Positions 1 through 64,000 are shown, counted from the stretch's first letter. The stretch: DNA of 64,000 bases from Candidatus Sericytochromatia bacterium (GCA_044356335.1 JBIKWL010000007.1:271-64270), one strand, 5' to 3'. The notes: a model not told the origin generated them from the letters alone. Made by a program: numbers and translations.

Positions 1-152
1 GTCAAAATCTGGCTCAAAATGCGGGTGTTGACCTGATCATCAGACTCAGTTCAGAACCCAGTTCAGACGGAAACGTCCTTCAGATTCAAACCTACCAGAA
101 ATCACAGGCTAAGATCCAGAATTTTCACACCCCCCCCTTACCCCTAGATAAT

Positions 153-1523
153 TTGGAATTTATCCTCCAGTCTTCGCAAAAATATGTGGGGGAGGTTCTC
201 AATCTGGCCTCTTCACATCAGACAAACCAGACCATTGAAAATTACTGGAAACATCAAACCTACCAAAATTTTAATCAAACCTCTTTGGCAGGAAATCTGA
301 TGGACTCAAATCCGGTCCAAAGTAAAATAATGCTCGAAAATGTATTAAAGCAAGCCCCCCAAAATCACAGAGCGTTGCGTTTTTTATCTTTGGTTTATTT
401 AAATGAAAACAAAGTTGAAGAAGCGATTCAATTGGCCAAAGAGGCCCTTCAACTTAACCCAGAATATGATAGCGTGGTCTCTCAATTGGGGGATATTTAT
501 TACAAACAAAAAAATTATCACGAAGCACTCAAGTATTATCATCAAGCCCACATCATGGATCCAAATTCGCTGGAGTATCTTGATAATACACTCCATGCTT
601 TAGATCAACTTGAACCGATTGAAGCTGATTATAGCTCGTTTCCCTTGGTGCTCCGAATGAGGAATCTTTGGTCAGAAAATGCAAATTCCCACTTAATGTT
701 AGGCAATTTACTCACATATCAAGGTTTGTATGAAAAAGCTGAATCTGAATACCAAGCAGCTATCAGATTGAATCCTGTTGAGGCCTTTAATTACCAACAG
801 TTAGGGCTCATGTATGAACAGCAATCAAAGATCGATTTGGCTTTAGAAACCTACACAACAGGCATTAATTTAAACGCACAAAATCAAACATTGCTGTTTT
901 ACCGCTCCAATATCTACTATTTCTTGAATAAATACCAGGAAGCAATCACAGACTTAGATCAACTTATCGGCCTAGATGAAAAAAATGAATACTATTATTA
1001 TCGACGGGCAAAGGCCCACAGAGTCTTAGGAAATTATTCAGATGCCTTGAAAGATTTAAATCAAGCAATCTCACTCAATTCCAATGATGTCGATTTTTTT
1101 ACAGAAAGATCTTCTAACTTATTAAATTTGAAAAATTATGCTGAGTCCATTCAGGATGCAAAAAAGGCCTTGAAAATGGAGCCCACCAACACATCGGCCT
1201 GGTTTAACATCGCTTATGCTCAGTCGGAACTCAATGAATTGGATGCCAGTTTAATCAGCTACAACACCCTGTTAGACCTTGATCCTACATATGCAAGTGC
1301 CTATAACAATCGCGGGGTGATACATGAGAATAAAGGCCTAACTCGGAATGCCATGACAGACTACGAGCAGGCCATTCGCTTTGCACCAGAATATGGCATG
1401 TATTATAGCAACCGAGGAAATATCTACCGCAAATGGGAAAACTGCGAAAAAGCCAAAGCTGATTTTGTCAAAGCCTGTGAATTGGGGTATTCAGAGGCCT
1501 GTGATGCCAGCTGTGATGAATAA
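153..1523 (+). CDS. TPR-repeat protein with Cys-rich C-terminal tail (..KAKADFVKACELGYSEACDASCDE)
   Basis: Long ORF. Multiple 34-aa TPR-like repeats (A/Y/L periodicity, 'AIQLAKEALQLNP', 'YNNRG'). C-terminal tail shared with ORF 21254..22321. Confidence 0.7.
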   Translation: MEFILQSSQKYVGEVLNLASSHQTNQTIENYWKHQTYQNFNQTSLAGNLMDSNPVQSKIMLENVLKQAPQNHRALRFLSLVYLNENKVEEAIQLAKEALQLNPEYDSVVSQLGDIYYKQKNYHEALKYYHQAHIMDPNSLEYLDNTLHALDQLEPIEADYSSFPLVLRMRNLWSENANSHLMLGNLLTYQGLYEKAESEYQAAIRLNPVEAFNYQQLGLMYEQQSKIDLALETYTTGINLNAQNQTLLFYRSNIYYFLNKYQEAITDLDQLIGLDEKNEYYYYRRAKAHRVLGNYSDALKDLNQAISLNSNDVDFFTERSSNLLNLKNYAESIQDAKKALKMEPTNTSAWFNIAYAQSELNELDASLISYNTLLDLDPTYASAYNNRGVIHENKGLTRNAMTDYEQAIRFAPEYGMYYSNRGNIYRKWENCEKAKADFVKACELGYSEACDASCDE

Positions 1524-1550
1524 ACTGATTGAATAAAAAAGGAAAAAAAC

Positions 1551-1961
1551 ATGGGATTCAATTCAACCAAAATGGGCGGGCTTGTTTTATTTTCGGTCTT
1601 GTGTTTGCTTTCAAATGCAGCTCAGGCAGATCTGATGAACAAAATCTATAATAAAGGCTATCATCACTACAGTGAATCAGACTTTCAACAACTCTGGCGA
1701 AAGTACGATTATTTGTTTGATGGGGATAAAGAAAAAATTTGTTATGCCTTCGTTTTAGAACGCAATGAAATTTTTGCACGCCATGGTCGCTATTTTAATT
1801 CTCTGGTGATCAGAGCTTATTTCAATGATCTCGACTGGTACAGTCCAGACGGTGGTTTTTCAGAAAATAGACTCAACAGCATTGAGAAAAAAAACTCAAG
1901 TAAGTTTATGCGTTTCGAACAGCGCAAAGGGTGTAACCGTTATTGGAATAAATGGCTTTAA
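1551..1961 (+). CDS. Small secreted YARHG-domain protein
   Basis: N-terminal signal peptide (LVLFSVLCLLSNAAQA). 'IFARHGRYFNS...DWYSPD' matches the YARHG domain signature. RBS-like AAAAGGAAAAAA sits upstream. Confidence 0.6.
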   Translation: MGFNSTKMGGLVLFSVLCLLSNAAQADLMNKIYNKGYHHYSESDFQQLWRKYDYLFDGDKEKICYAFVLERNEIFARHGRYFNSLVIRAYFNDLDWYSPDGGFSENRLNSIEKKNSSKFMRFEQRKGCNRYWNKWL

Positions 1962-3503
1962 ATGTCTCAGATTGCGATTGCCCGCTCTTTATACTTAAGT
2001 TTTTTGTCAATTGCGTCAACCCTTGCGCTGATAACACTGAGTGTGAATCAAATTGAATCTGAACAGGTATGTCTACAAAACAAGGCCCAAAAGGCTTCGA
2101 CTCAAGAAAATCTGCCTGAGCGCATACAAGCAGATTTCAGACTTCAGGCGAGTCTCAACTATCTCGTTCAAAAATGGCAACTTCAGCAAGCTGGAATTGC
2201 GCTGATAGACTTTCAAACCGGAGCGATTGCCTTCTGGAATAAAGACAAGCCCTACGTTTTAGGTTCACTGATTGAATTGCCGCTCTTGGAGCAGGCATCT
2301 ACCCAGCCCTTGCCTCAAAACAGCAACGCCCGCATCGATCCCTTCAACTTTTTTCATGAATCTGAAGCCCAGGCCAAAACCCTGGCTGAGTCACCGACTC
2401 AATTGAAGATAATGGCTTTAAATCAGACCTTGCGTAAACGTGGCTTTAAAAATACTTTTCTGGCCCATTTGCCTGGCTCAGAGATCAAGTCTTTAAGTGT
2501 AAATTCAACAGGGGCCCGTGATATGGGCTTGCTCATTCATAAATTAGGATCTCTGCCCCAGCAGCAACAGGCCTCCATCAAACGTCAGGGTACGTTTATT
2601 TCTGCCCTTGATAATGGCAGAAAAGGGTATCATTATCTGAGTTTTAAACCCGCTGAAATGAACTATGCTTTGCTTGTCTTAAATCAAAACACAACTGTCT
2701 CAAAATTTCAAAATTCAATTCAGGGTTTTGAAAAAGAGTTGAAAGAATGGGTTTCACTCTTTCAGCTGAAACCCAAATCCGATGAACGGGTAACAGGCAT
2801 TTATCTCAATGATGAACATTTCTCAGGAAAAGTCGCTTTCACCTTTGACGATGGGCCGGGTCAAGAGACGCTCAATATTTTAGACCTGCTCAAACAATAC
2901 AAAATTAAAGCCACGTTTTTTATTACAGGCCAGCGTTTATTCACATCTCAAAACAAAATCGACCAAAGCGCAGCTTTCATTCTCAAACGGATCGTATCTG
3001 AGGGCCATACATTGGGGAACCACGGTTTTCAACATCTCGACCTCAGCCAGTCGGAGATACTCAAACAGCCAGAAAAAATTGCCGAAGAATTTGAACAAAC
3101 AGAAAGAGGTATTCGGCTCGCGCTCGGCTATTTATACCCGCTGCATTTTGTGCGGCCCCCTTATGGAGAGCGGGGTGTGAATCGAAATTTGGGTGTTAAT
3201 GGACTTAAACAAGCGGGCAGAGTCGACGCATATTTACAGGCCAAAAAGCAGGCCTTAATTTTGTGGCAGTCTGATTCCCTCGACTGGGAGGGCAATGCAG
3301 GCAACATTCAAATCGCCTCCTCAACCCAACTGATTCTTTCTCAGATCAGGGCAAGCCAAGGCGGAGTGGTTTTATTCCATGATATCTATCCCTATACAGT
3401 AACGCTTTTGCGCCAGCTTTTACCCGAATTAAAAAAACACCCTGAATTTCAATCGGTTTCTTTATCCGAATTACTGCTTAAAAAATACCGGCCTGAATCC
3501 TGA
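1962..3503 (+). CDS. Beta-lactamase-like N-domain fused to polysaccharide deacetylase (NodB/CE4) domain
   Basis: C-terminal 'VAFTFDDGPGQETLNILDLLKQYKIKATFFITGQ' plus a 'GNHGFQH' His motif typical of CE4 deacetylases. The N-terminal region is paralogous to ORF 10196..11287 ('IDxxTG...SLxxLPxxL') but with SLIE in place of the SxxK motif. The ATG overlaps the upstream stop. Confidence 0.7.
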   Translation: MSQIAIARSLYLSFLSIASTLALITLSVNQIESEQVCLQNKAQKASTQENLPERIQADFRLQASLNYLVQKWQLQQAGIALIDFQTGAIAFWNKDKPYVLGSLIELPLLEQASTQPLPQNSNARIDPFNFFHESEAQAKTLAESPTQLKIMALNQTLRKRGFKNTFLAHLPGSEIKSLSVNSTGARDMGLLIHKLGSLPQQQQASIKRQGTFISALDNGRKGYHYLSFKPAEMNYALLVLNQNTTVSKFQNSIQGFEKELKEWVSLFQLKPKSDERVTGIYLNDEHFSGKVAFTFDDGPGQETLNILDLLKQYKIKATFFITGQRLFTSQNKIDQSAAFILKRIVSEGHTLGNHGFQHLDLSQSEILKQPEKIAEEFEQTERGIRLALGYLYPLHFVRPPYGERGVNRNLGVNGLKQAGRVDAYLQAKKQALILWQSDSLDWEGNAGNIQIASSTQLILSQIRASQGGVVLFHDIYPYTVTLLRQLLPELKKHPEFQSVSLSELLLKKYRPES

Positions 3504-3517
3504 GCATTTTAAGCCGT

Positions 3518-5102
3518 TTACTGATTTGAAATAATCACAGGGGTTCCAATTTTAAGTAATTTGAAAACCAGTTCGACATCTGAATTGCGCATGCGAATAC
3601 AGCCATCTGAAACTGGCTTGCCAATCAATTGAGGCACATCAGTCCCATGTAAACCAATTGTTACACCTGTGCGAAAGTGACCCACATTTAAAGCCATCCA
3701 CCTGCTCCCCAAAGGATTTTTGGGATGTTTAGGCGGATAATAGCCATGACGCCCTGAATAGGAGGGGTTTTCATCTTTTGAAACTATCCGAAATTTTCCA
3801 ACGGGTGTGCTCACGCTGTATCGCGCTGTGGAAACAGGAACCGTCAAAATCACTTTATCCCCATCTTTTAAAGTCAGCCGTTGATTTTTTTTGCTGATAT
3901 AGACCACGGCTTTAGAAGATAGAACGGGCAAGGGCGTCGCTGTTGGTTTTGGCGTAGGTAGGGGTGTCGGCGTGGGCTGCGAGGGAAAACTGCTGGGAAT
4001 ACCATCAAGATCAAAAATTTCATCCAGGGTTGCCTTCTCTTGCTGTTCTGAGTGCAAAAAAGGACAACTCAGATAGGAATCCCATTCTGGATCCTTGTCT
4101 AAATCAGAAAACAAGAATAATTCCTGGGAATCACAACGAAGTAAGGGAAAGTAGGTTTGCAAGCCAATCGGGGCACGTTTTGCCATTGGAGCAGGCAAAA
4201 AGGACTGTCGTTTTGGAGGCGGATCCGCTTTGGTGGGGGGAGCCACGGGGGTATTGAGAAAGGCCCAGAGCGCTTTTCTATGGGCTTTCCAGGCCTCAGG
4301 GCCTGATTGACGCGTGGTTTCTAAGGTAACGACTGGGATACCCAGTTCGGTTCCATAATAGGTACCAAAAGATCCTGGGGTGGGGTAGCCAATACTTCCT
4401 GTCGCTTTTAAGCGGTTTTCTTTCTGCATGGCCTGTGCAATATGCAAAGCCGGTCCATCAAAATTATTGACTGCCAAAGGGGAGTGAATACTCAGAATTT
4501 TGACTTTCTCTCTTTTGCCTGTTTCCAGATAGGGCTTGATCAATTCACTCACAATTCTTGATTCGGGTTCAGAAAGCGCATTGGGACCGGCATAATAACG
4601 GGTGCCTTTATTTTGCCCTTGAATAAAATTTTTCGTGGGAAAATTTCTGTTCAAATCAACGCCGATGTTATTGACCCTGGTTTTTTTGAAGGTGCCGTCG
4701 GGATTCACCAAGGGCATGCAAAAGATTGTTTTATTGTTATATTCATTTGGTTTTTGAACGAGTTCTAACATGAGTTGTCGAAGAAGGTGTTCCCCTTGGG
4801 GTTCATCACCATGAAAATTGCCAAAAAGAAAGACATACTCATCAGTTCCCTGTCCAAATTTGTAAATTTCAATCTCTTTGCCTTTCAAGCTCATTAAGGG
4901 AGATTTTGGTTGATTTGGCAGGGCAATGAGTTGAAATGGTTTAAGCGGTGAAACTGCTGAGCCAGCTGCTCCCAAAGAGGGCGAGACAGCCGGTACCGGT
5001 GACAATTCGGTAACTTTGGGAGCGGCTAAACTTTGACCCCCAAAGATCAAAACGGGCAACAAAAATCCGCTCAAAATCAGCGAATGGTTTAACTTAAACA
5101 TG
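3518..5102 (-). CDS. Secreted M14-family (MpaA-like, HGDE motif) peptidase fused to C-terminal L,D-transpeptidase (YkuD) domain
   Basis: The likely start is the internal Met (MFKLNHSLILSGFLLPVLIFG signal peptide, GGAG RBS 8 nt upstream); the ORF track extends it to 5149. 'FLFGNFHGDEPQGEHLL' is an HxxE zinc motif. A Pro/Thr linker 'PTPTPLPTPKPTATPLP' follows. The C-terminal 'HGTDVP...SDGCIRMRNSDV' is the LDT catalytic His/Cys motif. Confidence 0.65.
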
Positions 5103-5121
5103 TTCTGTTCTCCGGCATGAA

Positions 5122-5793
5122 TTATCGATAGGTGGTAAAACTGGAGCAATTATCAGAGCAAAGCTCGACGTAGTCTGGCTGTTCTTCACGCAAGACTTTC
5201 CATGAACCATTGTATCGCGTAAGATACAAATATTTGATTCCCCGATCTACATAGGTATCTGATTTATAAATTTGATCAAAGACGATCACTGCACTGCCAT
5301 TGTTGAGAATTTCATACCCGTAGCGTCCATCCAGAATTTCAATGTCAATCCAATTTTTCATTTTTCCTTTGGCCAATTTGTCATTCATCCAACCCGACAA
5401 ACCCATGCCTTTATAAGAAGCGTAAAAATTGGGATGATAAAAGGTGCGGTAGCTACTGACGCTACTATAAGTGGCTGTTCCTTCCCAAGCACTGACCCAG
5501 TCTCTTAGAAAGCCACTCAGTTCAGATTCGTAACCACTGTTATTGTTACTGCTGTTTAAACCACTTGTTTTCACTCGGCTGAGCACATCATTGACATAAT
5601 TATTTACTCTTTGTCGCGAAGCTGGATTGTAAGCACGACCTCTGTTGCGATTTCCCCTTTGCGTAAAACTCCGCCGACCATTGCTGACCCTATCATTAAA
5701 TTTTTTTGCATTGATATCTACTGCCATTGCGGGCAATTCACTCATCAATACCAAAGAAGAACACAACAGAATGAGTTGGAAAAAACGAAACAT
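5122..5793 (-). CDS. Secreted hypothetical protein, possible NTF2-like fold
   Basis: Signal peptide (LILLCSSLVLMSELPAMA). No catalytic motifs recognised. The C-terminal beta-rich segment resembles NTF2/SnoaL-like folds. Confidence 0.45.
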   Translation of the reverse strand: MFRFFQLILLCSSLVLMSELPAMAVDINAKKFNDRVSNGRRSFTQRGNRNRGRAYNPASRQRVNNYVNDVLSRVKTSGLNSSNNNSGYESELSGFLRDWVSAWEGTATYSSVSSYRTFYHPNFYASYKGMGLSGWMNDKLAKGKMKNWIDIEILDGRYGYEILNNGSAVIVFDQIYKSDTYVDRGIKYLYLTRYNGSWKVLREEQPDYVELCSDNCSSFTTYR

Positions 5794-5809
5794 ATTTATT
5801 AGACCCCTT

Positions 5810-7510
5810 TCAGTTCAGACGTTCTAAATTTTTTTTATAAAGATCAGTGGGAAACAAAGTTATTGCTGTTTTTAATAAGCTGATTGCTTTTTCTTTTTTT
5901 GAGTTTCTCCAAGCGTAGGCGACAGAATTAAGTAAGTCAGCCAAAATTTCTTTTTGTTGTTGATCGAGTTGGTTTTTGCGATTGGGAGAATATTTCAACG
6001 CCTGCTCAACATTGTCTAAACATTCCTGAAATTTTTCCTTGTCACGCCATTCTCCAGCCCGATTTATAAAAATATTAATCAGATTTTTTCGCGCTTCATT
6101 TTGTTTTGGATCTTTATCTAAAACCTGTTGAAAAGTTTCTATCGAGGCATTGTGGTGACCCGATGCATAGAGTTTATCTGCTTTTATAAGCAACGCTTTA
6201 ATCGCTGCTTGGGAAAAATTCAGAGTAATAGATTTTTCAAGGCTATTTTGGCCTCTTTTAAGTGTTAATTTTTCTTTATATGTATCAAAATTCTGAAGAC
6301 TGATTTCAAGCGTGTAATCCCCTGATCTGAAAACAACTTCTTCACCTGTTTTTAATGGTTTATCGCCCAATTTAATTTTGGCATTGATCGGATGGCTGTT
6401 GATTTTGACTGTGACGTGTGCTTGTTTTTCTTGATAATCCCAATAAATCATGCCGGTTCCCCCGAGCAACATCAAAGCCAGAAAACCACCCATCAGATAG
6501 ACAGGCAGCTTCATTTTTTTTGTTTCTTGGATGGGGGCTTCATTCCGCAATTTTAATTGACTGGTTTCGAGTAAATCTGTTGTTTGCGGTAATTTACCAG
6601 ATCCATATGAGGCTATTTCAGTTAAGGGCTTGGTATCGCGCCGCATCGCAAGGATTAATTCTCGGGCAGTTTGATAGCGCTGTTCCGGCGATTTGGTCAG
6701 CAGTTTTAAGACAATCCCCCGACATTCAGGGCTGAGGTCAGGTTTGAGCAACTTGGGGTCAGGAGGCGCTTCTTGAATATGCTTTAAGGCAACTGCAATT
6801 TCACTTTCACCTTGAAAGGGAAGTTCCCCAGTCAGCATCTGAAACATCAAAACGCCTAAGGAATAAAGATCAGAACGCTCATCCGCTTTTTTTGCATCCT
6901 GGGCCTGTTCTGGAGACATATACAGCGCTGTTCCCATTTGAGTTCCGGTCTGGGTCAAATGGCTTGCTCCCAAGAGGTTTTTCGCAATCCCAAAATCGAG
7001 TAAATAGGCGTGGGCAAAGCGATCCAGCATAATATTCGCGGGTTTGATATCGCGGTGAACAACCCCCCGGCTGTGGGCATATTCCAGGGCGCGGGTTACT
7101 TGGGCCAAAATATCCAAGACCATTTCTTCAGGTAAAGCCCCTTCATCATGAATCAATTCAGACAAAGAACGGCCTTCAATTAATTTCATCGTGAAAAAGA
7201 TGCGTTCAGGTTCCTGAACAATTCGGTAGATCGGAATAATATGGGCATGTTCTAACTGAGCCGCTCTGCGTGCTTCAGCCAAGAATCGCAAAACAAAATC
7301 TGGATTGTGGCAGAGTTCAGGCTTTAAGAGTTTAAGTGCCTCTTCGCGCTCCAAATCAAGATTTGTGACCCGGTAAACCTCTCCCATGCCACCCGCTTGC
7401 AAAAAGCCTTCTACGCGATACCCAGAGAGTTGCTCATGAAGCTTGAGTTGGTGCCGCATCGCTAATGTCCCAGTATAAAAGCCATGATCGCTTTTCCATT
7501 GCTGTTCCAA
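5810..7510 (-). CDS. Hanks-type Ser/Thr protein kinase, single TM, C-terminal TPR-like domain
   Basis: 'LQAGGMGEVYRV' is the Gly loop; 'HRDIKPANIML', 'DFGIAK' and 'MSPEQ' are also present. A TM segment 'LMGGFLALMLLGGTGMIY' follows. The alternative start at 7459 (MRHQLK..) would abut rather than overlap the upstream peptidase gene. Confidence 0.8.
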   Translation of the reverse strand: MEQQWKSDHGFYTGTLAMRHQLKLHEQLSGYRVEGFLQAGGMGEVYRVTNLDLEREEALKLLKPELCHNPDFVLRFLAEARRAAQLEHAHIIPIYRIVQEPERIFFTMKLIEGRSLSELIHDEGALPEEMVLDILAQVTRALEYAHSRGVVHRDIKPANIMLDRFAHAYLLDFGIAKNLLGASHLTQTGTQMGTALYMSPEQAQDAKKADERSDLYSLGVLMFQMLTGELPFQGESEIAVALKHIQEAPPDPKLLKPDLSPECRGIVLKLLTKSPEQRYQTARELILAMRRDTKPLTEIASYGSGKLPQTTDLLETSQLKLRNEAPIQETKKMKLPVYLMGGFLALMLLGGTGMIYWDYQEKQAHVTVKINSHPINAKIKLGDKPLKTGEEVVFRSGDYTLEISLQNFDTYKEKLTLKRGQNSLEKSITLNFSQAAIKALLIKADKLYASGHHNASIETFQQVLDKDPKQNEARKNLINIFINRAGEWRDKEKFQECLDNVEQALKYSPNRKNQLDQQQKEILADLLNSVAYAWRNSKKEKAISLLKTAITLFPTDLYKKNLERLN

Positions 7511-8526
7511 GCGGCAGGTCCAGCTTGATCTGCCGTTTCCAAAGTCACAAGGGGAATTCCTCTTTCCTGGCCATAATAGGTGCCAAAAGAGCCTGGTGTG
7601 GGATACCCAATTTCACCTTTTGCTGGTAAGCCATTGTATTGACTCATGAGTTTGGCCCACGCTTCTGAAGCGGCACCATCATAATTATTCATCGCCAAGG
7701 GGGCGTGGATCGACAAAATCCGTGTTTCCCCAAGCTGAATGATCCGATCTACCGTCCTCTGTATGGCCTGGCTTTCGGGTTCGGAGAGTGGACTTTTACC
7801 TGAATAATAGCGCGTGCCTTTTTTATTGCCAGGGATAAAATTTCGGGTGGGAAAGTTTCGATTCAAATCCACACCGGCCCCATTGGGGCGGGTTCCTCTG
7901 GCTAAGCCATCAGGGTTTACGATCGGAATCAGGTAGACCGTTTGGTCTGTATAGAGTTTCGGAGACTTATCCAAAGTTGATTGGACTTGCTGCATGATAT
8001 AAGCGATCGGAAGCTCATCTCCATGAAATGAACCCAATACAATAACCTGTTCCCCGTTGCCAGAACCATATTGGTAGAGTTTTATCGGGCGACCCTCTCT
8101 GCTTGTTCCAATCTCTTTTGATAATTTCTTTGGCGCAATCTTTGGCGCAATCGGTTGGATTTTCTGTTTTGGAGAATGGCCGGGGCTTGTCGCTTCGAGA
8201 GAGGATTGAGCTTGGGGGGCCTCGGTTGCCTCTGGCGTAGGTGAATCGGTTTGATCTGGGGGTTGATTATCGGGCTGCTCAGGGGGTTGAGGTGAGTTCG
8301 ATTCGAATCCGTCACTCTGTTCAGATTCGTGATCGGCACTCCCCAGTACAATTGTGCTACTTTCCTGACTGCTCGGCATGCTGGACGGTTGCTGAGTTGC
8401 TGAATCATTCGCAACACTCCCAATTTCCAGTTGATTGGCAGTGTTCAAACGCGACACCCCAAAATAGGAAAGAACCATCAGGCCAGCAGCAAGAGTCAAA
8501 ACGATAGGAAGTGATTTATTGTTCAT
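7462..8526 (-). CDS. M14-family (MpaA-like) zinc peptidase with Pro/Gln-rich N-terminal low-complexity region
   Basis: 'VIVLGSFHGDELP' is an HxxE motif. It is paralogous to the N-domain of 3518..5102 ('NRNFPT', 'YPTPGSFGTYYG' and 'TLET' are shared). TM/signal at the N-terminus. Confidence 0.6.
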   Translation of the reverse strand: MNNKSLPIVLTLAAGLMVLSYFGVSRLNTANQLEIGSVANDSATQQPSSMPSSQESSTIVLGSADHESEQSDGFESNSPQPPEQPDNQPPDQTDSPTPEATEAPQAQSSLEATSPGHSPKQKIQPIAPKIAPKKLSKEIGTSREGRPIKLYQYGSGNGEQVIVLGSFHGDELPIAYIMQQVQSTLDKSPKLYTDQTVYLIPIVNPDGLARGTRPNGAGVDLNRNFPTRNFIPGNKKGTRYYSGKSPLSEPESQAIQRTVDRIIQLGETRILSIHAPLAMNNYDGAASEAWAKLMSQYNGLPAKGEIGYPTPGSFGTYYGQERGIPLVTLETADQAGPAAWNSNGKAIMAFILGH

Positions 8527-8617
8527 ACTTTTCTCTCAAATTGGATAATGAACCCATTTATATTAACATATTTGTTTCTATGACTTAAGGTTTAATCAAT
8601 AGGAATTCTGGACGCAC

Positions 8618-9388
8618 TCATTTGGGAACTTTGGGCTGAGCGGGCATTTTCTTTATCGCCTGAATTCTGAGCTGCGGTGAATCATGGGTACTTAAAAAAT
8701 CGCCAAGACTCTCAGCATTTGAATGATTGGAAAATGGCTTTATCAAGTTTTCTAGCAAACGAATTGCATCATTTCGGGAGTATCCAGCTTTCTCCATCAA
8801 AGTGACTCCATAAATATCAGCTTTTCTCTCCTGTTCTTTGTTAAATGGAAGCCGAGAGAGGCTATAAACCAACTGAACCCCCTCAGCCAGCACAGGATCA
8901 ACTTTTGCAACGCGGGCACTGTATTGAACGCGGTGTGCACAGTGCAAAAGCTCTTGATGAGCCAGTTCATGCCCAAGCAGTGCAGCGATCAATCCTTCGG
9001 ATTGCAGGTATTTTAAAATTCCCTGATGAATCAAAATTTTTCCGCCAACAAAGGTAAAGGCGTTCGGCGTAGTGTCGTCAATCAAAAAAAGTTCATAAGC
9101 CAAATCCTGTTGTTTTAAATACGGCTTCAGCCGCTGAAGAACACGTACCCAACGCAGATCATTCAAGACACGAATCGATTTTTCCTGCTTATATGTTTGA
9201 AGAATCTGAGCGCCTATTTGGTTTTGTTCGGCTTGGCTCAAGCCTGTCAGATGCAAAATTTCGTCATTCATACGCTCCGTATATTCAAGACCCTCTTTAA
9301 ATAGGTCAAAGGGGTCAGGCAAATTTTGGTTGCTTGCCGATAGGGGGTAATACATAAAAAATATCAAGCTGGCCCAAATCTTAAACAC
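8618..9388 (-). CDS. M48-family zinc metallopeptidase (HExxH)
   Basis: Signal peptide. 'LLGHELAHQELLH' is an HExxH motif. Size and layout resemble BepA/YfgC-like peptidase domains. Confidence 0.55.
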   Translation of the reverse strand: MFKIWASLIFFMYYPLSASNQNLPDPFDLFKEGLEYTERMNDEILHLTGLSQAEQNQIGAQILQTYKQEKSIRVLNDLRWVRVLQRLKPYLKQQDLAYELFLIDDTTPNAFTFVGGKILIHQGILKYLQSEGLIAALLGHELAHQELLHCAHRVQYSARVAKVDPVLAEGVQLVYSLSRLPFNKEQERKADIYGVTLMEKAGYSRNDAIRLLENLIKPFSNHSNAESLGDFLSTHDSPQLRIQAIKKMPAQPKVPK

Positions 9389-9457
9389 GGAGTCCCCGAC
9401 CTCCCTCTGAATTCATGATCGAGTGGTATTAACAATATTTTAACTTAAATCAACTAA

Positions 9458-9473
9458 TTGTCAATATTGACAA
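9458..9473. promoter_or_regulatory. Perfect 16-bp palindrome TTGTCAATATTGACAA in divergent promoter region; half-site copy TTGACAAT at 9517..9524
   Basis: Read directly from the sequence in the 168-bp AT-rich intergenic region between the divergent M48 peptidase gene and the LDT/kinase operon. Confidence 0.4.
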
Positions 9474-9556
9474 TATAGTTTACAAATGTTAATTTTTTAA
9501 TGGGCTTGAATTTTAATTGACAATTTGCCCACACGAAATCCTGAAAGGATGCCAGC

Positions 9557-10192
9557 ATGAAATTGAATCTTAAACGTGTTGTGTGCTTGGGTATGATGAT
9601 GTCTGGTTTTTGGCAAGCCTCTCCCGTTCTCGCATTTAGTCAGGAAGATATTTGGAAAACGATTCGACCCAGCGTCGAAAAATTAAGCTCAGAATTTGGC
9701 TTAAAACAAAACCAATACGCATTAATTGTTGTAGTGCCTCATCAAAAAATGTATTTGATTCAAGGCCAAAAAATAATTAAATCTTATCGGATCTCAACGG
9801 CCAGCGCTGGAATTGGATCGATAGAAAACAGCGATATGACTCCCCCAGGAACACACCGAATCAAAGAAAAAATTGGCGCAGGTCATAAAATGGGGGCTAT
9901 CTTTAAAGGCCGTAAATTTACCGGTCAACACAGCCCCATTTATAAAGATCTGACAGACCTTTCAGAAGATTTAATAACCACCCGTATTCTATGGCTAGAT
10001 GGACAGGAAAATGGCGTAAACAGAGGTGGAATCCGAGATTCTCATCGCCGTTACATTTACATTCATGGAACACCAGAAGAAGGCCAATTGGGCAAACCCA
10101 ACTCAAAAGGCTGTATTCGGATGGGAAATAAAGAAGTAATTGAACTCTTTCAAATGATCAGCAGTGGAACTTTAGTTGAAATTCAAGAGTGA
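9557..10192 (+). CDS. L,D-transpeptidase (YkuD domain), secreted
   Basis: Signal peptide. 'YIYIHGTPEEGQLGKPNSKGCIRMGNKEV' is the His/Cys catalytic motif of the YkuD family. Confidence 0.75.
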   Translation: MKLNLKRVVCLGMMMSGFWQASPVLAFSQEDIWKTIRPSVEKLSSEFGLKQNQYALIVVVPHQKMYLIQGQKIIKSYRISTASAGIGSIENSDMTPPGTHRIKEKIGAGHKMGAIFKGRKFTGQHSPIYKDLTDLSEDLITTRILWLDGQENGVNRGGIRDSHRRYIYIHGTPEEGQLGKPNSKGCIRMGNKEVIELFQMISSGTLVEIQE

Positions 10193-10195
10193 GCA

Positions 10196-11287
10196 ATGAG
10201 TAAACGTCCCCACCTTGCGAATAGATTAATATTTCCAAGTCGAGCCTTTTCTGGCTGTTTATTGTCTTTATCGCTCATGGGTTTCTATTTGCTTGTTCAA
10301 ATCCCTCAAGATCCTGGCTTCGCGCTGACCCAGACATTTTTCGGGCTCAAAAAGGAGCCTTTAAAAGCTGTTCTTAATACATCCCCTCCGCCATCGCCCA
10401 AAAAAATCAATCTTCAAAACCCCAAAATTATTTGGCAATTGCAAAGAAAAATTTTACTTGACCAACAATTGGCGCGATTGGCAGAGCAATTTAACTTGGT
10501 CTCAGCAGGAATTATGTTGTTGGATTTAAACACAGGAAACTATGGTGGATACCAAGAAAAAAAAGTCTTCGAATCTGCAAGCTTGGTTAAACTCCCTATT
10601 ATGCTGGGAGGCATGCGTGAAATCTACCAGGGAAAGGCAAAAATTGAAGATATTATTCAAATTGATAGCCAAAATATGACAACAACCGCATGGTTTGCCA
10701 AAGATCCCTTTCCTGAATTAACCCCAGGAAAACAGGTGCGTTTAGAGCATTTATTTGAAGTGATGATCAGTCGCAGTGACAATATTGCAACCAATACGCT
10801 TTTAGATATTTTTAATCGTCAATCTATCAATGACTATATTCATAACCTGAGTTTTAGGCAAACAGAAGTGGCCTACAAAATTACGGGTTCAGATCATTTA
10901 TTTTGGGATGGCGACTACGTGAGTGGCATCAATCAATCAAGTGCATGGGATATGGGGCGAATGCTAAGCCTTGTGGTTAGAGAAAAAATACTGGATTCAG
11001 AAAGCTGCATTTTGATGATGGAATGGCTTAATCATCAACAGGATAAAACCAAGCTGGCAGCAAAATTACCTGCCAAAACTTATATCGCTCATAAAACGGG
11101 TGAAAATAGCCGTGGAACTCATGATGTTGCAATCATCAAATCACCCAATCATCAGTATACTTTGGCAGTCTTAACTCCTTATCCGGCCGATGAAGCGCTT
11201 TATCAGAGAATTTCTAATTTATCCCGCTCAATTTATGATTTGATTCATGCTCGACCCTCGTTGTTCCAGGAAATATACGCCTCATGA
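10196..11287 (+). CDS. Class A beta-lactamase-like serine hydrolase (SxxK, SDN, KTG motifs)
   Basis: 'ASLVKLP' is SxxK, 'SRSDNIATN' is SDN and 'AHKTGEN' is KTG. N-terminal TM/signal. A 3-nt gap separates it from the upstream LDT. Confidence 0.65.
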   Translation: MSKRPHLANRLIFPSRAFSGCLLSLSLMGFYLLVQIPQDPGFALTQTFFGLKKEPLKAVLNTSPPPSPKKINLQNPKIIWQLQRKILLDQQLARLAEQFNLVSAGIMLLDLNTGNYGGYQEKKVFESASLVKLPIMLGGMREIYQGKAKIEDIIQIDSQNMTTTAWFAKDPFPELTPGKQVRLEHLFEVMISRSDNIATNTLLDIFNRQSINDYIHNLSFRQTEVAYKITGSDHLFWDGDYVSGINQSSAWDMGRMLSLVVREKILDSESCILMMEWLNHQQDKTKLAAKLPAKTYIAHKTGENSRGTHDVAIIKSPNHQYTLAVLTPYPADEALYQRISNLSRSIYDLIHARPSLFQEIYAS

Positions 11288-12663
11288 GTCTCCTGGAACA
11301 GGGTGAAGTAATTGGCATTTACAAAATTGTGCGCCATTTGGCTTCTGGAGGAATGGGAGACCTTTATGAGGTTTATAATTCTCAATTAGATCGCAATGAG
11401 GCCATGAAAGTTTTAAAATCCGATTTATCTGAGCAAAAAGATTTTGTTCTCCGCTTTACGGGCGAAGCACGCAAGCACGCACGTCTCGATCATCCAAACA
11501 TCGTGCCTGTTTATCAGATCAGTGACCCAGAAACACGCCCAGTTTATTTCACAATGAAATTGATTCAGGGTCAAACGCTGAAAGATTGGTTTAAAAACCA
11601 ATTGCCACTTTCAGAAGATATAGCTGCCCAGCTTATGTTGCAAATAACAGATGCGTTGGTATATGCCCATAGTTTGGGCATTATTCACAGAGACCTCAAA
11701 CCCGCCAATCTTATGTTAGATCAAGATCACCGCTTGTATCTGATGGATTTTGGCATCGCCAGAGTTGCTCAGGATACCCATCTGACCATGACAGGAACCC
11801 AGATGGGAACAGCCGCTTATATGAGTCCAGAACAAGCCCAAGATGCAAAATCTGTTGATGCCCGCTCAGATCTGTATTCCCTGGGTGTCATCTTCTTTGA
11901 AATGCTGACTGGCCAAACCCCTTTTCAAAGCGATAGCGCCATCGCATTGGCCCTAAAACATGTGCAAGACCCTCTGCCTGATCCCAAAAAACTGAATCCT
12001 TCTTTATCAAAAGAAACCATTCAATTGGTAAGTTTTTTGTTGGAAAAAGCGCCTTCAAAACGACCCGATAGTTCACAATCATTTCGAAATTTGCTTAAAC
12101 ACCGGTTTTCTTTGCAGACGGGTCAACTTGATCTCAATCAAACAATGATTCAGAAACCGATGTTTTCAACCACAAAAGCTGAATCAAAGCATCTTGCTGC
12201 CCCAATTTGGGTTGGCAGTCTGTTATTACTTTTGGGAATCGGGGTGAGCCTGATATTTTGGGGTGCATCGCAAAATCAGACACAGGAGGTCAGTCATTCT
12301 CCTTCGCCAACAGCTCCTCTCCAACAAGAACAAATACCCCCAGTTCAAGCCCCTCTACCCACCGCAGTCTCGACTCCAAGGATTGAAAAATCACCGATTC
12401 ATGGCTTATATCCCCATACCAGTTATCAGCCTGTTACAGAAGAAGAATTAATTCCGATGAATTGCAATGACCTGGCGATCATGCGAAATGAAATTTATGC
12501 CCGTCATGGCCGCCAATTTTCGACACCCAGTTTTCGGGAGTATTTTAAATCTCAAGATTGGTATCAAGTGGACCCAAATTACAGCGACAACCGTGTCACT
12601 GCTCTGGAAAAACGCAATGCCAGTCTGATTCTCAATCATGAAGAACAAAATGCCTGTTTTTAG
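11284..12663 (+). CDS. Hanks-type Ser/Thr protein kinase with TM segment and C-terminal extracytoplasmic YARHG domain
   Basis: 'LASGGMGDLYEV', 'HRDLKPANLML', 'DFGIAR' and 'MSPEQ' mark the kinase. TM segment 'IWVGSLLLLLGIGVSLIFW'. The C-terminus 'MRNEIYARHGRQFSTPSFREYFKSQDWYQ' is a YARHG domain. An ATGA overlap joins it to the upstream gene. Confidence 0.8.
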   Translation: MSLLEQGEVIGIYKIVRHLASGGMGDLYEVYNSQLDRNEAMKVLKSDLSEQKDFVLRFTGEARKHARLDHPNIVPVYQISDPETRPVYFTMKLIQGQTLKDWFKNQLPLSEDIAAQLMLQITDALVYAHSLGIIHRDLKPANLMLDQDHRLYLMDFGIARVAQDTHLTMTGTQMGTAAYMSPEQAQDAKSVDARSDLYSLGVIFFEMLTGQTPFQSDSAIALALKHVQDPLPDPKKLNPSLSKETIQLVSFLLEKAPSKRPDSSQSFRNLLKHRFSLQTGQLDLNQTMIQKPMFSTTKAESKHLAAPIWVGSLLLLLGIGVSLIFWGASQNQTQEVSHSPSPTAPLQQEQIPPVQAPLPTAVSTPRIEKSPIHGLYPHTSYQPVTEEELIPMNCNDLAIMRNEIYARHGRQFSTPSFREYFKSQDWYQVDPNYSDNRVTALEKRNASLILNHEEQNACF

Positions 12664-12676
12664 TTAAAGGTTAATT

Positions 12677-13585
12677 ATGAGTAAAAATATGAATTTAATA
12701 TTATTAATCGGCTCAAGTCTCATTATTTCAGCGGGTTTGGGTTATGGTGTTTATCAACTCATGCCGTTTGGGGCTGATCGCCGCTCAGAAACGAGTTCAC
12801 ACGAATCTCTTAACAACGTTCTTGGATCTGTTCCCTCTCCAACCCCTACAGAGCCCAATATTATCACTGTGGGAGATAATGACAATCTAAATCAGCCAGT
12901 AGAATCAACACCATCGGCCACTGTTTTTAAGTCAGCGCTTGTTTCATCAATTAAAACCGCTGTTCCAGAAGAATCTAATTTTAAACAATTTCCGTTTAGT
13001 TGTGATCAATTTGAAAACCAAATAATTCAAGACCCCAAGTATCAACGTGATCTCGCGATCTGGAAACCCCAAATTACGTCATACAGTTCTCGCCATTATG
13101 GTGAACCCACCTGGAAACTTGATCCCAGTGTCATTGTGCTTCACTATACAGTGGGAACCTCTTTCCCTTGGAATTTGGTAAATACGCTAAATTTTGCTGG
13201 AGAAACCCCAGGTTTATCCGTTCACTATGTGGTGGATGGACCCAAAATTTGGCGACTATTGCCAGATAATGTCCGATCACGGGGTGCCTATGGCATTAAC
13301 CACCGGGCTATCAATATTGAAATGATTGCGCTCGAAGAAAAAGATCTTTTTCAAAATCGAAAACCAACTTTGGATAAATCAGCAGAATTGGTCGCGTGCC
13401 TGATGCAGTGGCATAAAATACCAATAAAAAAAATCTATTCACATGAAGACGTTAGCAAAATGAATCCCAAAATTGTTCCTGAAGTTTTTGATTTGGTCCA
13501 ATCTGGGGCCTATGGCAAATCGGATCCGGGTGAATTGAATATGGCGTATGTACTCAATAAACTGAAACTCTGGGGCCTCAATTAA
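12677..13585 (+). CDS. N-acetylmuramoyl-L-alanine amidase, Amidase_2 (AmpD/PGRP-like) domain, membrane-anchored
   Basis: N-terminal TM. 'VIVLHYTVGT...SVHYVVDG...AYGINHRAINIEM' is typical of Amidase_2. Confidence 0.6.
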   Translation: MSKNMNLILLIGSSLIISAGLGYGVYQLMPFGADRRSETSSHESLNNVLGSVPSPTPTEPNIITVGDNDNLNQPVESTPSATVFKSALVSSIKTAVPEESNFKQFPFSCDQFENQIIQDPKYQRDLAIWKPQITSYSSRHYGEPTWKLDPSVIVLHYTVGTSFPWNLVNTLNFAGETPGLSVHYVVDGPKIWRLLPDNVRSRGAYGINHRAINIEMIALEEKDLFQNRKPTLDKSAELVACLMQWHKIPIKKIYSHEDVSKMNPKIVPEVFDLVQSGAYGKSDPGELNMAYVLNKLKLWGLN

Positions 13586-14991
13586 TGGGAAATCAACTTA
13601 AAAATCCATCCATCATTGTAAATTTCCTTTTTTGTTTGTTTATTTTATTCAGTACTTCTTCTGTTTCTTTTGCACAAGAATCGGTGAGCGCCATAATAGA
13701 ACTTAAAAATTCGCCAGATGTCTATCACAACCGGCCCGTCAGAATCAAAGGCCGAATTGTTGAAACTCAAATTGCCCCCAGAGGTTTGACAACCGGTCAT
13801 TATATTATTGAAGACAATACTGGGCGTTTGCCCGTACGTACCTCTAAACTGCCAGCTCCCAACGAATTGGTAGAAGTCTGGGGACAATTACTGAAAGATC
13901 AAGATGAACCTTATTTCATGCATATTCATGAAAATAAGCGCTGCTGCCCTGAATTTGATCCCTCAAATACTGGAAAAAGCAAAAGCAAGGAAGAAAAAAC
14001 AGAAAAGAAAGAAACTGAAAATCCTTTTAAAGATTTATCTCCAACAGTACTGATCGGATTGGGCTTAATTGTATTATCGATTATTGGCCTCATCGTCTTT
14101 TTAGTGCTTAAATCAAATCAGAAAAAACAACTGTTGTTAAAACAGGAAAATGAACGGCGCGATTCCGAGCAAAAAAGACGTGAAGTTTTAATGATGCGTA
14201 TGCAACAGGGGGGGGCTACAGGCGCATCTGATCAAACGCTTGTTCCGGGCCAAAACAACAGAGCAGGCTCTATCGGAGACGCTACCACAGTGGGCTATCC
14301 TGTCGGAAAGCTGGTCGTAATGGAAGGGCCTGAACAAGGAAAATCATATTCTGTGATGGCCCCCAAAACGATAATCGGAAAACAATCAGGATTGGGTGGC
14401 GTATTAAATCAATCTCAGGATCCACTTATCAGTAAAGTTCACGCAGAAATTCTTGCCACAGCATTTGGCAATTGCACTCTGGTAGATAAACAAAGTCGCA
14501 ACGGTACCCGTCTGAATGGACATCCCGTTTCTGAGACCGCGCTGAATGAGAACGATTTGATCGAAATTGGGAACAGCAAACTAAAATTCAGCTTGGTTTC
14601 AGCGAATCATTCTCCCCCCAAAACAGATTCAGCCCATTCAGGTATAGATGATAAAACAGTCATACGCAACGTAAATGAGCAGGCGACAATCGTTCGACGG
14701 CTCCCCAGTCTTGAAATCCTGATTGGACCCGATCAAGGAAAAATAGCCCGGATGGTTAAACAACGTTGGCTGGTTGGTAGAAGCAAAGAGGCGGATCTGG
14801 TTCTCTCGGATACCACCGTTTCGCGACAACAATTTAGCTTGGAGTTGCGTGGCGAACACATTTATCTTATTCCACTCAGCGAGCAGGTACCCATTCAAGT
14901 CGAAGACCAAGTGATCAGCACAGAAACCCTACTTGAAGACAAAGCTGAAATCAGCTTTGGAGATACCCGACTGCGTTTTTTGAAAGGATAG
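13585..14991 (+). CDS. Membrane protein with periplasmic OB-fold (BOF-like) domain and two cytoplasmic FHA domains
   Basis: Signal peptide, then an OB-like segment (RPVRIKGRIVE...HYIIEDNTG), then TM 'VLIGLGLIVLSIIGLIVFLVL'. Two FHA-like segments follow ('IGKQSGL...NGTRLNGHPV' and 'VGRSKEADLVLSD...'). The start overlaps the upstream stop (TAATG). Confidence 0.6.
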   Translation: MGNQLKNPSIIVNFLFCLFILFSTSSVSFAQESVSAIIELKNSPDVYHNRPVRIKGRIVETQIAPRGLTTGHYIIEDNTGRLPVRTSKLPAPNELVEVWGQLLKDQDEPYFMHIHENKRCCPEFDPSNTGKSKSKEEKTEKKETENPFKDLSPTVLIGLGLIVLSIIGLIVFLVLKSNQKKQLLLKQENERRDSEQKRREVLMMRMQQGGATGASDQTLVPGQNNRAGSIGDATTVGYPVGKLVVMEGPEQGKSYSVMAPKTIIGKQSGLGGVLNQSQDPLISKVHAEILATAFGNCTLVDKQSRNGTRLNGHPVSETALNENDLIEIGNSKLKFSLVSANHSPPKTDSAHSGIDDKTVIRNVNEQATIVRRLPSLEILIGPDQGKIARMVKQRWLVGRSKEADLVLSDTTVSRQQFSLELRGEHIYLIPLSEQVPIQVEDQVISTETLLEDKAEISFGDTRLRFLKG

Positions 14992-14995
14992 AAGT

Positions 14996-16636
14996 ATGAG
15001 CAATGCCTATTTTTTAAATGTAGCAGGGCTGAGCGATGTCGGTCAAAAACGCAATAACAATGAAGATGCTTATACACATTGCTCGAACCCTCAGATCATG
15101 GACGGGCATATTGCGGGCATGCTGGTTGTTTCTGATGGTATGGGGGGGCATGCCGCCGGAGAGGTTGCAAGTAACTTAACGACGACGCATTGGAATCAAT
15201 ATTGCCAAGAATTAATGTTACAGGCCTTGGACAAAGATGAGTTGGAATCTGCTGTTAAACATGGCGTCGTGGAATTACACCGGCGGGTTTTGGATTATGC
15301 AGACAAAAATAACAAAATGGGCATGGGCTGTACTTTTGTTTCCGCACTTTTACACAATCAAGAAGTACTGATCTCAAATGTAGGAGACTCTGGCGCTTTT
15401 CTCTGTCGCGATTCTCAGTGTGAATCGATTTATACCAGTGACAATGAGTTAGAGCGTTTATTGCAACAGGGAAAAATAACGCCTGAGATGGCTGCAAACT
15501 CCGCATTTAAAAGTCATTTGATGCAGGCCATTGGCTATCATGGAGAAGTTGAACCCCATACCTGTTTTCGACGCGTTTATAACGGAGATCGTCTGTTGCT
15601 CTGCTCAGACGGACTCACCGCACACGTTTCTCCACACGAATTCGCTGAAATTCTCTCTGGTTTTCCTGAAGACCGTGAAGCTGCTACCTATTTGATAAAA
15701 CTCGCGAATCAAAGGGGCGGGACCGATAATGTCACTGTGATTGTCGCAACTGTCGCGGGCTCTGCAACGGCCCCGCGTAAAATGGTGTTTAAACCTCAAC
15801 CCATAAAATCCAAAAACCATGGGGAATCTAAATTTTCAATGCATTGGCTTTTAGCTGCCTCGATTATTTTACTCGGAGTTGGCATAGGCATCACTGCGGG
15901 AGCAATGAAACCTTTTCGAAAAAATCAACCCATGACAGCAAAGACGCCAAAGCCACAAGTCTCACAAATGGAAAGCCCTCAAGCCACAAATCTCCCAGCT
16001 TTGAATGAACAGGTAATTTCGTCGCCAGAAACCGCAAATACTCAGCTTGAACAAAATGAAACCGCTTATCTAGAAGATTTCGGACGCAATAAAGACGGTT
16101 ATAAGCTTGAACTCAATCTAAATCTCAATACCGGAAAATATGAGATTTCAGCTCATCCACCTGGGGTTTTGAAATTACTGACGTTTAAAACTCAGCAGGG
16201 ATTGACCGATGTTCCCTTTGATCGCTTAATTATTCCGCCAGAAGATATTAAACCGAATACAAAAGTTTTAACTCAACTGATTTTAAGAGTTCAACGCACT
16301 CAGTCAAATTATTCATTGGTGGTTGAACCTCCTCGTGAAGTCATCATCAACAAACGCTCTCAAAATGTGCTTCAAAATTACTCATTCCCCCTCAATCAAC
16401 CCGCAAATACAAGAATGGGTTTGTATTTGATTAGAGAAAATACCAGAGCTTATCCCTTTATTATTACAAACGTATTTGCTCCTTTTCATAATACAAGCGT
16501 ACAAACAAACCAGAATTTGGATGTCTCTAAAAATGACAGATTTCAAAAGAAAAGAGGCATTCGTGGTGATTTTTCAGTTCAGTTTAATGAGCCAGATATA
16601 AATAGTAATCTAGAGCTTAAAGCTGGCAAGCGATGA
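14996..16636 (+). CDS. PP2C-family Ser/Thr protein phosphatase with TM segment and C-terminal extracytoplasmic domain
   Basis: 'GLSDVGQKRNNNEDAY', 'VVSDGMGGHAAGE' and 'GGTDNVTVIVA' are PPM motifs. TM segment 'WLLAASIILLGVGIGITAG'. Confidence 0.8.
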   Translation: MSNAYFLNVAGLSDVGQKRNNNEDAYTHCSNPQIMDGHIAGMLVVSDGMGGHAAGEVASNLTTTHWNQYCQELMLQALDKDELESAVKHGVVELHRRVLDYADKNNKMGMGCTFVSALLHNQEVLISNVGDSGAFLCRDSQCESIYTSDNELERLLQQGKITPEMAANSAFKSHLMQAIGYHGEVEPHTCFRRVYNGDRLLLCSDGLTAHVSPHEFAEILSGFPEDREAATYLIKLANQRGGTDNVTVIVATVAGSATAPRKMVFKPQPIKSKNHGESKFSMHWLLAASIILLGVGIGITAGAMKPFRKNQPMTAKTPKPQVSQMESPQATNLPALNEQVISSPETANTQLEQNETAYLEDFGRNKDGYKLELNLNLNTGKYEISAHPPGVLKLLTFKTQQGLTDVPFDRLIIPPEDIKPNTKVLTQLILRVQRTQSNYSLVVEPPREVIINKRSQNVLQNYSFPLNQPANTRMGLYLIRENTRAYPFIITNVFAPFHNTSVQTNQNLDVSKNDRFQKKRGIRGDFSVQFNEPDINSNLELKAGKR

Positions 16637-18609
16637 AAACTTGGCAAATCAATCAGACTCTCCAAATCGGCCGTTCTCCAGACAATCAGATCTGTTTGCC
16701 TCACGCTTTGGTTTCTCGCGCGCATGCTCGGATCACCATCAACAATGATCAAATTCAACTCGAAGATAGCAGCGCGAACGGTACCTTCGTTAACGGAGCA
16801 CGGGTGAGCGGTTCGGTTGTTCTAAAAGAACAAGACCTGATTCATATCGGTCCGTTTCGGCTTAGCTTAAACCAGAAGCAGCTCTCTCTTGATACGGCCG
16901 AAGGCCAAGGGCAGGTGCGTCTGGATGCGGTCAATATTCGTCTGGATGCTAGCGGCGGGAAAACTCTTCTGAATCAAGTCTCAGTGCATATACCTGCAGG
17001 ACAAGTCACGGCGCTTTTGGGGGCCAGTGGCGCAGGAAAATCTACCTTACTCAAAGTTTTAGCAGGATTTCTACCCCCTACAAGCGGTGATGTTTTTTTT
17101 AATGGCGAACCCATGTCGGTAAATTATCAAGCATTTCGTTCAAGTGTTGCCTTTGTACCCCAGGACGATATCATTCATCCTATGCTCAGTGTCGAAGAAG
17201 CTTTGAACTATGCCTCACGTTTGCGTTTGCCTGAAGATCTGACCCCCCTTGAGCGTTCACAACAAATAGACAATGTGCTATTTCAACTTGAGTTAGAACC
17301 CTTTCGGCATACTTTGGTCAAAGCGCTCAGTGGGGGACAGCGAAAACGTGTTAGCATTGGCGTCGAACTACTCAGTCAACCCCATCTCTTGATTCTGGAT
17401 GAACCCACCTCAGGTCTCGACCCGGGTCTTGAAAAGTATATGATGGAACAGTTTCAGACGATGAGTCGACAAGGAAAAACCATTCTCGTTACAACCCATT
17501 ATGTAAAGCACCTCGATCTATGTGATCAAATCGTGATTCTGGCCCCTGGCGGACACTTGGTATTTGCTGGCCCTCCCCGCAAAGCCTTAAGTTACTTCCA
17601 ACTTAGTGATTACGCAGATATCTATCGTTTACTTGAATCTCAATCCCCAGATATACTTTCGACCCGTTTTGAAGCCAACCCGCTCTATCTTCAACACATC
17701 GTGCATCCGCAACAAAATTTACTCCAAAGAGAGACAAAGGTTCTGCGCAAAGAAATTCGTCAAGATCGCTCACTGGGGCGCTGGACGCGTCAATTAATAA
17801 TTTTGACACAGCGCTATCTGCATATCTTAATGAGAGAAGGAGCGACTGTCGCTGGACTTCTTCTTCAAGCCCCTTTGATTGTTGTTTTACTGTGGCTAAC
17901 TTACCATCAGAATCTCTTTGACTTAGGCCCCCTCGATGCTCCCAATTTTGACTTTATTCAATCGCCATCTTTGCTTTTTTTTATGGTCTGTTCTGCACTC
18001 TGGTTTGGTATTTCAAATGCCACCCAGGAGATCATTCGGGAGTTTCCAATCTTTGCACGTGAGCGATTAATCAACCTGCATCTCTCTACTTATATTTTAT
18101 CCAAATATCTGGTTTTGGGATTTTTTTGCTTAATTCAATGTCTCGCCTTGCAGATCGGTTTGGGGCTGTGGTTTAAAGTCCCCCAAGTTTTTGAACCCGG
18201 CTTTTTTCTGATTCTTTATCTTACGGCACTTTGTGGTCAGGGGATTGGGTTTTGTCTTTCAGCCTGGTCTGATAGTGCCCTCAAAGCCATGAGTATTTTA
18301 CCTTTGGTGCTGATTCCACAGATTATGTTTTCGGGTTCGATTGTACCCGTGTCTGAAATGCCCAAAGCCAGTCAAGCAATCAGTCAGGTTACAGTCTCGT
18401 ATTGGGCCTATCAAGGATTGGGAAATCTAACCCAAATTTCTGATGAAAAGCTGGAAAGCCATGGTCAGGTGATTCTGGCTTTGCCAGAAACCGTTCGCAA
18501 TGAATTTAAGCACCATTCATTTCAAAAAACCGGTCTCAGCCTCTCACTTTGGTGTTTGTTTTTCTATTCTCTTTGCCTCATTTTATTGGGGCGCAGACGA
18601 TTGGTCTAA
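16633..18609 (+). CDS. FHA domain - ABC transporter fusion (ATPase + ABC-2 type permease)
   Basis: The N-terminal FHA is 'IGRSPDNQICLPHALVSRAHARI...NGTFVNG'. 'GASGAGKST' is Walker A, 'LSGGQRKRVSIG' the ABC signature and 'LILDEPTSGLD' Walker B. A C-terminal 6-TM permease follows. ATGA overlap with the PP2C gene. Confidence 0.8.
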   Translation: MKTWQINQTLQIGRSPDNQICLPHALVSRAHARITINNDQIQLEDSSANGTFVNGARVSGSVVLKEQDLIHIGPFRLSLNQKQLSLDTAEGQGQVRLDAVNIRLDASGGKTLLNQVSVHIPAGQVTALLGASGAGKSTLLKVLAGFLPPTSGDVFFNGEPMSVNYQAFRSSVAFVPQDDIIHPMLSVEEALNYASRLRLPEDLTPLERSQQIDNVLFQLELEPFRHTLVKALSGGQRKRVSIGVELLSQPHLLILDEPTSGLDPGLEKYMMEQFQTMSRQGKTILVTTHYVKHLDLCDQIVILAPGGHLVFAGPPRKALSYFQLSDYADIYRLLESQSPDILSTRFEANPLYLQHIVHPQQNLLQRETKVLRKEIRQDRSLGRWTRQLIILTQRYLHILMREGATVAGLLLQAPLIVVLLWLTYHQNLFDLGPLDAPNFDFIQSPSLLFFMVCSALWFGISNATQEIIREFPIFARERLINLHLSTYILSKYLVLGFFCLIQCLALQIGLGLWFKVPQVFEPGFFLILYLTALCGQGIGFCLSAWSDSALKAMSILPLVLIPQIMFSGSIVPVSEMPKASQAISQVTVSYWAYQGLGNLTQISDEKLESHGQVILALPETVRNEFKHHSFQKTGLSLSLWCLFFYSLCLILLGRRRLV

Positions 18610-18692
18610 CGTTTAAATATATATTCAAGGAGACAATATACTTCAGCAAGTAAACAAACAAACTATTATTTTTAGCAAAATAAACTAATTAG

Positions 18693-19109
18693 ATGAGGTT
18701 TTATTTCTGCGTGAATTTTAAAAATATATATTTATTCATATTTTCGCTTGTTTTTTCTGTAAATCTTAATTTTTCCGCTTTGGCCTACGACTATGAGCAA
18801 GTTGAAAGAGTTCGATTTGCCAGGGGAAAATCAGGAACCGTACTTCAAGGTTCTGTTGTGCGCCTGACAAGAAACATCTACGTCTTGGGAGCGGCAAAAG
18901 GCCAAATGATGACCGTTCGCATCCGTTCGTTAGAAAATAATGCAGTGATACAAATTATGGATCCCAAAGGCAGAACACTTAAAGGTGGAGGAGAAAATGA
19001 AGATATCACTTATTGGAAAGGACGCTTACCCTTAAACGGCGATTATCGAATCGCCGTAGCGGCCACCCGGGGAAATGCAAGTTATGAGTTGGAAGTGTCG
19101 ATCCGTTAA
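18693..19109 (+). CDS. Small secreted hypothetical protein
   Basis: Signal-peptide-like N-terminus. No motif recognised. Confidence 0.4.
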   Translation: MRFYFCVNFKNIYLFIFSLVFSVNLNFSALAYDYEQVERVRFARGKSGTVLQGSVVRLTRNIYVLGAAKGQMMTVRIRSLENNAVIQIMDPKGRTLKGGGENEDITYWKGRLPLNGDYRIAVAATRGNASYELEVSIR

Positions 19110-19327
19110 TATTTCAAACTAATGATTTAAGGAATCTATAACTATGAAAATACGTTCTCTGATTTTGGCTGTTTTTGGTTTTTGCGGTGTCTGCAAAAAA
19201 GAATAAACGATTTGGGGAAAATGTGGACATTGTGGCATTCAGCTCTGCCCTCAGTGCAAAAAGGGAATGACCTGTCCGCAGTGCGGAAAAATGAAAGTTG
19301 AAAATATTTAAAAGAGCGATTTACTTA

Positions 19328-20056
19328 TCAGGACATAAAGTCAAAAGCCAATTGCTTTACTTCAGCATTATTGGTCTTGGGAGTGCACGAAAAATCGTTT
19401 AATACGGCCAAATAGTCTTTCCGATTCTGAAGACATCCCAGCAAGCCCCGCCTTTTTAAAGCCAAAAACAGAGCGGCAGAGTGGGCTTGGCAATTCAGAG
19501 AGCGAGTGGGATTAAACTCAATATCTGTAAAGGCCTCAAATTCATCCAATTGGATCTTGTTTTGCAGCAAGGCTTGTAAATAGATCCAGTCATAAAAGGC
19601 TGTAGTCGGCTCTAACGGCCAGTCTTCGTCTTCAAGTTGAAATCGAATCAATGGACCCGAAGTTTGCAAACGCACATCTTTGCGTGCTTCGCGTGAATTG
19701 AATAGATACAAATCTTTGAAAGGGCCGCCATTTTGAAAAACTTTGCTGGCCTGAAAAATGACCTCAATGGGCCATTTCCCCTGACTGAGTTGCAAAGATA
19801 AGTGAAAGGCACTCAGTTGCATACCCAAGATTCGCTGAGACTTACTCGAGATTTCTAAGATAGGGTTGAGCTTTAATTGAGTCTGGGCAGCAGCATGGAA
19901 GGCGGCGACTGAACGCTGTTTTTGGGCAATCGAAAAGCCCGGAAACCAATTAAATTCGACCATGACGGTTTTGACCAATTGGTTGGGATCCGAAGAAGGA
20001 AGAAAGATCGGACGCTGAGCCATAATGTGCCTCTTTATGCTTGCCACTTTTGGCAA
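19328..20056 (-). CDS. Hypothetical protein; candidate cognate partner (antitoxin?) of the DarT-like gene, no macrodomain motifs seen
   Basis: Its start overlaps the 3' end of the upstream DarT-like ORF by 22 nt on the same strand. No GGG(V) or macro signatures and no recognisable family. Confidence 0.4.
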   Translation of the reverse strand: MPKVASIKRHIMAQRPIFLPSSDPNQLVKTVMVEFNWFPGFSIAQKQRSVAAFHAAAQTQLKLNPILEISSKSQRILGMQLSAFHLSLQLSQGKWPIEVIFQASKVFQNGGPFKDLYLFNSREARKDVRLQTSGPLIRFQLEDEDWPLEPTTAFYDWIYLQALLQNKIQLDEFEAFTDIEFNPTRSLNCQAHSAALFLALKRRGLLGCLQNRKDYLAVLNDFSCTPKTNNAEVKQLAFDFMS

Positions 20057-20601
20057 TGAATCAAAAATTCAGGGGGAACGCGACGCAAGACCAGAATTTC
20101 AGCTTGAAACCTTTTGAAGTCTTGTCTTGGGCCTTTTTTTAGATCTTGAAACAAGTCATAGCGAATTTCTTGTAAGCCCAATGCGCCTTTAAAGAAGCGG
20201 GTATGTCTATCCAAAGAGTTGTGAGTACTGACCAGAAATTCTTTTTGCAGGTTTAAAACTGCGGGATGAATTTCAATTTTCCAAAGATCAAGTTCGGGAT
20301 GGGCATTTTTGGCTGAATAAACCATGGGGTATTGATCATGAAATCCCAAATGCAAATATTTGTCATGGTTCATAGCTTTTTCTGCCTGTCGAGAGCTGGG
20401 GAGACTTATGTAAGCTGCAACCTTGAGCCGATTCTGTGCAAGTAGGCGGGGGCTTAAAATACCCAATTTGAAAATGCTGTCTAAATTTCGGCGATCCGTA
20501 ATATGCCAAAGAGATTTTACACCCTTAGCTTTTAAATAGGGAACAGGATCCTGTGCAGTCGTTGGGGATGCGTTGATTGGCGTTTCATTTATACCCAGCA
20601 T
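20035..20601 (-). CDS. DarT-like (DUF4433) ssDNA ADP-ribosyltransferase toxin candidate
   Basis: The N-terminal 'SLWHITDRRNLDSIFKLGILS' resembles the DarT/DUF4433 'YHITHxxNLxSIL..G.L.S' start. The C-terminal 'FQAEILVLRRVP' resembles the DarT 'AE(F/L)LV' segment carrying the catalytic Glu. Size 188 aa. Confidence 0.55.
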   Translation of the reverse strand: MLGINETPINASPTTAQDPVPYLKAKGVKSLWHITDRRNLDSIFKLGILSPRLLAQNRLKVAAYISLPSSRQAEKAMNHDKYLHLGFHDQYPMVYSAKNAHPELDLWKIEIHPAVLNLQKEFLVSTHNSLDRHTRFFKGALGLQEIRYDLFQDLKKGPRQDFKRFQAEILVLRRVPPEFLIHCQKWQA

Positions 20602-20747
20602 TCAATTCAGCCTCCGTTCAATTCTATTGATGCGAGCTTAAGCTGAGGCTTTCGTGAGCAGGTGTCAAAAAACAGAGGGATTTAAAGTCTCTGTCTGAGC
20701 GGGTATACTTGATTACACGTTGAATACATCAGAACTGGAACAAGGGT

Positions 20748-21239
20748 GTGTTAAAACTTTTCTTTGCTTTTTCGCTTTTGGCGCTTAGCCTACTTTCTGG
20801 CCCTCGTCTGGCCTTGGCGGATTTTACGCCCATGGATGGGAAAATCACCCGCGTTTTAAATGGCGATACAATTCAGTTTAAATTCAAAAAACACAGTTTT
20901 CGTTTGCAACTGTATGGCATTGATGCCCCCGAGGAAGGCCAACCCCAAGCTTTGGCTGCCAAAAAATACTTGGAAAATTTGGCCTTGCTCAAACCCGCCC
21001 ATGTCCAGGTTTTATCCAAAGACCTCTACAAACGCTATATCGCCAAAGTGACCCTTTCGTCTCAGATCGATTTGAGTCAAGAAATGGTCAAGGCGGGTTA
21101 TGCTTGGTGGTACCGCAAATATGCCCCCAATCAGACCACATTAAAAGAGTTAGAAGCCCTGGCCAAAAAGCAGAAATTGGGCATTTGGAAAGATGCAACC
21201 CCCACTCCTCCCTGGGAGTTCAGAGAACACACCCGCTAG
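20748..21239 (+). CDS. Secreted staphylococcal-nuclease (SNase/thermonuclease) homologue
   Basis: Signal peptide. 'VLNGDTIQF...LQLYGIDAPEEGQP...KRYIAKV...GYAWWYRKY' follows the SNase layout. Confidence 0.7.
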   Translation: MLKLFFAFSLLALSLLSGPRLALADFTPMDGKITRVLNGDTIQFKFKKHSFRLQLYGIDAPEEGQPQALAAKKYLENLALLKPAHVQVLSKDLYKRYIAKVTLSSQIDLSQEMVKAGYAWWYRKYAPNQTTLKELEALAKKQKLGIWKDATPTPPWEFREHTR

Positions 21240-21253
21240 CCCATTACTGGATT

Positions 21254-22321
21254 TTAGGGGCAAGTCGCTTGACAGGCTTCGTCGTGGCTCAGTTCACAGG
21301 CCTTGGCAAAATCTGCCTTGGCCTTGGAGCAATCACCCTGGGCTTTTTCAATCTGGGCGCGATGAAACCAGGCCCACCGAAAGTCTGGACGCAATTGAAT
21401 TGCCTGGTTGAGATCCTCTAGGGCTTGAGCTGTTTGGCCTTGCTTAAAAAAAGTCCATCCGCGGGTGCTGTAAGCGACGGCATAAGTGAGGTCTAAAGCG
21501 ATGGCTTGATTCGAATCGGAAAGGGCCTCTGGCCATTTGTTTTGGGCCTGATACACCAAGGCACGGTTGTTGTAAGCCGCCACATAGCGATTGTCGAGCT
21601 TGAGACAGCGCTCATAATAGGCCAATGCCAAGTCGTAATCCTTTGCTTGGTAGGCTTGATAGCCCACTTTGATCAACGCCGAGGGTTCCATCTTGAGCGC
21701 TTGGAGTGGAAGTCCCCGCAGATTATATTGCATACCAGCCCAAAGCAAGCCAATCCCAATCACCACAAATGCAAGACTCCAACCGGCCAATAAAAGGGGA
21801 TTGCGAGAGATTTTTTCCAACATTTTTAAGGGTTGGGTTTTGCGATGGGTGATTAACGGGGCGGTAATCGGGCGGGAGAGCGTGCCGGTTTGATTTGATT
21901 GGGGCAAAGGCTTAGAAAGCGTCTGTAAATACCATTTTAAGACACTGGGCAATAAGACCAAAGCATGTTGAACTTGCTCTTGGTTAATTTTTTCATCGGT
22001 TTCTTTGGGATGAGCACCATAGGTTCCCAAGCGGTTAAGATGCATCATTGTATCGTAGACACTGTGAGGCAAACCCTTGGATTGATTCAATTGCTGTAAT
22101 TGATTTTGAAGGGGTTGGGTTTTGGGAGCTTTTCCCAATTCTGCAAAATAAATAGCGTGAACCATTTTTTCGAGTAAATGACGTATGAATACGAGAACAA
22201 CGATGGGGTCTTCGTTGGCAAGGATCTTGGCTGCTGTTTCAGCCATGTCAGGCTCTTGCTCTGACAACGTATTGAGCCAAGGCTGAAGTTGTTTGCGCTC
22301 TGATTCCCAATTGACGTGCAT
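21254..22321 (-). CDS. TPR-repeat membrane protein with Cys-rich C-terminal tail (paralogue of 153..1523 tail)
   Basis: TM segment 'LLLAGWSLAFVVIGIGLLWA'. TPR repeats ('YNNRALVY', 'YSTRGWTF'). C-terminus '..KAKADFAKACELSHDEACQATCP'. Confidence 0.6.
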   Translation of the reverse strand: MHVNWESERKQLQPWLNTLSEQEPDMAETAAKILANEDPIVVLVFIRHLLEKMVHAIYFAELGKAPKTQPLQNQLQQLNQSKGLPHSVYDTMMHLNRLGTYGAHPKETDEKINQEQVQHALVLLPSVLKWYLQTLSKPLPQSNQTGTLSRPITAPLITHRKTQPLKMLEKISRNPLLLAGWSLAFVVIGIGLLWAGMQYNLRGLPLQALKMEPSALIKVGYQAYQAKDYDLALAYYERCLKLDNRYVAAYNNRALVYQAQNKWPEALSDSNQAIALDLTYAVAYSTRGWTFFKQGQTAQALEDLNQAIQLRPDFRWAWFHRAQIEKAQGDCSKAKADFAKACELSHDEACQATCP

Positions 22322-22462
22322 GTTAATTTTCCTACCCCATTATATCCGCCGCCTGTCTGGATTCAAAGTATAGTCATTTGCCATTTCCCCCAAAACAAGC
22401 TATCTTGCCTTGGCTGCTAAGCAGCCGCAACACACCCATTTACGAAACACGAGGAACAGAGT

Positions 22463-23047
22463 ATGAGCTGGGAAAAACTGGACCAATTTTTAGTCAAAGA
22501 ACATGTGGGCATGTTCAAGGCCGCCAATAATTTTGATATCTTCGACCTCAACGGCGGAGACAAGGTGATGGAGTGCCGCGAGCCCAATTTGGGCATGCTC
22601 ACCAAAATCTTCAGATTCACCGATTACAAACGCATGACCCCCTTTGAAATTATTATCACCGACACCCAAGGCAAACAGGTCGTGAAGATCAAACGCGGTA
22701 TTTCGATCTTCTTGTCGAAGGTCGAAGTCTTTAACGAAAAAGACCAGTACATTGGCGGGTTTGCCCAGAAGTTCTTTTCGATTGGCGGCAAATTCGATGT
22801 GCTGGATAAAGCCGGCAATCCGGTCTGCACCCTCAAAGGCAAATGGACCGGCTGGGATTTTAAATTTCTCCAGGGCGAAACTGAATATGCCCACGTGACC
22901 AAAAAATGGGCTGGCCTGGGCAAAGAGCTGTTTACCTCTGCCGACAATTATGTGCTGGAAATGTCCGACAAGGTCAAAGACAAACCCGATCTCAAGCGCC
23001 TGATCCTGGCTGCCGTGATGTGTATCGACATGGTCTTAAAAGAGTAA
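22463..23047 (+). CDS. LURP-one-related/DUF567 (tubby-like fold) family protein
   Basis: Pattern and length resemble LOR/DUF567 proteins. Weak call. Confidence 0.4.
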   Translation: MSWEKLDQFLVKEHVGMFKAANNFDIFDLNGGDKVMECREPNLGMLTKIFRFTDYKRMTPFEIIITDTQGKQVVKIKRGISIFLSKVEVFNEKDQYIGGFAQKFFSIGGKFDVLDKAGNPVCTLKGKWTGWDFKFLQGETEYAHVTKKWAGLGKELFTSADNYVLEMSDKVKDKPDLKRLILAAVMCIDMVLKE

Positions 23048-23073
23048 ATTCCGAAAGCCCCAAAGTCAAAATG

Positions 23074-23110
23074 CCGCTGAGAAGCATTTCTCAGCGGCCT
23101 TTTCCTGTTT
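23074..23110. terminator. Bidirectional rho-independent terminator (GCCGCTGAGAA-GCAT-TTCTCAGCGGC + T-tract)
   Basis: An 11-bp perfect stem followed by CTTTTCCTGTTT, between convergent genes. Confidence 0.6.
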
Positions 23111-23132
23111 AACCCAGATTGTCTAAGCGGAG

Positions 23133-24428
23133 TTAGCTTTCGCTCAGCACTCCCTGGCGCGCGTCCCATTTGCGGCTGGCAACGGCAATGCCAATCCCAA
23201 TCAAGACCACACAGATCGTAAAGATCAGCTCGGGCAATTTGACCTGTTTGATCAGCCAAGCCGAGACCAGACAGGCCAGCACGGGCAAAAAGATTCCACC
23301 GGGGATTTTAAATTTGCGCTCAAGTTGGGGCTGTTTGATCCTCAGCCAAATCACCGCCAAACAGGTGGAGCTGTATTGGCTGATCACCGCCAGATTGGAG
23401 ATATCTACCAAGGCATTAAAGTCCAGCCAAATCGCCATCACCGCCGTCAGGCCCATGGTGATCACAATCGCGCGCGCAGGGGTGAAATACCTGGGATGAA
23501 TGCCTTTGAGCCATTGCGGCAAAAAGCGGTCTTCGGCCAGGGCCTCCAAATAGCGGGCCGAACCCATGGCATTGCCGGCGCTGTAACCGGTCATGGAGAT
23601 CGCGGCCCCAGCGGCCATCAGGGTCGCACCCAGCGGGCCCATAAAGCTGGCCGCCGCATCTGCCAGGGGCTTCTTTGAACCTGCCAAGCCATCAAAGCTG
23701 CCCACAGCCACAATCTGAATCAGGGTATAAAAGAGCGCCACTGCCAACAGTGAGCCCACGGTGGCCAGGGGCACATCGCGGCGGGGATTCTTGCTTTCGC
23801 CCGCCACCACGGGGGTGGTCTCGAAGCCCTGTAGCGGCCAGAGCGAGAGAAAGATCGCGGCACCGAGGGTATTCATGTCGGTGTTGAGCGCGCCCTGAAA
23901 ATTCCCCATTTTGATATGGAAAAGCCCAATGCCCACAAAGATCGCCAGGGGCAGGGTTTTGGCCAGGGTAAAGAAGTTGACAGTCAAAGCGCCCATTTTG
24001 ACGCCGAAATAATTGATAGTGCCAAAGGTCAGAATCAAGGAAACGGCCAGGATTTTGGTGGCGAGGGTCCCGTTAAACACCGGATGAAACCAGGCCAATT
24101 GGGAGCTGATCGCATTGGCCACCGCCGCCCAGGAAAAGATCGAGGTGACCCAGGCCATCCAGCCCACGACAAAGCCCACTTTGGGGCCAAAGGCGGTCAG
24201 GGCGTAAATATACGAACCGCCGTTGCGCTGGGTTAAACCCGCCATTTCGGCATAACACAGGGCCACGGTCACGAGCAAAAAACCGCAGAGCACAAAGGCA
24301 AAGATCGAGGTGGGGCCAGCGACGGTGGCCAATTTACCGGGAAAGAGAAAAATACCAGAGCCAATAATCGCGTTGACACCGAGACAGAGAATATCTGGCA
24401 GGGTCAGGCGGCGGGCCAGTTCAGACAT
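23133..24428 (-). CDS. APC-superfamily amino acid permease
   Basis: About 12 predicted TM helices. The N-terminus 'LTLPDILCLGVNAIIGSGIFLFPG' is typical of amino acid/polyamine permeases. Confidence 0.75.
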   Translation of the reverse strand: MSELARRLTLPDILCLGVNAIIGSGIFLFPGKLATVAGPTSIFAFVLCGFLLVTVALCYAEMAGLTQRNGGSYIYALTAFGPKVGFVVGWMAWVTSIFSWAAVANAISSQLAWFHPVFNGTLATKILAVSLILTFGTINYFGVKMGALTVNFFTLAKTLPLAIFVGIGLFHIKMGNFQGALNTDMNTLGAAIFLSLWPLQGFETTPVVAGESKNPRRDVPLATVGSLLAVALFYTLIQIVAVGSFDGLAGSKKPLADAAASFMGPLGATLMAAGAAISMTGYSAGNAMGSARYLEALAEDRFLPQWLKGIHPRYFTPARAIVITMGLTAVMAIWLDFNALVDISNLAVISQYSSTCLAVIWLRIKQPQLERKFKIPGGIFLPVLACLVSAWLIKQVKLPELIFTICVVLIGIGIAVASRKWDARQGVLSES

Positions 24429-24440
24429 GGGGGCTTCCTT

Positions 24441-24851
24441 CTATTGATGTACTTGGACAAAGTCCAGATAGTGCTGGAGGGCTTCAGCCCGTGTTTTAAA
24501 CAGGAGATAGGTGGCGCGGGCCTTGAGCCATTCGGATTGGCTGCCAGGCACAAAAAAGGCCTGTTCCAGGTAGAGGCGTTCTGAAGCCAGATAATGCTGC
24601 CAGAGCAGATGGCTGTGTTTGAGCGCAAGATTGCGATCCCCCCCCAGGGCAAGATACAGCCTTGCCACTTCTTTTTCCAGGGCCAAACTCTGTTCTCGGT
24701 AACACTGCGCTTCGCTGCTGGTGCCAGGGTACGTTTGCAGACAGAGCAACAGGGCTTTCTCAGGATTTTCAGCGGGGACATTGGCCACAGCAGGGGCCTG
24801 CCCCCCAACCAGAAAGACCATCAACATGGCCCAAATGTAGTATTTATACAT
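24441..24851 (-). CDS. Secreted DUF1311 (LprI-like) family protein
   Basis: Likely start at the internal Met (MYKYYIWAMLMVFLVGGQAPAVA signal). 'C..Y...C...Q...W...YL..E' helical pattern as in DUF1311. Confidence 0.4.
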   Translation of the reverse strand: MYKYYIWAMLMVFLVGGQAPAVANVPAENPEKALLLCLQTYPGTSSEAQCYREQSLALEKEVARLYLALGGDRNLALKHSHLLWQHYLASERLYLEQAFFVPGSQSEWLKARATYLLFKTRAEALQHYLDFVQVHQ

Positions 24852-24894
24852 AGCTGACCAGAGGCAGAATCGCCTTCTGCCTCTGGCTCTCAAT

Positions 24895-25815
24895 CTACTG
24901 TTTGATCTTGGTGGTGACCGTGGTCTCAACAGTCAGGTCGCCACCTTTGGTGGGCTGAGGCTGCGCCTGAATCTGAGCTGAACCCCCCGCGATATTGCGC
25001 AGCGTCTCCAGGATGATATTCGAGGCAGATTGGTAAGAGCCTCTCGCTGCTGAACTTGCCGCAGACAGGCCGTTTTGGGCCTGGTTGCGAATAAACACAT
25101 CACTGGCTTTGGAGTTGATACTATCGAGCTGACGGTAAGCGCCATGGTAGATCGATTCCCGGCTCAGATTGTGGATGCTGCCATTGCTCATGATCTGTCC
25201 GCCTTGGCTGCGCACAGCGGTGTGAATATTCTGAATCGCATCCGAGGCCAGCCGTTTCATATCCTGGTCGTTGTTATTGTGTTTGGCTTTGATATCGCTG
25301 AGGGCTTTGAGGTAAGAATTGAGCCGCTTTTCGGGGTCTTTGATCAGCTTTCCGCCGTCGAGGGTGGCGGTAATGATGCTGCGCAGATTAGAAGAATCTC
25401 CGGTCAATTCATTCAGCTTTTGCAGGTATTTTTCGGCCATGCCTGCCACGTCTCCGGCATTTTCTGAGCCAGTGACGGTATTGTCGTGATTGACACCGCC
25501 AACAAATCCAAAGTCCACCGCTTTGTGCAGGGCATTGATCGCCACATCTGTCTGTTGGAAAACTTTATTGTCAAAGCTTTGCGTGGGGGCAGAAAAGAGA
25601 TCTTGCATCACGGCTGCGCCACCGGCATCAAAGTTGCCTGCTTGCACCTGATCGGCCAAAAAGGCTTTGGCTGACTCACTGGCTTCGCCCCCTTTGGCGG
25701 TCATCTTTTCTTTGATATCTATGGCTTCAAATTTATCTACTTTGCCAGGTGAATAGGGATCGCTGAGTGCGCGCGATACCATATCTCTTGCTGCGTTTAA
25801 ACCAAAATTACCCAT
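24895..25815 (-). CDS. Hypothetical Gly/Ala/Ser/Asn-rich protein (no signal peptide)
   Basis: Start at MGNFGLNAARDM with a GGAGGA RBS 6 nt upstream. The ORF track N-extension runs through the AT-rich repeat and is unlikely to be real. Confidence 0.45.
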   Translation of the reverse strand: MGNFGLNAARDMVSRALSDPYSPGKVDKFEAIDIKEKMTAKGGEASESAKAFLADQVQAGNFDAGGAAVMQDLFSAPTQSFDNKVFQQTDVAINALHKAVDFGFVGGVNHDNTVTGSENAGDVAGMAEKYLQKLNELTGDSSNLRSIITATLDGGKLIKDPEKRLNSYLKALSDIKAKHNNNDQDMKRLASDAIQNIHTAVRSQGGQIMSNGSIHNLSRESIYHGAYRQLDSINSKASDVFIRNQAQNGLSAASSAARGSYQSASNIILETLRNIAGGSAQIQAQPQPTKGGDLTVETTVTTKIKQ

Positions 25816-25855
25816 GGGTGTCCTCCGGACAGATTTACTCTTATTAACTATCTTA

Positions 25856-25935
25856 AGTTTAAACTCGATTCTGAACCAAATTTTTGTGAAAAAATATTGA
25901 GAAAAAATTTTAAGAAAAAATTTCGAGAAAAATTT
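25856..25935. repeat. Four tandem ~13-bp A/T-rich direct repeats (GAGAAAAAATTTT-like) upstream of gene 24895..25815
   Basis: Read directly: tgtgaaaaaatat / tgagaaaaaattt / taagaaaaaattt / cgagaaaaattt. Confidence 0.5.
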
Positions 25936-25940
25936 AAAAA

Positions 25941-27107
25941 TTAGGCCTGGGCCCATTTTTTGCCCAAGTACGCCCCAATCTGAACCAAGGCGGATGTGCT
26001 GGCGGTGCTTGAGTTCTCTGTCTCATCTGCCCACTCCACAAGTGCGTACGACTCAATCACTCCCGCAGGCCGGGGAACGGTCAGTTTTTGCCCTGTCACC
26101 AAAACCACGGGGATGTGCAAATCTTTTGCCAGCTGGATTAAGCGCGCAGGCCATTTGCCAAAACCGGATTGTGCGTCGAATTGCCCCTCACCCGTGATCA
26201 GCAGATCGGCCTTGGGCAAAGCGCTTTCGAGCAGAGCGCTTTCGAGCAAAGCGCTTTCGAGCCCTGTGAGCTGCAGCATCTGTTCGGTACCTCTAAGCAA
26301 TTGTGCGCCCAACAGGGCTTTGAGCCCCAGTCCCAGGCCCCCAGCCGCCCCCGCACCGGGGGTCTTGATCAGGTCTGATGCTGATTCTTTGAGCTGCAGG
26401 TCTTCACAGAGCCTGTGTGCCCAATGTTGTAAACCCGCTTCAAGTTTGGGGAGATCTTCGGGCTGGGCCCCTTTTTGCGGGCTGTATATGGCGACTCCGC
26501 CATTGGGGCCCAAGAGGGGGTTCGAGACGTCACAGAAAGCCATCACAGGGGTTTGTGCTGCAATAAAGGGGGTGGACGGCGGCACAATTTGGGCCAGTCT
26601 GTGAATCTGGGCTGGGCAAGGGGGGATCTGTTTGCCTTGGGCGTCTAAAAGCAGATAGCCCAAGGCTTGAGCCAGGCCCATGCCGCCATCCACGGTGCCA
26701 CTGGAGCCCAAACCCAGCAGCCATTCTTTGGGCTGCAGCGCCTGTGCTGACCAAAACAATTCACCCAAACCCAAACTGTTGACGTGTAAGGGATGGCGCT
26801 GCGAACGCGGGATCAGATGCAGGCCCGTTGCCTGGCAGGTTTCAATTACAACGCGCATTGTCTGGGCTTGCCAACCAAATTGGGCCAGAGCCAATTCCCC
26901 GTGGGGGGCATGAATGGCGGTCTGCTGCAAGCTTAATTGCAACGGCCGCTGCAGCGCTTCCAAGAATCCTTGGCCGCCGTCACTGACAGGCCAAATTTCA
27001 CACTCAAGACTGGGATGGGTTTGGCCCATGCCTTCAGCTAGGGCTTCAGCCACTTCCAACGAGCTCAGGGTGCCTTTAAACTTATCCAGCGCCAGCAGGA
27101 TCTTCAC
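25941..27107 (-). CDS. Glycerate kinase
   Basis: 'MKILLALDKFKGTLSSLEVAEA' at the N-terminus and '..LITGEGQFDAQSGFGK' near the C-terminus are typical of the GarK/GlxK family. Confidence 0.75.
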   Translation of the reverse strand: MKILLALDKFKGTLSSLEVAEALAEGMGQTHPSLECEIWPVSDGGQGFLEALQRPLQLSLQQTAIHAPHGELALAQFGWQAQTMRVVIETCQATGLHLIPRSQRHPLHVNSLGLGELFWSAQALQPKEWLLGLGSSGTVDGGMGLAQALGYLLLDAQGKQIPPCPAQIHRLAQIVPPSTPFIAAQTPVMAFCDVSNPLLGPNGGVAIYSPQKGAQPEDLPKLEAGLQHWAHRLCEDLQLKESASDLIKTPGAGAAGGLGLGLKALLGAQLLRGTEQMLQLTGLESALLESALLESALPKADLLITGEGQFDAQSGFGKWPARLIQLAKDLHIPVVLVTGQKLTVPRPAGVIESYALVEWADETENSSTASTSALVQIGAYLGKKWAQA

Positions 27108-27128
27108 TTACAGGTCAGACAAGCGCGT

Positions 27129-30100
27129 TTAGCGCACTTTCGAAGGCAGCAGGTAGTTCCAGACCACTTCGGAGTGGTGAGTCACTTCTAAGACCTGCCG
27201 ATTGCCGCTGTGAACGATCATTGTGTGGCCATTGTCGAGGCGGTAGGCAGCCGTGGGGTTGCTGATCTTTTTGTGGGATTTCTCCGAGTTTAGGCCGCCA
27301 AATTGCCAAAAGATTCCCCCAGCGGGATCGACTTCGAGCAGGCGGTGGTTGCGGGTGTCGATGATCAGCGTATTGCCGTTGATCAGGCGAATGGCGCGCT
27401 CGGGGTACATCAGCTGATGGGGGCCATTGCCGGGGTTTTTGAGCGTGCCATATTGCCAGACAATTTCACCCTCGCGGTTGACCTCGATCACGTAATGGTT
27501 GCTCCAATCGGTGATCAAGACCGTGTCGTCGCTGGTGACTTCGGCGTAATAGGGCGCGTTGAGCGGGTTGATACCGCTGTCCCAGCCGCCAAAACTCCAG
27601 ATGATCTGTTTGAGTTCGTTGACTTCCAGCACCCGGCCACTGTATTGGTCGGTGATCAGAATATGTCCCGCAGGGGTGGGCACAGCGCTGCGGGGATGGC
27701 CGAGCAGGCCGGGGCGGCTGCCCATCACACCGGCTTCGCCGTATTGCCAGAGAATTTCTTTGGTCGGGCGGTAAATCCGAATCACGCGGTGGCGGTCGGT
27801 GTCGGTTAAGAGCACTTCGCTGTCTTCGCGCTCGGAAACCTGCACATATTGCGGCCGCTCGATAAACTCAGGGCTGCGGGGGTGGCTTTCGCCAAAGCGC
27901 CACATGATCTGCTTTTGGCGGTTAATAATGTACACGCGGTTTTCCTGTTTGTCGATCAGCGGCAATTCCATGTCGAGCAAATTGGCCTTGGTGGTCACAT
28001 AGCTGTGGGCTGCCTGCCGCGCCATTTCGTTGATGCGTTCATTCGAGGGTTTGGTTGAAAGCTCAACAATTTTGCCACTTTCACTCCGCAGTTTTTCGTA
28101 GTCGGGGGATTTTTGCAGGGTGCCGTATTGGTAGAGGTAAAGCGGGCGCAGCAAGCGGGTCACTTCAATCACGTAGAGCGGGCTGAAGACCACAGTATTG
28201 CCGTTGCCCATGCGTACCAGGCGGTTGGGAATAAACGAGAAGGCGCCCCCTGAGGCTTTTTCAATGCCGGTATCGAAGATCCAGACAATTTCTTTTTCGG
28301 GATTGACCTCGATCACGCGGCGGTTTTCGCTGTCGGAGATCAGGGTATTGCCGTTGGGCAGACGGAAGGCCTGGGTCGGCGCATTGAGCTGGTTGGCGTG
28401 TGAGCCGTAGCCACTGCCGAGTTTATTGTCTGGATTGCCAAATTGCCAGATGATCTCTTCGTCTTGGTTGACCTCGATCACGCGGTGGTTGTCGGTGTCG
28501 GTGATCAGAAAATGCCCGCCTTTGAGCACCTGCATATCCGAGGGGCTGTACAAGCGGCCACGGGTAATGCCAACACTGCTGGTGATGCCGTATTGCCACA
28601 AAATCTTGTTCTGGGGGTTGATTTCGATAATGCGGTGGTTGCCCTGATCGACAATAATCGTGTTGCCATTGAGCTTGCGCATCGCTTTAAGCGGGCGGTG
28701 CAGGCGGATATCCGAAGATTTGTCGGCAGGTGGGAATTGCCAGCGCACCTGGCCAGATTTGGAGACCTCGTAGACGGTATCTGTGCCCGCATCGGCAAAG
28801 AGGGTATTGCCGCTGGGCAGGCGAATCGGGTTGCTGGGCTCGATCAGCTCCATATGGCCGATGCCATCTTTGCCCCCAATTTGCCAGGTGATCTGGCCTT
28901 TGTTGTTAAATTCAATCACCCGCTGCCGTTCGGTATCGTGGATCAAAAAATGGTCATTGGGCAGGTCATCGGATCGAAGCACCTGATCGTCGGCTTCGTA
29001 CTGAATGCTCTTTTGCGGCGCAGACACAGCCCCCGCCGGTGAAGCCGCTGTTTGATTGGTCTCTTTGACCCGGCTGGCGATTTCTTGCAGATTGTTCGGC
29101 GGTGCGCTGGGGGCGTTGGGGGCAATCGCCGATTTTTTGGCGGGCAAGAGGGGTGTCAACAGCTGGTGAAAGACCTCTTTGGTGATCACGGTTTCGAGTG
29201 AAAATTGGTTAAACAGATCCGCAATGCGGATGATCGTATAGTCAAAATTCATCAGCTCTTTGCGGGCCCGGTCCACATAGGGCAAGAGCGTGTCGAGGGC
29301 TTCGACTTCGCCACTGAGGTCTATGCCCCAGATTTTGCGGAATTCGTTCAAACAATAGCGCGAGAGCACCTCGTTGATCTTTTCGCTGGTCAGGAGCGAG
29401 AAGTCGATTTCAGCTTTGTCTTCAGATTCTGTGTTGGCGTCAGCACTTTCTTCGCCCTTTCCAGAACCTTCAGGCTCCGACTTGCTTTCCGGCTTGATTT
29501 CAGTTTTCTGCTCGGGTGTGGCAGCGGGTTCCACTTTTGCAGCGGCTTGGCCCACTTCTGGCCCCTCTGTTTTGGTTGCCACAGGCGGGGTTGCCTTCAT
29601 TTCAGCCGGCGGCTTGGGTTCCGGTGGGGGAGCCGGTGGCAGCCCCTGTTCGAGCAGGTTTTCCATCACCCCTTCGGGGGCGGTGCTGGCAAATTCTTCG
29701 CGTTGGGCCGGTGTCATGCGGCTGACAATCTTTTTCATGCGGCTGATAATCTGGGCGTAAAACTCGCGCATGAAGCGGTCAAATTCGTCTTTTTCAAAGG
29801 GGATCACGTAAAGGGGCAAATCCGGAAAGATCTTTTGGGTGATCATTTCAATTTCGGGCCGACCAGGATTGACCGCCGCCACCCTGAAAATGCCGTTGAG
29901 GTGGTTGATCGGCACAAATTCGTAACGCCGCAAGAGAGTCTCTTTAAATTGGATCAAGATACTCGGGTCGAGTTGGTGGTCGTTTAAAACCGGATAGTCT
30001 TCTTCGGGATTGCCGCGCTGCTGTTCAAACGCATCCAATTCGGCTTCGTCTTCGGCGTCGAGTTCAAAAACATGGCTAAAGTCCAGATCATCTGCGCTGT

Positions 30101-31394
30101 TTTCGTTGTAGTCGGTCTCTTCCAGTAAATGGGCAAAGCCTTGCTGGGATTTGCCCATGGTTGCTTGAATGGTCCACTCGGCCTCTTCTACGTCTTGAAA
30201 GGAAATAAAGTTCATGTCCAACAAAACGTCGAGAATGCGGATATCCGAGCGGAAATAGCCATCGGGTTTGGACGAGGCAAAGGCCAAGAAACTCGGTTTG
30301 GTATCTTCGGCAAAGAGGGCATAACGATCGATCAGTTTATTGCTCTCAAGGTCAATAATATTCAGCCAGGGCGTAAACATGGCGGGCACATCGACATAGG
30401 TCATAAAGACCATAAAATTATTCAAGGGGCTCACGGCCATGAGGTCACAGGGATCGTCGAGGCTGCTGAAGAGATTGCCTTTGAGCGGAACACTGGCTTT
30501 AAACAGCAAATTGGTGGTGTCGACCACCACAATTTCGACACTTTCATCGGGGCGGGTGCTCTGCAAATACAGCCATTGCCCATCGCTGGAGATTTGAATA
30601 TTGCCCAAAATGCCGTAGGGCAGAGGCATGCGTTTGATCTTAAGCGACTTGAGATGGACCATCAGCAGCGAGGGGGTGTGATTGTCGGTGATATACAGTT
30701 TTTGGCCGTCCAGGCTGGGGGCCAGATTGAGGGTCTTTTTGCTGCCTGCTGGGCGCACACTTAAGATGCCCGAGATTTTAAAGGTCTCGGTATCTATCAC
30801 AAAAATGGCCCCCCGGCCCCGGTCGGTGACAAAAACATGCTGGCCCGAGGGCGAGACCATCAGGTCCAGGGGCAGCGAGCGCTGGGGTGAGATGGGGAAA
30901 TAACCATAGTGCAATTGCTGGGTCAGGGCCAAATACGGGTGGTCGTCGAGTTCGCCAAAATACAGGTGGGTAAAGCGGTCGGAAACAGTGATGCCGCCGG
31001 GGTTGTTCTCGGCATCTTCCCAGGCGATTTCACCCAATTCGCGGGCGTTGCTGGCGTGAAAGAGGTAGACGCTGCCGCTGCCAGCGGGCATCCAATCGAC
31101 GCCAAAAAAGCGTGGCCGAAATTTGCGGCTGATCGGCAAATCCAGGCTTTCAATCACCTCTCCCGACCAGGGGTTGACCTTGCGCAAAGCGTAGCCTTTT
31201 TGGTCCACGACATAACTCACCGCCCGCTGTTCGCGCTGTTGCTCGACCTTGATTTGGCGCAGTCGGGCCACAGCCAGAGAGAGTTGCTCAGGCGTGATTT
31301 TGCCTTGGTCTAGCAGGTATTCCTGAATGAGTTGCTCCTGAAAATCTGGGTTGGAGGGGTTCAGGGTTTCCGGGGTCGCGGTGGAAGAGATCAT
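27129..31394 (-). CDS. Giant (1421 aa) cytoplasmic multi-propeller protein: GspE-N (T2SSE_N)-like segments + YVTN propeller + ~16 NHL repeats
   Basis: No signal peptide. The N-terminal 'LIQEYLLDQGKITPEQLSLAVARLRQ' is an MshEN/T2SSE_N-like helix. A second T2SSE_N-like segment is 'YEFVPINHLNGIFRVAAVNPGRPEIEMI..LYVIPFEKDEF'. A Pro/Glu/Lys-rich linker follows. Repeated 'NHR(V/I)IEVN...(I/V)WQ(F/Y)G' NHL-type blades are present. Confidence 0.7.
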   Translation of the reverse strand: MISSTATPETLNPSNPDFQEQLIQEYLLDQGKITPEQLSLAVARLRQIKVEQQREQRAVSYVVDQKGYALRKVNPWSGEVIESLDLPISRKFRPRFFGVDWMPAGSGSVYLFHASNARELGEIAWEDAENNPGGITVSDRFTHLYFGELDDHPYLALTQQLHYGYFPISPQRSLPLDLMVSPSGQHVFVTDRGRGAIFVIDTETFKISGILSVRPAGSKKTLNLAPSLDGQKLYITDNHTPSLLMVHLKSLKIKRMPLPYGILGNIQISSDGQWLYLQSTRPDESVEIVVVDTTNLLFKASVPLKGNLFSSLDDPCDLMAVSPLNNFMVFMTYVDVPAMFTPWLNIIDLESNKLIDRYALFAEDTKPSFLAFASSKPDGYFRSDIRILDVLLDMNFISFQDVEEAEWTIQATMGKSQQGFAHLLEETDYNENSADDLDFSHVFELDAEDEAELDAFEQQRGNPEEDYPVLNDHQLDPSILIQFKETLLRRYEFVPINHLNGIFRVAAVNPGRPEIEMITQKIFPDLPLYVIPFEKDEFDRFMREFYAQIISRMKKIVSRMTPAQREEFASTAPEGVMENLLEQGLPPAPPPEPKPPAEMKATPPVATKTEGPEVGQAAAKVEPAATPEQKTEIKPESKSEPEGSGKGEESADANTESEDKAEIDFSLLTSEKINEVLSRYCLNEFRKIWGIDLSGEVEALDTLLPYVDRARKELMNFDYTIIRIADLFNQFSLETVITKEVFHQLLTPLLPAKKSAIAPNAPSAPPNNLQEIASRVKETNQTAASPAGAVSAPQKSIQYEADDQVLRSDDLPNDHFLIHDTERQRVIEFNNKGQITWQIGGKDGIGHMELIEPSNPIRLPSGNTLFADAGTDTVYEVSKSGQVRWQFPPADKSSDIRLHRPLKAMRKLNGNTIIVDQGNHRIIEINPQNKILWQYGITSSVGITRGRLYSPSDMQVLKGGHFLITDTDNHRVIEVNQDEEIIWQFGNPDNKLGSGYGSHANQLNAPTQAFRLPNGNTLISDSENRRVIEVNPEKEIVWIFDTGIEKASGGAFSFIPNRLVRMGNGNTVVFSPLYVIEVTRLLRPLYLYQYGTLQKSPDYEKLRSESGKIVELSTKPSNERINEMARQAAHSYVTTKANLLDMELPLIDKQENRVYIINRQKQIMWRFGESHPRSPEFIERPQYVQVSEREDSEVLLTDTDRHRVIRIYRPTKEILWQYGEAGVMGSRPGLLGHPRSAVPTPAGHILITDQYSGRVLEVNELKQIIWSFGGWDSGINPLNAPYYAEVTSDDTVLITDWSNHYVIEVNREGEIVWQYGTLKNPGNGPHQLMYPERAIRLINGNTLIIDTRNHRLLEVDPAGGIFWQFGGLNSEKSHKKISNPTAAYRLDNGHTMIVHSGNRQVLEVTHHSEVVWNYLLPSKVR

Positions 31395-31627
31395 AGTTTT
31401 CCTGTCGTTTTTGAGGTACTGATAGCGATTTCTTTCAATATTTTACATCAAATGGGGCCCTTTCAGGTTGGGTTTGAGGTCTCTGAGGCTGGGGTTCGCT
31501 AGAACGAAAAGCTGTTTTGAGGGTGTCAGAGCTGGGTTTTAGGCCATATTGGCAGCTTTCTAAGCGCTAAGCTGAGAACCTAAACCCGTACCTTTCTAAG
31601 GTAAAATGATCTTCACCCGATTCATAA

Positions 31628-33271
31628 ATGTGGCCAGGAGTGTTCGACATGTCTTTATCCCTTTCCCCGCGAATCTTGATTCAGTCTGCGTTTGCAGTGA
31701 GTCTCTTGCTTTTGCCCGGTTGTGGCCATTGGGAGGAAGTAGACAAAGCGGTGTCTGCCGCCACCCGGCGCGGTTTGGGCGATTATAGCGGCACCTTGGA
31801 TACCGCCAATTTGGTGCCGGTTTCTTATGCCAACGAACCCGGATCTGCCGAAACCCTGGGCCGCACCTTTAAATTTGCAGGGCCACGTCTGGTTACTTTG
31901 AATACCTCATCGGCCTGCCGTGATTCGCTGCCGGGCAAACCTGTGGCCACCAGCGAAGGCACGATCAGCAAATTCAGCTATTCTTTTTTGCAGATGATGG
32001 ACCAAAATTCCCAGGGCCAAACCCAGCTTAAACTCGACTATTTGGGGTATGCGGGCAATATTAAGACAGATATTAAGCAGAAGTCTTTGTTGGCGGCCAA
32101 AGTCTCATTGGCCCAGATTTTGGCCTTTCCAGGCTCTCCCAATTGGTCGGAGTTTGAGAATTGCTGCAAATTGACGGGCACCTGTGGCGATTATGTCGTC
32201 TCGGAAATGTACCAAATGAGCCAAAGTGTCAAAGCCCTGGCTTTTAACGAGTCGAATTTGCAGAGCGCGATCAATGCCTCGGGCAACGATGCGCTCAAGG
32301 CCCTGACCAATATTTCTGGCACCGTGGATTATGTCCACAAATCCACCCAGTCCACCGATCTGGGGGTAGACAAAACCTTTTGGTCCCATTTTGGCTTTCG
32401 CCAATTGCCCCCGGTTGCTGAAGCCCCGCTCGAAGGGGTCTTCCTCTCGCTCGAACCGAATAAAGTCGATTGCAGCACAACGGGCAATAAAAGTATTGGG
32501 ATGCGGCTGAACCTCAACAATGCAGCGGGTTCGGAAGCTGAACGTATGCTGGGGTATAACCTGGCGATTCCCGCTGGCTGGGAAAATGTCAGCCTCAAAA
32601 ACGAGGCCTTGGCCGATCGGGTTTTGATCAAAAATGGCGAATTGAGCTGCCGCCCGAGCAAAGGCAAGACCTGCCCGCCATCGCTCGAGATCAACATCAC
32701 CCCCCCAGAATGTAATTCGGTGCAAGATCTGACCCGCTCCGATTGGAAAGCCAATTTGGCGCTGTATATTCCTGGTTCTGCCAGCACGACCGGCTACCGC
32801 GCCCACCAAGAAAGCACCTCGACGCTGGTGGTGCCCAGCAAGCTTAAAAATATTCCCGAAGCCAGTTTGAGCCAATCTCTGCTGCGCGTGGATTTGACTG
32901 CGGGCAGCGAAAAAAGTGTCAACACGTTTATGACCATCAATACCGGGGATTTAACTGCGCCTCAGTTTCGTGTGATTGCCCCTTCGGTCAATTTTGCCCA
33001 GGTGCTGGTCTATCCGCCCAACCAGAAAAAAGTCGAGATCGAAGTGGCTGTCTCACCAGCGATCTGTGCAGATTTTAACCTCAGCCCGGTTTTGCATGTG
33101 CCCATGCAGGTGATTGTTTGGGGCAAACGCCCAGGGGCAGTGGATACAACGCTCTTTGAAGTGCCCCCTGTGAATATCACGGTCAAGCCGCAATGCCCGC
33201 CCAAAGCCAAATTGAATCAAACACCCACGCAACCCGTGAATGGCGATCCGCCCCCTGCGGCGGTGAATTAA
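31628..33271 (+). CDS. Putative lipoprotein, function unknown
   Basis: Lipobox-like 'LLLPGC' after a hydrophobic N-terminus. No enzymatic motif recognised. Confidence 0.5.
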   Translation: MWPGVFDMSLSLSPRILIQSAFAVSLLLLPGCGHWEEVDKAVSAATRRGLGDYSGTLDTANLVPVSYANEPGSAETLGRTFKFAGPRLVTLNTSSACRDSLPGKPVATSEGTISKFSYSFLQMMDQNSQGQTQLKLDYLGYAGNIKTDIKQKSLLAAKVSLAQILAFPGSPNWSEFENCCKLTGTCGDYVVSEMYQMSQSVKALAFNESNLQSAINASGNDALKALTNISGTVDYVHKSTQSTDLGVDKTFWSHFGFRQLPPVAEAPLEGVFLSLEPNKVDCSTTGNKSIGMRLNLNNAAGSEAERMLGYNLAIPAGWENVSLKNEALADRVLIKNGELSCRPSKGKTCPPSLEINITPPECNSVQDLTRSDWKANLALYIPGSASTTGYRAHQESTSTLVVPSKLKNIPEASLSQSLLRVDLTAGSEKSVNTFMTINTGDLTAPQFRVIAPSVNFAQVLVYPPNQKKVEIEVAVSPAICADFNLSPVLHVPMQVIVWGKRPGAVDTTLFEVPPVNITVKPQCPPKAKLNQTPTQPVNGDPPPAAVN

Positions 33272-33289
33272 CCCAGGCTGCGTTGCCCG

Positions 33290-34261
33290 GTGTTTACCCT
33301 GCCCGAGCAGATTTCTCCCAGCGACTTTGATTCACAAATTGAAGTGGCTGGGCCACTTTTTGACGCTTTGCAAGCCGCGGCTCAGACCATTTCCAAACAC
33401 TGCAATTTGGCCCCTGAGATTCGGCGTGTGTCGGGGGGATCCAATGCCGTCTTTGCCTGTGGTCAGTCCCAGGTGATCAAGCTCTTCCCGCCTTTTCAGC
33501 GCTACCAATGGGAAACCGAATTGCGGGTATTAAAGGCCCTCAAAGGGCAGCGCCTGCCAGTGACATTTCCAGATTTGATTTACGCCGCTGAGGCCAATCA
33601 CTGGGGCTATATTGTCATGTCGTTTGTGCCAGGGCAGTCGCTGCAAGCCATCTGGCCCGACTTAAGTGAAAGCAATAAACTGTCAGTTTTAAGCCAAATC
33701 GGGCAGCTCATGCGGGCCGTGCACCAATTACCTGCTGCGCTTTTGCCCGAATTAGAACCTGACTGGGCGCTGTTTTGGAATTATGCGCTGGAAAATTACC
33801 AGGCCCGCCACCGGGCCCAGGGTTTGCCCACCGGACTATTAGAAAGTTTGCCGCAATGGCTGCAGGGCCAATTGCCCAGCTTGGAATCACCTTCAGGTTT
33901 GCTGCAATCCCCTTTTGTCTTGCTCACGGGGGAATACACCCCCCAAAATCTCTTGGTCAAACAAGTCCAACAACAGTGGCAGCTCAGCGGCGTGATTGAC
34001 TTTGCCGACAGCCTGATCGGGCCTGCCGCTTATGATTGGCTTGGGCCTGTCTGCTTTATGGTGCAGGGCCAATCTGCCCGCCTGGAGGCACTGTTTCAGG
34101 GCTACGGCCTTGACCTTGGCAGCGTCACAGGCATAGGCAAAGCCATGCTGGCGCTCTTGTTTTTGCACCGCTACAGCAATCCCAACTTCCAGATTTGTAT
34201 TCCCCATTGGCGAGAGGCCAACGGTTTAGATGCCCTGGCAGATCTGGTTTGGCCAGCCTGA
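33290..34261 (+). CDS. Phosphotransferase-family (APH/CotS-like) protein with non-canonical catalytic loop
   Basis: 'IDFADS' fits the DFG-like motif of APH-family kinases. The catalytic-loop position reads 'TGEYTPQNLLV' instead of HGDxxxxN. Confidence 0.5.
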   Translation: MFTLPEQISPSDFDSQIEVAGPLFDALQAAAQTISKHCNLAPEIRRVSGGSNAVFACGQSQVIKLFPPFQRYQWETELRVLKALKGQRLPVTFPDLIYAAEANHWGYIVMSFVPGQSLQAIWPDLSESNKLSVLSQIGQLMRAVHQLPAALLPELEPDWALFWNYALENYQARHRAQGLPTGLLESLPQWLQGQLPSLESPSGLLQSPFVLLTGEYTPQNLLVKQVQQQWQLSGVIDFADSLIGPAAYDWLGPVCFMVQGQSARLEALFQGYGLDLGSVTGIGKAMLALLFLHRYSNPNFQICIPHWREANGLDALADLVWPA

Positions 34262-34309
34262 TTCCCGACTCTGAACAAGGCGGGCTGGGGCTATGTGGGG
34301 GCAAGTTGG

Positions 34310-35449
34310 CTATTTCTTGGGCACAAGCAACCAGAGGCGTCCGTAGTGGTGCAAAAATCCGGCTTTGGCCTGGGCTTCAGGGCCGATGCCCATAAACATG
34401 TCCACATGTCCAGGCCCTTTGATTGCGCCGCCCGTGTCTTGGGCCACCAAGAGCCGGTAATTATGGCCGACAAATTCACCTTGGGCATTTAAGCGCGGAA
34501 TCTCGGCCAGTAACACGCTGCCCAGCGGGATAAATGCCGGGTCCACTGCAATTGAGACCTCAGGCACGACCTCGGTACTCAGGCTGCCTTTGGGGCCTGC
34601 TTTCACCTTGTCAAAAAAGGTATAGCTGGCATTGCGGGAGAGATATTCAGGCATCAGCTCGGGTTGCTTGGCAAAAAAGTCACGGATCGCATTCAGCGAA
34701 ATCTGGTCGGCGGGCACATGGCCCTTGTCCACCAGCAAGCGGCCCAAGCTGCTGTAAGGCAAGCCATTCTGGCCGCCAAACTGAAAGGTGATTTTTTCGC
34801 CGGTGTCGAGAAAATGCGCCAGACCCGAGCCCTGTACCTGCAGCATGTAAATATCCAGCAAGCTGGCTGCATAGCCAATCTCCAGCCCGAGGCCCTGCAG
34901 CGCGCCCTGTTGGTCTATTTCGGCCCGGCTCGGCACCTTGCCTTGGGGCCAACTTGCCGGCTTGCGATAGACGGGATACTTGAACTGTGCATCCGGCTTG
35001 CTTTTGACCTGAATCAGGGGGGCGAAATAGGCGGTAAAATGGGTATTGCCACAGCCATCCTCCCCTTTGAGCAAATAAGGGGTCAACATGCGGCTCAAGG
35101 CACCCAAGCTGGTCTGCTCAGGCAGTTGACCCACTGTCTCTGCCACCTGAAGCAGCTGCGCGGAGGTCAAACTGAGCCCTTCGACCTGCCATGACTTGGC
35201 TTTGGCCAGCACCGCCTGTTGACGCTGCAAGGCCAGTTGCAATGCGCGTTTCTGGTCTGTTAGCACCAAGGGCTGCTCGTCTAATTGCGCGATTGAATAC
35301 AGCTGGTTCAAACAGGCAAAGGTCCGCTTGCCATTGCCCGAAAATTCATACCCCTGCCCGGCAGGTGCCGCAAACACAGGTCCTGCCCACGGGACAAGCA
35401 GACTGCTGACCAGCAAAAAACGGCTCAAAAAGGGATTTAAGTTTAACAT
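34310..35449 (-). CDS. mltA: Membrane-bound lytic murein transglycosylase A
   Basis: Signal peptide. The C-terminal 3D-domain motif 'LLVAQDTGGAIKGPGHVDMFMG' is characteristic of MltA. Confidence 0.7.
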   Translation of the reverse strand: MLNLNPFLSRFLLVSSLLVPWAGPVFAAPAGQGYEFSGNGKRTFACLNQLYSIAQLDEQPLVLTDQKRALQLALQRQQAVLAKAKSWQVEGLSLTSAQLLQVAETVGQLPEQTSLGALSRMLTPYLLKGEDGCGNTHFTAYFAPLIQVKSKPDAQFKYPVYRKPASWPQGKVPSRAEIDQQGALQGLGLEIGYAASLLDIYMLQVQGSGLAHFLDTGEKITFQFGGQNGLPYSSLGRLLVDKGHVPADQISLNAIRDFFAKQPELMPEYLSRNASYTFFDKVKAGPKGSLSTEVVPEVSIAVDPAFIPLGSVLLAEIPRLNAQGEFVGHNYRLLVAQDTGGAIKGPGHVDMFMGIGPEAQAKAGFLHHYGRLWLLVPKK

Positions 35450-35569
35450 GCTCTCATTTTAAGCCATCTCTTCCTGATTCTGAAAGAACGCTGCCGATGA
35501 AAAGCTGACAAAAGGGGTATAATCTGGAAAGTAGATTCAAAAAGTGGATTTGAAAAGCAGAGGCGAAAC

Positions 35570-36601
35570 ATGACCCAATCCGGTTCTTCTTTCTCGATTT
35601 ATAACCGTCCCAGTTCACAAGCGATTTCTCCCATGCCCAGCGCTTCGCGCCCCCAAACCGCGCCCCCTCCACCCCCTCGGACCCAGATCCCCACCCCAAC
35701 CGGCAATACAGCCCAGGCCCATACCCTGAGTGTCACGTCCACCCCTTCTGCCACGGCAGCCCCCCAGACCCTGCTCTTTCCGCTGCCAGGCACCTCAGTG
35801 GTTGAAGCCGGGCCCGGTGCCAGTCAAGTGGCTTTAAATGCCGTAAAAAATCTGCCAGGTGTGGCCCAGGCCTGGGTGGGCACGATCGAGAGCAATCAAC
35901 ATTCGGGCAAAGACAAAGAGACGGCCCTGATTGTGCCCCAGGGGTTGGACTATTCCAAACCTGTCAAGGTTTTGTATTATTTTCACGGCTGGAATGGCGG
36001 TGTCTCAAGTGCTTTGGGCAAAACTGGCAATGGTCTTGGCTCAGAACTGATGGAATGGGCCCGCAAAAACAACGCAGTGCTCGCAGTGCCCCAGGGCCCA
36101 GCCAAAGACCTCAGTGGACGCAGTGCTTCGGCCTGGATGGCGGGCTCTGAGACCTTTCCCAAATTTAACCAAGATGTGATGGGCAGACTCAGTGGCATGT
36201 TGCCCGCCACAGCCCAGATTGGCAGTGTCGAATTGGCAGGGCACTCAGCAGGGGGGATTGCCGTCCAGACGGCTTTACAGGGTGTGGCAGCCGCCTCTCC
36301 TCCGGTTTTGGCAGGCGGGCGGTGGCAGAATGTGACAGTTGGGGCAGCCCATTTTCTTGATGCCACCTATTCCGATGATGGCGCCCCAAATGGCTCAAAT
36401 CGGGGAGAAGATGCCTTCCGTGCCCTGCAAAAGATCAATCCCATGGCCCCATTTAATCTGGCGTATATTCCCAATACGGGGACCGACAAAGGCTATAGCC
36501 AGAAACACAAGGCCTCGTATTTAAACCAGACAGCAACCCAGTTTCGGCCCATCAGCCAAGCCAATCACAGCAGCCTGCCCAAGTATTATTTTAGCCATTA
36601 G
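35570..36601 (+). CDS. Secreted alpha/beta-hydrolase-like protein with Pro-rich N-terminal region
   Basis: 'GHSAGG' is a GxSxG nucleophile elbow. 'YYFHGWNGG' is oxyanion-hole-like. The N-terminus is Pro/Thr/Ala-rich. Confidence 0.5.
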   Translation: MTQSGSSFSIYNRPSSQAISPMPSASRPQTAPPPPPRTQIPTPTGNTAQAHTLSVTSTPSATAAPQTLLFPLPGTSVVEAGPGASQVALNAVKNLPGVAQAWVGTIESNQHSGKDKETALIVPQGLDYSKPVKVLYYFHGWNGGVSSALGKTGNGLGSELMEWARKNNAVLAVPQGPAKDLSGRSASAWMAGSETFPKFNQDVMGRLSGMLPATAQIGSVELAGHSAGGIAVQTALQGVAAASPPVLAGGRWQNVTVGAAHFLDATYSDDGAPNGSNRGEDAFRALQKINPMAPFNLAYIPNTGTDKGYSQKHKASYLNQTATQFRPISQANHSSLPKYYFSH

Positions 36602-37601
36602 CCTGTAATTCACCTTTGGGTTGAAAGGCCTTTTCGGCCTGGGTTTGAATATGTCCCAAGACCCGCTCATGAATGCTGTGAATAATGCCATCGGTCCAGA
36701 GCGACCAATAGACCTCGGGATAAATCCGCTGACTGTACCACGTGGTGCCTGTCAGCCGGGTTTTGCCTCCTGGCAATGCCGTCAATTCAAATTTGCCCCG
36801 TTTGGAGACAAAATAGCCGTCCAAATGGGGAGGATGGATTTTCCAAAGGGTCAATTCGGTCATGGGGTTGGGCTGAGCGACCACATCAAAGGCCAGCTCG
36901 TGGGGCCGATTCCAGACTGTGATTGGCTCGGTAAAAGCGCCCGTTGAAAAATAACAGGTGCGCAGGGCGCCGACCCCTTCGCCAATGATCTCCGCATGGG
37001 TGGGATAGGCAATGCCCAATTGAAACAGGGGCTCTGTCGGCGCTGGCAGCTTCGGGAAGCGGATCACCGACTCCCAGACCACGGCTGGCGGAGCCTGAAT
37101 TTCAACGCTGGTGGTGACAGCGCGCAAAGGTGCATCTGGTTTTTTAAATTCACTTTCTTGCACCAGATCAAGTCCCAGTGAGCTGGGCAACACAGCCAGC
37201 ATCAAGACCGAGAGCGGCAGATGATTGCTTTTGCCTTTTTTGAGCAGTTGTAGGCCCAAAGTCACGCCCAAAAGATTGGCAAGAATCCCCAGCGGAGCAG
37301 CCATGAGCAGGCAAATGACTCCTTCTAAGGCAAAAACCAATATGCCCAAAGACAAGACAAACAGGCTCAGCAGTCCCAGTTTGACCTGTTCAAATCTACC
37401 TGGGGTGAGGCCTGCTCGACTGCCATAATAGAGACTTGAAGCCAGTCCCATCCCAAACGGCAGAGCCAAAAACAGAAAAATCCCATACGTTTCCAGTAGG
37501 TAAATGCCCAAAAAGAGCAGGCCCAGTCCCAGACCCACGCTCAAGAAAAGCGCTTCTAATGCCGAACGAAGATCCGAAAAGCCAAAACGGGGCTGGATCA
37601 T
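36591..37601 (-). CDS. Membrane protein with C-terminal SRPBCC (polyketide cyclase/Bet v1-like) domain
   Basis: Four to five N-terminal TM helices. The C-terminal 'VEIQAPPAVVWESVIRF...' pattern resembles SRPBCC ligand-binding domains. Confidence 0.45.
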   Translation of the reverse strand: MIQPRFGFSDLRSALEALFLSVGLGLGLLFLGIYLLETYGIFLFLALPFGMGLASSLYYGSRAGLTPGRFEQVKLGLLSLFVLSLGILVFALEGVICLLMAAPLGILANLLGVTLGLQLLKKGKSNHLPLSVLMLAVLPSSLGLDLVQESEFKKPDAPLRAVTTSVEIQAPPAVVWESVIRFPKLPAPTEPLFQLGIAYPTHAEIIGEGVGALRTCYFSTGAFTEPITVWNRPHELAFDVVAQPNPMTELTLWKIHPPHLDGYFVSKRGKFELTALPGGKTRLTGTTWYSQRIYPEVYWSLWTDGIIHSIHERVLGHIQTQAEKAFQPKGELQANG

Positions 37602-37808
37602 GGGGGGCTCCTATGCAGGTTCTTACAGGATTTGGCTGTGTTTTTACATGAATCATACACCGCCAAAACCCAATATTCAAACCCATTATTCAACCCCAAT
37701 TTTCAAAGGCCCATTCAAAGGCCGACCAGAATCGCCCCTGCGGCGGGTATTTTTTAACAGGGTTGAATGTTAAAATAGAAAAAACTGTGTATATTCAGGG
37801 TTGCTATC

Positions 37809-39281
37809 TTGCAAATGGGGACAAAATGGTTATTATCTGCCACGCTTGTGACGCTCACGGGCTGCAGTTCTGTTGAATTGGTCACGCCATTTAGGGCTCT
37901 GGCTGGCTTGAATGCCTCTGCCCAAGCGGGGTCTGCCGGTTCAACCCCTGGCAATTCGGCATTGGCCAGTTTAAAAATCCTGGGCCAGATTCAATCCGAA
38001 AACGCCTCTTTGGAAGGGTTACAATTGCAACTTGTCTTAACGCGTCCAGGCCAAGCAGCCCAAAAAATCCGTTTAAATCCACGCGATTTGTCCAAAGGGG
38101 AATGGGCGCAGTGGCTCAATTTAGCTCCGGGCCAGGTTCAAATAGAGGCTCTTTTGCTTAACGCAGAGGGTGTCACCTTGAGCCGAACTTTAGCTGAATT
38201 GCGTCTGGTCAACCAAAACCAAGCCTCGCTGGATTTGCGACTGGACTTTACAGGCCAAGGCCGTCTTGCTGCTGGAAATGCTGCTGGAAATGCCGCAGGA
38301 AATGCCGCAGGAAATGCCGCAGGAAATGCCGCAGGAAATGCCGCAGGAAATGCCGCAGGAAATGCCGCAGGAAATGCCGCAGGAAATGCCGCCGCATTTG
38401 CGCAACCCCAACTCAGTCTCGCGCCCACGGCTCCGGCAACCGCCCCTGATTTTCGCCTCTTGCCCCAAAGTGATCTCAACGCCAATTTGAATACCAACCC
38501 AATCACAGGGGGCAACCCTGCAGGCTCCCCCAGCAAAAATACCTCTTTGCCTGCCAATTCACCCCCTGCCAATGCCAACCCTGGCTCAACGCCGGGTGCG
38601 GCAAACCCAACCAATGCCAATGCGCTCAATCTGCGCCTGTTAGAAAGTGGCAGCGACCGCCTCAGCTTGATCTGGGATGCCCCGGCCCAAAGTGGCATCA
38701 CGGGTTATGATATCTACCGCAACGGTCAATTGATTCAGGCCAACCATCCCCAGGCCAATTTTCAAATGGGGGGACTCTTTGATGGCACAGATTATGCCGT
38801 TCAAATTGTACCCAAAACCGCAAATGGCCCTTTAACGGCTGCCCAACACAGTTTTCGCACCAGCAGTTCCTCCTCTGGCGGCGGAGGTGGTGGTGGCGGT
38901 GGTGGCGGTGGTGGTGGCGGCGGTGGCGGCGGAGCAGCCCCAGTCACCCCCACTGTCAACAATCCCCCTGCGATTCAATCGCTTGTCGCCAGTCGCACGA
39001 CTTTAACCGGACTCAAACAGCCGATTCAACTCACGGCCAATGCCACAGATGACTCGACCTTGGCGGCCTCTGCTTACCAATGGTCATGTCTCAACTGTGG
39101 TGATGCCAGTTTTAGCAGCACCCAGGGCCATCAGGTGGTGTGGACCGCACCCACCACCCCGGGTACCTATACCCTCCAAGTCAGTGTTTCTGACGGGGTC
39201 AATGCCGCTGTGAGCAGCAGTATCGACGTGGTCGTTCAACATCTTTTGGCCGATGTGATCGTGGTGGGGAATTACCAATGA
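37809..39281 (+). CDS. Lipoprotein with (AAGN)x10 repeat, poly-Gly tract (~21 G), Fn3-like domain
   Basis: 'LTGCSS' lipobox. A 12-nt tandem repeat encodes AAGN. 'LSLIWDAPAQSGITGYDIYRNG' is Fn3-like. A run of GGN codons is present. Confidence 0.55.
   Translation: MQMGTKWLLSATLVTLTGCSSVELVTPFRALAGLNASAQAGSAGSTPGNSALASLKILGQIQSENASLEGLQLQLVLTRPGQAAQKIRLNPRDLSKGEWAQWLNLAPGQVQIEALLLNAEGVTLSRTLAELRLVNQNQASLDLRLDFTGQGRLAAGNAAGNAAGNAAGNAAGNAAGNAAGNAAGNAAGNAAGNAAAFAQPQLSLAPTAPATAPDFRLLPQSDLNANLNTNPITGGNPAGSPSKNTSLPANSPPANANPGSTPGAANPTNANALNLRLLESGSDRLSLIWDAPAQSGITGYDIYRNGQLIQANHPQANFQMGGLFDGTDYAVQIVPKTANGPLTAAQHSFRTSSSSSGGGGGGGGGGGGGGGGGGGAAPVTPTVNNPPAIQSLVASRTTLTGLKQPIQLTANATDDSTLAASAYQWSCLNCGDASFSSTQGHQVVWTAPTTPGTYTLQVSVSDGVNAAVSSSIDVVVQHLLADVIVVGNYQ
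38269..38396. repeat. 12-bp tandem repeat (GCCGCAGGAAAT)x~10 encoding AAGN
   Basis: Direct read of the sequence. Confidence 0.8.
38877..38939. repeat. GGN codon run encoding ~21 consecutive glycines
   Basis: Direct read of the sequence. Confidence 0.8.
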
Positions 39282-41947
39282 AAAAACGTCTTTTTCCTTG
39301 TCTCTCTTTGCTCTCAGTGCTCTTTTTGCAGGCCTGTCAGGGGCTGCCACTGAAAACCGCTGAACCAACAGGCAAGGTTGTCTCCACAGCTCTGCAACCC
39401 TTAAAACCCGGTTCACAGATCCAGGCCCGGCTGTTTACGGGCCCCAATTTGCGCTTTGAAATTGCCTTTCCGGCAAACGCCAATCGCGAGGGTGGCGATT
39501 TTAAAACCCAGGCCTTGGATTGCACCACCTTTTCCAAGGCCAAAATCTCTGTGCGGGGGGGGGGCATCACGGGTTCTCTTTATCCTGCGGCAGCCAATGC
39601 GGGCAACCAGTTTACAGTGCCCGTCACTGGCTGTACGATCAATGCCACCATCCCCAATGTGCCCTCGGGGGAAAACCGGGTGGCTGAGATCAAGGTCTAT
39701 ACTGCTGGCAATAGCGAAATTTCGGGCAGCACCCTCAGTGCCACTTTTGACATCACCGCCAATCCCACCACAGTGCAAATGAGCTACCGCTCGACGCCCA
39801 CTGGCCAAGTGGTGGGGGATTTGCTCGATCAGAATTTGCTTTTATTGGCCAGCGAATTGGACACCAACCAATTGCAGACCCTGGTCGATCAGATCACGGG
39901 CGCCAGTGGGACCTATCCCAATTTCAGCTACACCACCCACCCCCTTTTGCTCAACCGCTCAGCCCTGGTGCAAGATATTATCTCCCAGTCTGGCAATTTG
40001 GCCCTGCTCAATGCCGCCAATCCCAATTACAAAGTCCAACCTGCCCAATTAAATGGCAGCGTGGCAGGCTTATTGGGCAACGACAAATACACTGTCAAAT
40101 TGTCAGATCCCATCAGTTCCCCGATTACAGATACCAATGGGGTTTACCAATTTAACAATCTGCCGCCGGGCGTTTGGCAGTACCGTTTATCCTGGCCCGG
40201 TCAGTACAGCAGTGAAGCGAATCCGAACGTTGTTACATCACCGTTTATTGTCGGGGTGATTACTTTTGCCGCTGGCCAAGTGGTCAATTTGGGCACCGTC
40301 ACCCTTTACCCCAAAGCGCCCTCGATCAGCAGTTTGAGCGTCAGCAGCGGTTCTCCAGGCACGACCGTGCTGATCAATGGGAATAATTTTCAGGCCTTTT
40401 CAGGTTTAAATACCGTCAAATTTGGCAATGTAACGGTGCCCGCAGCCGATGTGAGCTTCGTGAGTTTGAATCAATTGGCTGTCAAAGTGCCCACAGGGAT
40501 CACGGGTCCGACGACGGTGAGTCTCACCGTCGGCACGCAAACGGCTGCTCAAACCCCCGCATTTACGGTCTTGCCACCCGTGCCCCAGGGTCTGAGTGCC
40601 AGCAATATTGCCAGCACCAGCTTTGATCTGAGCTGGAACGCAGTCACCGATGCCACAGCGTATAAAATCTACAAAGATGGGGTGCTCTACAGCACCGTCA
40701 ACGCCCCTGCGCTAACGGGCACAATCAACACGGGGGTGGCTGCCACCCAGACCTACAATATGTCCGTCACCGCTGTGGTAGGTGGGGTCGAAAGCTCTCC
40801 CACATCTTTGGCTGTCACCACAGCCTCCAATTGGGTCTCTTGGTCACAATTGGGGCCCAATAATGAACATGTTTTGAGTCTTGCAGCCGTTAAACAGAAT
40901 CCCAACCTGGTCTATTTTGGTGCCCAAGACGATGGCAATCCAGCCGCAGGCCCGCTGGGAGGGGTCTGGAAATGCCTCAATGGTACTTGCAGCAATCTCA
41001 AATTGGGTTCCGAAACGGGATCTGTACAGGCTTTGGCCGTACATCCTCAGAATGCGCAAATCCTGTACGCAGGCACCCTCAGCAATGGCATTTACCGCAG
41101 CAGCAATGGCGGCACAGATTGGAGCCAGATCAACACGGGGCTCAACGCCAATCACCTGAATATTAAATCGCTGGTGGTGGACCCTGCCCATCCCACCCAT
41201 GTCTATGCGGGTGTGGCCCGTGCAAACGATGCCCAGGTCTATTTCAGCAGCAATGGCGGCGACAGCTGGACATTGGCCAGTACGGGCTTGCCCACGGGCA
41301 GCCTGAGCAGTATTTCGTCTCTGGCAATTTACAACCCAACCGCCCCGGCGGATGCCTTTGTCTATGCCGGCACCTTTGGTGGGGGGGTCTACAAAGCCAC
41401 AGGCGGCAATGCTGCCACGATCAATTGGCAACCGATCAACAATGGGCTGCCGACCTTTGGGGGCTTGGTCTTTTTGGCTGTGGTCGATGTGCGTGCCCTG
41501 ACCACCCATCCTGTTTTGTCTGAGCGCCTGTTTGGGGCCGGCACAGGGGGCTGTTTTACGCCCTTTGTCTGTTCCAGTATTCCCCCCATTCCCGGCGGCG
41601 TGCCCGGTGGTTATTTGCCCGGCGTCTGGCGCCGCAACGAAGGAGATGCCAATGGCTGGCGTCAATTGGGCCACAATGGCACCAATGCCTATGGCCCTGC
41701 AACTTTAACTGCCACTTCCACGGGGCTGACCCAGATGGTGGTCCATGCCCTGTCGATTGATCCCGTCACACCGGATAAAATGTACGCAGCCACCACCGAT
41801 GGCATCTTTCGGTCCCTCGATGGGGGACTGAGTTGGAGTGCTTACAATACAGGTTTGAGTTCTGCCTTTTTGCAGATCAACGCGATCGTCACCCAGCCCC
41901 AGGCCCTGTGGATTGGCACCGAAGCGGGCCTTTACAAAGCCCAATAG
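39278..41947 (+). CDS. Large surface lipoprotein with Fn3/IPT-like domains and BNR (Asp-box) repeats
   Basis: Lipobox 'FLQAC'. 'SSNGGTDWSQ', 'SSNGGDSWT' and 'SLDGGLSWS' are Asp-box motifs. 'LSASNIASTSFDLSWNAVTDATAYKIY' is Fn3-like. Confidence 0.6.
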   Translation: MKKRLFPCLSLLSVLFLQACQGLPLKTAEPTGKVVSTALQPLKPGSQIQARLFTGPNLRFEIAFPANANREGGDFKTQALDCTTFSKAKISVRGGGITGSLYPAAANAGNQFTVPVTGCTINATIPNVPSGENRVAEIKVYTAGNSEISGSTLSATFDITANPTTVQMSYRSTPTGQVVGDLLDQNLLLLASELDTNQLQTLVDQITGASGTYPNFSYTTHPLLLNRSALVQDIISQSGNLALLNAANPNYKVQPAQLNGSVAGLLGNDKYTVKLSDPISSPITDTNGVYQFNNLPPGVWQYRLSWPGQYSSEANPNVVTSPFIVGVITFAAGQVVNLGTVTLYPKAPSISSLSVSSGSPGTTVLINGNNFQAFSGLNTVKFGNVTVPAADVSFVSLNQLAVKVPTGITGPTTVSLTVGTQTAAQTPAFTVLPPVPQGLSASNIASTSFDLSWNAVTDATAYKIYKDGVLYSTVNAPALTGTINTGVAATQTYNMSVTAVVGGVESSPTSLAVTTASNWVSWSQLGPNNEHVLSLAAVKQNPNLVYFGAQDDGNPAAGPLGGVWKCLNGTCSNLKLGSETGSVQALAVHPQNAQILYAGTLSNGIYRSSNGGTDWSQINTGLNANHLNIKSLVVDPAHPTHVYAGVARANDAQVYFSSNGGDSWTLASTGLPTGSLSSISSLAIYNPTAPADAFVYAGTFGGGVYKATGGNAATINWQPINNGLPTFGGLVFLAVVDVRALTTHPVLSERLFGAGTGGCFTPFVCSSIPPIPGGVPGGYLPGVWRRNEGDANGWRQLGHNGTNAYGPATLTATSTGLTQMVVHALSIDPVTPDKMYAATTDGIFRSLDGGLSWSAYNTGLSSAFLQINAIVTQPQALWIGTEAGLYKAQ

Positions 41948-42033
41948 CTGACGCGGTGTGTTATGCTGGATCGTTAGCTTTGACTGGGTTGCTGGTCTGG
42001 CCAGCCCCCTGAGTTTGAAAGGAATATGACCCT

Positions 42034-43128
42034 GTGTCTTCTGAAGCACGCATTTTGAATTTTTCTGCAGGTCCGGCGATTTTACCCGAGCCTGTTTTAA
42101 CCCAACTCCAAGCCGAAATGCTCTCTTTGCCCGGTGTGGGCATGTCCATTCTCGAAATCAGCCACCGCTCGGCGGTTTTTGAGCATATTTTAGAGCAGAC
42201 CCTGACCGATCTCAAACAGCTTTTAAATGTGCCCGCTGGTTACCAACTGATCTTTTTACAGGGGGGGGCCTCATTGCAATTTTCAATGGTGCCCATGAAT
42301 TTTTTACTGCCAGATACCCAAGCCGCGTATATCGACAGTGGGTCTTGGGGCCGCAAGGCGATGTGTGAAGCCAAACGCGAAGGGGCCATCAGTGTGGCCT
42401 GGAGTGGCAAAAGTGAGGGGTATAAACGCATGCCCAAGCAGTCAGAAATGGTGCTGCCAGAAAACCCCGCCTATCTCCACATCACCTCCAACGAAACGAT
42501 CGAAGGCATTGAACTCTTCGAAGATTGGGATCTGGGCGAGACCCCCCTGATCTGCGATGCCTCCTCGGACATCCTCAGCCGCCCACTTGATGTCTCAAAA
42601 TATTCCCTGATCTATGCCGGAGCTCAAAAAAACATGGGCCCTGCTGGGGTCACTTTGGCGATTGTCAAAGAAGAGTTACTCACCCGCGGAAAACGGGGTT
42701 TGCACACGATGTTGGACTATTCCACTTACGTTGAAAACAATTCCCTTTACAATACCCCCCCGGTTTTTTCAATCCGTGTGGTAGGTCTGGTGGCCCGCTG
42801 GATGTTGGACAATGGCGGCTTGGCGGCCATGGCAGAGCTCAATCAACGCAAAGCAGAATTGATCTACCAGGCCCTGGACCAATCCGAGGGCTTTTACCGG
42901 GGCCATGCCGACAAAGACAGCCGCTCGCGCATGAACCTGACTTTCCGCTTGCCCAGCGAAGAATTGGAAGCCGAATTTGTCAAAATGGCCACTGCTTCAG
43001 GCATGGATGGCCTCAAAGGTCACCGCTCTGTGGGGGGCATTCGCGCCTCGATCTACAATGCCTTTCCGCTCACGGGTGTGGAGGTTTTGGCTGGCTTTAT
43101 GCGGGATTTTGCCCGCCAAAAGGCCTAA
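42034..43128 (+). CDS. serC: 3-phosphoserine/phosphohydroxythreonine aminotransferase
   Basis: 'ILNFSAGPAILPEPVL' at the N-terminus. The length and internal motifs are typical of SerC, and it lies upstream of aroA as in the classical serC-aroA arrangement. Confidence 0.85.
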   Translation: MSSEARILNFSAGPAILPEPVLTQLQAEMLSLPGVGMSILEISHRSAVFEHILEQTLTDLKQLLNVPAGYQLIFLQGGASLQFSMVPMNFLLPDTQAAYIDSGSWGRKAMCEAKREGAISVAWSGKSEGYKRMPKQSEMVLPENPAYLHITSNETIEGIELFEDWDLGETPLICDASSDILSRPLDVSKYSLIYAGAQKNMGPAGVTLAIVKEELLTRGKRGLHTMLDYSTYVENNSLYNTPPVFSIRVVGLVARWMLDNGGLAAMAELNQRKAELIYQALDQSEGFYRGHADKDSRSRMNLTFRLPSEELEAEFVKMATASGMDGLKGHRSVGGIRASIYNAFPLTGVEVLAGFMRDFARQKA

Positions 43129-43133
43129 TCGCG

Positions 43134-44438
43134 ATGTCGCTGGCCCGCATTATTCCCTTGCGTAGCTTTGATGCCCAGTTGGCCATCCCTGGAGATAAAT
43201 CTCTCTCTCACAGGGCCTTGATCTTTGGCGCCCTCAGCGAAGGAAAGACGGAGATCACTGGGCTATTGGCCAGCGCAGATGTGCTTTCAACCTGGGCCTG
43301 TTTGGCTGCTTTGGGGGTCAAAATTGAGCAAATCGGCGAAACCGTTGTGGTTCATGGCGTGGGATTGGCTGGTTTTCACCCCCCTTCTGCCCCACTCGAT
43401 TGCGGCAATTCAGGCACCACACTGCGTCTGTTGATGGGCATCTTGGCGGGTCAAAACTTTGAATCTTGTTTAATCGGCGACGCCTCCCTTTCCCGCCGCC
43501 CGATGAAACGGGTGGCAGAACCCCTGCGGCAAATGGGGGCCGAAATTGAACTGCGAGAGGGCAATTATCCCCCGGTTCATATCCACCCTGCGACGTTGAA
43601 GGGCTTGGACTATGCCCTGCCTGTCGCCAGTGCCCAACTCAAAAGCGCATTGCTCTTGGCGGGGCTCTTTGCCCAAGCGCCAGTCACCTTGCGCGGAGAA
43701 ATTGGCAGCAGAGATCATACCGAGCGCCTCTTGCCCCATTTTGGCGTCAGTCTCCACAAATCTGACGGCAGCCTGCAGATTGAACCCGGTCAAGTCTTGC
43801 GGGGAGCCCAGGTTCAGGTGCCTGGAGATCCCTCAACAGCCGCTTTTTGGCTGGCTGCAGCGGCCATGATCCCCGGTGGACGGGTTGAAATCGAGCGGGT
43901 CTCGCTCAATCCCACCCGCTTGGGCTTTATCAACGTACTCAAGCGCATGGGGGCGGTGGTGGTCGAAGAAATGACCCTGGGCAATCCCGAACCACTGGGC
44001 ATCGTGCGTTTGCAACAGGTGCCGCTGCAAGGCACACGGGTCTATGCCCATGAAATCCCAGATTTGGTGGATGAAGTGCCTTTGATTGCCATTTTGGCTA
44101 CCCAGGCCACTGGAATCACGGAGGTGCGTGGGGCGGGTGAATTGCGGGTCAAAGAATCAGACCGGTTAGAGGCCATTGCCCTGAATTTGCGCGCCATGGG
44201 AGCCCAGATCAAACTTTTTGATGACGGCTTTGCGATCGAAGGTCCCCAGGCCTTATACGGGGCCGAAATTGAGCCCTTTCACGATCACCGCATTGCCATG
44301 GCCTTTGCCATTGCCGGTTTGGTGGCCACGGGTGAAACCCACATTTTAAACCCCGAATGTGTGGCCATTTCTTACCCTGAATTTTTTGATGTACTCAGTT
44401 CTATCCACAATGGAGCCATAACCCCATGCGTTTTTTGA
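43134..44438 (+). CDS. aroA: 3-phosphoshikimate 1-carboxyvinyltransferase (EPSP synthase)
   Basis: 'IPGDKSLSHRALIFGALSEG' and 'LDCGNSGTTLRLL' motifs. Confidence 0.9.
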   Translation: MSLARIIPLRSFDAQLAIPGDKSLSHRALIFGALSEGKTEITGLLASADVLSTWACLAALGVKIEQIGETVVVHGVGLAGFHPPSAPLDCGNSGTTLRLLMGILAGQNFESCLIGDASLSRRPMKRVAEPLRQMGAEIELREGNYPPVHIHPATLKGLDYALPVASAQLKSALLLAGLFAQAPVTLRGEIGSRDHTERLLPHFGVSLHKSDGSLQIEPGQVLRGAQVQVPGDPSTAAFWLAAAAMIPGGRVEIERVSLNPTRLGFINVLKRMGAVVVEEMTLGNPEPLGIVRLQQVPLQGTRVYAHEIPDLVDEVPLIAILATQATGITEVRGAGELRVKESDRLEAIALNLRAMGAQIKLFDDGFAIEGPQALYGAEIEPFHDHRIAMAFAIAGLVATGETHILNPECVAISYPEFFDVLSSIHNGAITPCVF

Positions 44439-45595
44439 CCTCAGGTGAATCACACGGCCCGGCCTTGATGGGCATTCTCGAAGGCCTGCCAGCCGGACTG
44501 CCACTCAGCTTAGACTATCTCAATGCCCATTTGAGCCGCCGCCAAAAAGGCCATGGCCGGGGCCGCCGCATGCAAATCGAAACCGACGAAGTGCAAATTA
44601 CAGCCGGGGTGCGCCACGGCCACACACTCGGCAGCCCAATTGGCCTGCTGATGCCCAACCGCGATTGGAAAAACTGGGAAGAGACCATGGCTGCAGGCCC
44701 GATTGAAGGCCCAGTAAAACGTGTGGTAACAGTCCCTCGGCCCGGCCATGCCGATCTGGTGGGCGGGATAAAATACGGCCACGAAGACCTGCGCAATGTC
44801 CTCGAACGAGCCAGCGCCCGCGAAACAGCCATGCGTGTGGCTTTGGGCACGGTGTCCCGCCGCCTGCTTGAAGAAGTCGGAATTGTGATCGCCAGCCGGG
44901 TGGTCTCGATTGGCGCGATCGCCGACCCCACACCGATGGATTTGCCTGTTTCAGACCTGAATCAACGCGCTGATGACTCACCTGTGCGCTGCCTGGGCAG
45001 CGAAGCAGAGGCCAAAATGGTGGCTGCCATTGATGCTGCCAAAGAAGCAGGTGATACCCTCGGTGGCATCGTCGAAATATACGCCGATGGCCTGCCGATT
45101 GGCCTGGGCACCTATAGCCAATGGGATCGCAAGCTCGAAGCAGCGATTGGTGAGGCTTTTTTAAGCATGAATGCCTTTAAAGGGATTGAATTGGGACTGG
45201 GCTTTGAAAGTGCCCGGGTGCCCGGATCTTTGGCCCACGACGAACTTTCGCCAGGGCCCGACCCCAACCACCCGCGCCGGGTCAACTACCTGAGCAACCG
45301 TGGCGGTGGCATCGTGGCGGGCATGAGCACAGGCCAGCCATTGGTGCTGCGGGCAGCCATGAAACCCATCGCCACGCTCATGCAGCCGCTGAAATCTGTT
45401 CACAGTTTAAGTGGTGAGGCTGTAGAAGCGCATATTGAGCGCTCAGACACCTGTGCTGTGCCCGCTGCTGCTGTGATCGGTGAATCGCTGCTGGCCTTGG
45501 TGCTGGCCGAATTTGTCTTGGAAAAATTTGGCGGTGACTCCCTGGCTGAACTCTTGCCACGGGTGGCGCTTTGGCGGGAAATGAATCCGTTTTAA
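44426..45595 (+). CDS. aroC: Chorismate synthase
   Basis: 'FLTSGESHGPALMGILEG' and 'RPGHADL' motifs. Confidence 0.9.
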   Translation: MRFLTSGESHGPALMGILEGLPAGLPLSLDYLNAHLSRRQKGHGRGRRMQIETDEVQITAGVRHGHTLGSPIGLLMPNRDWKNWEETMAAGPIEGPVKRVVTVPRPGHADLVGGIKYGHEDLRNVLERASARETAMRVALGTVSRRLLEEVGIVIASRVVSIGAIADPTPMDLPVSDLNQRADDSPVRCLGSEAEAKMVAAIDAAKEAGDTLGGIVEIYADGLPIGLGTYSQWDRKLEAAIGEAFLSMNAFKGIELGLGFESARVPGSLAHDELSPGPDPNHPRRVNYLSNRGGGIVAGMSTGQPLVLRAAMKPIATLMQPLKSVHSLSGEAVEAHIERSDTCAVPAAAVIGESLLALVLAEFVLEKFGGDSLAELLPRVALWREMNPF

Positions 45596-46665
45596 AGCGC
45601 AAAAAAGTCCCGCGCCTTGTGAATCCAGTCAATATTGCCCATCACCACCAGGGTGTCTCCCGTGTGGACATGGGTCTCGGCCATGGGGTTGTAGAGGGGG
45701 ATTTCGTGATTGCCACCGGGCAACAGTGCCAGCACCAAGACATTGCCAAATTGCTCGGGCAAGCGAATCTCTTTCAGTGATTTGCCGTGGCAGCCTTCGC
45801 CTTTGACCCGTACCTCTTCGATGCGGATCTGTTCACTTTTGATTCGCATCATGGTGTCGAGAAATTTGACCACGTGGGGATGGATCATTTGACTGACCAT
45901 GCGCAAACCGCCAATCGAGTCTGGGCAGACCACTTCGTTGGCGCCTGCCATGCGCATTTTGCTTGCCGAATTTTGATGGACTATTTTGGCAATAATGCGA
46001 ATTTCGGGGTTGAGCCCCCTAGCAGAAATGGTCACAAAGAGATTGTCGCGATCGTCGGGCAAGGTGGTGATCAGACCTTCGGCGCGTTCCAGACCTGCTT
46101 CTTTTAAGATATCGTCGTTGGTGGCGTCGCCGATTAATCCCAATAAACGGGGGTTGTGAAAATGCTCTTGTAAAGCGATGAAGGCCGCAGGATCTTTTTC
46201 AATCACAACAAAGGGTTTGTTGGCGGCCAAAAGTTCTTGCACAGCATAAAAAGCAGTTTGCCCTCCGCCCACAAGGATCAGGTGTTGCTTGAGTTTTTCA
46301 ATTTCTTTGTTCATTCGCCTGTGGCTGAGTATATTGTTGAGTTCGCCTTCGACCAAAAAAGCGGTTAAGTATGATGCAAAGTATACCGTAATCCCCATCC
46401 CACAGAGCAGCAAAAACATCGTAAACACGCGGGCGGGTTTGTTGTGCAAAATGTCGATGGTTTCCCCATAACCTGTGGTGGTAATCGAGATAATGGTCAT
46501 ATACAGGGCTTCAAAGACCGAACTGCCGGTCAGGGCGATATATCCCAAAGTGCCAAAACAAATCAGACCCAGAAACAGGGCCAATGAGATAAACAGGCGA
46601 TTTTTGGTCAGTCCCAGACGCATATTTCTTACTCCGAGAGCATTATACCCGTTAAGTTGGCACAC
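45592..46665 (-). CDS. RCK-domain (TrkA-N) potassium channel
   Basis: 'TTTGYGE' selectivity-filter motif. Two TM helices plus a pore, followed by an RCK domain 'LILVGGGQTAF'. Confidence 0.75.
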   Translation of the reverse strand: MCQLNGYNALGVRNMRLGLTKNRLFISLALFLGLICFGTLGYIALTGSSVFEALYMTIISITTTGYGETIDILHNKPARVFTMFLLLCGMGITVYFASYLTAFLVEGELNNILSHRRMNKEIEKLKQHLILVGGGQTAFYAVQELLAANKPFVVIEKDPAAFIALQEHFHNPRLLGLIGDATNDDILKEAGLERAEGLITTLPDDRDNLFVTISARGLNPEIRIIAKIVHQNSASKMRMAGANEVVCPDSIGGLRMVSQMIHPHVVKFLDTMMRIKSEQIRIEEVRVKGEGCHGKSLKEIRLPEQFGNVLVLALLPGGNHEIPLYNPMAETHVHTGDTLVVMGNIDWIHKARDFFAL

Positions 46666-46722
46666 AGTTTGTTATTCTGATTGAGTCGTGTTTCCAACGC
46701 ATTGGCGAATTTGTGATACGTT

Positions 46723-47538
46723 TTGAGGTCTCAGCATCTGATGTCCGACCCCCGCTCGCTCTATCTCGATTTACTCAAAAAGTCCCTGGGTAATTTTATC
46801 TATGGTGGCGATCTCGACCTGATGCTGGGCACCCCTACCTTGGATCCCCAATCGGGCAAAGTCTATAGTTTGAATTCGCCCCAAGCCGACCCCAGCAAAA
46901 AAGTGGCAGGTGGGATCTGGCCCTCGCAGGCCCATACCATGATTGGGCTGCAGCGCTTGAACAATCTCCAGTTTTGCCTCGAAACGGTGCTGAAAGAGGG
47001 AATTCCGGGTGACCTGATTGAAACGGGGGTTTGGCGAGGGGGGGCCGCTATATTGATGGCGGGTATCTTAAAGGCCCATGGCGTTACAGATCGCCAATTG
47101 TGGGTCGCAGATTCTTTTGAGGGCCTGCCTCCCCCAAATTTTAGGCGCTATCCCCGTGAGTCAGATATGGGCCTGCATTTGGTCAAACACCTGGCCGTTT
47201 CAATCGATGAAGTGCGCGCCAATTTTGAGAAATACGGCCTTTTGAGTGAACAGATCATTTTCCTCAAAGGCTGGTTCAGAGAGACGTTGCCGACCGCCCC
47301 CATTGCCTCTTTGGCCATACTGCGCCTGGATGGCGATATGTATGAATCGACGATGGATGCTCTGGTCCATTTATATCCCAAATTATCCCCAGGGGGCTTT
47401 ATCATCGTTGATGATTACAATAGCTTTCAACCCTGCAACGAAGCCCTGCACGATTACCGCAATTTGCATCAGATTCAGACTGAATTGCAGTTGATACCCA
47501 AAGGCGGGGCCTTTTGGCGCAAAGCGGCCTTGAGTTAG
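46723..47538 (+). CDS. TylF/MycF-family class I SAM-dependent O-methyltransferase
   Basis: 'GDLIETGVWRGGAAILMAG' and 'LRLDGDMYEST' are characteristic of the macrocin-O-methyltransferase family. Confidence 0.65.
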   Translation: MRSQHLMSDPRSLYLDLLKKSLGNFIYGGDLDLMLGTPTLDPQSGKVYSLNSPQADPSKKVAGGIWPSQAHTMIGLQRLNNLQFCLETVLKEGIPGDLIETGVWRGGAAILMAGILKAHGVTDRQLWVADSFEGLPPPNFRRYPRESDMGLHLVKHLAVSIDEVRANFEKYGLLSEQIIFLKGWFRETLPTAPIASLAILRLDGDMYESTMDALVHLYPKLSPGGFIIVDDYNSFQPCNEALHDYRNLHQIQTELQLIPKGGAFWRKAALS

Positions 47539-48959
47539 GTTTTGGCGGCAGCAGGCGTTTCTTTGTCTGCGCCTTTTAAGGTGCGAATGGCCTCGGTCAG
47601 CTTTTTTACCCCGATAATTTCAATCCCTTCCACTCTTTCTTTTAATGGCAAATTGGAGGTGGGTACCACGGCTCGGGTAAATCCCAATTTGCAGGCCTCG
47701 ATCAAGCGGCGTTCGAGCTGGGCGACCGAGCGGATTTCTCCTGCAAGGCCGACTTCGCCCAAAAAGACCGTTCGGCCTTCAAGGGGCAAATCGCGCACCC
47801 CCGAAACCAGGGCCATGGCCACAGCCAAATCTGCGGCGGGCTCTTCAATCGCCAGCCCGCCGACAACATTGACCAGCACATCGGATTTGGAAAGATTGAG
47901 CCCCACCCGTTTTTCGAGCACGGCCAAAATCTGGATCAGGCGTTGGTGGCCAATTCCATTGGCTGAGCGCTTGGGAAAATTGGCAAACGAGGAATAACTC
48001 AAAGCCTGGATTTCGACCAAAAGCGGACGGCTGCCCTCCATGGTCACCCCAATCGCAGAACCGCTGATCTCTGCGGTGTATTCAGACAAAAACAGAGCCG
48101 AAGGGTTTTCGACGGCTTCAAGGCCACTGCCGCGCATTTCAAAGACCCCCACTTCGTGGGTGGCCCCAAAGCGGTTTTTGATCGTGCGCAAAAGCCGAAA
48201 TGAGCGGTAGCGTTCGCCTTCAAAATACAGCACGGCATCGACCATGTGTTCGAGCACCTTGGGGCCAGCGATATCTCCATCTTTGTTGACATGGCCAATA
48301 ATCCAGATGCTGATCTGCTTTTGTTTGGCCAATTTTAAAAGCAAATTACAGGTGTTTTTGACCTGGCTGATGCCGCCTGGGGGAGACTCCAGGCGCGAAT
48401 CGTAGACGGCCTGAATTGAGTCGAGAATTGCCACTGCGGGGCGTTTTTGATCGAGTATGCCCATAATCGCCTGCATTTCGGTCTCAGCCAAGAGAAAAAA
48501 GTTTTCGGATTGTTCAAAGCCCAAGCGCTGGGCCCGCGATTTGATCTGTTGGGCTGACTCTTCCCCTGAGACATAAATCACGGGCTGACCTTGGTTTTCG
48601 GCCATGTGAAAGGCCGATTGCAACAAGAGCGTGGATTTACCAATGCCCGGCTCGCCCCCCAATAGCACCAATGAGCCGGGAACCAATCCACCACCCAGGG
48701 TGCGATCCAACTCACCCATGCCGGTTTTGAGCCGATCTTCTTCGCTGTAGACAATTTCTTGCAGTCGCAGCAACTCGACCAAATCGCCCTGGCTGTAGTG
48801 CTCAACCATGTCCATGCGGTTTTTTTTGTCTTGCACAACTTGCTCTTCCAAACTGTTCCAAGCCCCACATTCAGGGCATTTGCCCAGCCATTTGGGTGTG
48901 TCTGAGCCACAGCTATTGCAGACATAACGGGTCTTGATCTTTGTTGAACTTTTTGCCAT
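47535..48959 (-). CDS. radA: DNA repair protein RadA/Sms
   Basis: The N-terminal zinc ribbon is 'CNSCGSDTPKWLGKCPECGAWN'. 'GEPGIGKSTLLLQ' is Walker A. A Lon-like C-terminal domain follows. Confidence 0.9.
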   Translation of the reverse strand: MAKSSTKIKTRYVCNSCGSDTPKWLGKCPECGAWNSLEEQVVQDKKNRMDMVEHYSQGDLVELLRLQEIVYSEEDRLKTGMGELDRTLGGGLVPGSLVLLGGEPGIGKSTLLLQSAFHMAENQGQPVIYVSGEESAQQIKSRAQRLGFEQSENFFLLAETEMQAIMGILDQKRPAVAILDSIQAVYDSRLESPPGGISQVKNTCNLLLKLAKQKQISIWIIGHVNKDGDIAGPKVLEHMVDAVLYFEGERYRSFRLLRTIKNRFGATHEVGVFEMRGSGLEAVENPSALFLSEYTAEISGSAIGVTMEGSRPLLVEIQALSYSSFANFPKRSANGIGHQRLIQILAVLEKRVGLNLSKSDVLVNVVGGLAIEEPAADLAVAMALVSGVRDLPLEGRTVFLGEVGLAGEIRSVAQLERRLIEACKLGFTRAVVPTSNLPLKERVEGIEIIGVKKLTEAIRTLKGADKETPAAAKT

Positions 48960-48984
48960 CTTTTATCCCTGTTTTTCCGCGAAA

Positions 48985-49069
48985 TTTTCCAAGAGCTTTT
49001 TCAAGAATTTTTTCAAGAACTTTTCCAAGAACTTTTCCAAGAACTTTTCCAAGAACTTTTCCAAGAATT
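48985..49069. repeat. Tandem 12-bp direct repeats (TTTTCCAAGAAC)x~7 in the radA / K-channel divergent intergenic region
   Basis: Direct read. The units are ttttccaagagc, tttttcaagaat, tttttcaagaac, then ttttccaagaac x4. Confidence 0.85.
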
Positions 49070-49179
49070 TTTATATATGCACACATACACTTACATACAC
49101 TCTATGTTTCAGTATAACTGTTCTTGTACAGGCTCACAAGTCCCTTCCCGCATTGAAATTTTCGCGTTAAGGTAGTTAG

Positions 49180-50253
49180 ATGCAGCACAAACATGCCACC
49201 TTTCGGATTGTCTTAACTTCGCTCTGGCAAGAAGTACGTCTGCCTTTGTTTTTGCTGACGGGCACCTTCTTTGGGGGAGCATTGGGCTACCGCTTGCTCT
49301 ATCCAGAACAGTCCTGGACCCTGATTTTTTATATGACGGGAATTACCCTTGCAACTGTGGGTTACGGTGATGTCTTGGGCACTGAAAAAACACCCCTGAC
49401 GGCTGCCTATACCCTGATTTTGATGCTGGCAGGCATGTCAATGGTGGTTTATGGGCTGTCGAGTGTCACAGCTTTTATAGTCGAAGGGCGGCTCAGCCGC
49501 CTATTGATGGAAAACCGCATTCGGAGGAAAATTGCACGTATGCAAGGGCATTTTATTGTGTGTGGCGCAGGCACTTTGGGAGAACATGTCATTCGCGAAA
49601 TGCTCAATTCCCATGCAAAGGTGGTGGTGATCGATTCGGACCTCGATCATTTGAATCAGCTCAAAGAGGATTATCCGGATCTGATCGCCTTACATGGCGA
49701 TGCCACCGATGATGAAGATTTAAAAGAGGCCAATATTGACAATGCCCGTGGCCTGGTGGCGGCTCTGAGCAATGACAAAGACAATTTGTTTTTGACCCTC
49801 ACGGCCCGTCAGATCAATCCCGCACTTAAAATTGTCTCTCGGGCCGTGGATGTCAATTTGCACAACCGCCTCAAAATTGCTGGAGCTGATTATATCGTCA
49901 GCCCCAATTATATTGGCGGGATGCGTATGGCTTCAGAAATTCTTAGACCCAATGTGGTCGGTTTTCTCGACCGCATGTTGCGCGGCAAAGATCCTTCGAT
50001 TCGGGTCTCAGAGGTGGTGATCGCTCCAGACAGTCCTTACCAGGGCAAACGCATGGGAGATGTGCCGATTTATGCCCAAACGGGTTTGAATATGTTGGCA
50101 TGGTCCCCTACAGGCAAAGATGACGATATTTGTTATAATCCGGGGCCAGACACCCGCTTAGATGTGGGTGGTTTTTTGCTGTTTATTGGGAATTTTGAGC
50201 AAATTCACAAATTAGAGCATTTATTGGGGTCTCCTTCAAGTCATTTTGCTTAG
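49180..50253 (+). CDS. RCK-domain potassium channel (paralogue of 45592..46665, same length)
   Basis: 'TVGYGD' filter and RCK domain 'FIVCGAGTLG'. Confidence 0.75.
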   Translation: MQHKHATFRIVLTSLWQEVRLPLFLLTGTFFGGALGYRLLYPEQSWTLIFYMTGITLATVGYGDVLGTEKTPLTAAYTLILMLAGMSMVVYGLSSVTAFIVEGRLSRLLMENRIRRKIARMQGHFIVCGAGTLGEHVIREMLNSHAKVVVIDSDLDHLNQLKEDYPDLIALHGDATDDEDLKEANIDNARGLVAALSNDKDNLFLTLTARQINPALKIVSRAVDVNLHNRLKIAGADYIVSPNYIGGMRMASEILRPNVVGFLDRMLRGKDPSIRVSEVVIAPDSPYQGKRMGDVPIYAQTGLNMLAWSPTGKDDDICYNPGPDTRLDVGGFLLFIGNFEQIHKLEHLLGSPSSHFA

Positions 50254-50390
50254 AATCATTGTAGAGAGAAAGACTTGACCCCTGCTGAACTCAAATCATA
50301 TACTGATCATTAACGCTATTTATAAGTAAAAAATAGATTTACTCTCATCCTTTCCTCCCCATTTAAACTGAAGGGCAGGCGTGTTGCTGC

Positions 50391-52388
50391 TTGGAAATTG
50401 CTTTTTTAAAAGAACTCATTGTCATCTTGGGCCTCAGTACAGTCGTGGTGATGGTCTGCCAAAAGCTTAAAATCCCGTCAATCATGGGTTTTTTGCTGAC
50501 AGGTGTCGTGGCTGGGCCCCATGGTTTGGGTCTGGTGCATTCTGTCCACGAAGTGGAGATGATCGCAGAAATTGGCATTGTCTTTTTGCTGTTTACGATT
50601 GGGATTGAATTTTCGTTTGAACATCTTTTGTATATTCGCCGCACTGTTTTACAGGGGGGATTTTTACAAGTTGGACTGACGATTTTGGCCATCGCAGTCG
50701 GGTTTTCCCTGTTGGGCCAGCAGCCCAATGTGGGCATTTTTGCAGGCTGTCTGATTGCGCTCAGCAGCACCGCAATTGTGCTCAAATTGATGCAAACCCG
50801 GCTCGAAATGGAAAGCCCCCACGGCAAAATTGTCTTGGGGGTCTTGATTTTTCAGGATTTGGTGATTGTACCCATGATGCTGTTGACGCCACTTTTGGCA
50901 GGCAAGGCAGATAATCCGGGTCTGAGTTTGTTGATCCTGGGACTCAAGTCCGTGGCTGTAGGACTCGGGGTCTGGATCACGAGCAAATGGTTGATGCCCC
51001 GCCTGCTCTTTCAAATCGTTAAAAGCCGCAACTCTGAGCTGTTTTTGCTCAGTATTATCTCCATTTGTATGGTGATCGCCTGGCTGACTTCCAGTCTGGG
51101 TCTGTCTTTGTCTTTGGGGGCCTTTTTGGCCGGATTGATCATCTCCGAATCGGAATACAGCCACCAGGCTATGAGCAATATTTTGCCCTTTCGCGATATT
51201 TTTATCAGTTTCTTTTTTGTCTCGATTGGCATGCTTTTAAATCTGCACTTTTTTCTGAATCATCTGGGCCTGATTCTGGCCTTGGTGGCTGGGGTTCTGC
51301 TGCTGAAACTGCTGACTGGGTATATTGCCTCGGCCTCCTTGGGCTATCCCCTGCGCACCAATATTCTCAGCGCTTTGGCCCTTTGCCAAGTCGGTGAATT
51401 TGCCTTTGTGCTTTCCAAAAGTGGGGTCGAATTTGGCCTGCTTTCCCCGCAAAATTACCAGCTTTTTTTGGCGGTCTCGATTTGCACCATGGCCCTGACC
51501 CCGCCTTTGATTGCCCTGGGGCCCAAAACGTCTGAAATGGTCACCCGTTTGCCCATTCCCAAGCGCTTTACGGGCCATTTAACCCTGCCCGATCAGCCAG
51601 AAAGTGTGGCAGAGGCTGAAAGTTTGCGCAACCATTTGGTGATCATTGGCTATGGGGTCAATGGCCAAAATCTCTCGCGGGCCGCCAAAGCGGGGGGCAT
51701 ACACTATGCTGTTTTGGAAGCCAACGCCCAGACCGTCATGGCTTTTAAAGCCCAAGGGGAACCCATACATTTTGGCGATGCGGCCCAGCCCCTGATTCTC
51801 GAACAAGTCAGGCTCTCTCAGGTCCGCGTAGCGGTGATCGCCATTTCGGACCCGGATGCCACCCGCCGAATTATTGTCGCGATTCGCCAATTAAATGACC
51901 GGCTCTACTTAATTGTGCGTACCCGCTTTGTCAAAGAAATTCCCGAATTGCTCAAATTGGGGGCCGACCGGGTCGTTCCCGAAGAATTTGAAACCTCGGT
52001 TGAAATCTTTAGCTTGGTCTTGCGCAAATACTTTGTGCCAGAAGAAGAAATTCTCAACTTTGTGGAAGAAGTGCGGGCCGATAGCTATGGCATGTTGCGT
52101 GGACTCAAACGGGAAAAGGTCTCGGTCAGCGAGTTACAAGAAGAAGAGGGGATCGAAATTTTTTCGCGTCGCCTGGAAGAAGGGTCTCCTTTGGTGGGGC
52201 AGACCCTGGTGGAAAGCAATTTGCGGCAGAACTATGGCGTGACGGTTTTGGCCATTCGCCGCGATGCCCAATTGATCAGCAATTTGGACATTCATTCCCG
52301 CTTTCGCTCAGGCGATGTTCTGGTGATGATGGGACATGCCCAAATTTTGACCGACACGGCCAGTTTGTTTCGTGCCGCAGAGGTTTAA
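50391..52388 (+). CDS. CPA2-family K+/H+ antiporter with C-terminal RCK (TrkA-N/TrkA-C) domains (Kef-type)
   Basis: About 12 TM helices. A 'LVIIGYGVNGQ' Rossmann-type RCK domain follows. Confidence 0.8.
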   Translation: MEIAFLKELIVILGLSTVVVMVCQKLKIPSIMGFLLTGVVAGPHGLGLVHSVHEVEMIAEIGIVFLLFTIGIEFSFEHLLYIRRTVLQGGFLQVGLTILAIAVGFSLLGQQPNVGIFAGCLIALSSTAIVLKLMQTRLEMESPHGKIVLGVLIFQDLVIVPMMLLTPLLAGKADNPGLSLLILGLKSVAVGLGVWITSKWLMPRLLFQIVKSRNSELFLLSIISICMVIAWLTSSLGLSLSLGAFLAGLIISESEYSHQAMSNILPFRDIFISFFFVSIGMLLNLHFFLNHLGLILALVAGVLLLKLLTGYIASASLGYPLRTNILSALALCQVGEFAFVLSKSGVEFGLLSPQNYQLFLAVSICTMALTPPLIALGPKTSEMVTRLPIPKRFTGHLTLPDQPESVAEAESLRNHLVIIGYGVNGQNLSRAAKAGGIHYAVLEANAQTVMAFKAQGEPIHFGDAAQPLILEQVRLSQVRVAVIAISDPDATRRIIVAIRQLNDRLYLIVRTRFVKEIPELLKLGADRVVPEEFETSVEIFSLVLRKYFVPEEEILNFVEEVRADSYGMLRGLKREKVSVSELQEEEGIEIFSRRLEEGSPLVGQTLVESNLRQNYGVTVLAIRRDAQLISNLDIHSRFRSGDVLVMMGHAQILTDTASLFRAAEV

Positions 52389-52544
52389 GTTTTTTTTGCC
52401 GCTTACCAAAAGCATCTCAATCTGCGAGGCCCTCCATTCTAGGGACTTTCAGAAAAAAATGGTAGACTGAAACACTTCTTTCCCCACCTGCAAAATCCCG
52501 TTTTGGGTATCTATTTGGGGCAGAAATTCTAGGAGGTCAAGGCA

Positions 52545-54272
52545 TTGGATATTCTCTCGCTCATGGAAGTAATTATTGGATTTCTATGGGGGCCGTGGAC
52601 ATTCTTTGTCTTGATGGGCACAGGAATTCTCTTCACAATCTGGACAAAATTTATCCAGTTTCGCGCAGTCACCCACGGGGTGACGGTCATTCGTGGGGTC
52701 TATGACAACCCCAATGACCCTGGCGCGATTAACCACTTTCAAGCCTTGTCGGCGGCCCTGTCGGCCACCGTCGGGCTCGGCAATATCGGCGGCGTTGCCA
52801 TGGCGATTGCCTTGGGCGGTCCCGGTGCGCTGTTTTGGATGTGGGTAGTGGGATTTCTCGGCATGGCCATCAAGACAGTTGAAGTCACACTGGCGCTCAT
52901 GTACCGCAATACCGACAATCCCGACGACCCCCACGGGGGAGCCATGTGGGTGATCGACAAAACCCTCGGCAAACACGATGATTGGCGCAAAGTTGCTGGC
53001 CGGATTTTGGCCTATTTTTTCTGTTGTACCCTCTTAATTTCCACCATGACCGGTGGCAATATGTTCCAGTCTTGGAACGTGGGTGAAATTCTCAATGTCT
53101 ATTTTGGTGTGCCCCAGATTGCCACAGGCATCGTTCTGGCCATTGTCGTTGGTGCTGTCATTATTGGCGGAATCAAACGCATTGGCGATGTGGCTGAGAA
53201 AATTGTACCGCTGATGTGTGGCATGTATATTCTCTCAGGCTTGGCTGTTTTGGCGATCAATATCGACAAAATTCCTTCCATGTTTCTGCTGATCATTCAA
53301 TCTGCGTTTACACCCGTGGCCGCTGGCGGCGCTTTTGTCGGCGTTGGCATTTATACCGCTTTTGAAATGGGTCTGCAGCGGGCGCTCTTTTCAAATGAAG
53401 CGGGTCAAGGTTCGGCTCCGATTGCCCACTCCGCGGCCAAAACCGACGAGCCCTCCCGTGAAGGCGTTGTGGCGGGTCTGGAGCCCTTTATCGACACCTT
53501 GATGATCTGTACACTGACCGCTTTGGTGATTTTGTGTACGGGAACTTGGAATCGCCCTGCGATTGGCGAAATCAATGGCCCTGTGGCGATTGTTCAGGCC
53601 GAAGGCAAAGTCAAATTGGAGGCCCCGACCTCCGTTAAAGCCCTGCCCGAATTGCCCAGTTGGGAAAAATGGCAGCCCGGTTCACAGGTTTTTATTTTGG
53701 CGGAAGCACCAGATGCCAAGACCAGTGAAAAGAAACGCGTCAAAATTTATGGGGCGATCAAAGCCGGTGCCACAGCTGGTCAAGACCATATCGAATGGGG
53801 TGAAGTCCCTGCCGGTGCGGTGTTAATCAAAAAAGCCAATGGCCAGACCGATCAAAGTGTTTTCCGCAATTTTGTGGGAGCCAGTTTGACGGGGCATGCC
53901 TTTGACCGGGCCTTTCCGGGCCTGGGAAAATGGCTGGTGACCGCCGCTGCCTTGCTCTTTGCCATATCAACCCAAATCTCTTGGAGCTATTACGGCGAAC
54001 AGGGCGTGATTTTTATGTTTAAAGGCAAAGGAGTCATGGTCTATAAGTTCATCTTTTTACTAGGGACCTTGATTGCTCCTGTCATGATTAGCACCGATCG
54101 TGAGTTGGGAATATTGGCGGATTTTGGCACTGGCTGGATGCTTTGGGCCAATATCCCAATTATTCTCAGCATGGGCTATTTGGCTGTAAACGATCTCGAT
54201 GGCTATTTCAAGAAATTGAAGGCTGGCGAGTTTAAGGCCCACAAGCCGATCAATCCGTTTACCAAGCAATAA
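52545..54272 (+). CDS. Alanine/glycine:cation symporter (AGCS family)
   Basis: 'SATVGLGNIGGVAMAIALGGPGALFWMW' is the AGCS signature region. Confidence 0.8.
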   Translation: MDILSLMEVIIGFLWGPWTFFVLMGTGILFTIWTKFIQFRAVTHGVTVIRGVYDNPNDPGAINHFQALSAALSATVGLGNIGGVAMAIALGGPGALFWMWVVGFLGMAIKTVEVTLALMYRNTDNPDDPHGGAMWVIDKTLGKHDDWRKVAGRILAYFFCCTLLISTMTGGNMFQSWNVGEILNVYFGVPQIATGIVLAIVVGAVIIGGIKRIGDVAEKIVPLMCGMYILSGLAVLAINIDKIPSMFLLIIQSAFTPVAAGGAFVGVGIYTAFEMGLQRALFSNEAGQGSAPIAHSAAKTDEPSREGVVAGLEPFIDTLMICTLTALVILCTGTWNRPAIGEINGPVAIVQAEGKVKLEAPTSVKALPELPSWEKWQPGSQVFILAEAPDAKTSEKKRVKIYGAIKAGATAGQDHIEWGEVPAGAVLIKKANGQTDQSVFRNFVGASLTGHAFDRAFPGLGKWLVTAAALLFAISTQISWSYYGEQGVIFMFKGKGVMVYKFIFLLGTLIAPVMISTDRELGILADFGTGWMLWANIPIILSMGYLAVNDLDGYFKKLKAGEFKAHKPINPFTKQ

Positions 54273-54297
54273 CCTCTGCGTTATTTTAAAGAGAACT

Positions 54298-54340
54298 GGG
54301 GGCCGTTGAAATCTTCAACGGCCCCCAGGAACTTTTTTGG
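54298..54340 (+). terminator. Rho-independent terminator (GGGGGCCGTTGAA-loop-TTCAACGGCCCCC + T-tract)
   Basis: A perfect 13-bp stem followed by AGGAACTTTTTT, directly after the AGCS gene. Confidence 0.7.
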
Positions 54341-54750
54341 CTTGTGCGGGTCTAAGAATCTGAAACCCGATGACGAAAAGAGCGGGCTTCGATTATACTA
54401 AAAGCATCGCTCTACACTGGATTCAGACATCCACCTTAACGCTTTTCAGCGCACCCTGCTTCATTCTGAAATTAATCTGCTTTTAATAAAACCCCCACCC
54501 ACTTAATTTTCTGTTAATTTTTTTAAAGCTGTGACGGCAGGCTTAATCTTTTAATAAAGGTATGATATACTCCTAAGGGTAAATTGAAAGTGAAAACCCC
54601 CCAGTAATGCACGTAATTCCTAGTCTGCAGCAACATAAACAGCAAGAAACTCACCATGATAACCCTCCGGGCATGTGGTTGAAGTCACTGAGGTTGCCGC
54701 CCTTGTTACAGCATGATGGATCTATCAACAACGAAGAATGGAATGCAGAG

Positions 54751-56055
54751 ATGAATTTGGATAGACTCAAAATCAACGGCGGCGTAGCACTCAATGGCCA
54801 TGTCACCATTAACGGGGCGAAAAACTCCGCATTGGTCCTGATGGCCGCTGCGATACTCGGTAGCGAAGAAATTGTGCTCGAAAACGTGCCCCGTCTGGCT
54901 GACGTCGAAATCATGGTGGATGTTTTACGCAGTTTGGGTGCCCGTGCTCACTTCATTGAACACAATGTTTTGCTGATTGATCCCCGCCACATTGCCAATT
55001 CTGTCGCCCCTTACGATTTGGTGACTAAAATGCGCGCTTCTTTCTTCGTTTTGGGCCCTCTCGTAGGCAAATTGGGCCAAGCCAAGGTCTCTCTGCCCGG
55101 TGGCTGTGCAATTGGTTCCCGCCCCGTCGATTTACACCTCAAGGGCCTTGAAGCCATGGGCGCAGATATTGTGCTCGAACATGGCGACGTGATTGCCAAT
55201 GCCCCGCACCTGCGTGGTGCAGATATTTATCTCAACTTCCCCAGTGTGGGAGCCACAGAAAATATCATGATGGCTGCCTCTTTGGCTGATGGCACCACCA
55301 CCATTCGCAATGCCGCCCAAGAGCCCGAAATTGATGATTTGGCTCAGTTCCTGATCAGCATGGGTGCCCGTATCCAAGGGGCAGGCAGCGACACCATCGT
55401 GATCGAAGGCGTCAAAAAACTCGACAAAGCTTCGACCTACCGCGTCATGCCCGACCGCATTGAAGCAGGTACGTTTATGATTGGCGCAGCCATGACCCGC
55501 GGTGACATTATTCTCGAAAAATGCCCCACCCATTCGCTGATGGCCCTGATCAGCAAAATGCGCGAATGCGGCGTTTTCTTTGACCAAATTGACGCTCAGA
55601 CCCTGCGTGTTTGTGGCCCAGCCAAAATCCTGGCTCGCGATGCCCGCACCATGCCTCACCCCGGTTTCCCCACCGATATTCAGGCCCAGTATGCAGCCAT
55701 GATGGCCATGGCCGAAGGCACCAGTCTCTTGACCGAAACCGTCTTCGAAAACCGCTTTATGTATGTCGATGAGCTGCAGCGCATGGGTGCTCAGATTCGC
55801 ATCGAAGGCAATACTGCCATTATCAAAGGGCAGCCGATTTTGTCTGGCGCTCCTGTGATTGCCACAGATTTGCGTGCTGCTGCTGCGCTCGTACTGGCTG
55901 GCCTGGTGGCTGATGGTGAAACCCTCGTGGCCAACCTCTGCTACCTCGACCGTGGTTATGAGTCCTTTGAACAAAAATTGGCCAATCTCGGCGCCCGCAT
56001 CTGCAGGATTGCGGTTAAAGCTGAAAAAAAGGAAGAAGTGCTGCTGACGATGTAA
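54751..56055 (+). CDS. murA: UDP-N-acetylglucosamine 1-carboxyvinyltransferase
   Basis: Start chosen at MNLDRLKINGG. 'HVTINGAKNSALVLMAAAIL' matches the MurA N-terminus. The ORF-track extension to 54607 is probably a non-coding leader. Confidence 0.9.
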   Translation: MNLDRLKINGGVALNGHVTINGAKNSALVLMAAAILGSEEIVLENVPRLADVEIMVDVLRSLGARAHFIEHNVLLIDPRHIANSVAPYDLVTKMRASFFVLGPLVGKLGQAKVSLPGGCAIGSRPVDLHLKGLEAMGADIVLEHGDVIANAPHLRGADIYLNFPSVGATENIMMAASLADGTTTIRNAAQEPEIDDLAQFLISMGARIQGAGSDTIVIEGVKKLDKASTYRVMPDRIEAGTFMIGAAMTRGDIILEKCPTHSLMALISKMRECGVFFDQIDAQTLRVCGPAKILARDARTMPHPGFPTDIQAQYAAMMAMAEGTSLLTETVFENRFMYVDELQRMGAQIRIEGNTAIIKGQPILSGAPVIATDLRAAAALVLAGLVADGETLVANLCYLDRGYESFEQKLANLGARICRIAVKAEKKEEVLLTM

Positions 56056-56091
56056 AACCCGTCTGAAGCAGAAACCGCCTTTTAGGTTTTC

Positions 56092-56123
56092 GGGCCCGGC
56101 AATCAAGCCGGGCCTGTTTGTTT
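56092..56123. terminator. Bidirectional rho-independent terminator (GGGCCCGGC-AATCAA-GCCGGGCC + TGTTTGTTT)
   Basis: Hairpin between the convergent murA and DUF2156 genes. Confidence 0.65.
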
Positions 56124-56128
56124 GGTCC

Positions 56129-57052
56129 CTATTTCCCCAGCAACGCCGCTCCCCGTAGCGCCAGTGCCCGCCAAGCCAAATCGCTGCAACGGCTGGCCCG
56201 AAAGAGATCCCAGAGCACGGCCCAACTGAGATCCGGGGAGCCGTAGAGGTAAACCGGCCGCCACCAGGGCCGAAATTTGGCCTTAAATTTAAACAGCCCT
56301 TCTGCGGAATAGACGGGATCCAAGCTGCGACCGGCCTGTTGCAAAAGAGACTCTTTGAGGTTTTGGGGCGGAAGCAGGGGATAAAAGGGCACCTCACCCA
56401 AGCTCCAGCAGGCAAACCCTTCAGTTTGCAAGCGCAGAAAAACGGCTTCGAGCAAAGCCGCCATCATGCCCTCAGGGGCATCGGGTCTGCGCAACATTTG
56501 CTCAGTGTGCCAAGTTTGTTGCCCCGAACGGCTCAGGCTGATCAGACCCAACAATTGGCCTGTATCAGACTCAAAGCCCATCAGCCTGAGCGGAGCTTTG
56601 CCAGAGTGCCGGTAGAGATGCCTGAGTTGGACGGGGTAACGTGCAAAGACCCTCTCACAGAGCCGTCTTGTCTGTGTTTGAGCGCTGCTTGATAATGGGG
56701 AGATTTCTATCACACGCCCGTGGCGGTTGCCTCTACGAATCAATGCCCGGATTTTTTTGCGCTCAAAATGATCTCCCTGCAAATCCAGCAGGGCTTCGCG
56801 GCCCGAACAGAGACTTTGACCTGACTGCTTTTGTTTTAAAGCTCTGATCAAAGCAGGTGGGCAGCCACGCAAGACAAAGCCCGCTGGGGCCTGCTGAGAC
56901 AGGATTTGCACCAAATCTTGGAGCGAAGCTGTGGCATGGGGGGGGAGATCTGCAAAAGGCAACCACAGGCGTTTGGCATTTGGCAAAAGAATGCGCTCAA
57001 AGACAGGTTCTGGTCGTTCTTGGGCCGGGGCCATGATCCAACTGAGGGGCAA
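56129..57052 (-). CDS. Standalone DUF2156 (lysyl-phosphatidylglycerol synthase C-domain-like) protein
   Basis: The C-terminal '..KFKAKFRPWWRPVYLY' resembles the MprF synthase-domain 'FKxKFxPxWxPxYL' motif. No TM flippase domain is present. Confidence 0.45.
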   Translation of the reverse strand: MPLSWIMAPAQERPEPVFERILLPNAKRLWLPFADLPPHATASLQDLVQILSQQAPAGFVLRGCPPALIRALKQKQSGQSLCSGREALLDLQGDHFERKKIRALIRRGNRHGRVIEISPLSSSAQTQTRRLCERVFARYPVQLRHLYRHSGKAPLRLMGFESDTGQLLGLISLSRSGQQTWHTEQMLRRPDAPEGMMAALLEAVFLRLQTEGFACWSLGEVPFYPLLPPQNLKESLLQQAGRSLDPVYSAEGLFKFKAKFRPWWRPVYLYGSPDLSWAVLWDLFRASRCSDLAWRALALRGAALLGK

Positions 57053-57114
57053 AAAAGCGCAATCAGGATCTCTTTCGGAGTGCCAAATGCGCTCTTGAAA
57101 AGACTGAACGTGGG

Positions 57115-58470
57115 TCAGACCATCTCCCTTTCGACCACAGACACCAATTGTTGAACCACTGATTCAACCTGCTCCAGGCTGCGGCCTTCGGCCATGACCC
57201 GAATTTTGGGTTCGGTGCCCGAAGCGCGCACCAAGATTCGGCCCTCTTGGCCCATTTCAGCTTCGCAGGTGGCAATCGCGGCCTTGAGCGCAGCATTGTC
57301 TTGCCAGGAGCGGTGGGCCTCTGGCGAAACCACGACATTTTTGAGCAATTGGGGATAGCTGGGTACGTCTTCAAGCAGGGTTTCCCAACTCTGGCCACTG
57401 AGTTTCCAGGCGCAGAGCAATTGCAAAGCCGTCAGCAGGCCATCGCCAGTGATCTGGTGTTGCAAAAAGATCACGTGGCCCGATTGTTCACCCCCGAGTA
57501 GCAATTGCTCAGCCCGCATGGTTTCGAGTACGTAGCGGTCACCCACCTGGGTGCGCAACAGGTTTTTTCCCTGTTTTTCGAGGGCTTTTTCAAAACCCAG
57601 ATTGCTCATCACCGTCGCCACAACCTGCTTTTGGCCCTGCAAATCTGGCAAAAAGCGCGAACAGAAATAGAGGATTTTATCCCCATCTAATTCTGCGCCA
57701 TTGGGCGTAACAGCCAGGCAGCGGTCACCATCGCCATCAAAGGCAATGCCCAGATCATAGTCGCCATTTTTGAGGGCGGTTTTGAGCGGTTCCAGATGGG
57801 TCGAGCCACAGCCCTCGTTGATATTCAGCCCATCGGGTTGGTTGTGGATCACCGTCACATGCAGACCCAGATGTTGGAATAAGATGGGAGCCAAGTGGCA
57901 TGTGGCCCCGTGGGCGGTATCGAGCAAAACGCGCACGCCTTTGAGGGACACAGGCGCCGTCACAGTCAAGGCATCGATATACGGTTTAAGCGTGAGTGGC
58001 GTGGTTTGAGCCAAACTGCCCAAAGCAGCCCCCACCGGGCGGGCGGCATCGATGGCCGCATTGTCTTCCAAGAGCGCTTCAATCGCATGTTCCCGTTCGT
58101 CGCTCAGTTTTTCTCCTAAGCCATTAAAGAACTTAAGGCCATTGTCGGGCGCGGGATTGTGGGAAGCCGAGATCATGACACCACCGACTGCTTCGCCCTC
58201 CCGAACGAGCCAGGCCACAGCTGGGGTGGGAACAACGCCCAAGAGTTCGACTTGGCAACCCACGGAGGTAAAACCCGCCACCATCGCCGCTTCGAGCATA
58301 TCTCCCGAGCGCCGGGTATCTTTGCCAATCAAAACCAGCGGCGGATTCTGCTCAGAGGGTTGCTCAGGCAGAGTTAAAATAAAAGCCTGGGCCAATTTTA
58401 AGGCCAATTCTGGTGTCAAGTCCCGATTAGCGACACCCCGCACACCGTCTGTGCCAAAATAATGCCTCAT
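57115..58470 (-). CDS. glmM: Phosphoglucosamine mutase
   Basis: 'YFGTDGVRGVAN' N-terminus and phosphoserine-loop 'ISASHNPAPDNG'. Confidence 0.9.
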   Translation of the reverse strand: MRHYFGTDGVRGVANRDLTPELALKLAQAFILTLPEQPSEQNPPLVLIGKDTRRSGDMLEAAMVAGFTSVGCQVELLGVVPTPAVAWLVREGEAVGGVMISASHNPAPDNGLKFFNGLGEKLSDEREHAIEALLEDNAAIDAARPVGAALGSLAQTTPLTLKPYIDALTVTAPVSLKGVRVLLDTAHGATCHLAPILFQHLGLHVTVIHNQPDGLNINEGCGSTHLEPLKTALKNGDYDLGIAFDGDGDRCLAVTPNGAELDGDKILYFCSRFLPDLQGQKQVVATVMSNLGFEKALEKQGKNLLRTQVGDRYVLETMRAEQLLLGGEQSGHVIFLQHQITGDGLLTALQLLCAWKLSGQSWETLLEDVPSYPQLLKNVVVSPEAHRSWQDNAALKAAIATCEAEMGQEGRILVRASGTEPKIRVMAEGRSLEQVESVVQQLVSVVEREMV

Positions 58471-59102
58471 GGTTGGTTTTTTTCTTTCATCCGCGAGATC
58501 TCTTTGTCGATTTCAATCGCTTCGATCGACGATTTGAGTTTGGCCTCGCGGGCGGTTTCTTCCATGGCTTCGCGCTGTTGCCGCAATTCAGCTTCAACGC
58601 GGAGACGTTGCTGTTCAATTTTGCCTAGGCGCTCTTCGGCTTTGAGGAATTGCTGTTCGGCTTTTTGGATTTGAGATTTTAAGACGTCATATTCTGCTTG
58701 CAGTGGATCTGGTTTTTTATCTTGGGCCTTTTTTTCGTCATTTTCATTGCCAGAATTTTGGGCAGAACTTGAAGAGTGATCTGCTTCTGGCTCTGCTTGA
58801 GCAGGCTCAGATTCAAGACCATCATGGGCTGCGGCTTCAGCCTGCAGGCGTGTGGCCGAAACGGCGGGCAATTTCAGGGTCGCGCCAATCAGGGGGACAT
58901 TTTCTTTTTTCAGGCGAATAAAACAGATATCCCGCAGGTCAAAGAGCATTTCGTCGAAGCTGGTGGATAAATGAAACAGGCCAATAGCGGCGTCGAGTTT
59001 GGCGTCCATGGCCTGTTTCATAAAGCGCAGGGCCGTTTCGCGATCTTCAAGCGGGACGATCACGCCCTGACCATTGTTAAACAATACTTCCAATTCAATC
59101 AT
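58467..59102 (-). CDS. Hypothetical coiled-coil protein
   Basis: A charged C-terminal heptad-rich region. It overlaps the glmM start (ATGA). Confidence 0.4.
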   Translation of the reverse strand: MIELEVLFNNGQGVIVPLEDRETALRFMKQAMDAKLDAAIGLFHLSTSFDEMLFDLRDICFIRLKKENVPLIGATLKLPAVSATRLQAEAAAHDGLESEPAQAEPEADHSSSSAQNSGNENDEKKAQDKKPDPLQAEYDVLKSQIQKAEQQFLKAEERLGKIEQQRLRVEAELRQQREAMEETAREAKLKSSIEAIEIDKEISRMKEKNQP

Positions 59103-59126
59103 GTTACTTCTCCTTATCTGCGGTTT

Positions 59127-61115
59127 TTAGCTGACGCGTGCACCAGGTGCGACGTCGTCGAGCAAGGTTAAAATGCTAAACTGGGTTTCGTTTTTGGCTG
59201 CCAACAACATGCCCCGTGATTCCAGACCACGCAATTTGGCGGGTTTGAGATTGGCCACAACGATCACTTTTTTTCCGAGCAATTGCTCAGGGCTATAATA
59301 GGCGGCAATACCCGCCACAATCTGGCGCTGTTCGCCCCCAAGATCGACAATCAAGCGCATCAATTTGTCGGTCTTGGGCACACGTTCGGCTTCTTGGATT
59401 TGGGCCACGCGCAATTCCACTTTGGCAAAGTCTTCAATCCCAATCAGGAGATTAGCGCCATTTTCGTCTGCATTCACAGCAGGCGGCGTGGTTGCGGGAG
59501 ATGCGACAGGCGCTGTGGGCGCGGCGTCAGGGGATGTTGTGGGGGTTTCGGTTGGGGCTTCAGTCTGCATTTTTTCTTCCTCAGTTTTAAATTCTTGGCG
59601 GGGAAACAAGACCCGGGGTTCGTTGGTTTGTGTGCCGGGGGGCAAAATACCCCATTCGAGCTTGAGGGCACTGGGTTCGAGCCCGAGTTGATCGAGCAAA
59701 TCTGCGATTTTGCCCGGAATGACAGGGGCCAGCAAGGCCGCTGCCAATCTAAAAATTTCTAGCACATGCCAGAGGATGGTGCCCGTGCGGGGCAGATCCG
59801 TTTTGGCTGTTTTCCAGGGAGCCGTCTGTTCCATATATTTATTGGCCCTGCGTACCAATTGCAGGGTTTCTTCAAGGGCTGCGTGTAATTTAAAGTCATG
59901 CACCAGCGCTTTGACATTGACAATGGTCTGCTGACCCAAAGCCTCAATTTCGATTTCAAGCTCGCCTTTCTCACCTGGGCTTGGGATCACCCCCGCAAAA
60001 TTGCGTTTGAGCAGATTGAGTGTGCGGTTGAGTAAATTGCCGAAATCGTTGGCCAGATCGCTGTTGATGCGCTCCACCAGGGCTTTTTCACTGAAATTGC
60101 TATCAAGGCCCAGGGTCATATCGCGGATCAAGAAATAGCGGAAGGCATCGACGCCATATTTGTCCATCAAATCCAGGGGTTTGACCACATTGCCTTTGGA
60201 TTTGCTCATCTTGGCAGAGTCCAACAGCCACCAACCGTGGGCCAAAATGGTCTTGGGCTGGGTGTAACCCGCCGCTTCTAACATCGTGGTCCAATAGACA
60301 CAGTGGGTGGTGAGAATGTCTTTGCCAATTAAATGCAAAGATTCTGGCCACCATTTTTGCAGCTCAGCTTCACCGCCTCTGTCGAGATGGACGGAGATAT
60401 AGTTGATCAAGGCATCGAACCAGACATAAGTCACATAGTCTTTGTCAAAAGGCAGTTCAATCCCCCAACTTAGGCGTGACTTGGGCCGGGAAATACACAG
60501 ATCACCCAGTGGTTGGCGCAAAAAACCCAAGATTTCGTTTTTGCGGCTTTCAGGGCGAATAAAATCGGGGTGGCTCTCAATATGTGCGATCAGCCAGTCT
60601 TGGTAGGCGCTCATTTTAAAGAAATAATTCTTCTCTTTAATAAAGCTGATCTCAGGGCTGTCTTTGGTATAGCCTTTTTCTTCGATCTCTTTGTCCGTCA
60701 AAAAACGCTCTTCGGAGACCTCGTACCAGCCTTCATAGGTGGCATCGTAGATCAGACCTTTGTCCCAAATCCGCTGCAAAATGTCGGTTACAACCGCTTT
60801 GTGGCGGGGTTCGGTGGTGCGCACAAAATCGTCAGGAACGATGCCCATTTTCTCCCAGAGCGCCTGAAAACGCGGGGCCATGCGGTCACAATGTTCTTGG
60901 GGGGTGATGCCCAGTTTATCTGCGGCCTGTTGTACTTTTTGGCCGTGTTCATCCAAACCTGTCAGGAAAAACGTTTCTTCTCCCATGATGCGGTGATAGC
61001 CTCTGAGTACATCGGCCAAGGTGGTGGTATAAGCGTGGCCAATATGGGCCTCGTCGTTGACATAATAAATCGGGGTAGTGACATAAAAACGGGAGGGGGG
61101 GGTGGGTTCATTCAT
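59127..61115 (-). CDS. metG: Methionine--tRNA ligase with C-terminal tRNA-binding (EMAP-like) domain
   Basis: 'PIYYVNDEAHIGHAYTT' is the HIGH motif and 'KMSKSKGN' the KMSKS motif. A C-terminal OB-fold tRNA-binding domain follows. Confidence 0.9.
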   Translation of the reverse strand: MNEPTPPSRFYVTTPIYYVNDEAHIGHAYTTTLADVLRGYHRIMGEETFFLTGLDEHGQKVQQAADKLGITPQEHCDRMAPRFQALWEKMGIVPDDFVRTTEPRHKAVVTDILQRIWDKGLIYDATYEGWYEVSEERFLTDKEIEEKGYTKDSPEISFIKEKNYFFKMSAYQDWLIAHIESHPDFIRPESRKNEILGFLRQPLGDLCISRPKSRLSWGIELPFDKDYVTYVWFDALINYISVHLDRGGEAELQKWWPESLHLIGKDILTTHCVYWTTMLEAAGYTQPKTILAHGWWLLDSAKMSKSKGNVVKPLDLMDKYGVDAFRYFLIRDMTLGLDSNFSEKALVERINSDLANDFGNLLNRTLNLLKRNFAGVIPSPGEKGELEIEIEALGQQTIVNVKALVHDFKLHAALEETLQLVRRANKYMEQTAPWKTAKTDLPRTGTILWHVLEIFRLAAALLAPVIPGKIADLLDQLGLEPSALKLEWGILPPGTQTNEPRVLFPRQEFKTEEEKMQTEAPTETPTTSPDAAPTAPVASPATTPPAVNADENGANLLIGIEDFAKVELRVAQIQEAERVPKTDKLMRLIVDLGGEQRQIVAGIAAYYSPEQLLGKKVIVVANLKPAKLRGLESRGMLLAAKNETQFSILTLLDDVAPGARVS

Positions 61116-61180
61116 GGTTTTGAAATGGGGCTGCCTTCCTGCAAGATCCTGCTGACATTATACCGGCCACGGGTGATATA

Positions 61181-62098
61181 GTGGGAGGGAATCTCAATCT
61201 GGAGTGTCGTTTGATGCGTCTATTGCCTCTCTTTTTGACTTTTTCACTGCTGTCTACTGGGGCCACTTTGGCAACTCCCGTTCAAACGCCTGCCAAAACC
61301 ACGCGCTATTGTAATGCCAAATACGATTATTGCTTAAGTGTGCCGCTTTTTTTAATTCCCCAGGGTGAACCTCCCGCCCATGATGGCCAGGTCTTTCTCT
61401 CGGAAGATAAACAAGCAGAATTGCGGGTTTGGGGTCAATGGGATGTACTCGGTCAAAATTTGCAAGATTCACTCAAATCAGCGGGCAAAGGCAAAAAGGT
61501 TACTTATCAAAAGCTACTCAAAAATGGCTATGTTTTATCTGGCTTCAGTGGCAAAGAGATCTTTTATCAAAAATCCATTCTAGAAGCAGGCCGTTACCGC
61601 CATCTGTCCCTTCGCTATCCTGTGCAAGCCAAAGCCGAATTTGATCAACTCATTCCAGAAGTGCTCAAGTCCTTTGTGGGGGATGAAACCCCTGCCTGGG
61701 CTGGGCTCTGGAAATTTGCCGAAAAAGATCCCAAACAGAGCCATTATTTGCTGCTCAAAGGCAGTGAAGCCAATCCCAAGGGGATCTATACAGGCAGTGA
61801 ATCGGATGAATACCTCTTTTATATCAAAGTGGGGGTATCTCAATTGCAGATCTCTCCCGAAGGCCAAATTCGCTTCAAACTCGGGCCGCGTCACTTGTTT
61901 CAAACCCCTCAAAATCCCCAAACCCCGCCCATGATCAAGGCGCCTCTGAGTTCTGGCATGACAGGTGTTGAGTGGCTTTATCAGGGGCAAATTAAAGGCG
62001 ATACCCTGACCTTATCCTGCAAAGTCGGAGACAAAGGCCTTCCCGGCATCGACTTCTGTTGGTTGCCACAAATGACCTTTGTCCGGGTCAAATCATAA
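61181..62098 (+). CDS. Secreted hypothetical protein
   Basis: Signal peptide (likely start MRLLPLFLTFSLL). No motif recognised. Confidence 0.45.
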   Translation: MGGNLNLECRLMRLLPLFLTFSLLSTGATLATPVQTPAKTTRYCNAKYDYCLSVPLFLIPQGEPPAHDGQVFLSEDKQAELRVWGQWDVLGQNLQDSLKSAGKGKKVTYQKLLKNGYVLSGFSGKEIFYQKSILEAGRYRHLSLRYPVQAKAEFDQLIPEVLKSFVGDETPAWAGLWKFAEKDPKQSHYLLLKGSEANPKGIYTGSESDEYLFYIKVGVSQLQISPEGQIRFKLGPRHLFQTPQNPQTPPMIKAPLSSGMTGVEWLYQGQIKGDTLTLSCKVGDKGLPGIDFCWLPQMTFVRVKS

Positions 62099-62172
62099 AC
62101 ACAGAAATACCTTTCAACGCCACACCGACTTAAAGGTGATTGAAATCGGGGGATTCTTGATTTGACAAAAAA

Positions 62173-62964
62173 GTGAATGTAGTTCACAATTTAAATATGA
62201 TTCAAAAAAATAGCTCTCAACGCATCGAACGCAAACGCGAACAACGGCTTCAATCGCTCTTACAGGCGGCATTTGAGCTGGTGATGGAAGAGGGACTGGC
62301 CGGTTTGACCATGCAAAAATTGGCAGATCGTCAGGACTCTGCGGTGGGTGGCTTGTACCGCTATTTCAAATCCAAAGATGCGCTGTTGGCCGCTTTGCAA
62401 CGCCAAGTCTTGAGCGATTTTGCCTCAGTGATTCAAGCAGCGGATCTGTGTTTTCTGCAACAAGCAAAAATCCAAACCAATCTGTCAGAGCGTTCTGAAG
62501 TTTTGGCCCGTCTGCTTTTGGCCTCTGAGGTCTATTTTCATTTGCCCAAAATCTGCCCCCAGCGCTTTCGCCTGCTTTACGAAATGAGCATCAGTCCAGA
62601 GCCTTTATTGGGTTTGCAAGAGGGCTTTCAGGTGTTACAAGTCGCATTGCCTTTGTTTAAACACCTCGAAAGTCGTTTTGACCACGCCGCTCGGATTCAG
62701 GCTTTAAAGTCAGGTGCAGCCAGTCAAAGAGCCATACTCTATTGGTCTTCGCTTCAAGGCCTTTTGCCACTTGAAAAACTGACCCGCTTTGTGCCCCTCT
62801 ATGATTTGCCCAAGCTGCGGGTCGAACTTGAAAATACCCTTTTGCTGGGCATGGGAGCGCACTCAGAGGACCTAAAACAGGCCCGCATAAATCTGAAAAC
62901 GTTTGTGGTCCAGTCTGAATATCTCTATTTGTTTGAATCGCTTTTAGAAAGGAAATTGCCATGA
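62173..62964 (+). CDS. TetR/AcrR-family transcriptional regulator
   Basis: N-terminal HTH 'GLAGLTMQKLADRQDSAVGGLYRYFKSKDALL'. Confidence 0.7.
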   Translation: MNVVHNLNMIQKNSSQRIERKREQRLQSLLQAAFELVMEEGLAGLTMQKLADRQDSAVGGLYRYFKSKDALLAALQRQVLSDFASVIQAADLCFLQQAKIQTNLSERSEVLARLLLASEVYFHLPKICPQRFRLLYEMSISPEPLLGLQEGFQVLQVALPLFKHLESRFDHAARIQALKSGAASQRAILYWSSLQGLLPLEKLTRFVPLYDLPKLRVELENTLLLGMGAHSEDLKQARINLKTFVVQSEYLYLFESLLERKLP

Positions 62965-63563
62965 TTCTCTCACTCTCTCTCAGTCTGCTGGCAGGTGTCA
63001 TCAGTTGGAGTTTTGCCGAATATGCCCTGCACAACTGGGTGGGCCATGTCGCCAAGGGCAAAAATGAATTTTCCCGCGAGCATTTGCGCCACCATGCGCA
63101 AAAAGACTATTTTGCCCCCACCTTCAAAAAATGGCTTTTGGCTCTGCCCGTTTTGCTCGGCGCAGGCTTTTTAGCTCAGCTTTTTGCGGGTCCTATCTGG
63201 GGAGGTGTTTATGCTTTGGGCTTTGGGCTCACCTGGCTGGGGTACGAACAATTGCATTACCGCTTGCACACAGTTCCGCCCCGTGGCCCGCTCAGCCGCT
63301 TTTTGCGCCTCCATCACTTTGCCCACCATTTTCAGAATCCCCACAAAAACCACGGTGTAACGTCTCCCCTCTGGGATTGGATCTTTGGCAGTTTTATGGC
63401 TGTTAAAGGGCCTTTGATCGTGCCCCGCAGCCATGCGATGGATTGGCTATTCAATGCCGAGGGCGAGATCAAAGCTGAATACCTTGCTGATTACCAAATA
63501 AAGACCTATGCCCGTCAATTGTCAGCAGAACACAGGCTCAAACAAAGTCAAAACCCGGCTTAA
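62961..63563 (+). CDS. Fatty-acid hydroxylase/sterol desaturase superfamily membrane protein
   Basis: His boxes 'HNWVGH', 'HLRHHAQ' and 'LHHFAHH'. ATGA overlap with the TetR gene. Confidence 0.6.
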   Translation: MILSLSLSLLAGVISWSFAEYALHNWVGHVAKGKNEFSREHLRHHAQKDYFAPTFKKWLLALPVLLGAGFLAQLFAGPIWGGVYALGFGLTWLGYEQLHYRLHTVPPRGPLSRFLRLHHFAHHFQNPHKNHGVTSPLWDWIFGSFMAVKGPLIVPRSHAMDWLFNAEGEIKAEYLADYQIKTYARQLSAEHRLKQSQNPA

Positions 63564-63605
63564 CTGCCGGGTTATGGAGCTGAATTGACTGTCAGAGCGG
63601 GTGAG

Positions 63606-63980
63606 TTAGGGCTTTAATAAGGGCTGCATTTTCTCTTGGTCGCTGCCTTTGAGTGCGCTGATTGCGCCACCACCCACAAAGGTTACTGCGGCTCCGCCAG
63701 CCAGCAAAGGGGCAATCGCCATACCAGACATAACCATGCCCAAGGCATTGTCACCTTGGCCAATGGCACCACCGACGATAACCAGCCCGACGGCAGCGGC
63801 TGTCAGAGCCAAAGCGCCTTTGGTGCCCCAATTCATGCCACCTTCCATAAAGGTGTTCTTTTCATTGTCGACTGCTTTAACATTGGCCAAAACCGAACCT
63901 TTGTCGGTATGTAATTGCACAAAAGGCATATCGCCTTTTTTCTGTAGGGCTTTGATATCCAAGCCATCGCCTTGAAGCAC
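63606..63980 (-). CDS. Glycine-zipper membrane protein (Rick_17kDa/Gly-zipper-like); N-terminal extent uncertain
   Basis: 'GAIGQGDNALGMVMSGMAIAPLLAGGAAVTFVGGGAI' has a GxxxG periodicity. The ORF start lies near the window end. Confidence 0.4.
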   Translation of the reverse strand: MLQGDGLDIKALQKKGDMPFVQLHTDKGSVLANVKAVDNEKNTFMEGGMNWGTKGALALTAAAVGLVIVGGAIGQGDNALGMVMSGMAIAPLLAGGAAVTFVGGGAISALKGSDQEKMQPLLKP

Positions 63981-64000
63981 ATAATTTTTACCATCGGCCT

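Follow-up and report, generated by a model that had tools for sequence, protein, structure and literature searches.

MshEN modules in secretion ATPases and beyond

The GspE, PilB and MshE ATPases are regulated and docked through their N-terminal MshEN/GSPII domain, and the c-di-GMP-blind N-domains of GspE and XpsE bind GspL. In MshE, PilB, PilF, GspE and XpsE two hairpin motifs of 24 residues each stand in order, separated by a spacer of five residues and followed by the MshEN_C subdomain. In c-di-GMP-binding MshEN receptors both motifs are expected to carry the signature R-L-G...L...L..Q (PMC5013675), and the GSPII-A domain of PilF has been described as a natural c-di-GMP non-binder (PMC5013675, PMC12002112). 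The module also occurs outside secretion ATPases, in a regulatory or docking capacity, as in NfrB, glycosyltransferase and other fusions (PMC5013675, PMC8669469). In the NfrB type, MshEN_N is intact, contiguous, c-di-GMP-binding and attached to an enzyme.

Here we describe a 1421-aa protein that shares the two 24-residue motifs in order, followed by MshEN_C, but differs from the secretion ATPases in that it has neither an ATPase domain nor the c-di-GMP signature residues. Moreover, the usual five-residue spacer is extended by 335 aa, comprising a YVTN propeller of ~316 aa, and ~55 acidic residues lie between motif II and MshEN_C. Unlike in NfrB, the domain is split, degenerate and carried on propellers.

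The gene and its product

The window is a stretch of 64,000 nucleotides from Candidatus Sericytochromatia bacterium (GCA_044356335.1, JBIKWL010000007.1:271-64270). The proposed open reading frame at 27129..31394 proved to be real: it lies on the minus strand, as do all features given below, and its translation from an ATG start gives 1421 aa and a stop codon. The product is strongly acidic (143 K+R versus 193 D+E). A Kyte-Doolittle scan with a 19-residue window, in which the highest mean was 1.23, revealed no transmembrane segment or signal peptide, profile searches gave no match to T2SSE (PF00437) or to an AAA family, and a pattern scan for Walker A ([AG]xxxxGK[ST]) returned 0 matches. As judged from its sequence, the protein is a cytoplasmic, multidomain, non-enzymatic-looking and Sericytochromatia-specific protein.

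The sequence-only reading, all of whose quoted peptides were found in the translated ORF, had anticipated the cytoplasmic location without signal peptide or transmembrane segment, the missing ATPase, and an anatomy of MshEN-like pieces, YVTN blades, two NHL propellers and a linker, which is backed by the domain, profile and structure searches reported below. It had also called the architecture unusual, as indeed it is: an MshEN domain interrupted by a propeller, followed by an Hsp70 subdomain IIB-like module and two NHL propellers. Within this overall anatomy, the number of MshEN segments and of NHL blades had to be revised, and the IIB-like module and the paralogues with a CheA P2 domain had been overlooked.

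A split MshEN domain

The N-terminal helical hairpin (aa 16-55, 31230..31349) consists of MshEN_N motif I (L22-L45, with its turn at G31) and the spacer R46-V50. Alone, it scored 16.0-17.6 bits over positions 4-25 of NF053729, the 53-position MshEN_N model with a curated cut-off of 38 bits. AF2 predicted its helices at aa 16-29 and 35-55 with a pLDDT of about 80, and the consensus NPxFxEQLIQE(Y/F)LLxxGxIxPEQL is unchanged in the alignment of orthologues. The two motifs are not contiguous: after motif I, whose last residue is L45, the YVTN propeller intervenes before motif II (R386-I409) begins. The second hairpin (aa 386-412, 30159..30239) was assigned by the splice test described below, and AF2 predicted helices here at aa 387-393 and 399-425. 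It is followed by an acidic, weakly conserved linker (aa 413-468, 29991..30158), delimited by alignment, composition and pLDDT, with a net charge of -16 over aa 412-468 and pLDDT values below 50 at aa 414-445 and from aa 463.

MshEN_C, the alpha/beta (GspE N1-like) subdomain, occupies aa 470-548 (29751..29987), where Pfam PF05157 scored 30.0 bits (E 5e-7; gathering cut-off 23.1). The same model was above its cut-off in six of seven distant family members (29.5-43.6 bits), P0031 falling below it at 21.2 bits. A family profile of MshEN_C searched against 1.84 billion proteins retrieved proteins of the same architecture together with the true MshEN proteins P0035 and P0037; searched alone against the PDB, it retrieved no GspE or PilB chain. 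The AF2 confidence of this region is only 30-50 (pLDDT). C-terminal to it lies a conserved helical extension (aa 549-582, 29649..29750), with AF2 helices at 535-558, 562-571 and 576-582. The second T2SSE_N-like segment of the sequence-only reading corresponds to MshEN_C; its similarity holds, but rather than an independent copy it is a piece of one split domain, of which a third piece, motif II, had been missed.

When the propeller was removed in silico by joining aa 14-49 to aa 385-412, the NF053729 score rose from 17.6 to 29.1 bits (E 6e-7), still under the cut-off of 38, and the match became contiguous over positions 4-49. The splice point was picked from the motif register, a choice addressed by five controls (motif II reversed or shuffled, either of two other helices from the same protein in its place, and the hairpins in swapped order), which scored 14.7-20 bits and covered positions 4-25 or 4-26 only. 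A splice with a 12-residue spacer gave 26.9 bits. The same splice in seven other family members reached 31-43.6 bits, with P0029 above the cut-off; for comparison, the bona fide MshEN protein P0037 scored 52.1 bits. Spliced together, hairpin 1, hairpin 2 and MshEN_C were collinear with residues 13-112 of the Thermus PilF GSPII-A domain, the best solved match (6f8l, E 3e-4; 9g1w, E 0.019). Read in this way, the N-terminal half of the protein is one complete MshEN/GSPII domain, interrupted by a YVTN propeller between its two motifs.

At positions 1/2/3/24, motif I reads L/I/Q...L and motif II R/I/L...I. In motif I, Arg1, Gly3 and Gln24 are replaced by L, Q and L, in agreement with the earlier claim of an MshEN_N-like N-terminus with its Arg and Gly substituted, and in motif II Gly3, Leu21 and Gln24 are replaced by L, E and I. 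Even the relaxed pattern [RKPN]hGxxhhxx[GAS]hhxxxxhxxxhxx[QNKRYWST] (PMC5013675) found no full match in either motif of the query and 19 orthologues. Since R-h-G...Q is lacking from both motifs in all of these sequences, canonical c-di-GMP binding by the split MshEN domain is unlikely. The idea of a degenerate c-di-GMP receptor is supported at the level of sequence, both 24-residue motifs being present.

Propellers, linkers and an orphan Hsp70-IIB-like module

The YVTN-type beta-propeller inserted between the two motifs (aa 58-373, 30276..31223) had been recognised from its blades, and the assignment is supported by archaeal S-layer protein 1l0q, which was the best sequence match in phmmer (aa 130-293, E 1e-10) and the first structural match in Foldseek (E 5.5e-16), where E. 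coli YncE and hydrazine synthase beta were also retrieved. The TIGR02276 YVTN repeat was matched at aa 182-204 with 23 bits (cut-off 27.85). The AF2 model, of low confidence at aa 92-174, contains 24 strands and therefore 6 or 7 blades. Although 1l0q and YncE are its nearest matches in sequence and fold, this propeller differs from them in being a predicted cytoplasmic insertion inside another domain.

Downstream of the MshEN domain, a Pro/Glu/Ala/Lys-rich, length-variable linker (aa 583-664, 29403..29648) is predicted to be disordered from alignment, composition and AF2 (pLDDT below 50 at aa 593-662). Its acidic, Pro/Glu/Lys-rich character had been noted before, and measured over aa 580-664 it amounts to 19% E, 18% P, 14% A and 11% K, with a net charge of -10. 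It leads into a helix-helix-beta hairpin-helix module (aa ~667-752, 29139..29396) which resembles an orphan subdomain IIB of the Hsp70 nucleotide-binding domain. A family profile of this module matched SSB1, Hsp70 and DnaK in the PDB at residues ~227-316 (E 4e-11 to 2e-8), including the "(E/D)RA(K/R)(R/K)xL" helix and with the same topology. In the AF2 model (pLDDT 80-89) helices at 670-689 and 697-714 precede strands at 719-728 and 731-738 and a helix at 739-749. The Pfam HSP70 match covers only profile positions 224-309 of 599, and the PDB profile matches were likewise restricted to the IIB residues: the complete Hsp70/DnaK architecture is absent, and unlike those chaperones the protein has no substrate-binding domain, no ATP-binding motifs and none of the subdomains IA, IB and IIA. 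The module sits between low-complexity linkers, the second being a variable Ala/Pro/Ser-rich stretch (aa 753-806, 28977..29138) defined by alignment and composition.

The C-terminal half carries two NHL propellers, one at aa 807-1092 (28119..28976; AF2, Pfam NHL/PQQ_2/Arylsulfotran_2 and Foldseek) and one at aa 1143-1421 (27132..27968; phmmer, AF2 and Foldseek), joined by a partly helical linker (aa 1093-1142, 27969..28118; AF2 helices at aa 1099-1106 and 1118-1129). Pfam NHL scored 33.2 bits (GA 20), and phmmer matched the second propeller to the NHL domain of TRIM2 (E 3e-15). The fold had thus been identified correctly, but the earlier estimate of about eight blades in each is not compatible with the AF2 model (mean pLDDT 82), in which both are six-bladed with 23 strands each. 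The blade motif "NHR(V/I)IE(V/I)" is strictly conserved in the alignment. The six-bladed fold is shared with TRIM2, TRIM3, TRIM71 (Lin41), Brat and Thin at 18-25% identity and a target-normalised TM of 0.72-0.80, with an rmsd of about 3 Å for most of the TRIM2, TRIM71 and Thin chains compared in Foldseek. In contrast to these TRIM-NHL proteins, however, the present one is bacterial, has its NHL propellers in tandem and lacks RING, B-box and coiled-coil regions, and RNA binding is not indicated.

Proposed role and alternatives

We infer, as somewhat the likelier reading, that the protein acts as a flexible docking scaffold built on a degenerate split MshEN domain. Both hairpins would come together below the inserted propeller, at its base, in the customary bundle of four helices, an idea which fits the YVTN chain ends lying close together; in the 24-strand model one blade could be made up of the first three strands and the last (aa 367-373). 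The MshEN module, degenerate as it is, may then serve for protein-protein docking, for which the c-di-GMP-blind, GspL-binding N-domains of GspE and XpsE and the GSPII-A domain of PilF would be precedents. Each of the three propellers, like the IIB-like module, may be a partner- or ligand-binding platform on a flexible tether, with the long disordered linkers tethering the IIB-like module and the tandem NHL pair.

The conservation of motif I, which is invariant among orthologues of only ~65% overall identity, goes far beyond the needs of a purely structural helix, and for this reason a small-molecule ligand is possible. The bundle could then be a functional second-messenger receptor with a non-canonical way of binding c-di-GMP or a different (di)nucleotide, and the propeller would couple ligand to partner binding. 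The two-motif layout is complete and correctly ordered, and in other proteins an MshEN_N bundle on its own is sufficient to bind c-di-GMP (PMC5013675). Nevertheless, we regard this as unlikely given the replaced residues in both motifs, the failure of any orthologue to match the relaxed motif and the sub-threshold NF053729 score after splicing; similar substitutions in XpsE (G11V, G40L, Q61V and others) abolish c-di-GMP binding (PMC5013675).

The propellers themselves invite two further explanations. An NHL/ASST-like catalytic function (arylsulfotransferase-, lactonase- or lyase-type), with the MshEN part only regulating or localising the enzyme, might be read from the Pfam matches to Arylsulfotran_2 (38.8 bits, GA 27) and PQQ_2 (42.8 bits), from the Arylsulfotrans and Lactonase matches of relatives and from the strictly conserved blade motif. 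That motif, however, recurs in every blade, as a structural repeat would; the TRIM-type NHL domains that match best in sequence and structure have a binding and not a catalytic role; and the best ASST stretch covers ~32 of 301 profile positions (267-298), which corresponds to one blade repeat and not to the catalytic core, so that coverage of an ASST catalytic propeller was not found. Catalysis therefore appears improbable. Slightly more improbable still is a role in nucleic-acid binding, with RNA or ssDNA bound by the YncE-like propeller and by the NHL propellers in the manner of Brat and Lin41. The nearest folds do include the RNA-binding NHL domains of TRIM71 and Brat and the ssDNA-binding YncE, and one database source labels orthologues "DNA-binding beta-propeller fold protein YncE", but the likeness is at fold level only, the database name was transferred automatically, and the strongly acidic protein has propellers that are net negative or neutral (net charges -7, -2 and -2).

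Family distribution and paralogues

Sericytochromatia are non-photosynthetic relatives of cyanobacteria. A search covering one genome for each of 185,579 GTDB species found full-length relatives only in MAGs of Sericytochromatia, Blackallbacteria or unclassified Cyanobacteriota. The identity of 21 full-length orthologues to the query ranges from 57 to 96%. Docking onto a type II secretion or type IV pilus machine, as proposed in the sequence-only reading, would be one possible use of the scaffold; no linked gene for a pilus, for secretion or for chemotaxis was found, and no conserved gene neighbourhood was apparent among relatives, even at 65% identity.

The three genomes closest to that of the window each encode at least three paralogues. 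The hairpin-propeller-hairpin-IIB-NHL-NHL chassis is retained, without MshEN_C, by paralogues from the same genomes, and some of them carry on it a C-terminal CheA P2 domain (PF07194, 43-54 bits), the CheY-docking domain of CheA, which is absent from the query; the kinase domains of CheA are missing from these P2-bearing paralogues. The alignment places the IIB-like module in all P2-type paralogues tested and in L024. Of four P2-type sequences tested, three gave a weak split-hairpin signal (13-23 bits), as did L024, and the fourth, P0022, gave none. Together, these domain combinations suggest that the paralogues may form an adaptor family, in which one propeller chassis is plugged into different motility or signalling machines.

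A cytoplasmic protein without an ATPase domain

The 1421-aa ORF proposed from the sequence was recovered at window positions 27129..31394, on the minus strand and with an ATG start. It has 21 full-length orthologues (57-96% identity), of which every one with a named source derives from MAGs of Sericytochromatia, Blackallbacteria or ‘Obscuribacterales’, and since the alignment of the family shows a mean column identity of 70%, the ORF represents a real gene under selection. A megablast search of plasmids with this gene gave no match. With a hydrophilic N-terminus and Kyte-Doolittle means that peak at 1.23 for 19-residue stretches, the protein has neither a transmembrane segment nor a signal peptide, as the sequence-only reading had stated. 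The same reading saw no ATPase, which agrees with the missing Walker A motif and the lack of any T2SSE, AAA or other ATPase family match; an ATPase was accordingly discarded as a candidate. A secreted or surface propeller was also rejected, given the absence of export signals and partner domains that are all of cytoplasmic types. The protein is thus a cytoplasmic non-ATPase.

An MshEN domain split by a propeller

In Pfam, the MshEN domain (GSPII; PF05157) was matched at aa 470-548 (numbering counts M1) with 30.0 bits vs. a gathering score of 23.1, and the part concerned is MshEN_C, the alpha/beta subdomain as defined by Wang et al. (PMC5013675). In NCBIfam, the 53-position ‘c-di-GMP_motif’ model NF053729, which describes the two 24-residue motifs of MshEN_N, gave a sub-threshold match at aa 25-45. 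The motif I-like segment is an N-terminal hairpin (L22-L45, turn at G31). A second hairpin, R386-I409 (‘RILDVLLDMNFISFQDVEEAEWTI’), immediately follows the YVTN propeller, and its type is kept even in the most divergent family members.

When the propeller was deleted in silico by fusing aa 14-49 to aa 385-412, leaving a spacer of 5 residues, the NF053729 score, which had been 17.6 bits over positions 4-25, rose to 29.1 bits (E 6e-7), and the spliced hairpins covered positions 4-49 of 53 in a single ungapped stretch. Controls in which motif II was reversed, shuffled or swapped for two other helices of the protein, or in which the order of the hairpins was exchanged, scored 14.7-20 bits over positions 4-25 or 4-26 only. 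With a 12-residue spacer the splice still reached 26.9 bits. The equivalent splice in seven other members gave 31-43.6 bits, one of them above the curated cut-off of 38 bits, compared to 52.1 bits for a bona fide MshEN protein. Searched by itself against NCBIfam, motif II found no match; it was detected only beside motif I. Joined to MshEN_C, the spliced hairpins aligned as one collinear unit with Thermus PilF GSPII-A, residues 13-112 (6f8l, E 3e-4; 9g1w, E 0.019), the closest solved relative.

When 1.84 billion representatives were searched with a profile of the MshEN_C region, no more than 14 proteins reached E <= 1e-3. Most were proteins of 1137-1408 aa sharing the architecture described here, and among the 14 were two genuine MshEN proteins, P0035, which has two MshEN copies and scored 107 bits, and P0037, at 71.6 bits. 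Against the PDB, an MshEN_C family profile matched no GspE or PilB and gave only weak, spurious matches to TRF1.

The splice scores and the collinear PilF alignment therefore give the order motif I, YVTN propeller, motif II, acidic linker (net charge -16) and MshEN_C. Of the two T2SSE_N-like segments claimed earlier, the likeness to MshEN stands, but they are not separate, as the splice test makes both of them pieces of one split domain. The anatomy of the protein as a whole is very probably correct as parsed. At the base of the propeller that separates them, the two hairpins would pack into the bundle typical of MshEN_N.

Judged from its residues, the c-di-GMP motif is degenerate. Motif I has L/I/Q/L/V/L at positions 1/2/3/17/21/24, and motif II has R/I/L/V/E/I; the replacement of the signature Arg and Gly noticed at the N-terminus is evident at positions 1 and 3 of motif I (L and Q). 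Comparable substitutions have been reported to abolish c-di-GMP binding by XpsE (PMC5013675), and PilF GSPII-A is a natural non-binder (PMC12002112). Because of the replaced key positions and these two precedents, canonical c-di-GMP binding appears unlikely.

Propellers and an Hsp70 IIB-like module

Analyses with phmmer, AF2 and Foldseek agree with the calls of YVTN and NHL propellers. The C-terminal half was matched in Pfam by NHL, PQQ_2 and Arylsulfotran_2, whereas NCBIfam gave YVTN- and YncE-type matches at aa 178-253. In phmmer searches of the PDB, aa 130-293 matched the YVTN S-layer propeller 1l0q (E 1e-10) and aa 1146-1399 the NHL domain of TRIM2/3/71 (E 3e-15). The AF2 model of aa 781-1421 (mean pLDDT 82) contains two propellers of 23 strands and six blades each, connected by a partly helical linker, and its best Foldseek matches were the NHL domains of TRIM2, TRIM71, Thin and Brat (target-normalised TM 0.69-0.80, rmsd mostly about 3 A). 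The number of NHL blades is therefore six plus six, and not about eight per propeller as first counted.

The model of aa 1-780, for which 20 closely related sequences were taken in, is weaker (mean pLDDT 60), and because its MshEN_C region failed to fold, all its Foldseek matches are propellers. It shows a propeller of 24 strands at aa 58-373, with 1l0q, hydrazine synthase beta and YncE as top matches. On this model the YVTN propeller would have six or seven blades; by the 24-strand count, the last strand (aa 367-373) could finish a blade with the first three, so that the chain ends would lie near each other.

A further piece had been overlooked. Pfam gave a weak HSP70 match at aa 671-753, and a profile of aa 655-762 from 16 family members matched Hsp70, SSB1 and DnaK chains (E 4e-11 to 2e-8), always at Hsp70 residues ~227-316, i.e., subdomain IIB of the nucleotide-binding domain. 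AF2 models the segment as helix-helix-beta hairpin-helix (pLDDT 80-89), and low-complexity linkers lie on both sides. The confinement to IIB, the topology and the flanking linkers thus identify an orphan IIB-like module; a full Hsp70 was rejected, as subdomain IIB alone is present. The module is missing in P0038 and P0039, the shortest MshEN_C-bearing relatives.

Distribution and paralogues

One genome from each of 185,579 GTDB species was scanned, yielding 44 loci. All matches spanning most of the protein were in MAGs of Sericytochromatia, Blackallbacteria or unclassified Cyanobacteriota. Two of the loci (L006 and L012) are 96% identical to the protein, and the organism of the window is thereby assigned to this group. 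Beyond the class, matches were restricted to the NHL region (Acidobacteriota, Planctomycetota, Dehalococcoidia and Ignavibacteria; E 2e-8 to 6e-4). At least three full-length paralogues occur in each of the three genomes nearest to that of the window, e.g., L006 (96%), L024 (31%) and L033 (26%) in MAG_89. The paralogues share a chassis of hairpin, YVTN, hairpin, IIB-like module, NHL and NHL, in which the spliced-hairpin signal is weak (13-23 bits in four of five tested; none in P0022) and MshEN_C is absent. Those of the L033, L030 and P0022 type end in a CheA P2 response-regulator-binding domain (43-54 bits); they comprise a tandem pair in one MAG (L030, 2866-7023 and 8224-12228, both +) and a C-terminal P2 protein at L033 (2860-7008, +). 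The CheA kinase parts are absent at both loci. The family is thus lineage-restricted, with modules swapped among its paralogues.

The occurrence of orphan P2 domains on propeller proteins seems unusual in its own right. A 90-aa database protein, P0036, opens with the acidic-linker sequence of the present protein and diverges afterwards, and is probably a frameshifted or misassembled orthologue fragment rather than a separate gene.

Gene neighbourhood and other features of the window

The gene is neighboured by a glycerate kinase, two ORFs without family match and an amino-acid permease, and further by a divergent 547-aa ORF (31628-33271, +), an APH-family kinase and MltA. ORFs of 353 aa (24895-25956, -) and 343 aa (35570-36601, +) flank it; like the 547-aa ORF, they have no Pfam match at E <= 1e-3. 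This neighbourhood is only partly common with that of an 80%-identical orthologue, the glycerate kinase is shared with close relatives only, and the neighbours are wholly different in four other genomes (more distant orthologues and a P2-type paralogue). The gene thus appears to stand alone, and its context is therefore uninformative on function and allows no operon inference.

Elsewhere in the window, a DarT ssDNA ADP-ribosyltransferase (PF14487; 20035-20601, -) overlaps a DarT1-associated NADAR antitoxin (PF22397, E 1e-80; 19328-20056, -), which looks like a DarT1/NADAR toxin-antitoxin pair (19328-20601, -) and adjoins a staphylococcal-nuclease homologue (20748-21239, +). An FHA-domain protein, a PP2C phosphatase and an FHA-fused ABC-2 transporter are clustered at 13585-18609 (+), in what looks like an export module under Ser/Thr-phosphorylation control. 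A 194-aa protein with a match to the eukaryote-type Scramblase family (PF03803, E 3e-19; 22463-23047, +) adjoins a DUF4145 and TPR protein (21254-22321, -), and a pair of large neighbouring proteins (37809-41947, +), which carry PKD/fn3 and TIG/sortilin-like BNR domains, is probably secreted or exposed at the surface.

Possible functions

GspE and XpsE N-domains bind GspL in the type II secretion system, and the degenerate MshEN may by analogy act as a protein-docking module, with the propellers and the IIB-like module as binding platforms held by flexible tethers. Such a docking scaffold is proposed tentatively, at somewhat worse than even chances. Since some chassis paralogues bear a CheY-docking P2 in place of MshEN_C, a function as an adaptor for motility or signalling is suggested, although this swap, its main argument, is circumstantial.

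Motif I is near-invariant in the family alignment, which leaves room for a different ligand or partner, and a non-canonical nucleotide receptor was considered. In a related and rather improbable scenario, the propeller-in-MshEN arrangement would be a novel type of allosteric sensor, in which a ligand or partner at the YVTN propeller opens or closes the four-helix bundle, or in which the bundle conversely binds a nucleotide other than c-di-GMP and acts on the propeller; together with it goes, at the same low likelihood, a previously unrecognised Sericytochromatia-specific adaptor system of MshEN- and CheA-P2-type paralogues, tying CheY-like regulators to a pilus or secretion platform via the common propeller chassis and an Hsp70-IIB decoy module. 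A catalytic ASST- or lactonase-like propeller was weighed as well, but the ASST match spans one blade repeat only. Nucleic-acid binding is opposed by the acidic composition (K+R 143 vs. D+E 193) and the negative net charge of every propeller.

Significance

Few modules for c-di-GMP reception and docking are as widespread as MshEN/GSPII, and we know of no described case in which an entire domain is inserted within its 53-residue unit of two motifs. Literature searches on MshEN with beta-propellers and on Sericytochromatia with pili found nothing relevant; in the library searched, a single paper names both MshEN and beta-propeller, and it describes no propeller-interrupted MshEN, nor was this domain combination described elsewhere in it. 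All parts of the protein are known domain types, but their combination is new: a whole propeller within the MshEN_N spacer, an orphan Hsp70-IIB module, by which a chaperone fragment is put to uncommon use, and a class-specific paralogous family alternating MshEN_C and P2 modules. If the bundle still forms, the protein would be a natural test of the tolerance of the MshEN fold and a possible template for propeller-coupled switches.

Sericytochromatia are an uncultured sister lineage of the oxygenic cyanobacteria, and the exchange of MshEN_C and P2 on one chassis points to a lineage-specific wiring of motility or signalling. Because the family is expanded, confined to this lineage and swaps MshEN_C for P2, the protein could be used to mark the lineage and as an entry point to the cell biology of Sericytochromatia.
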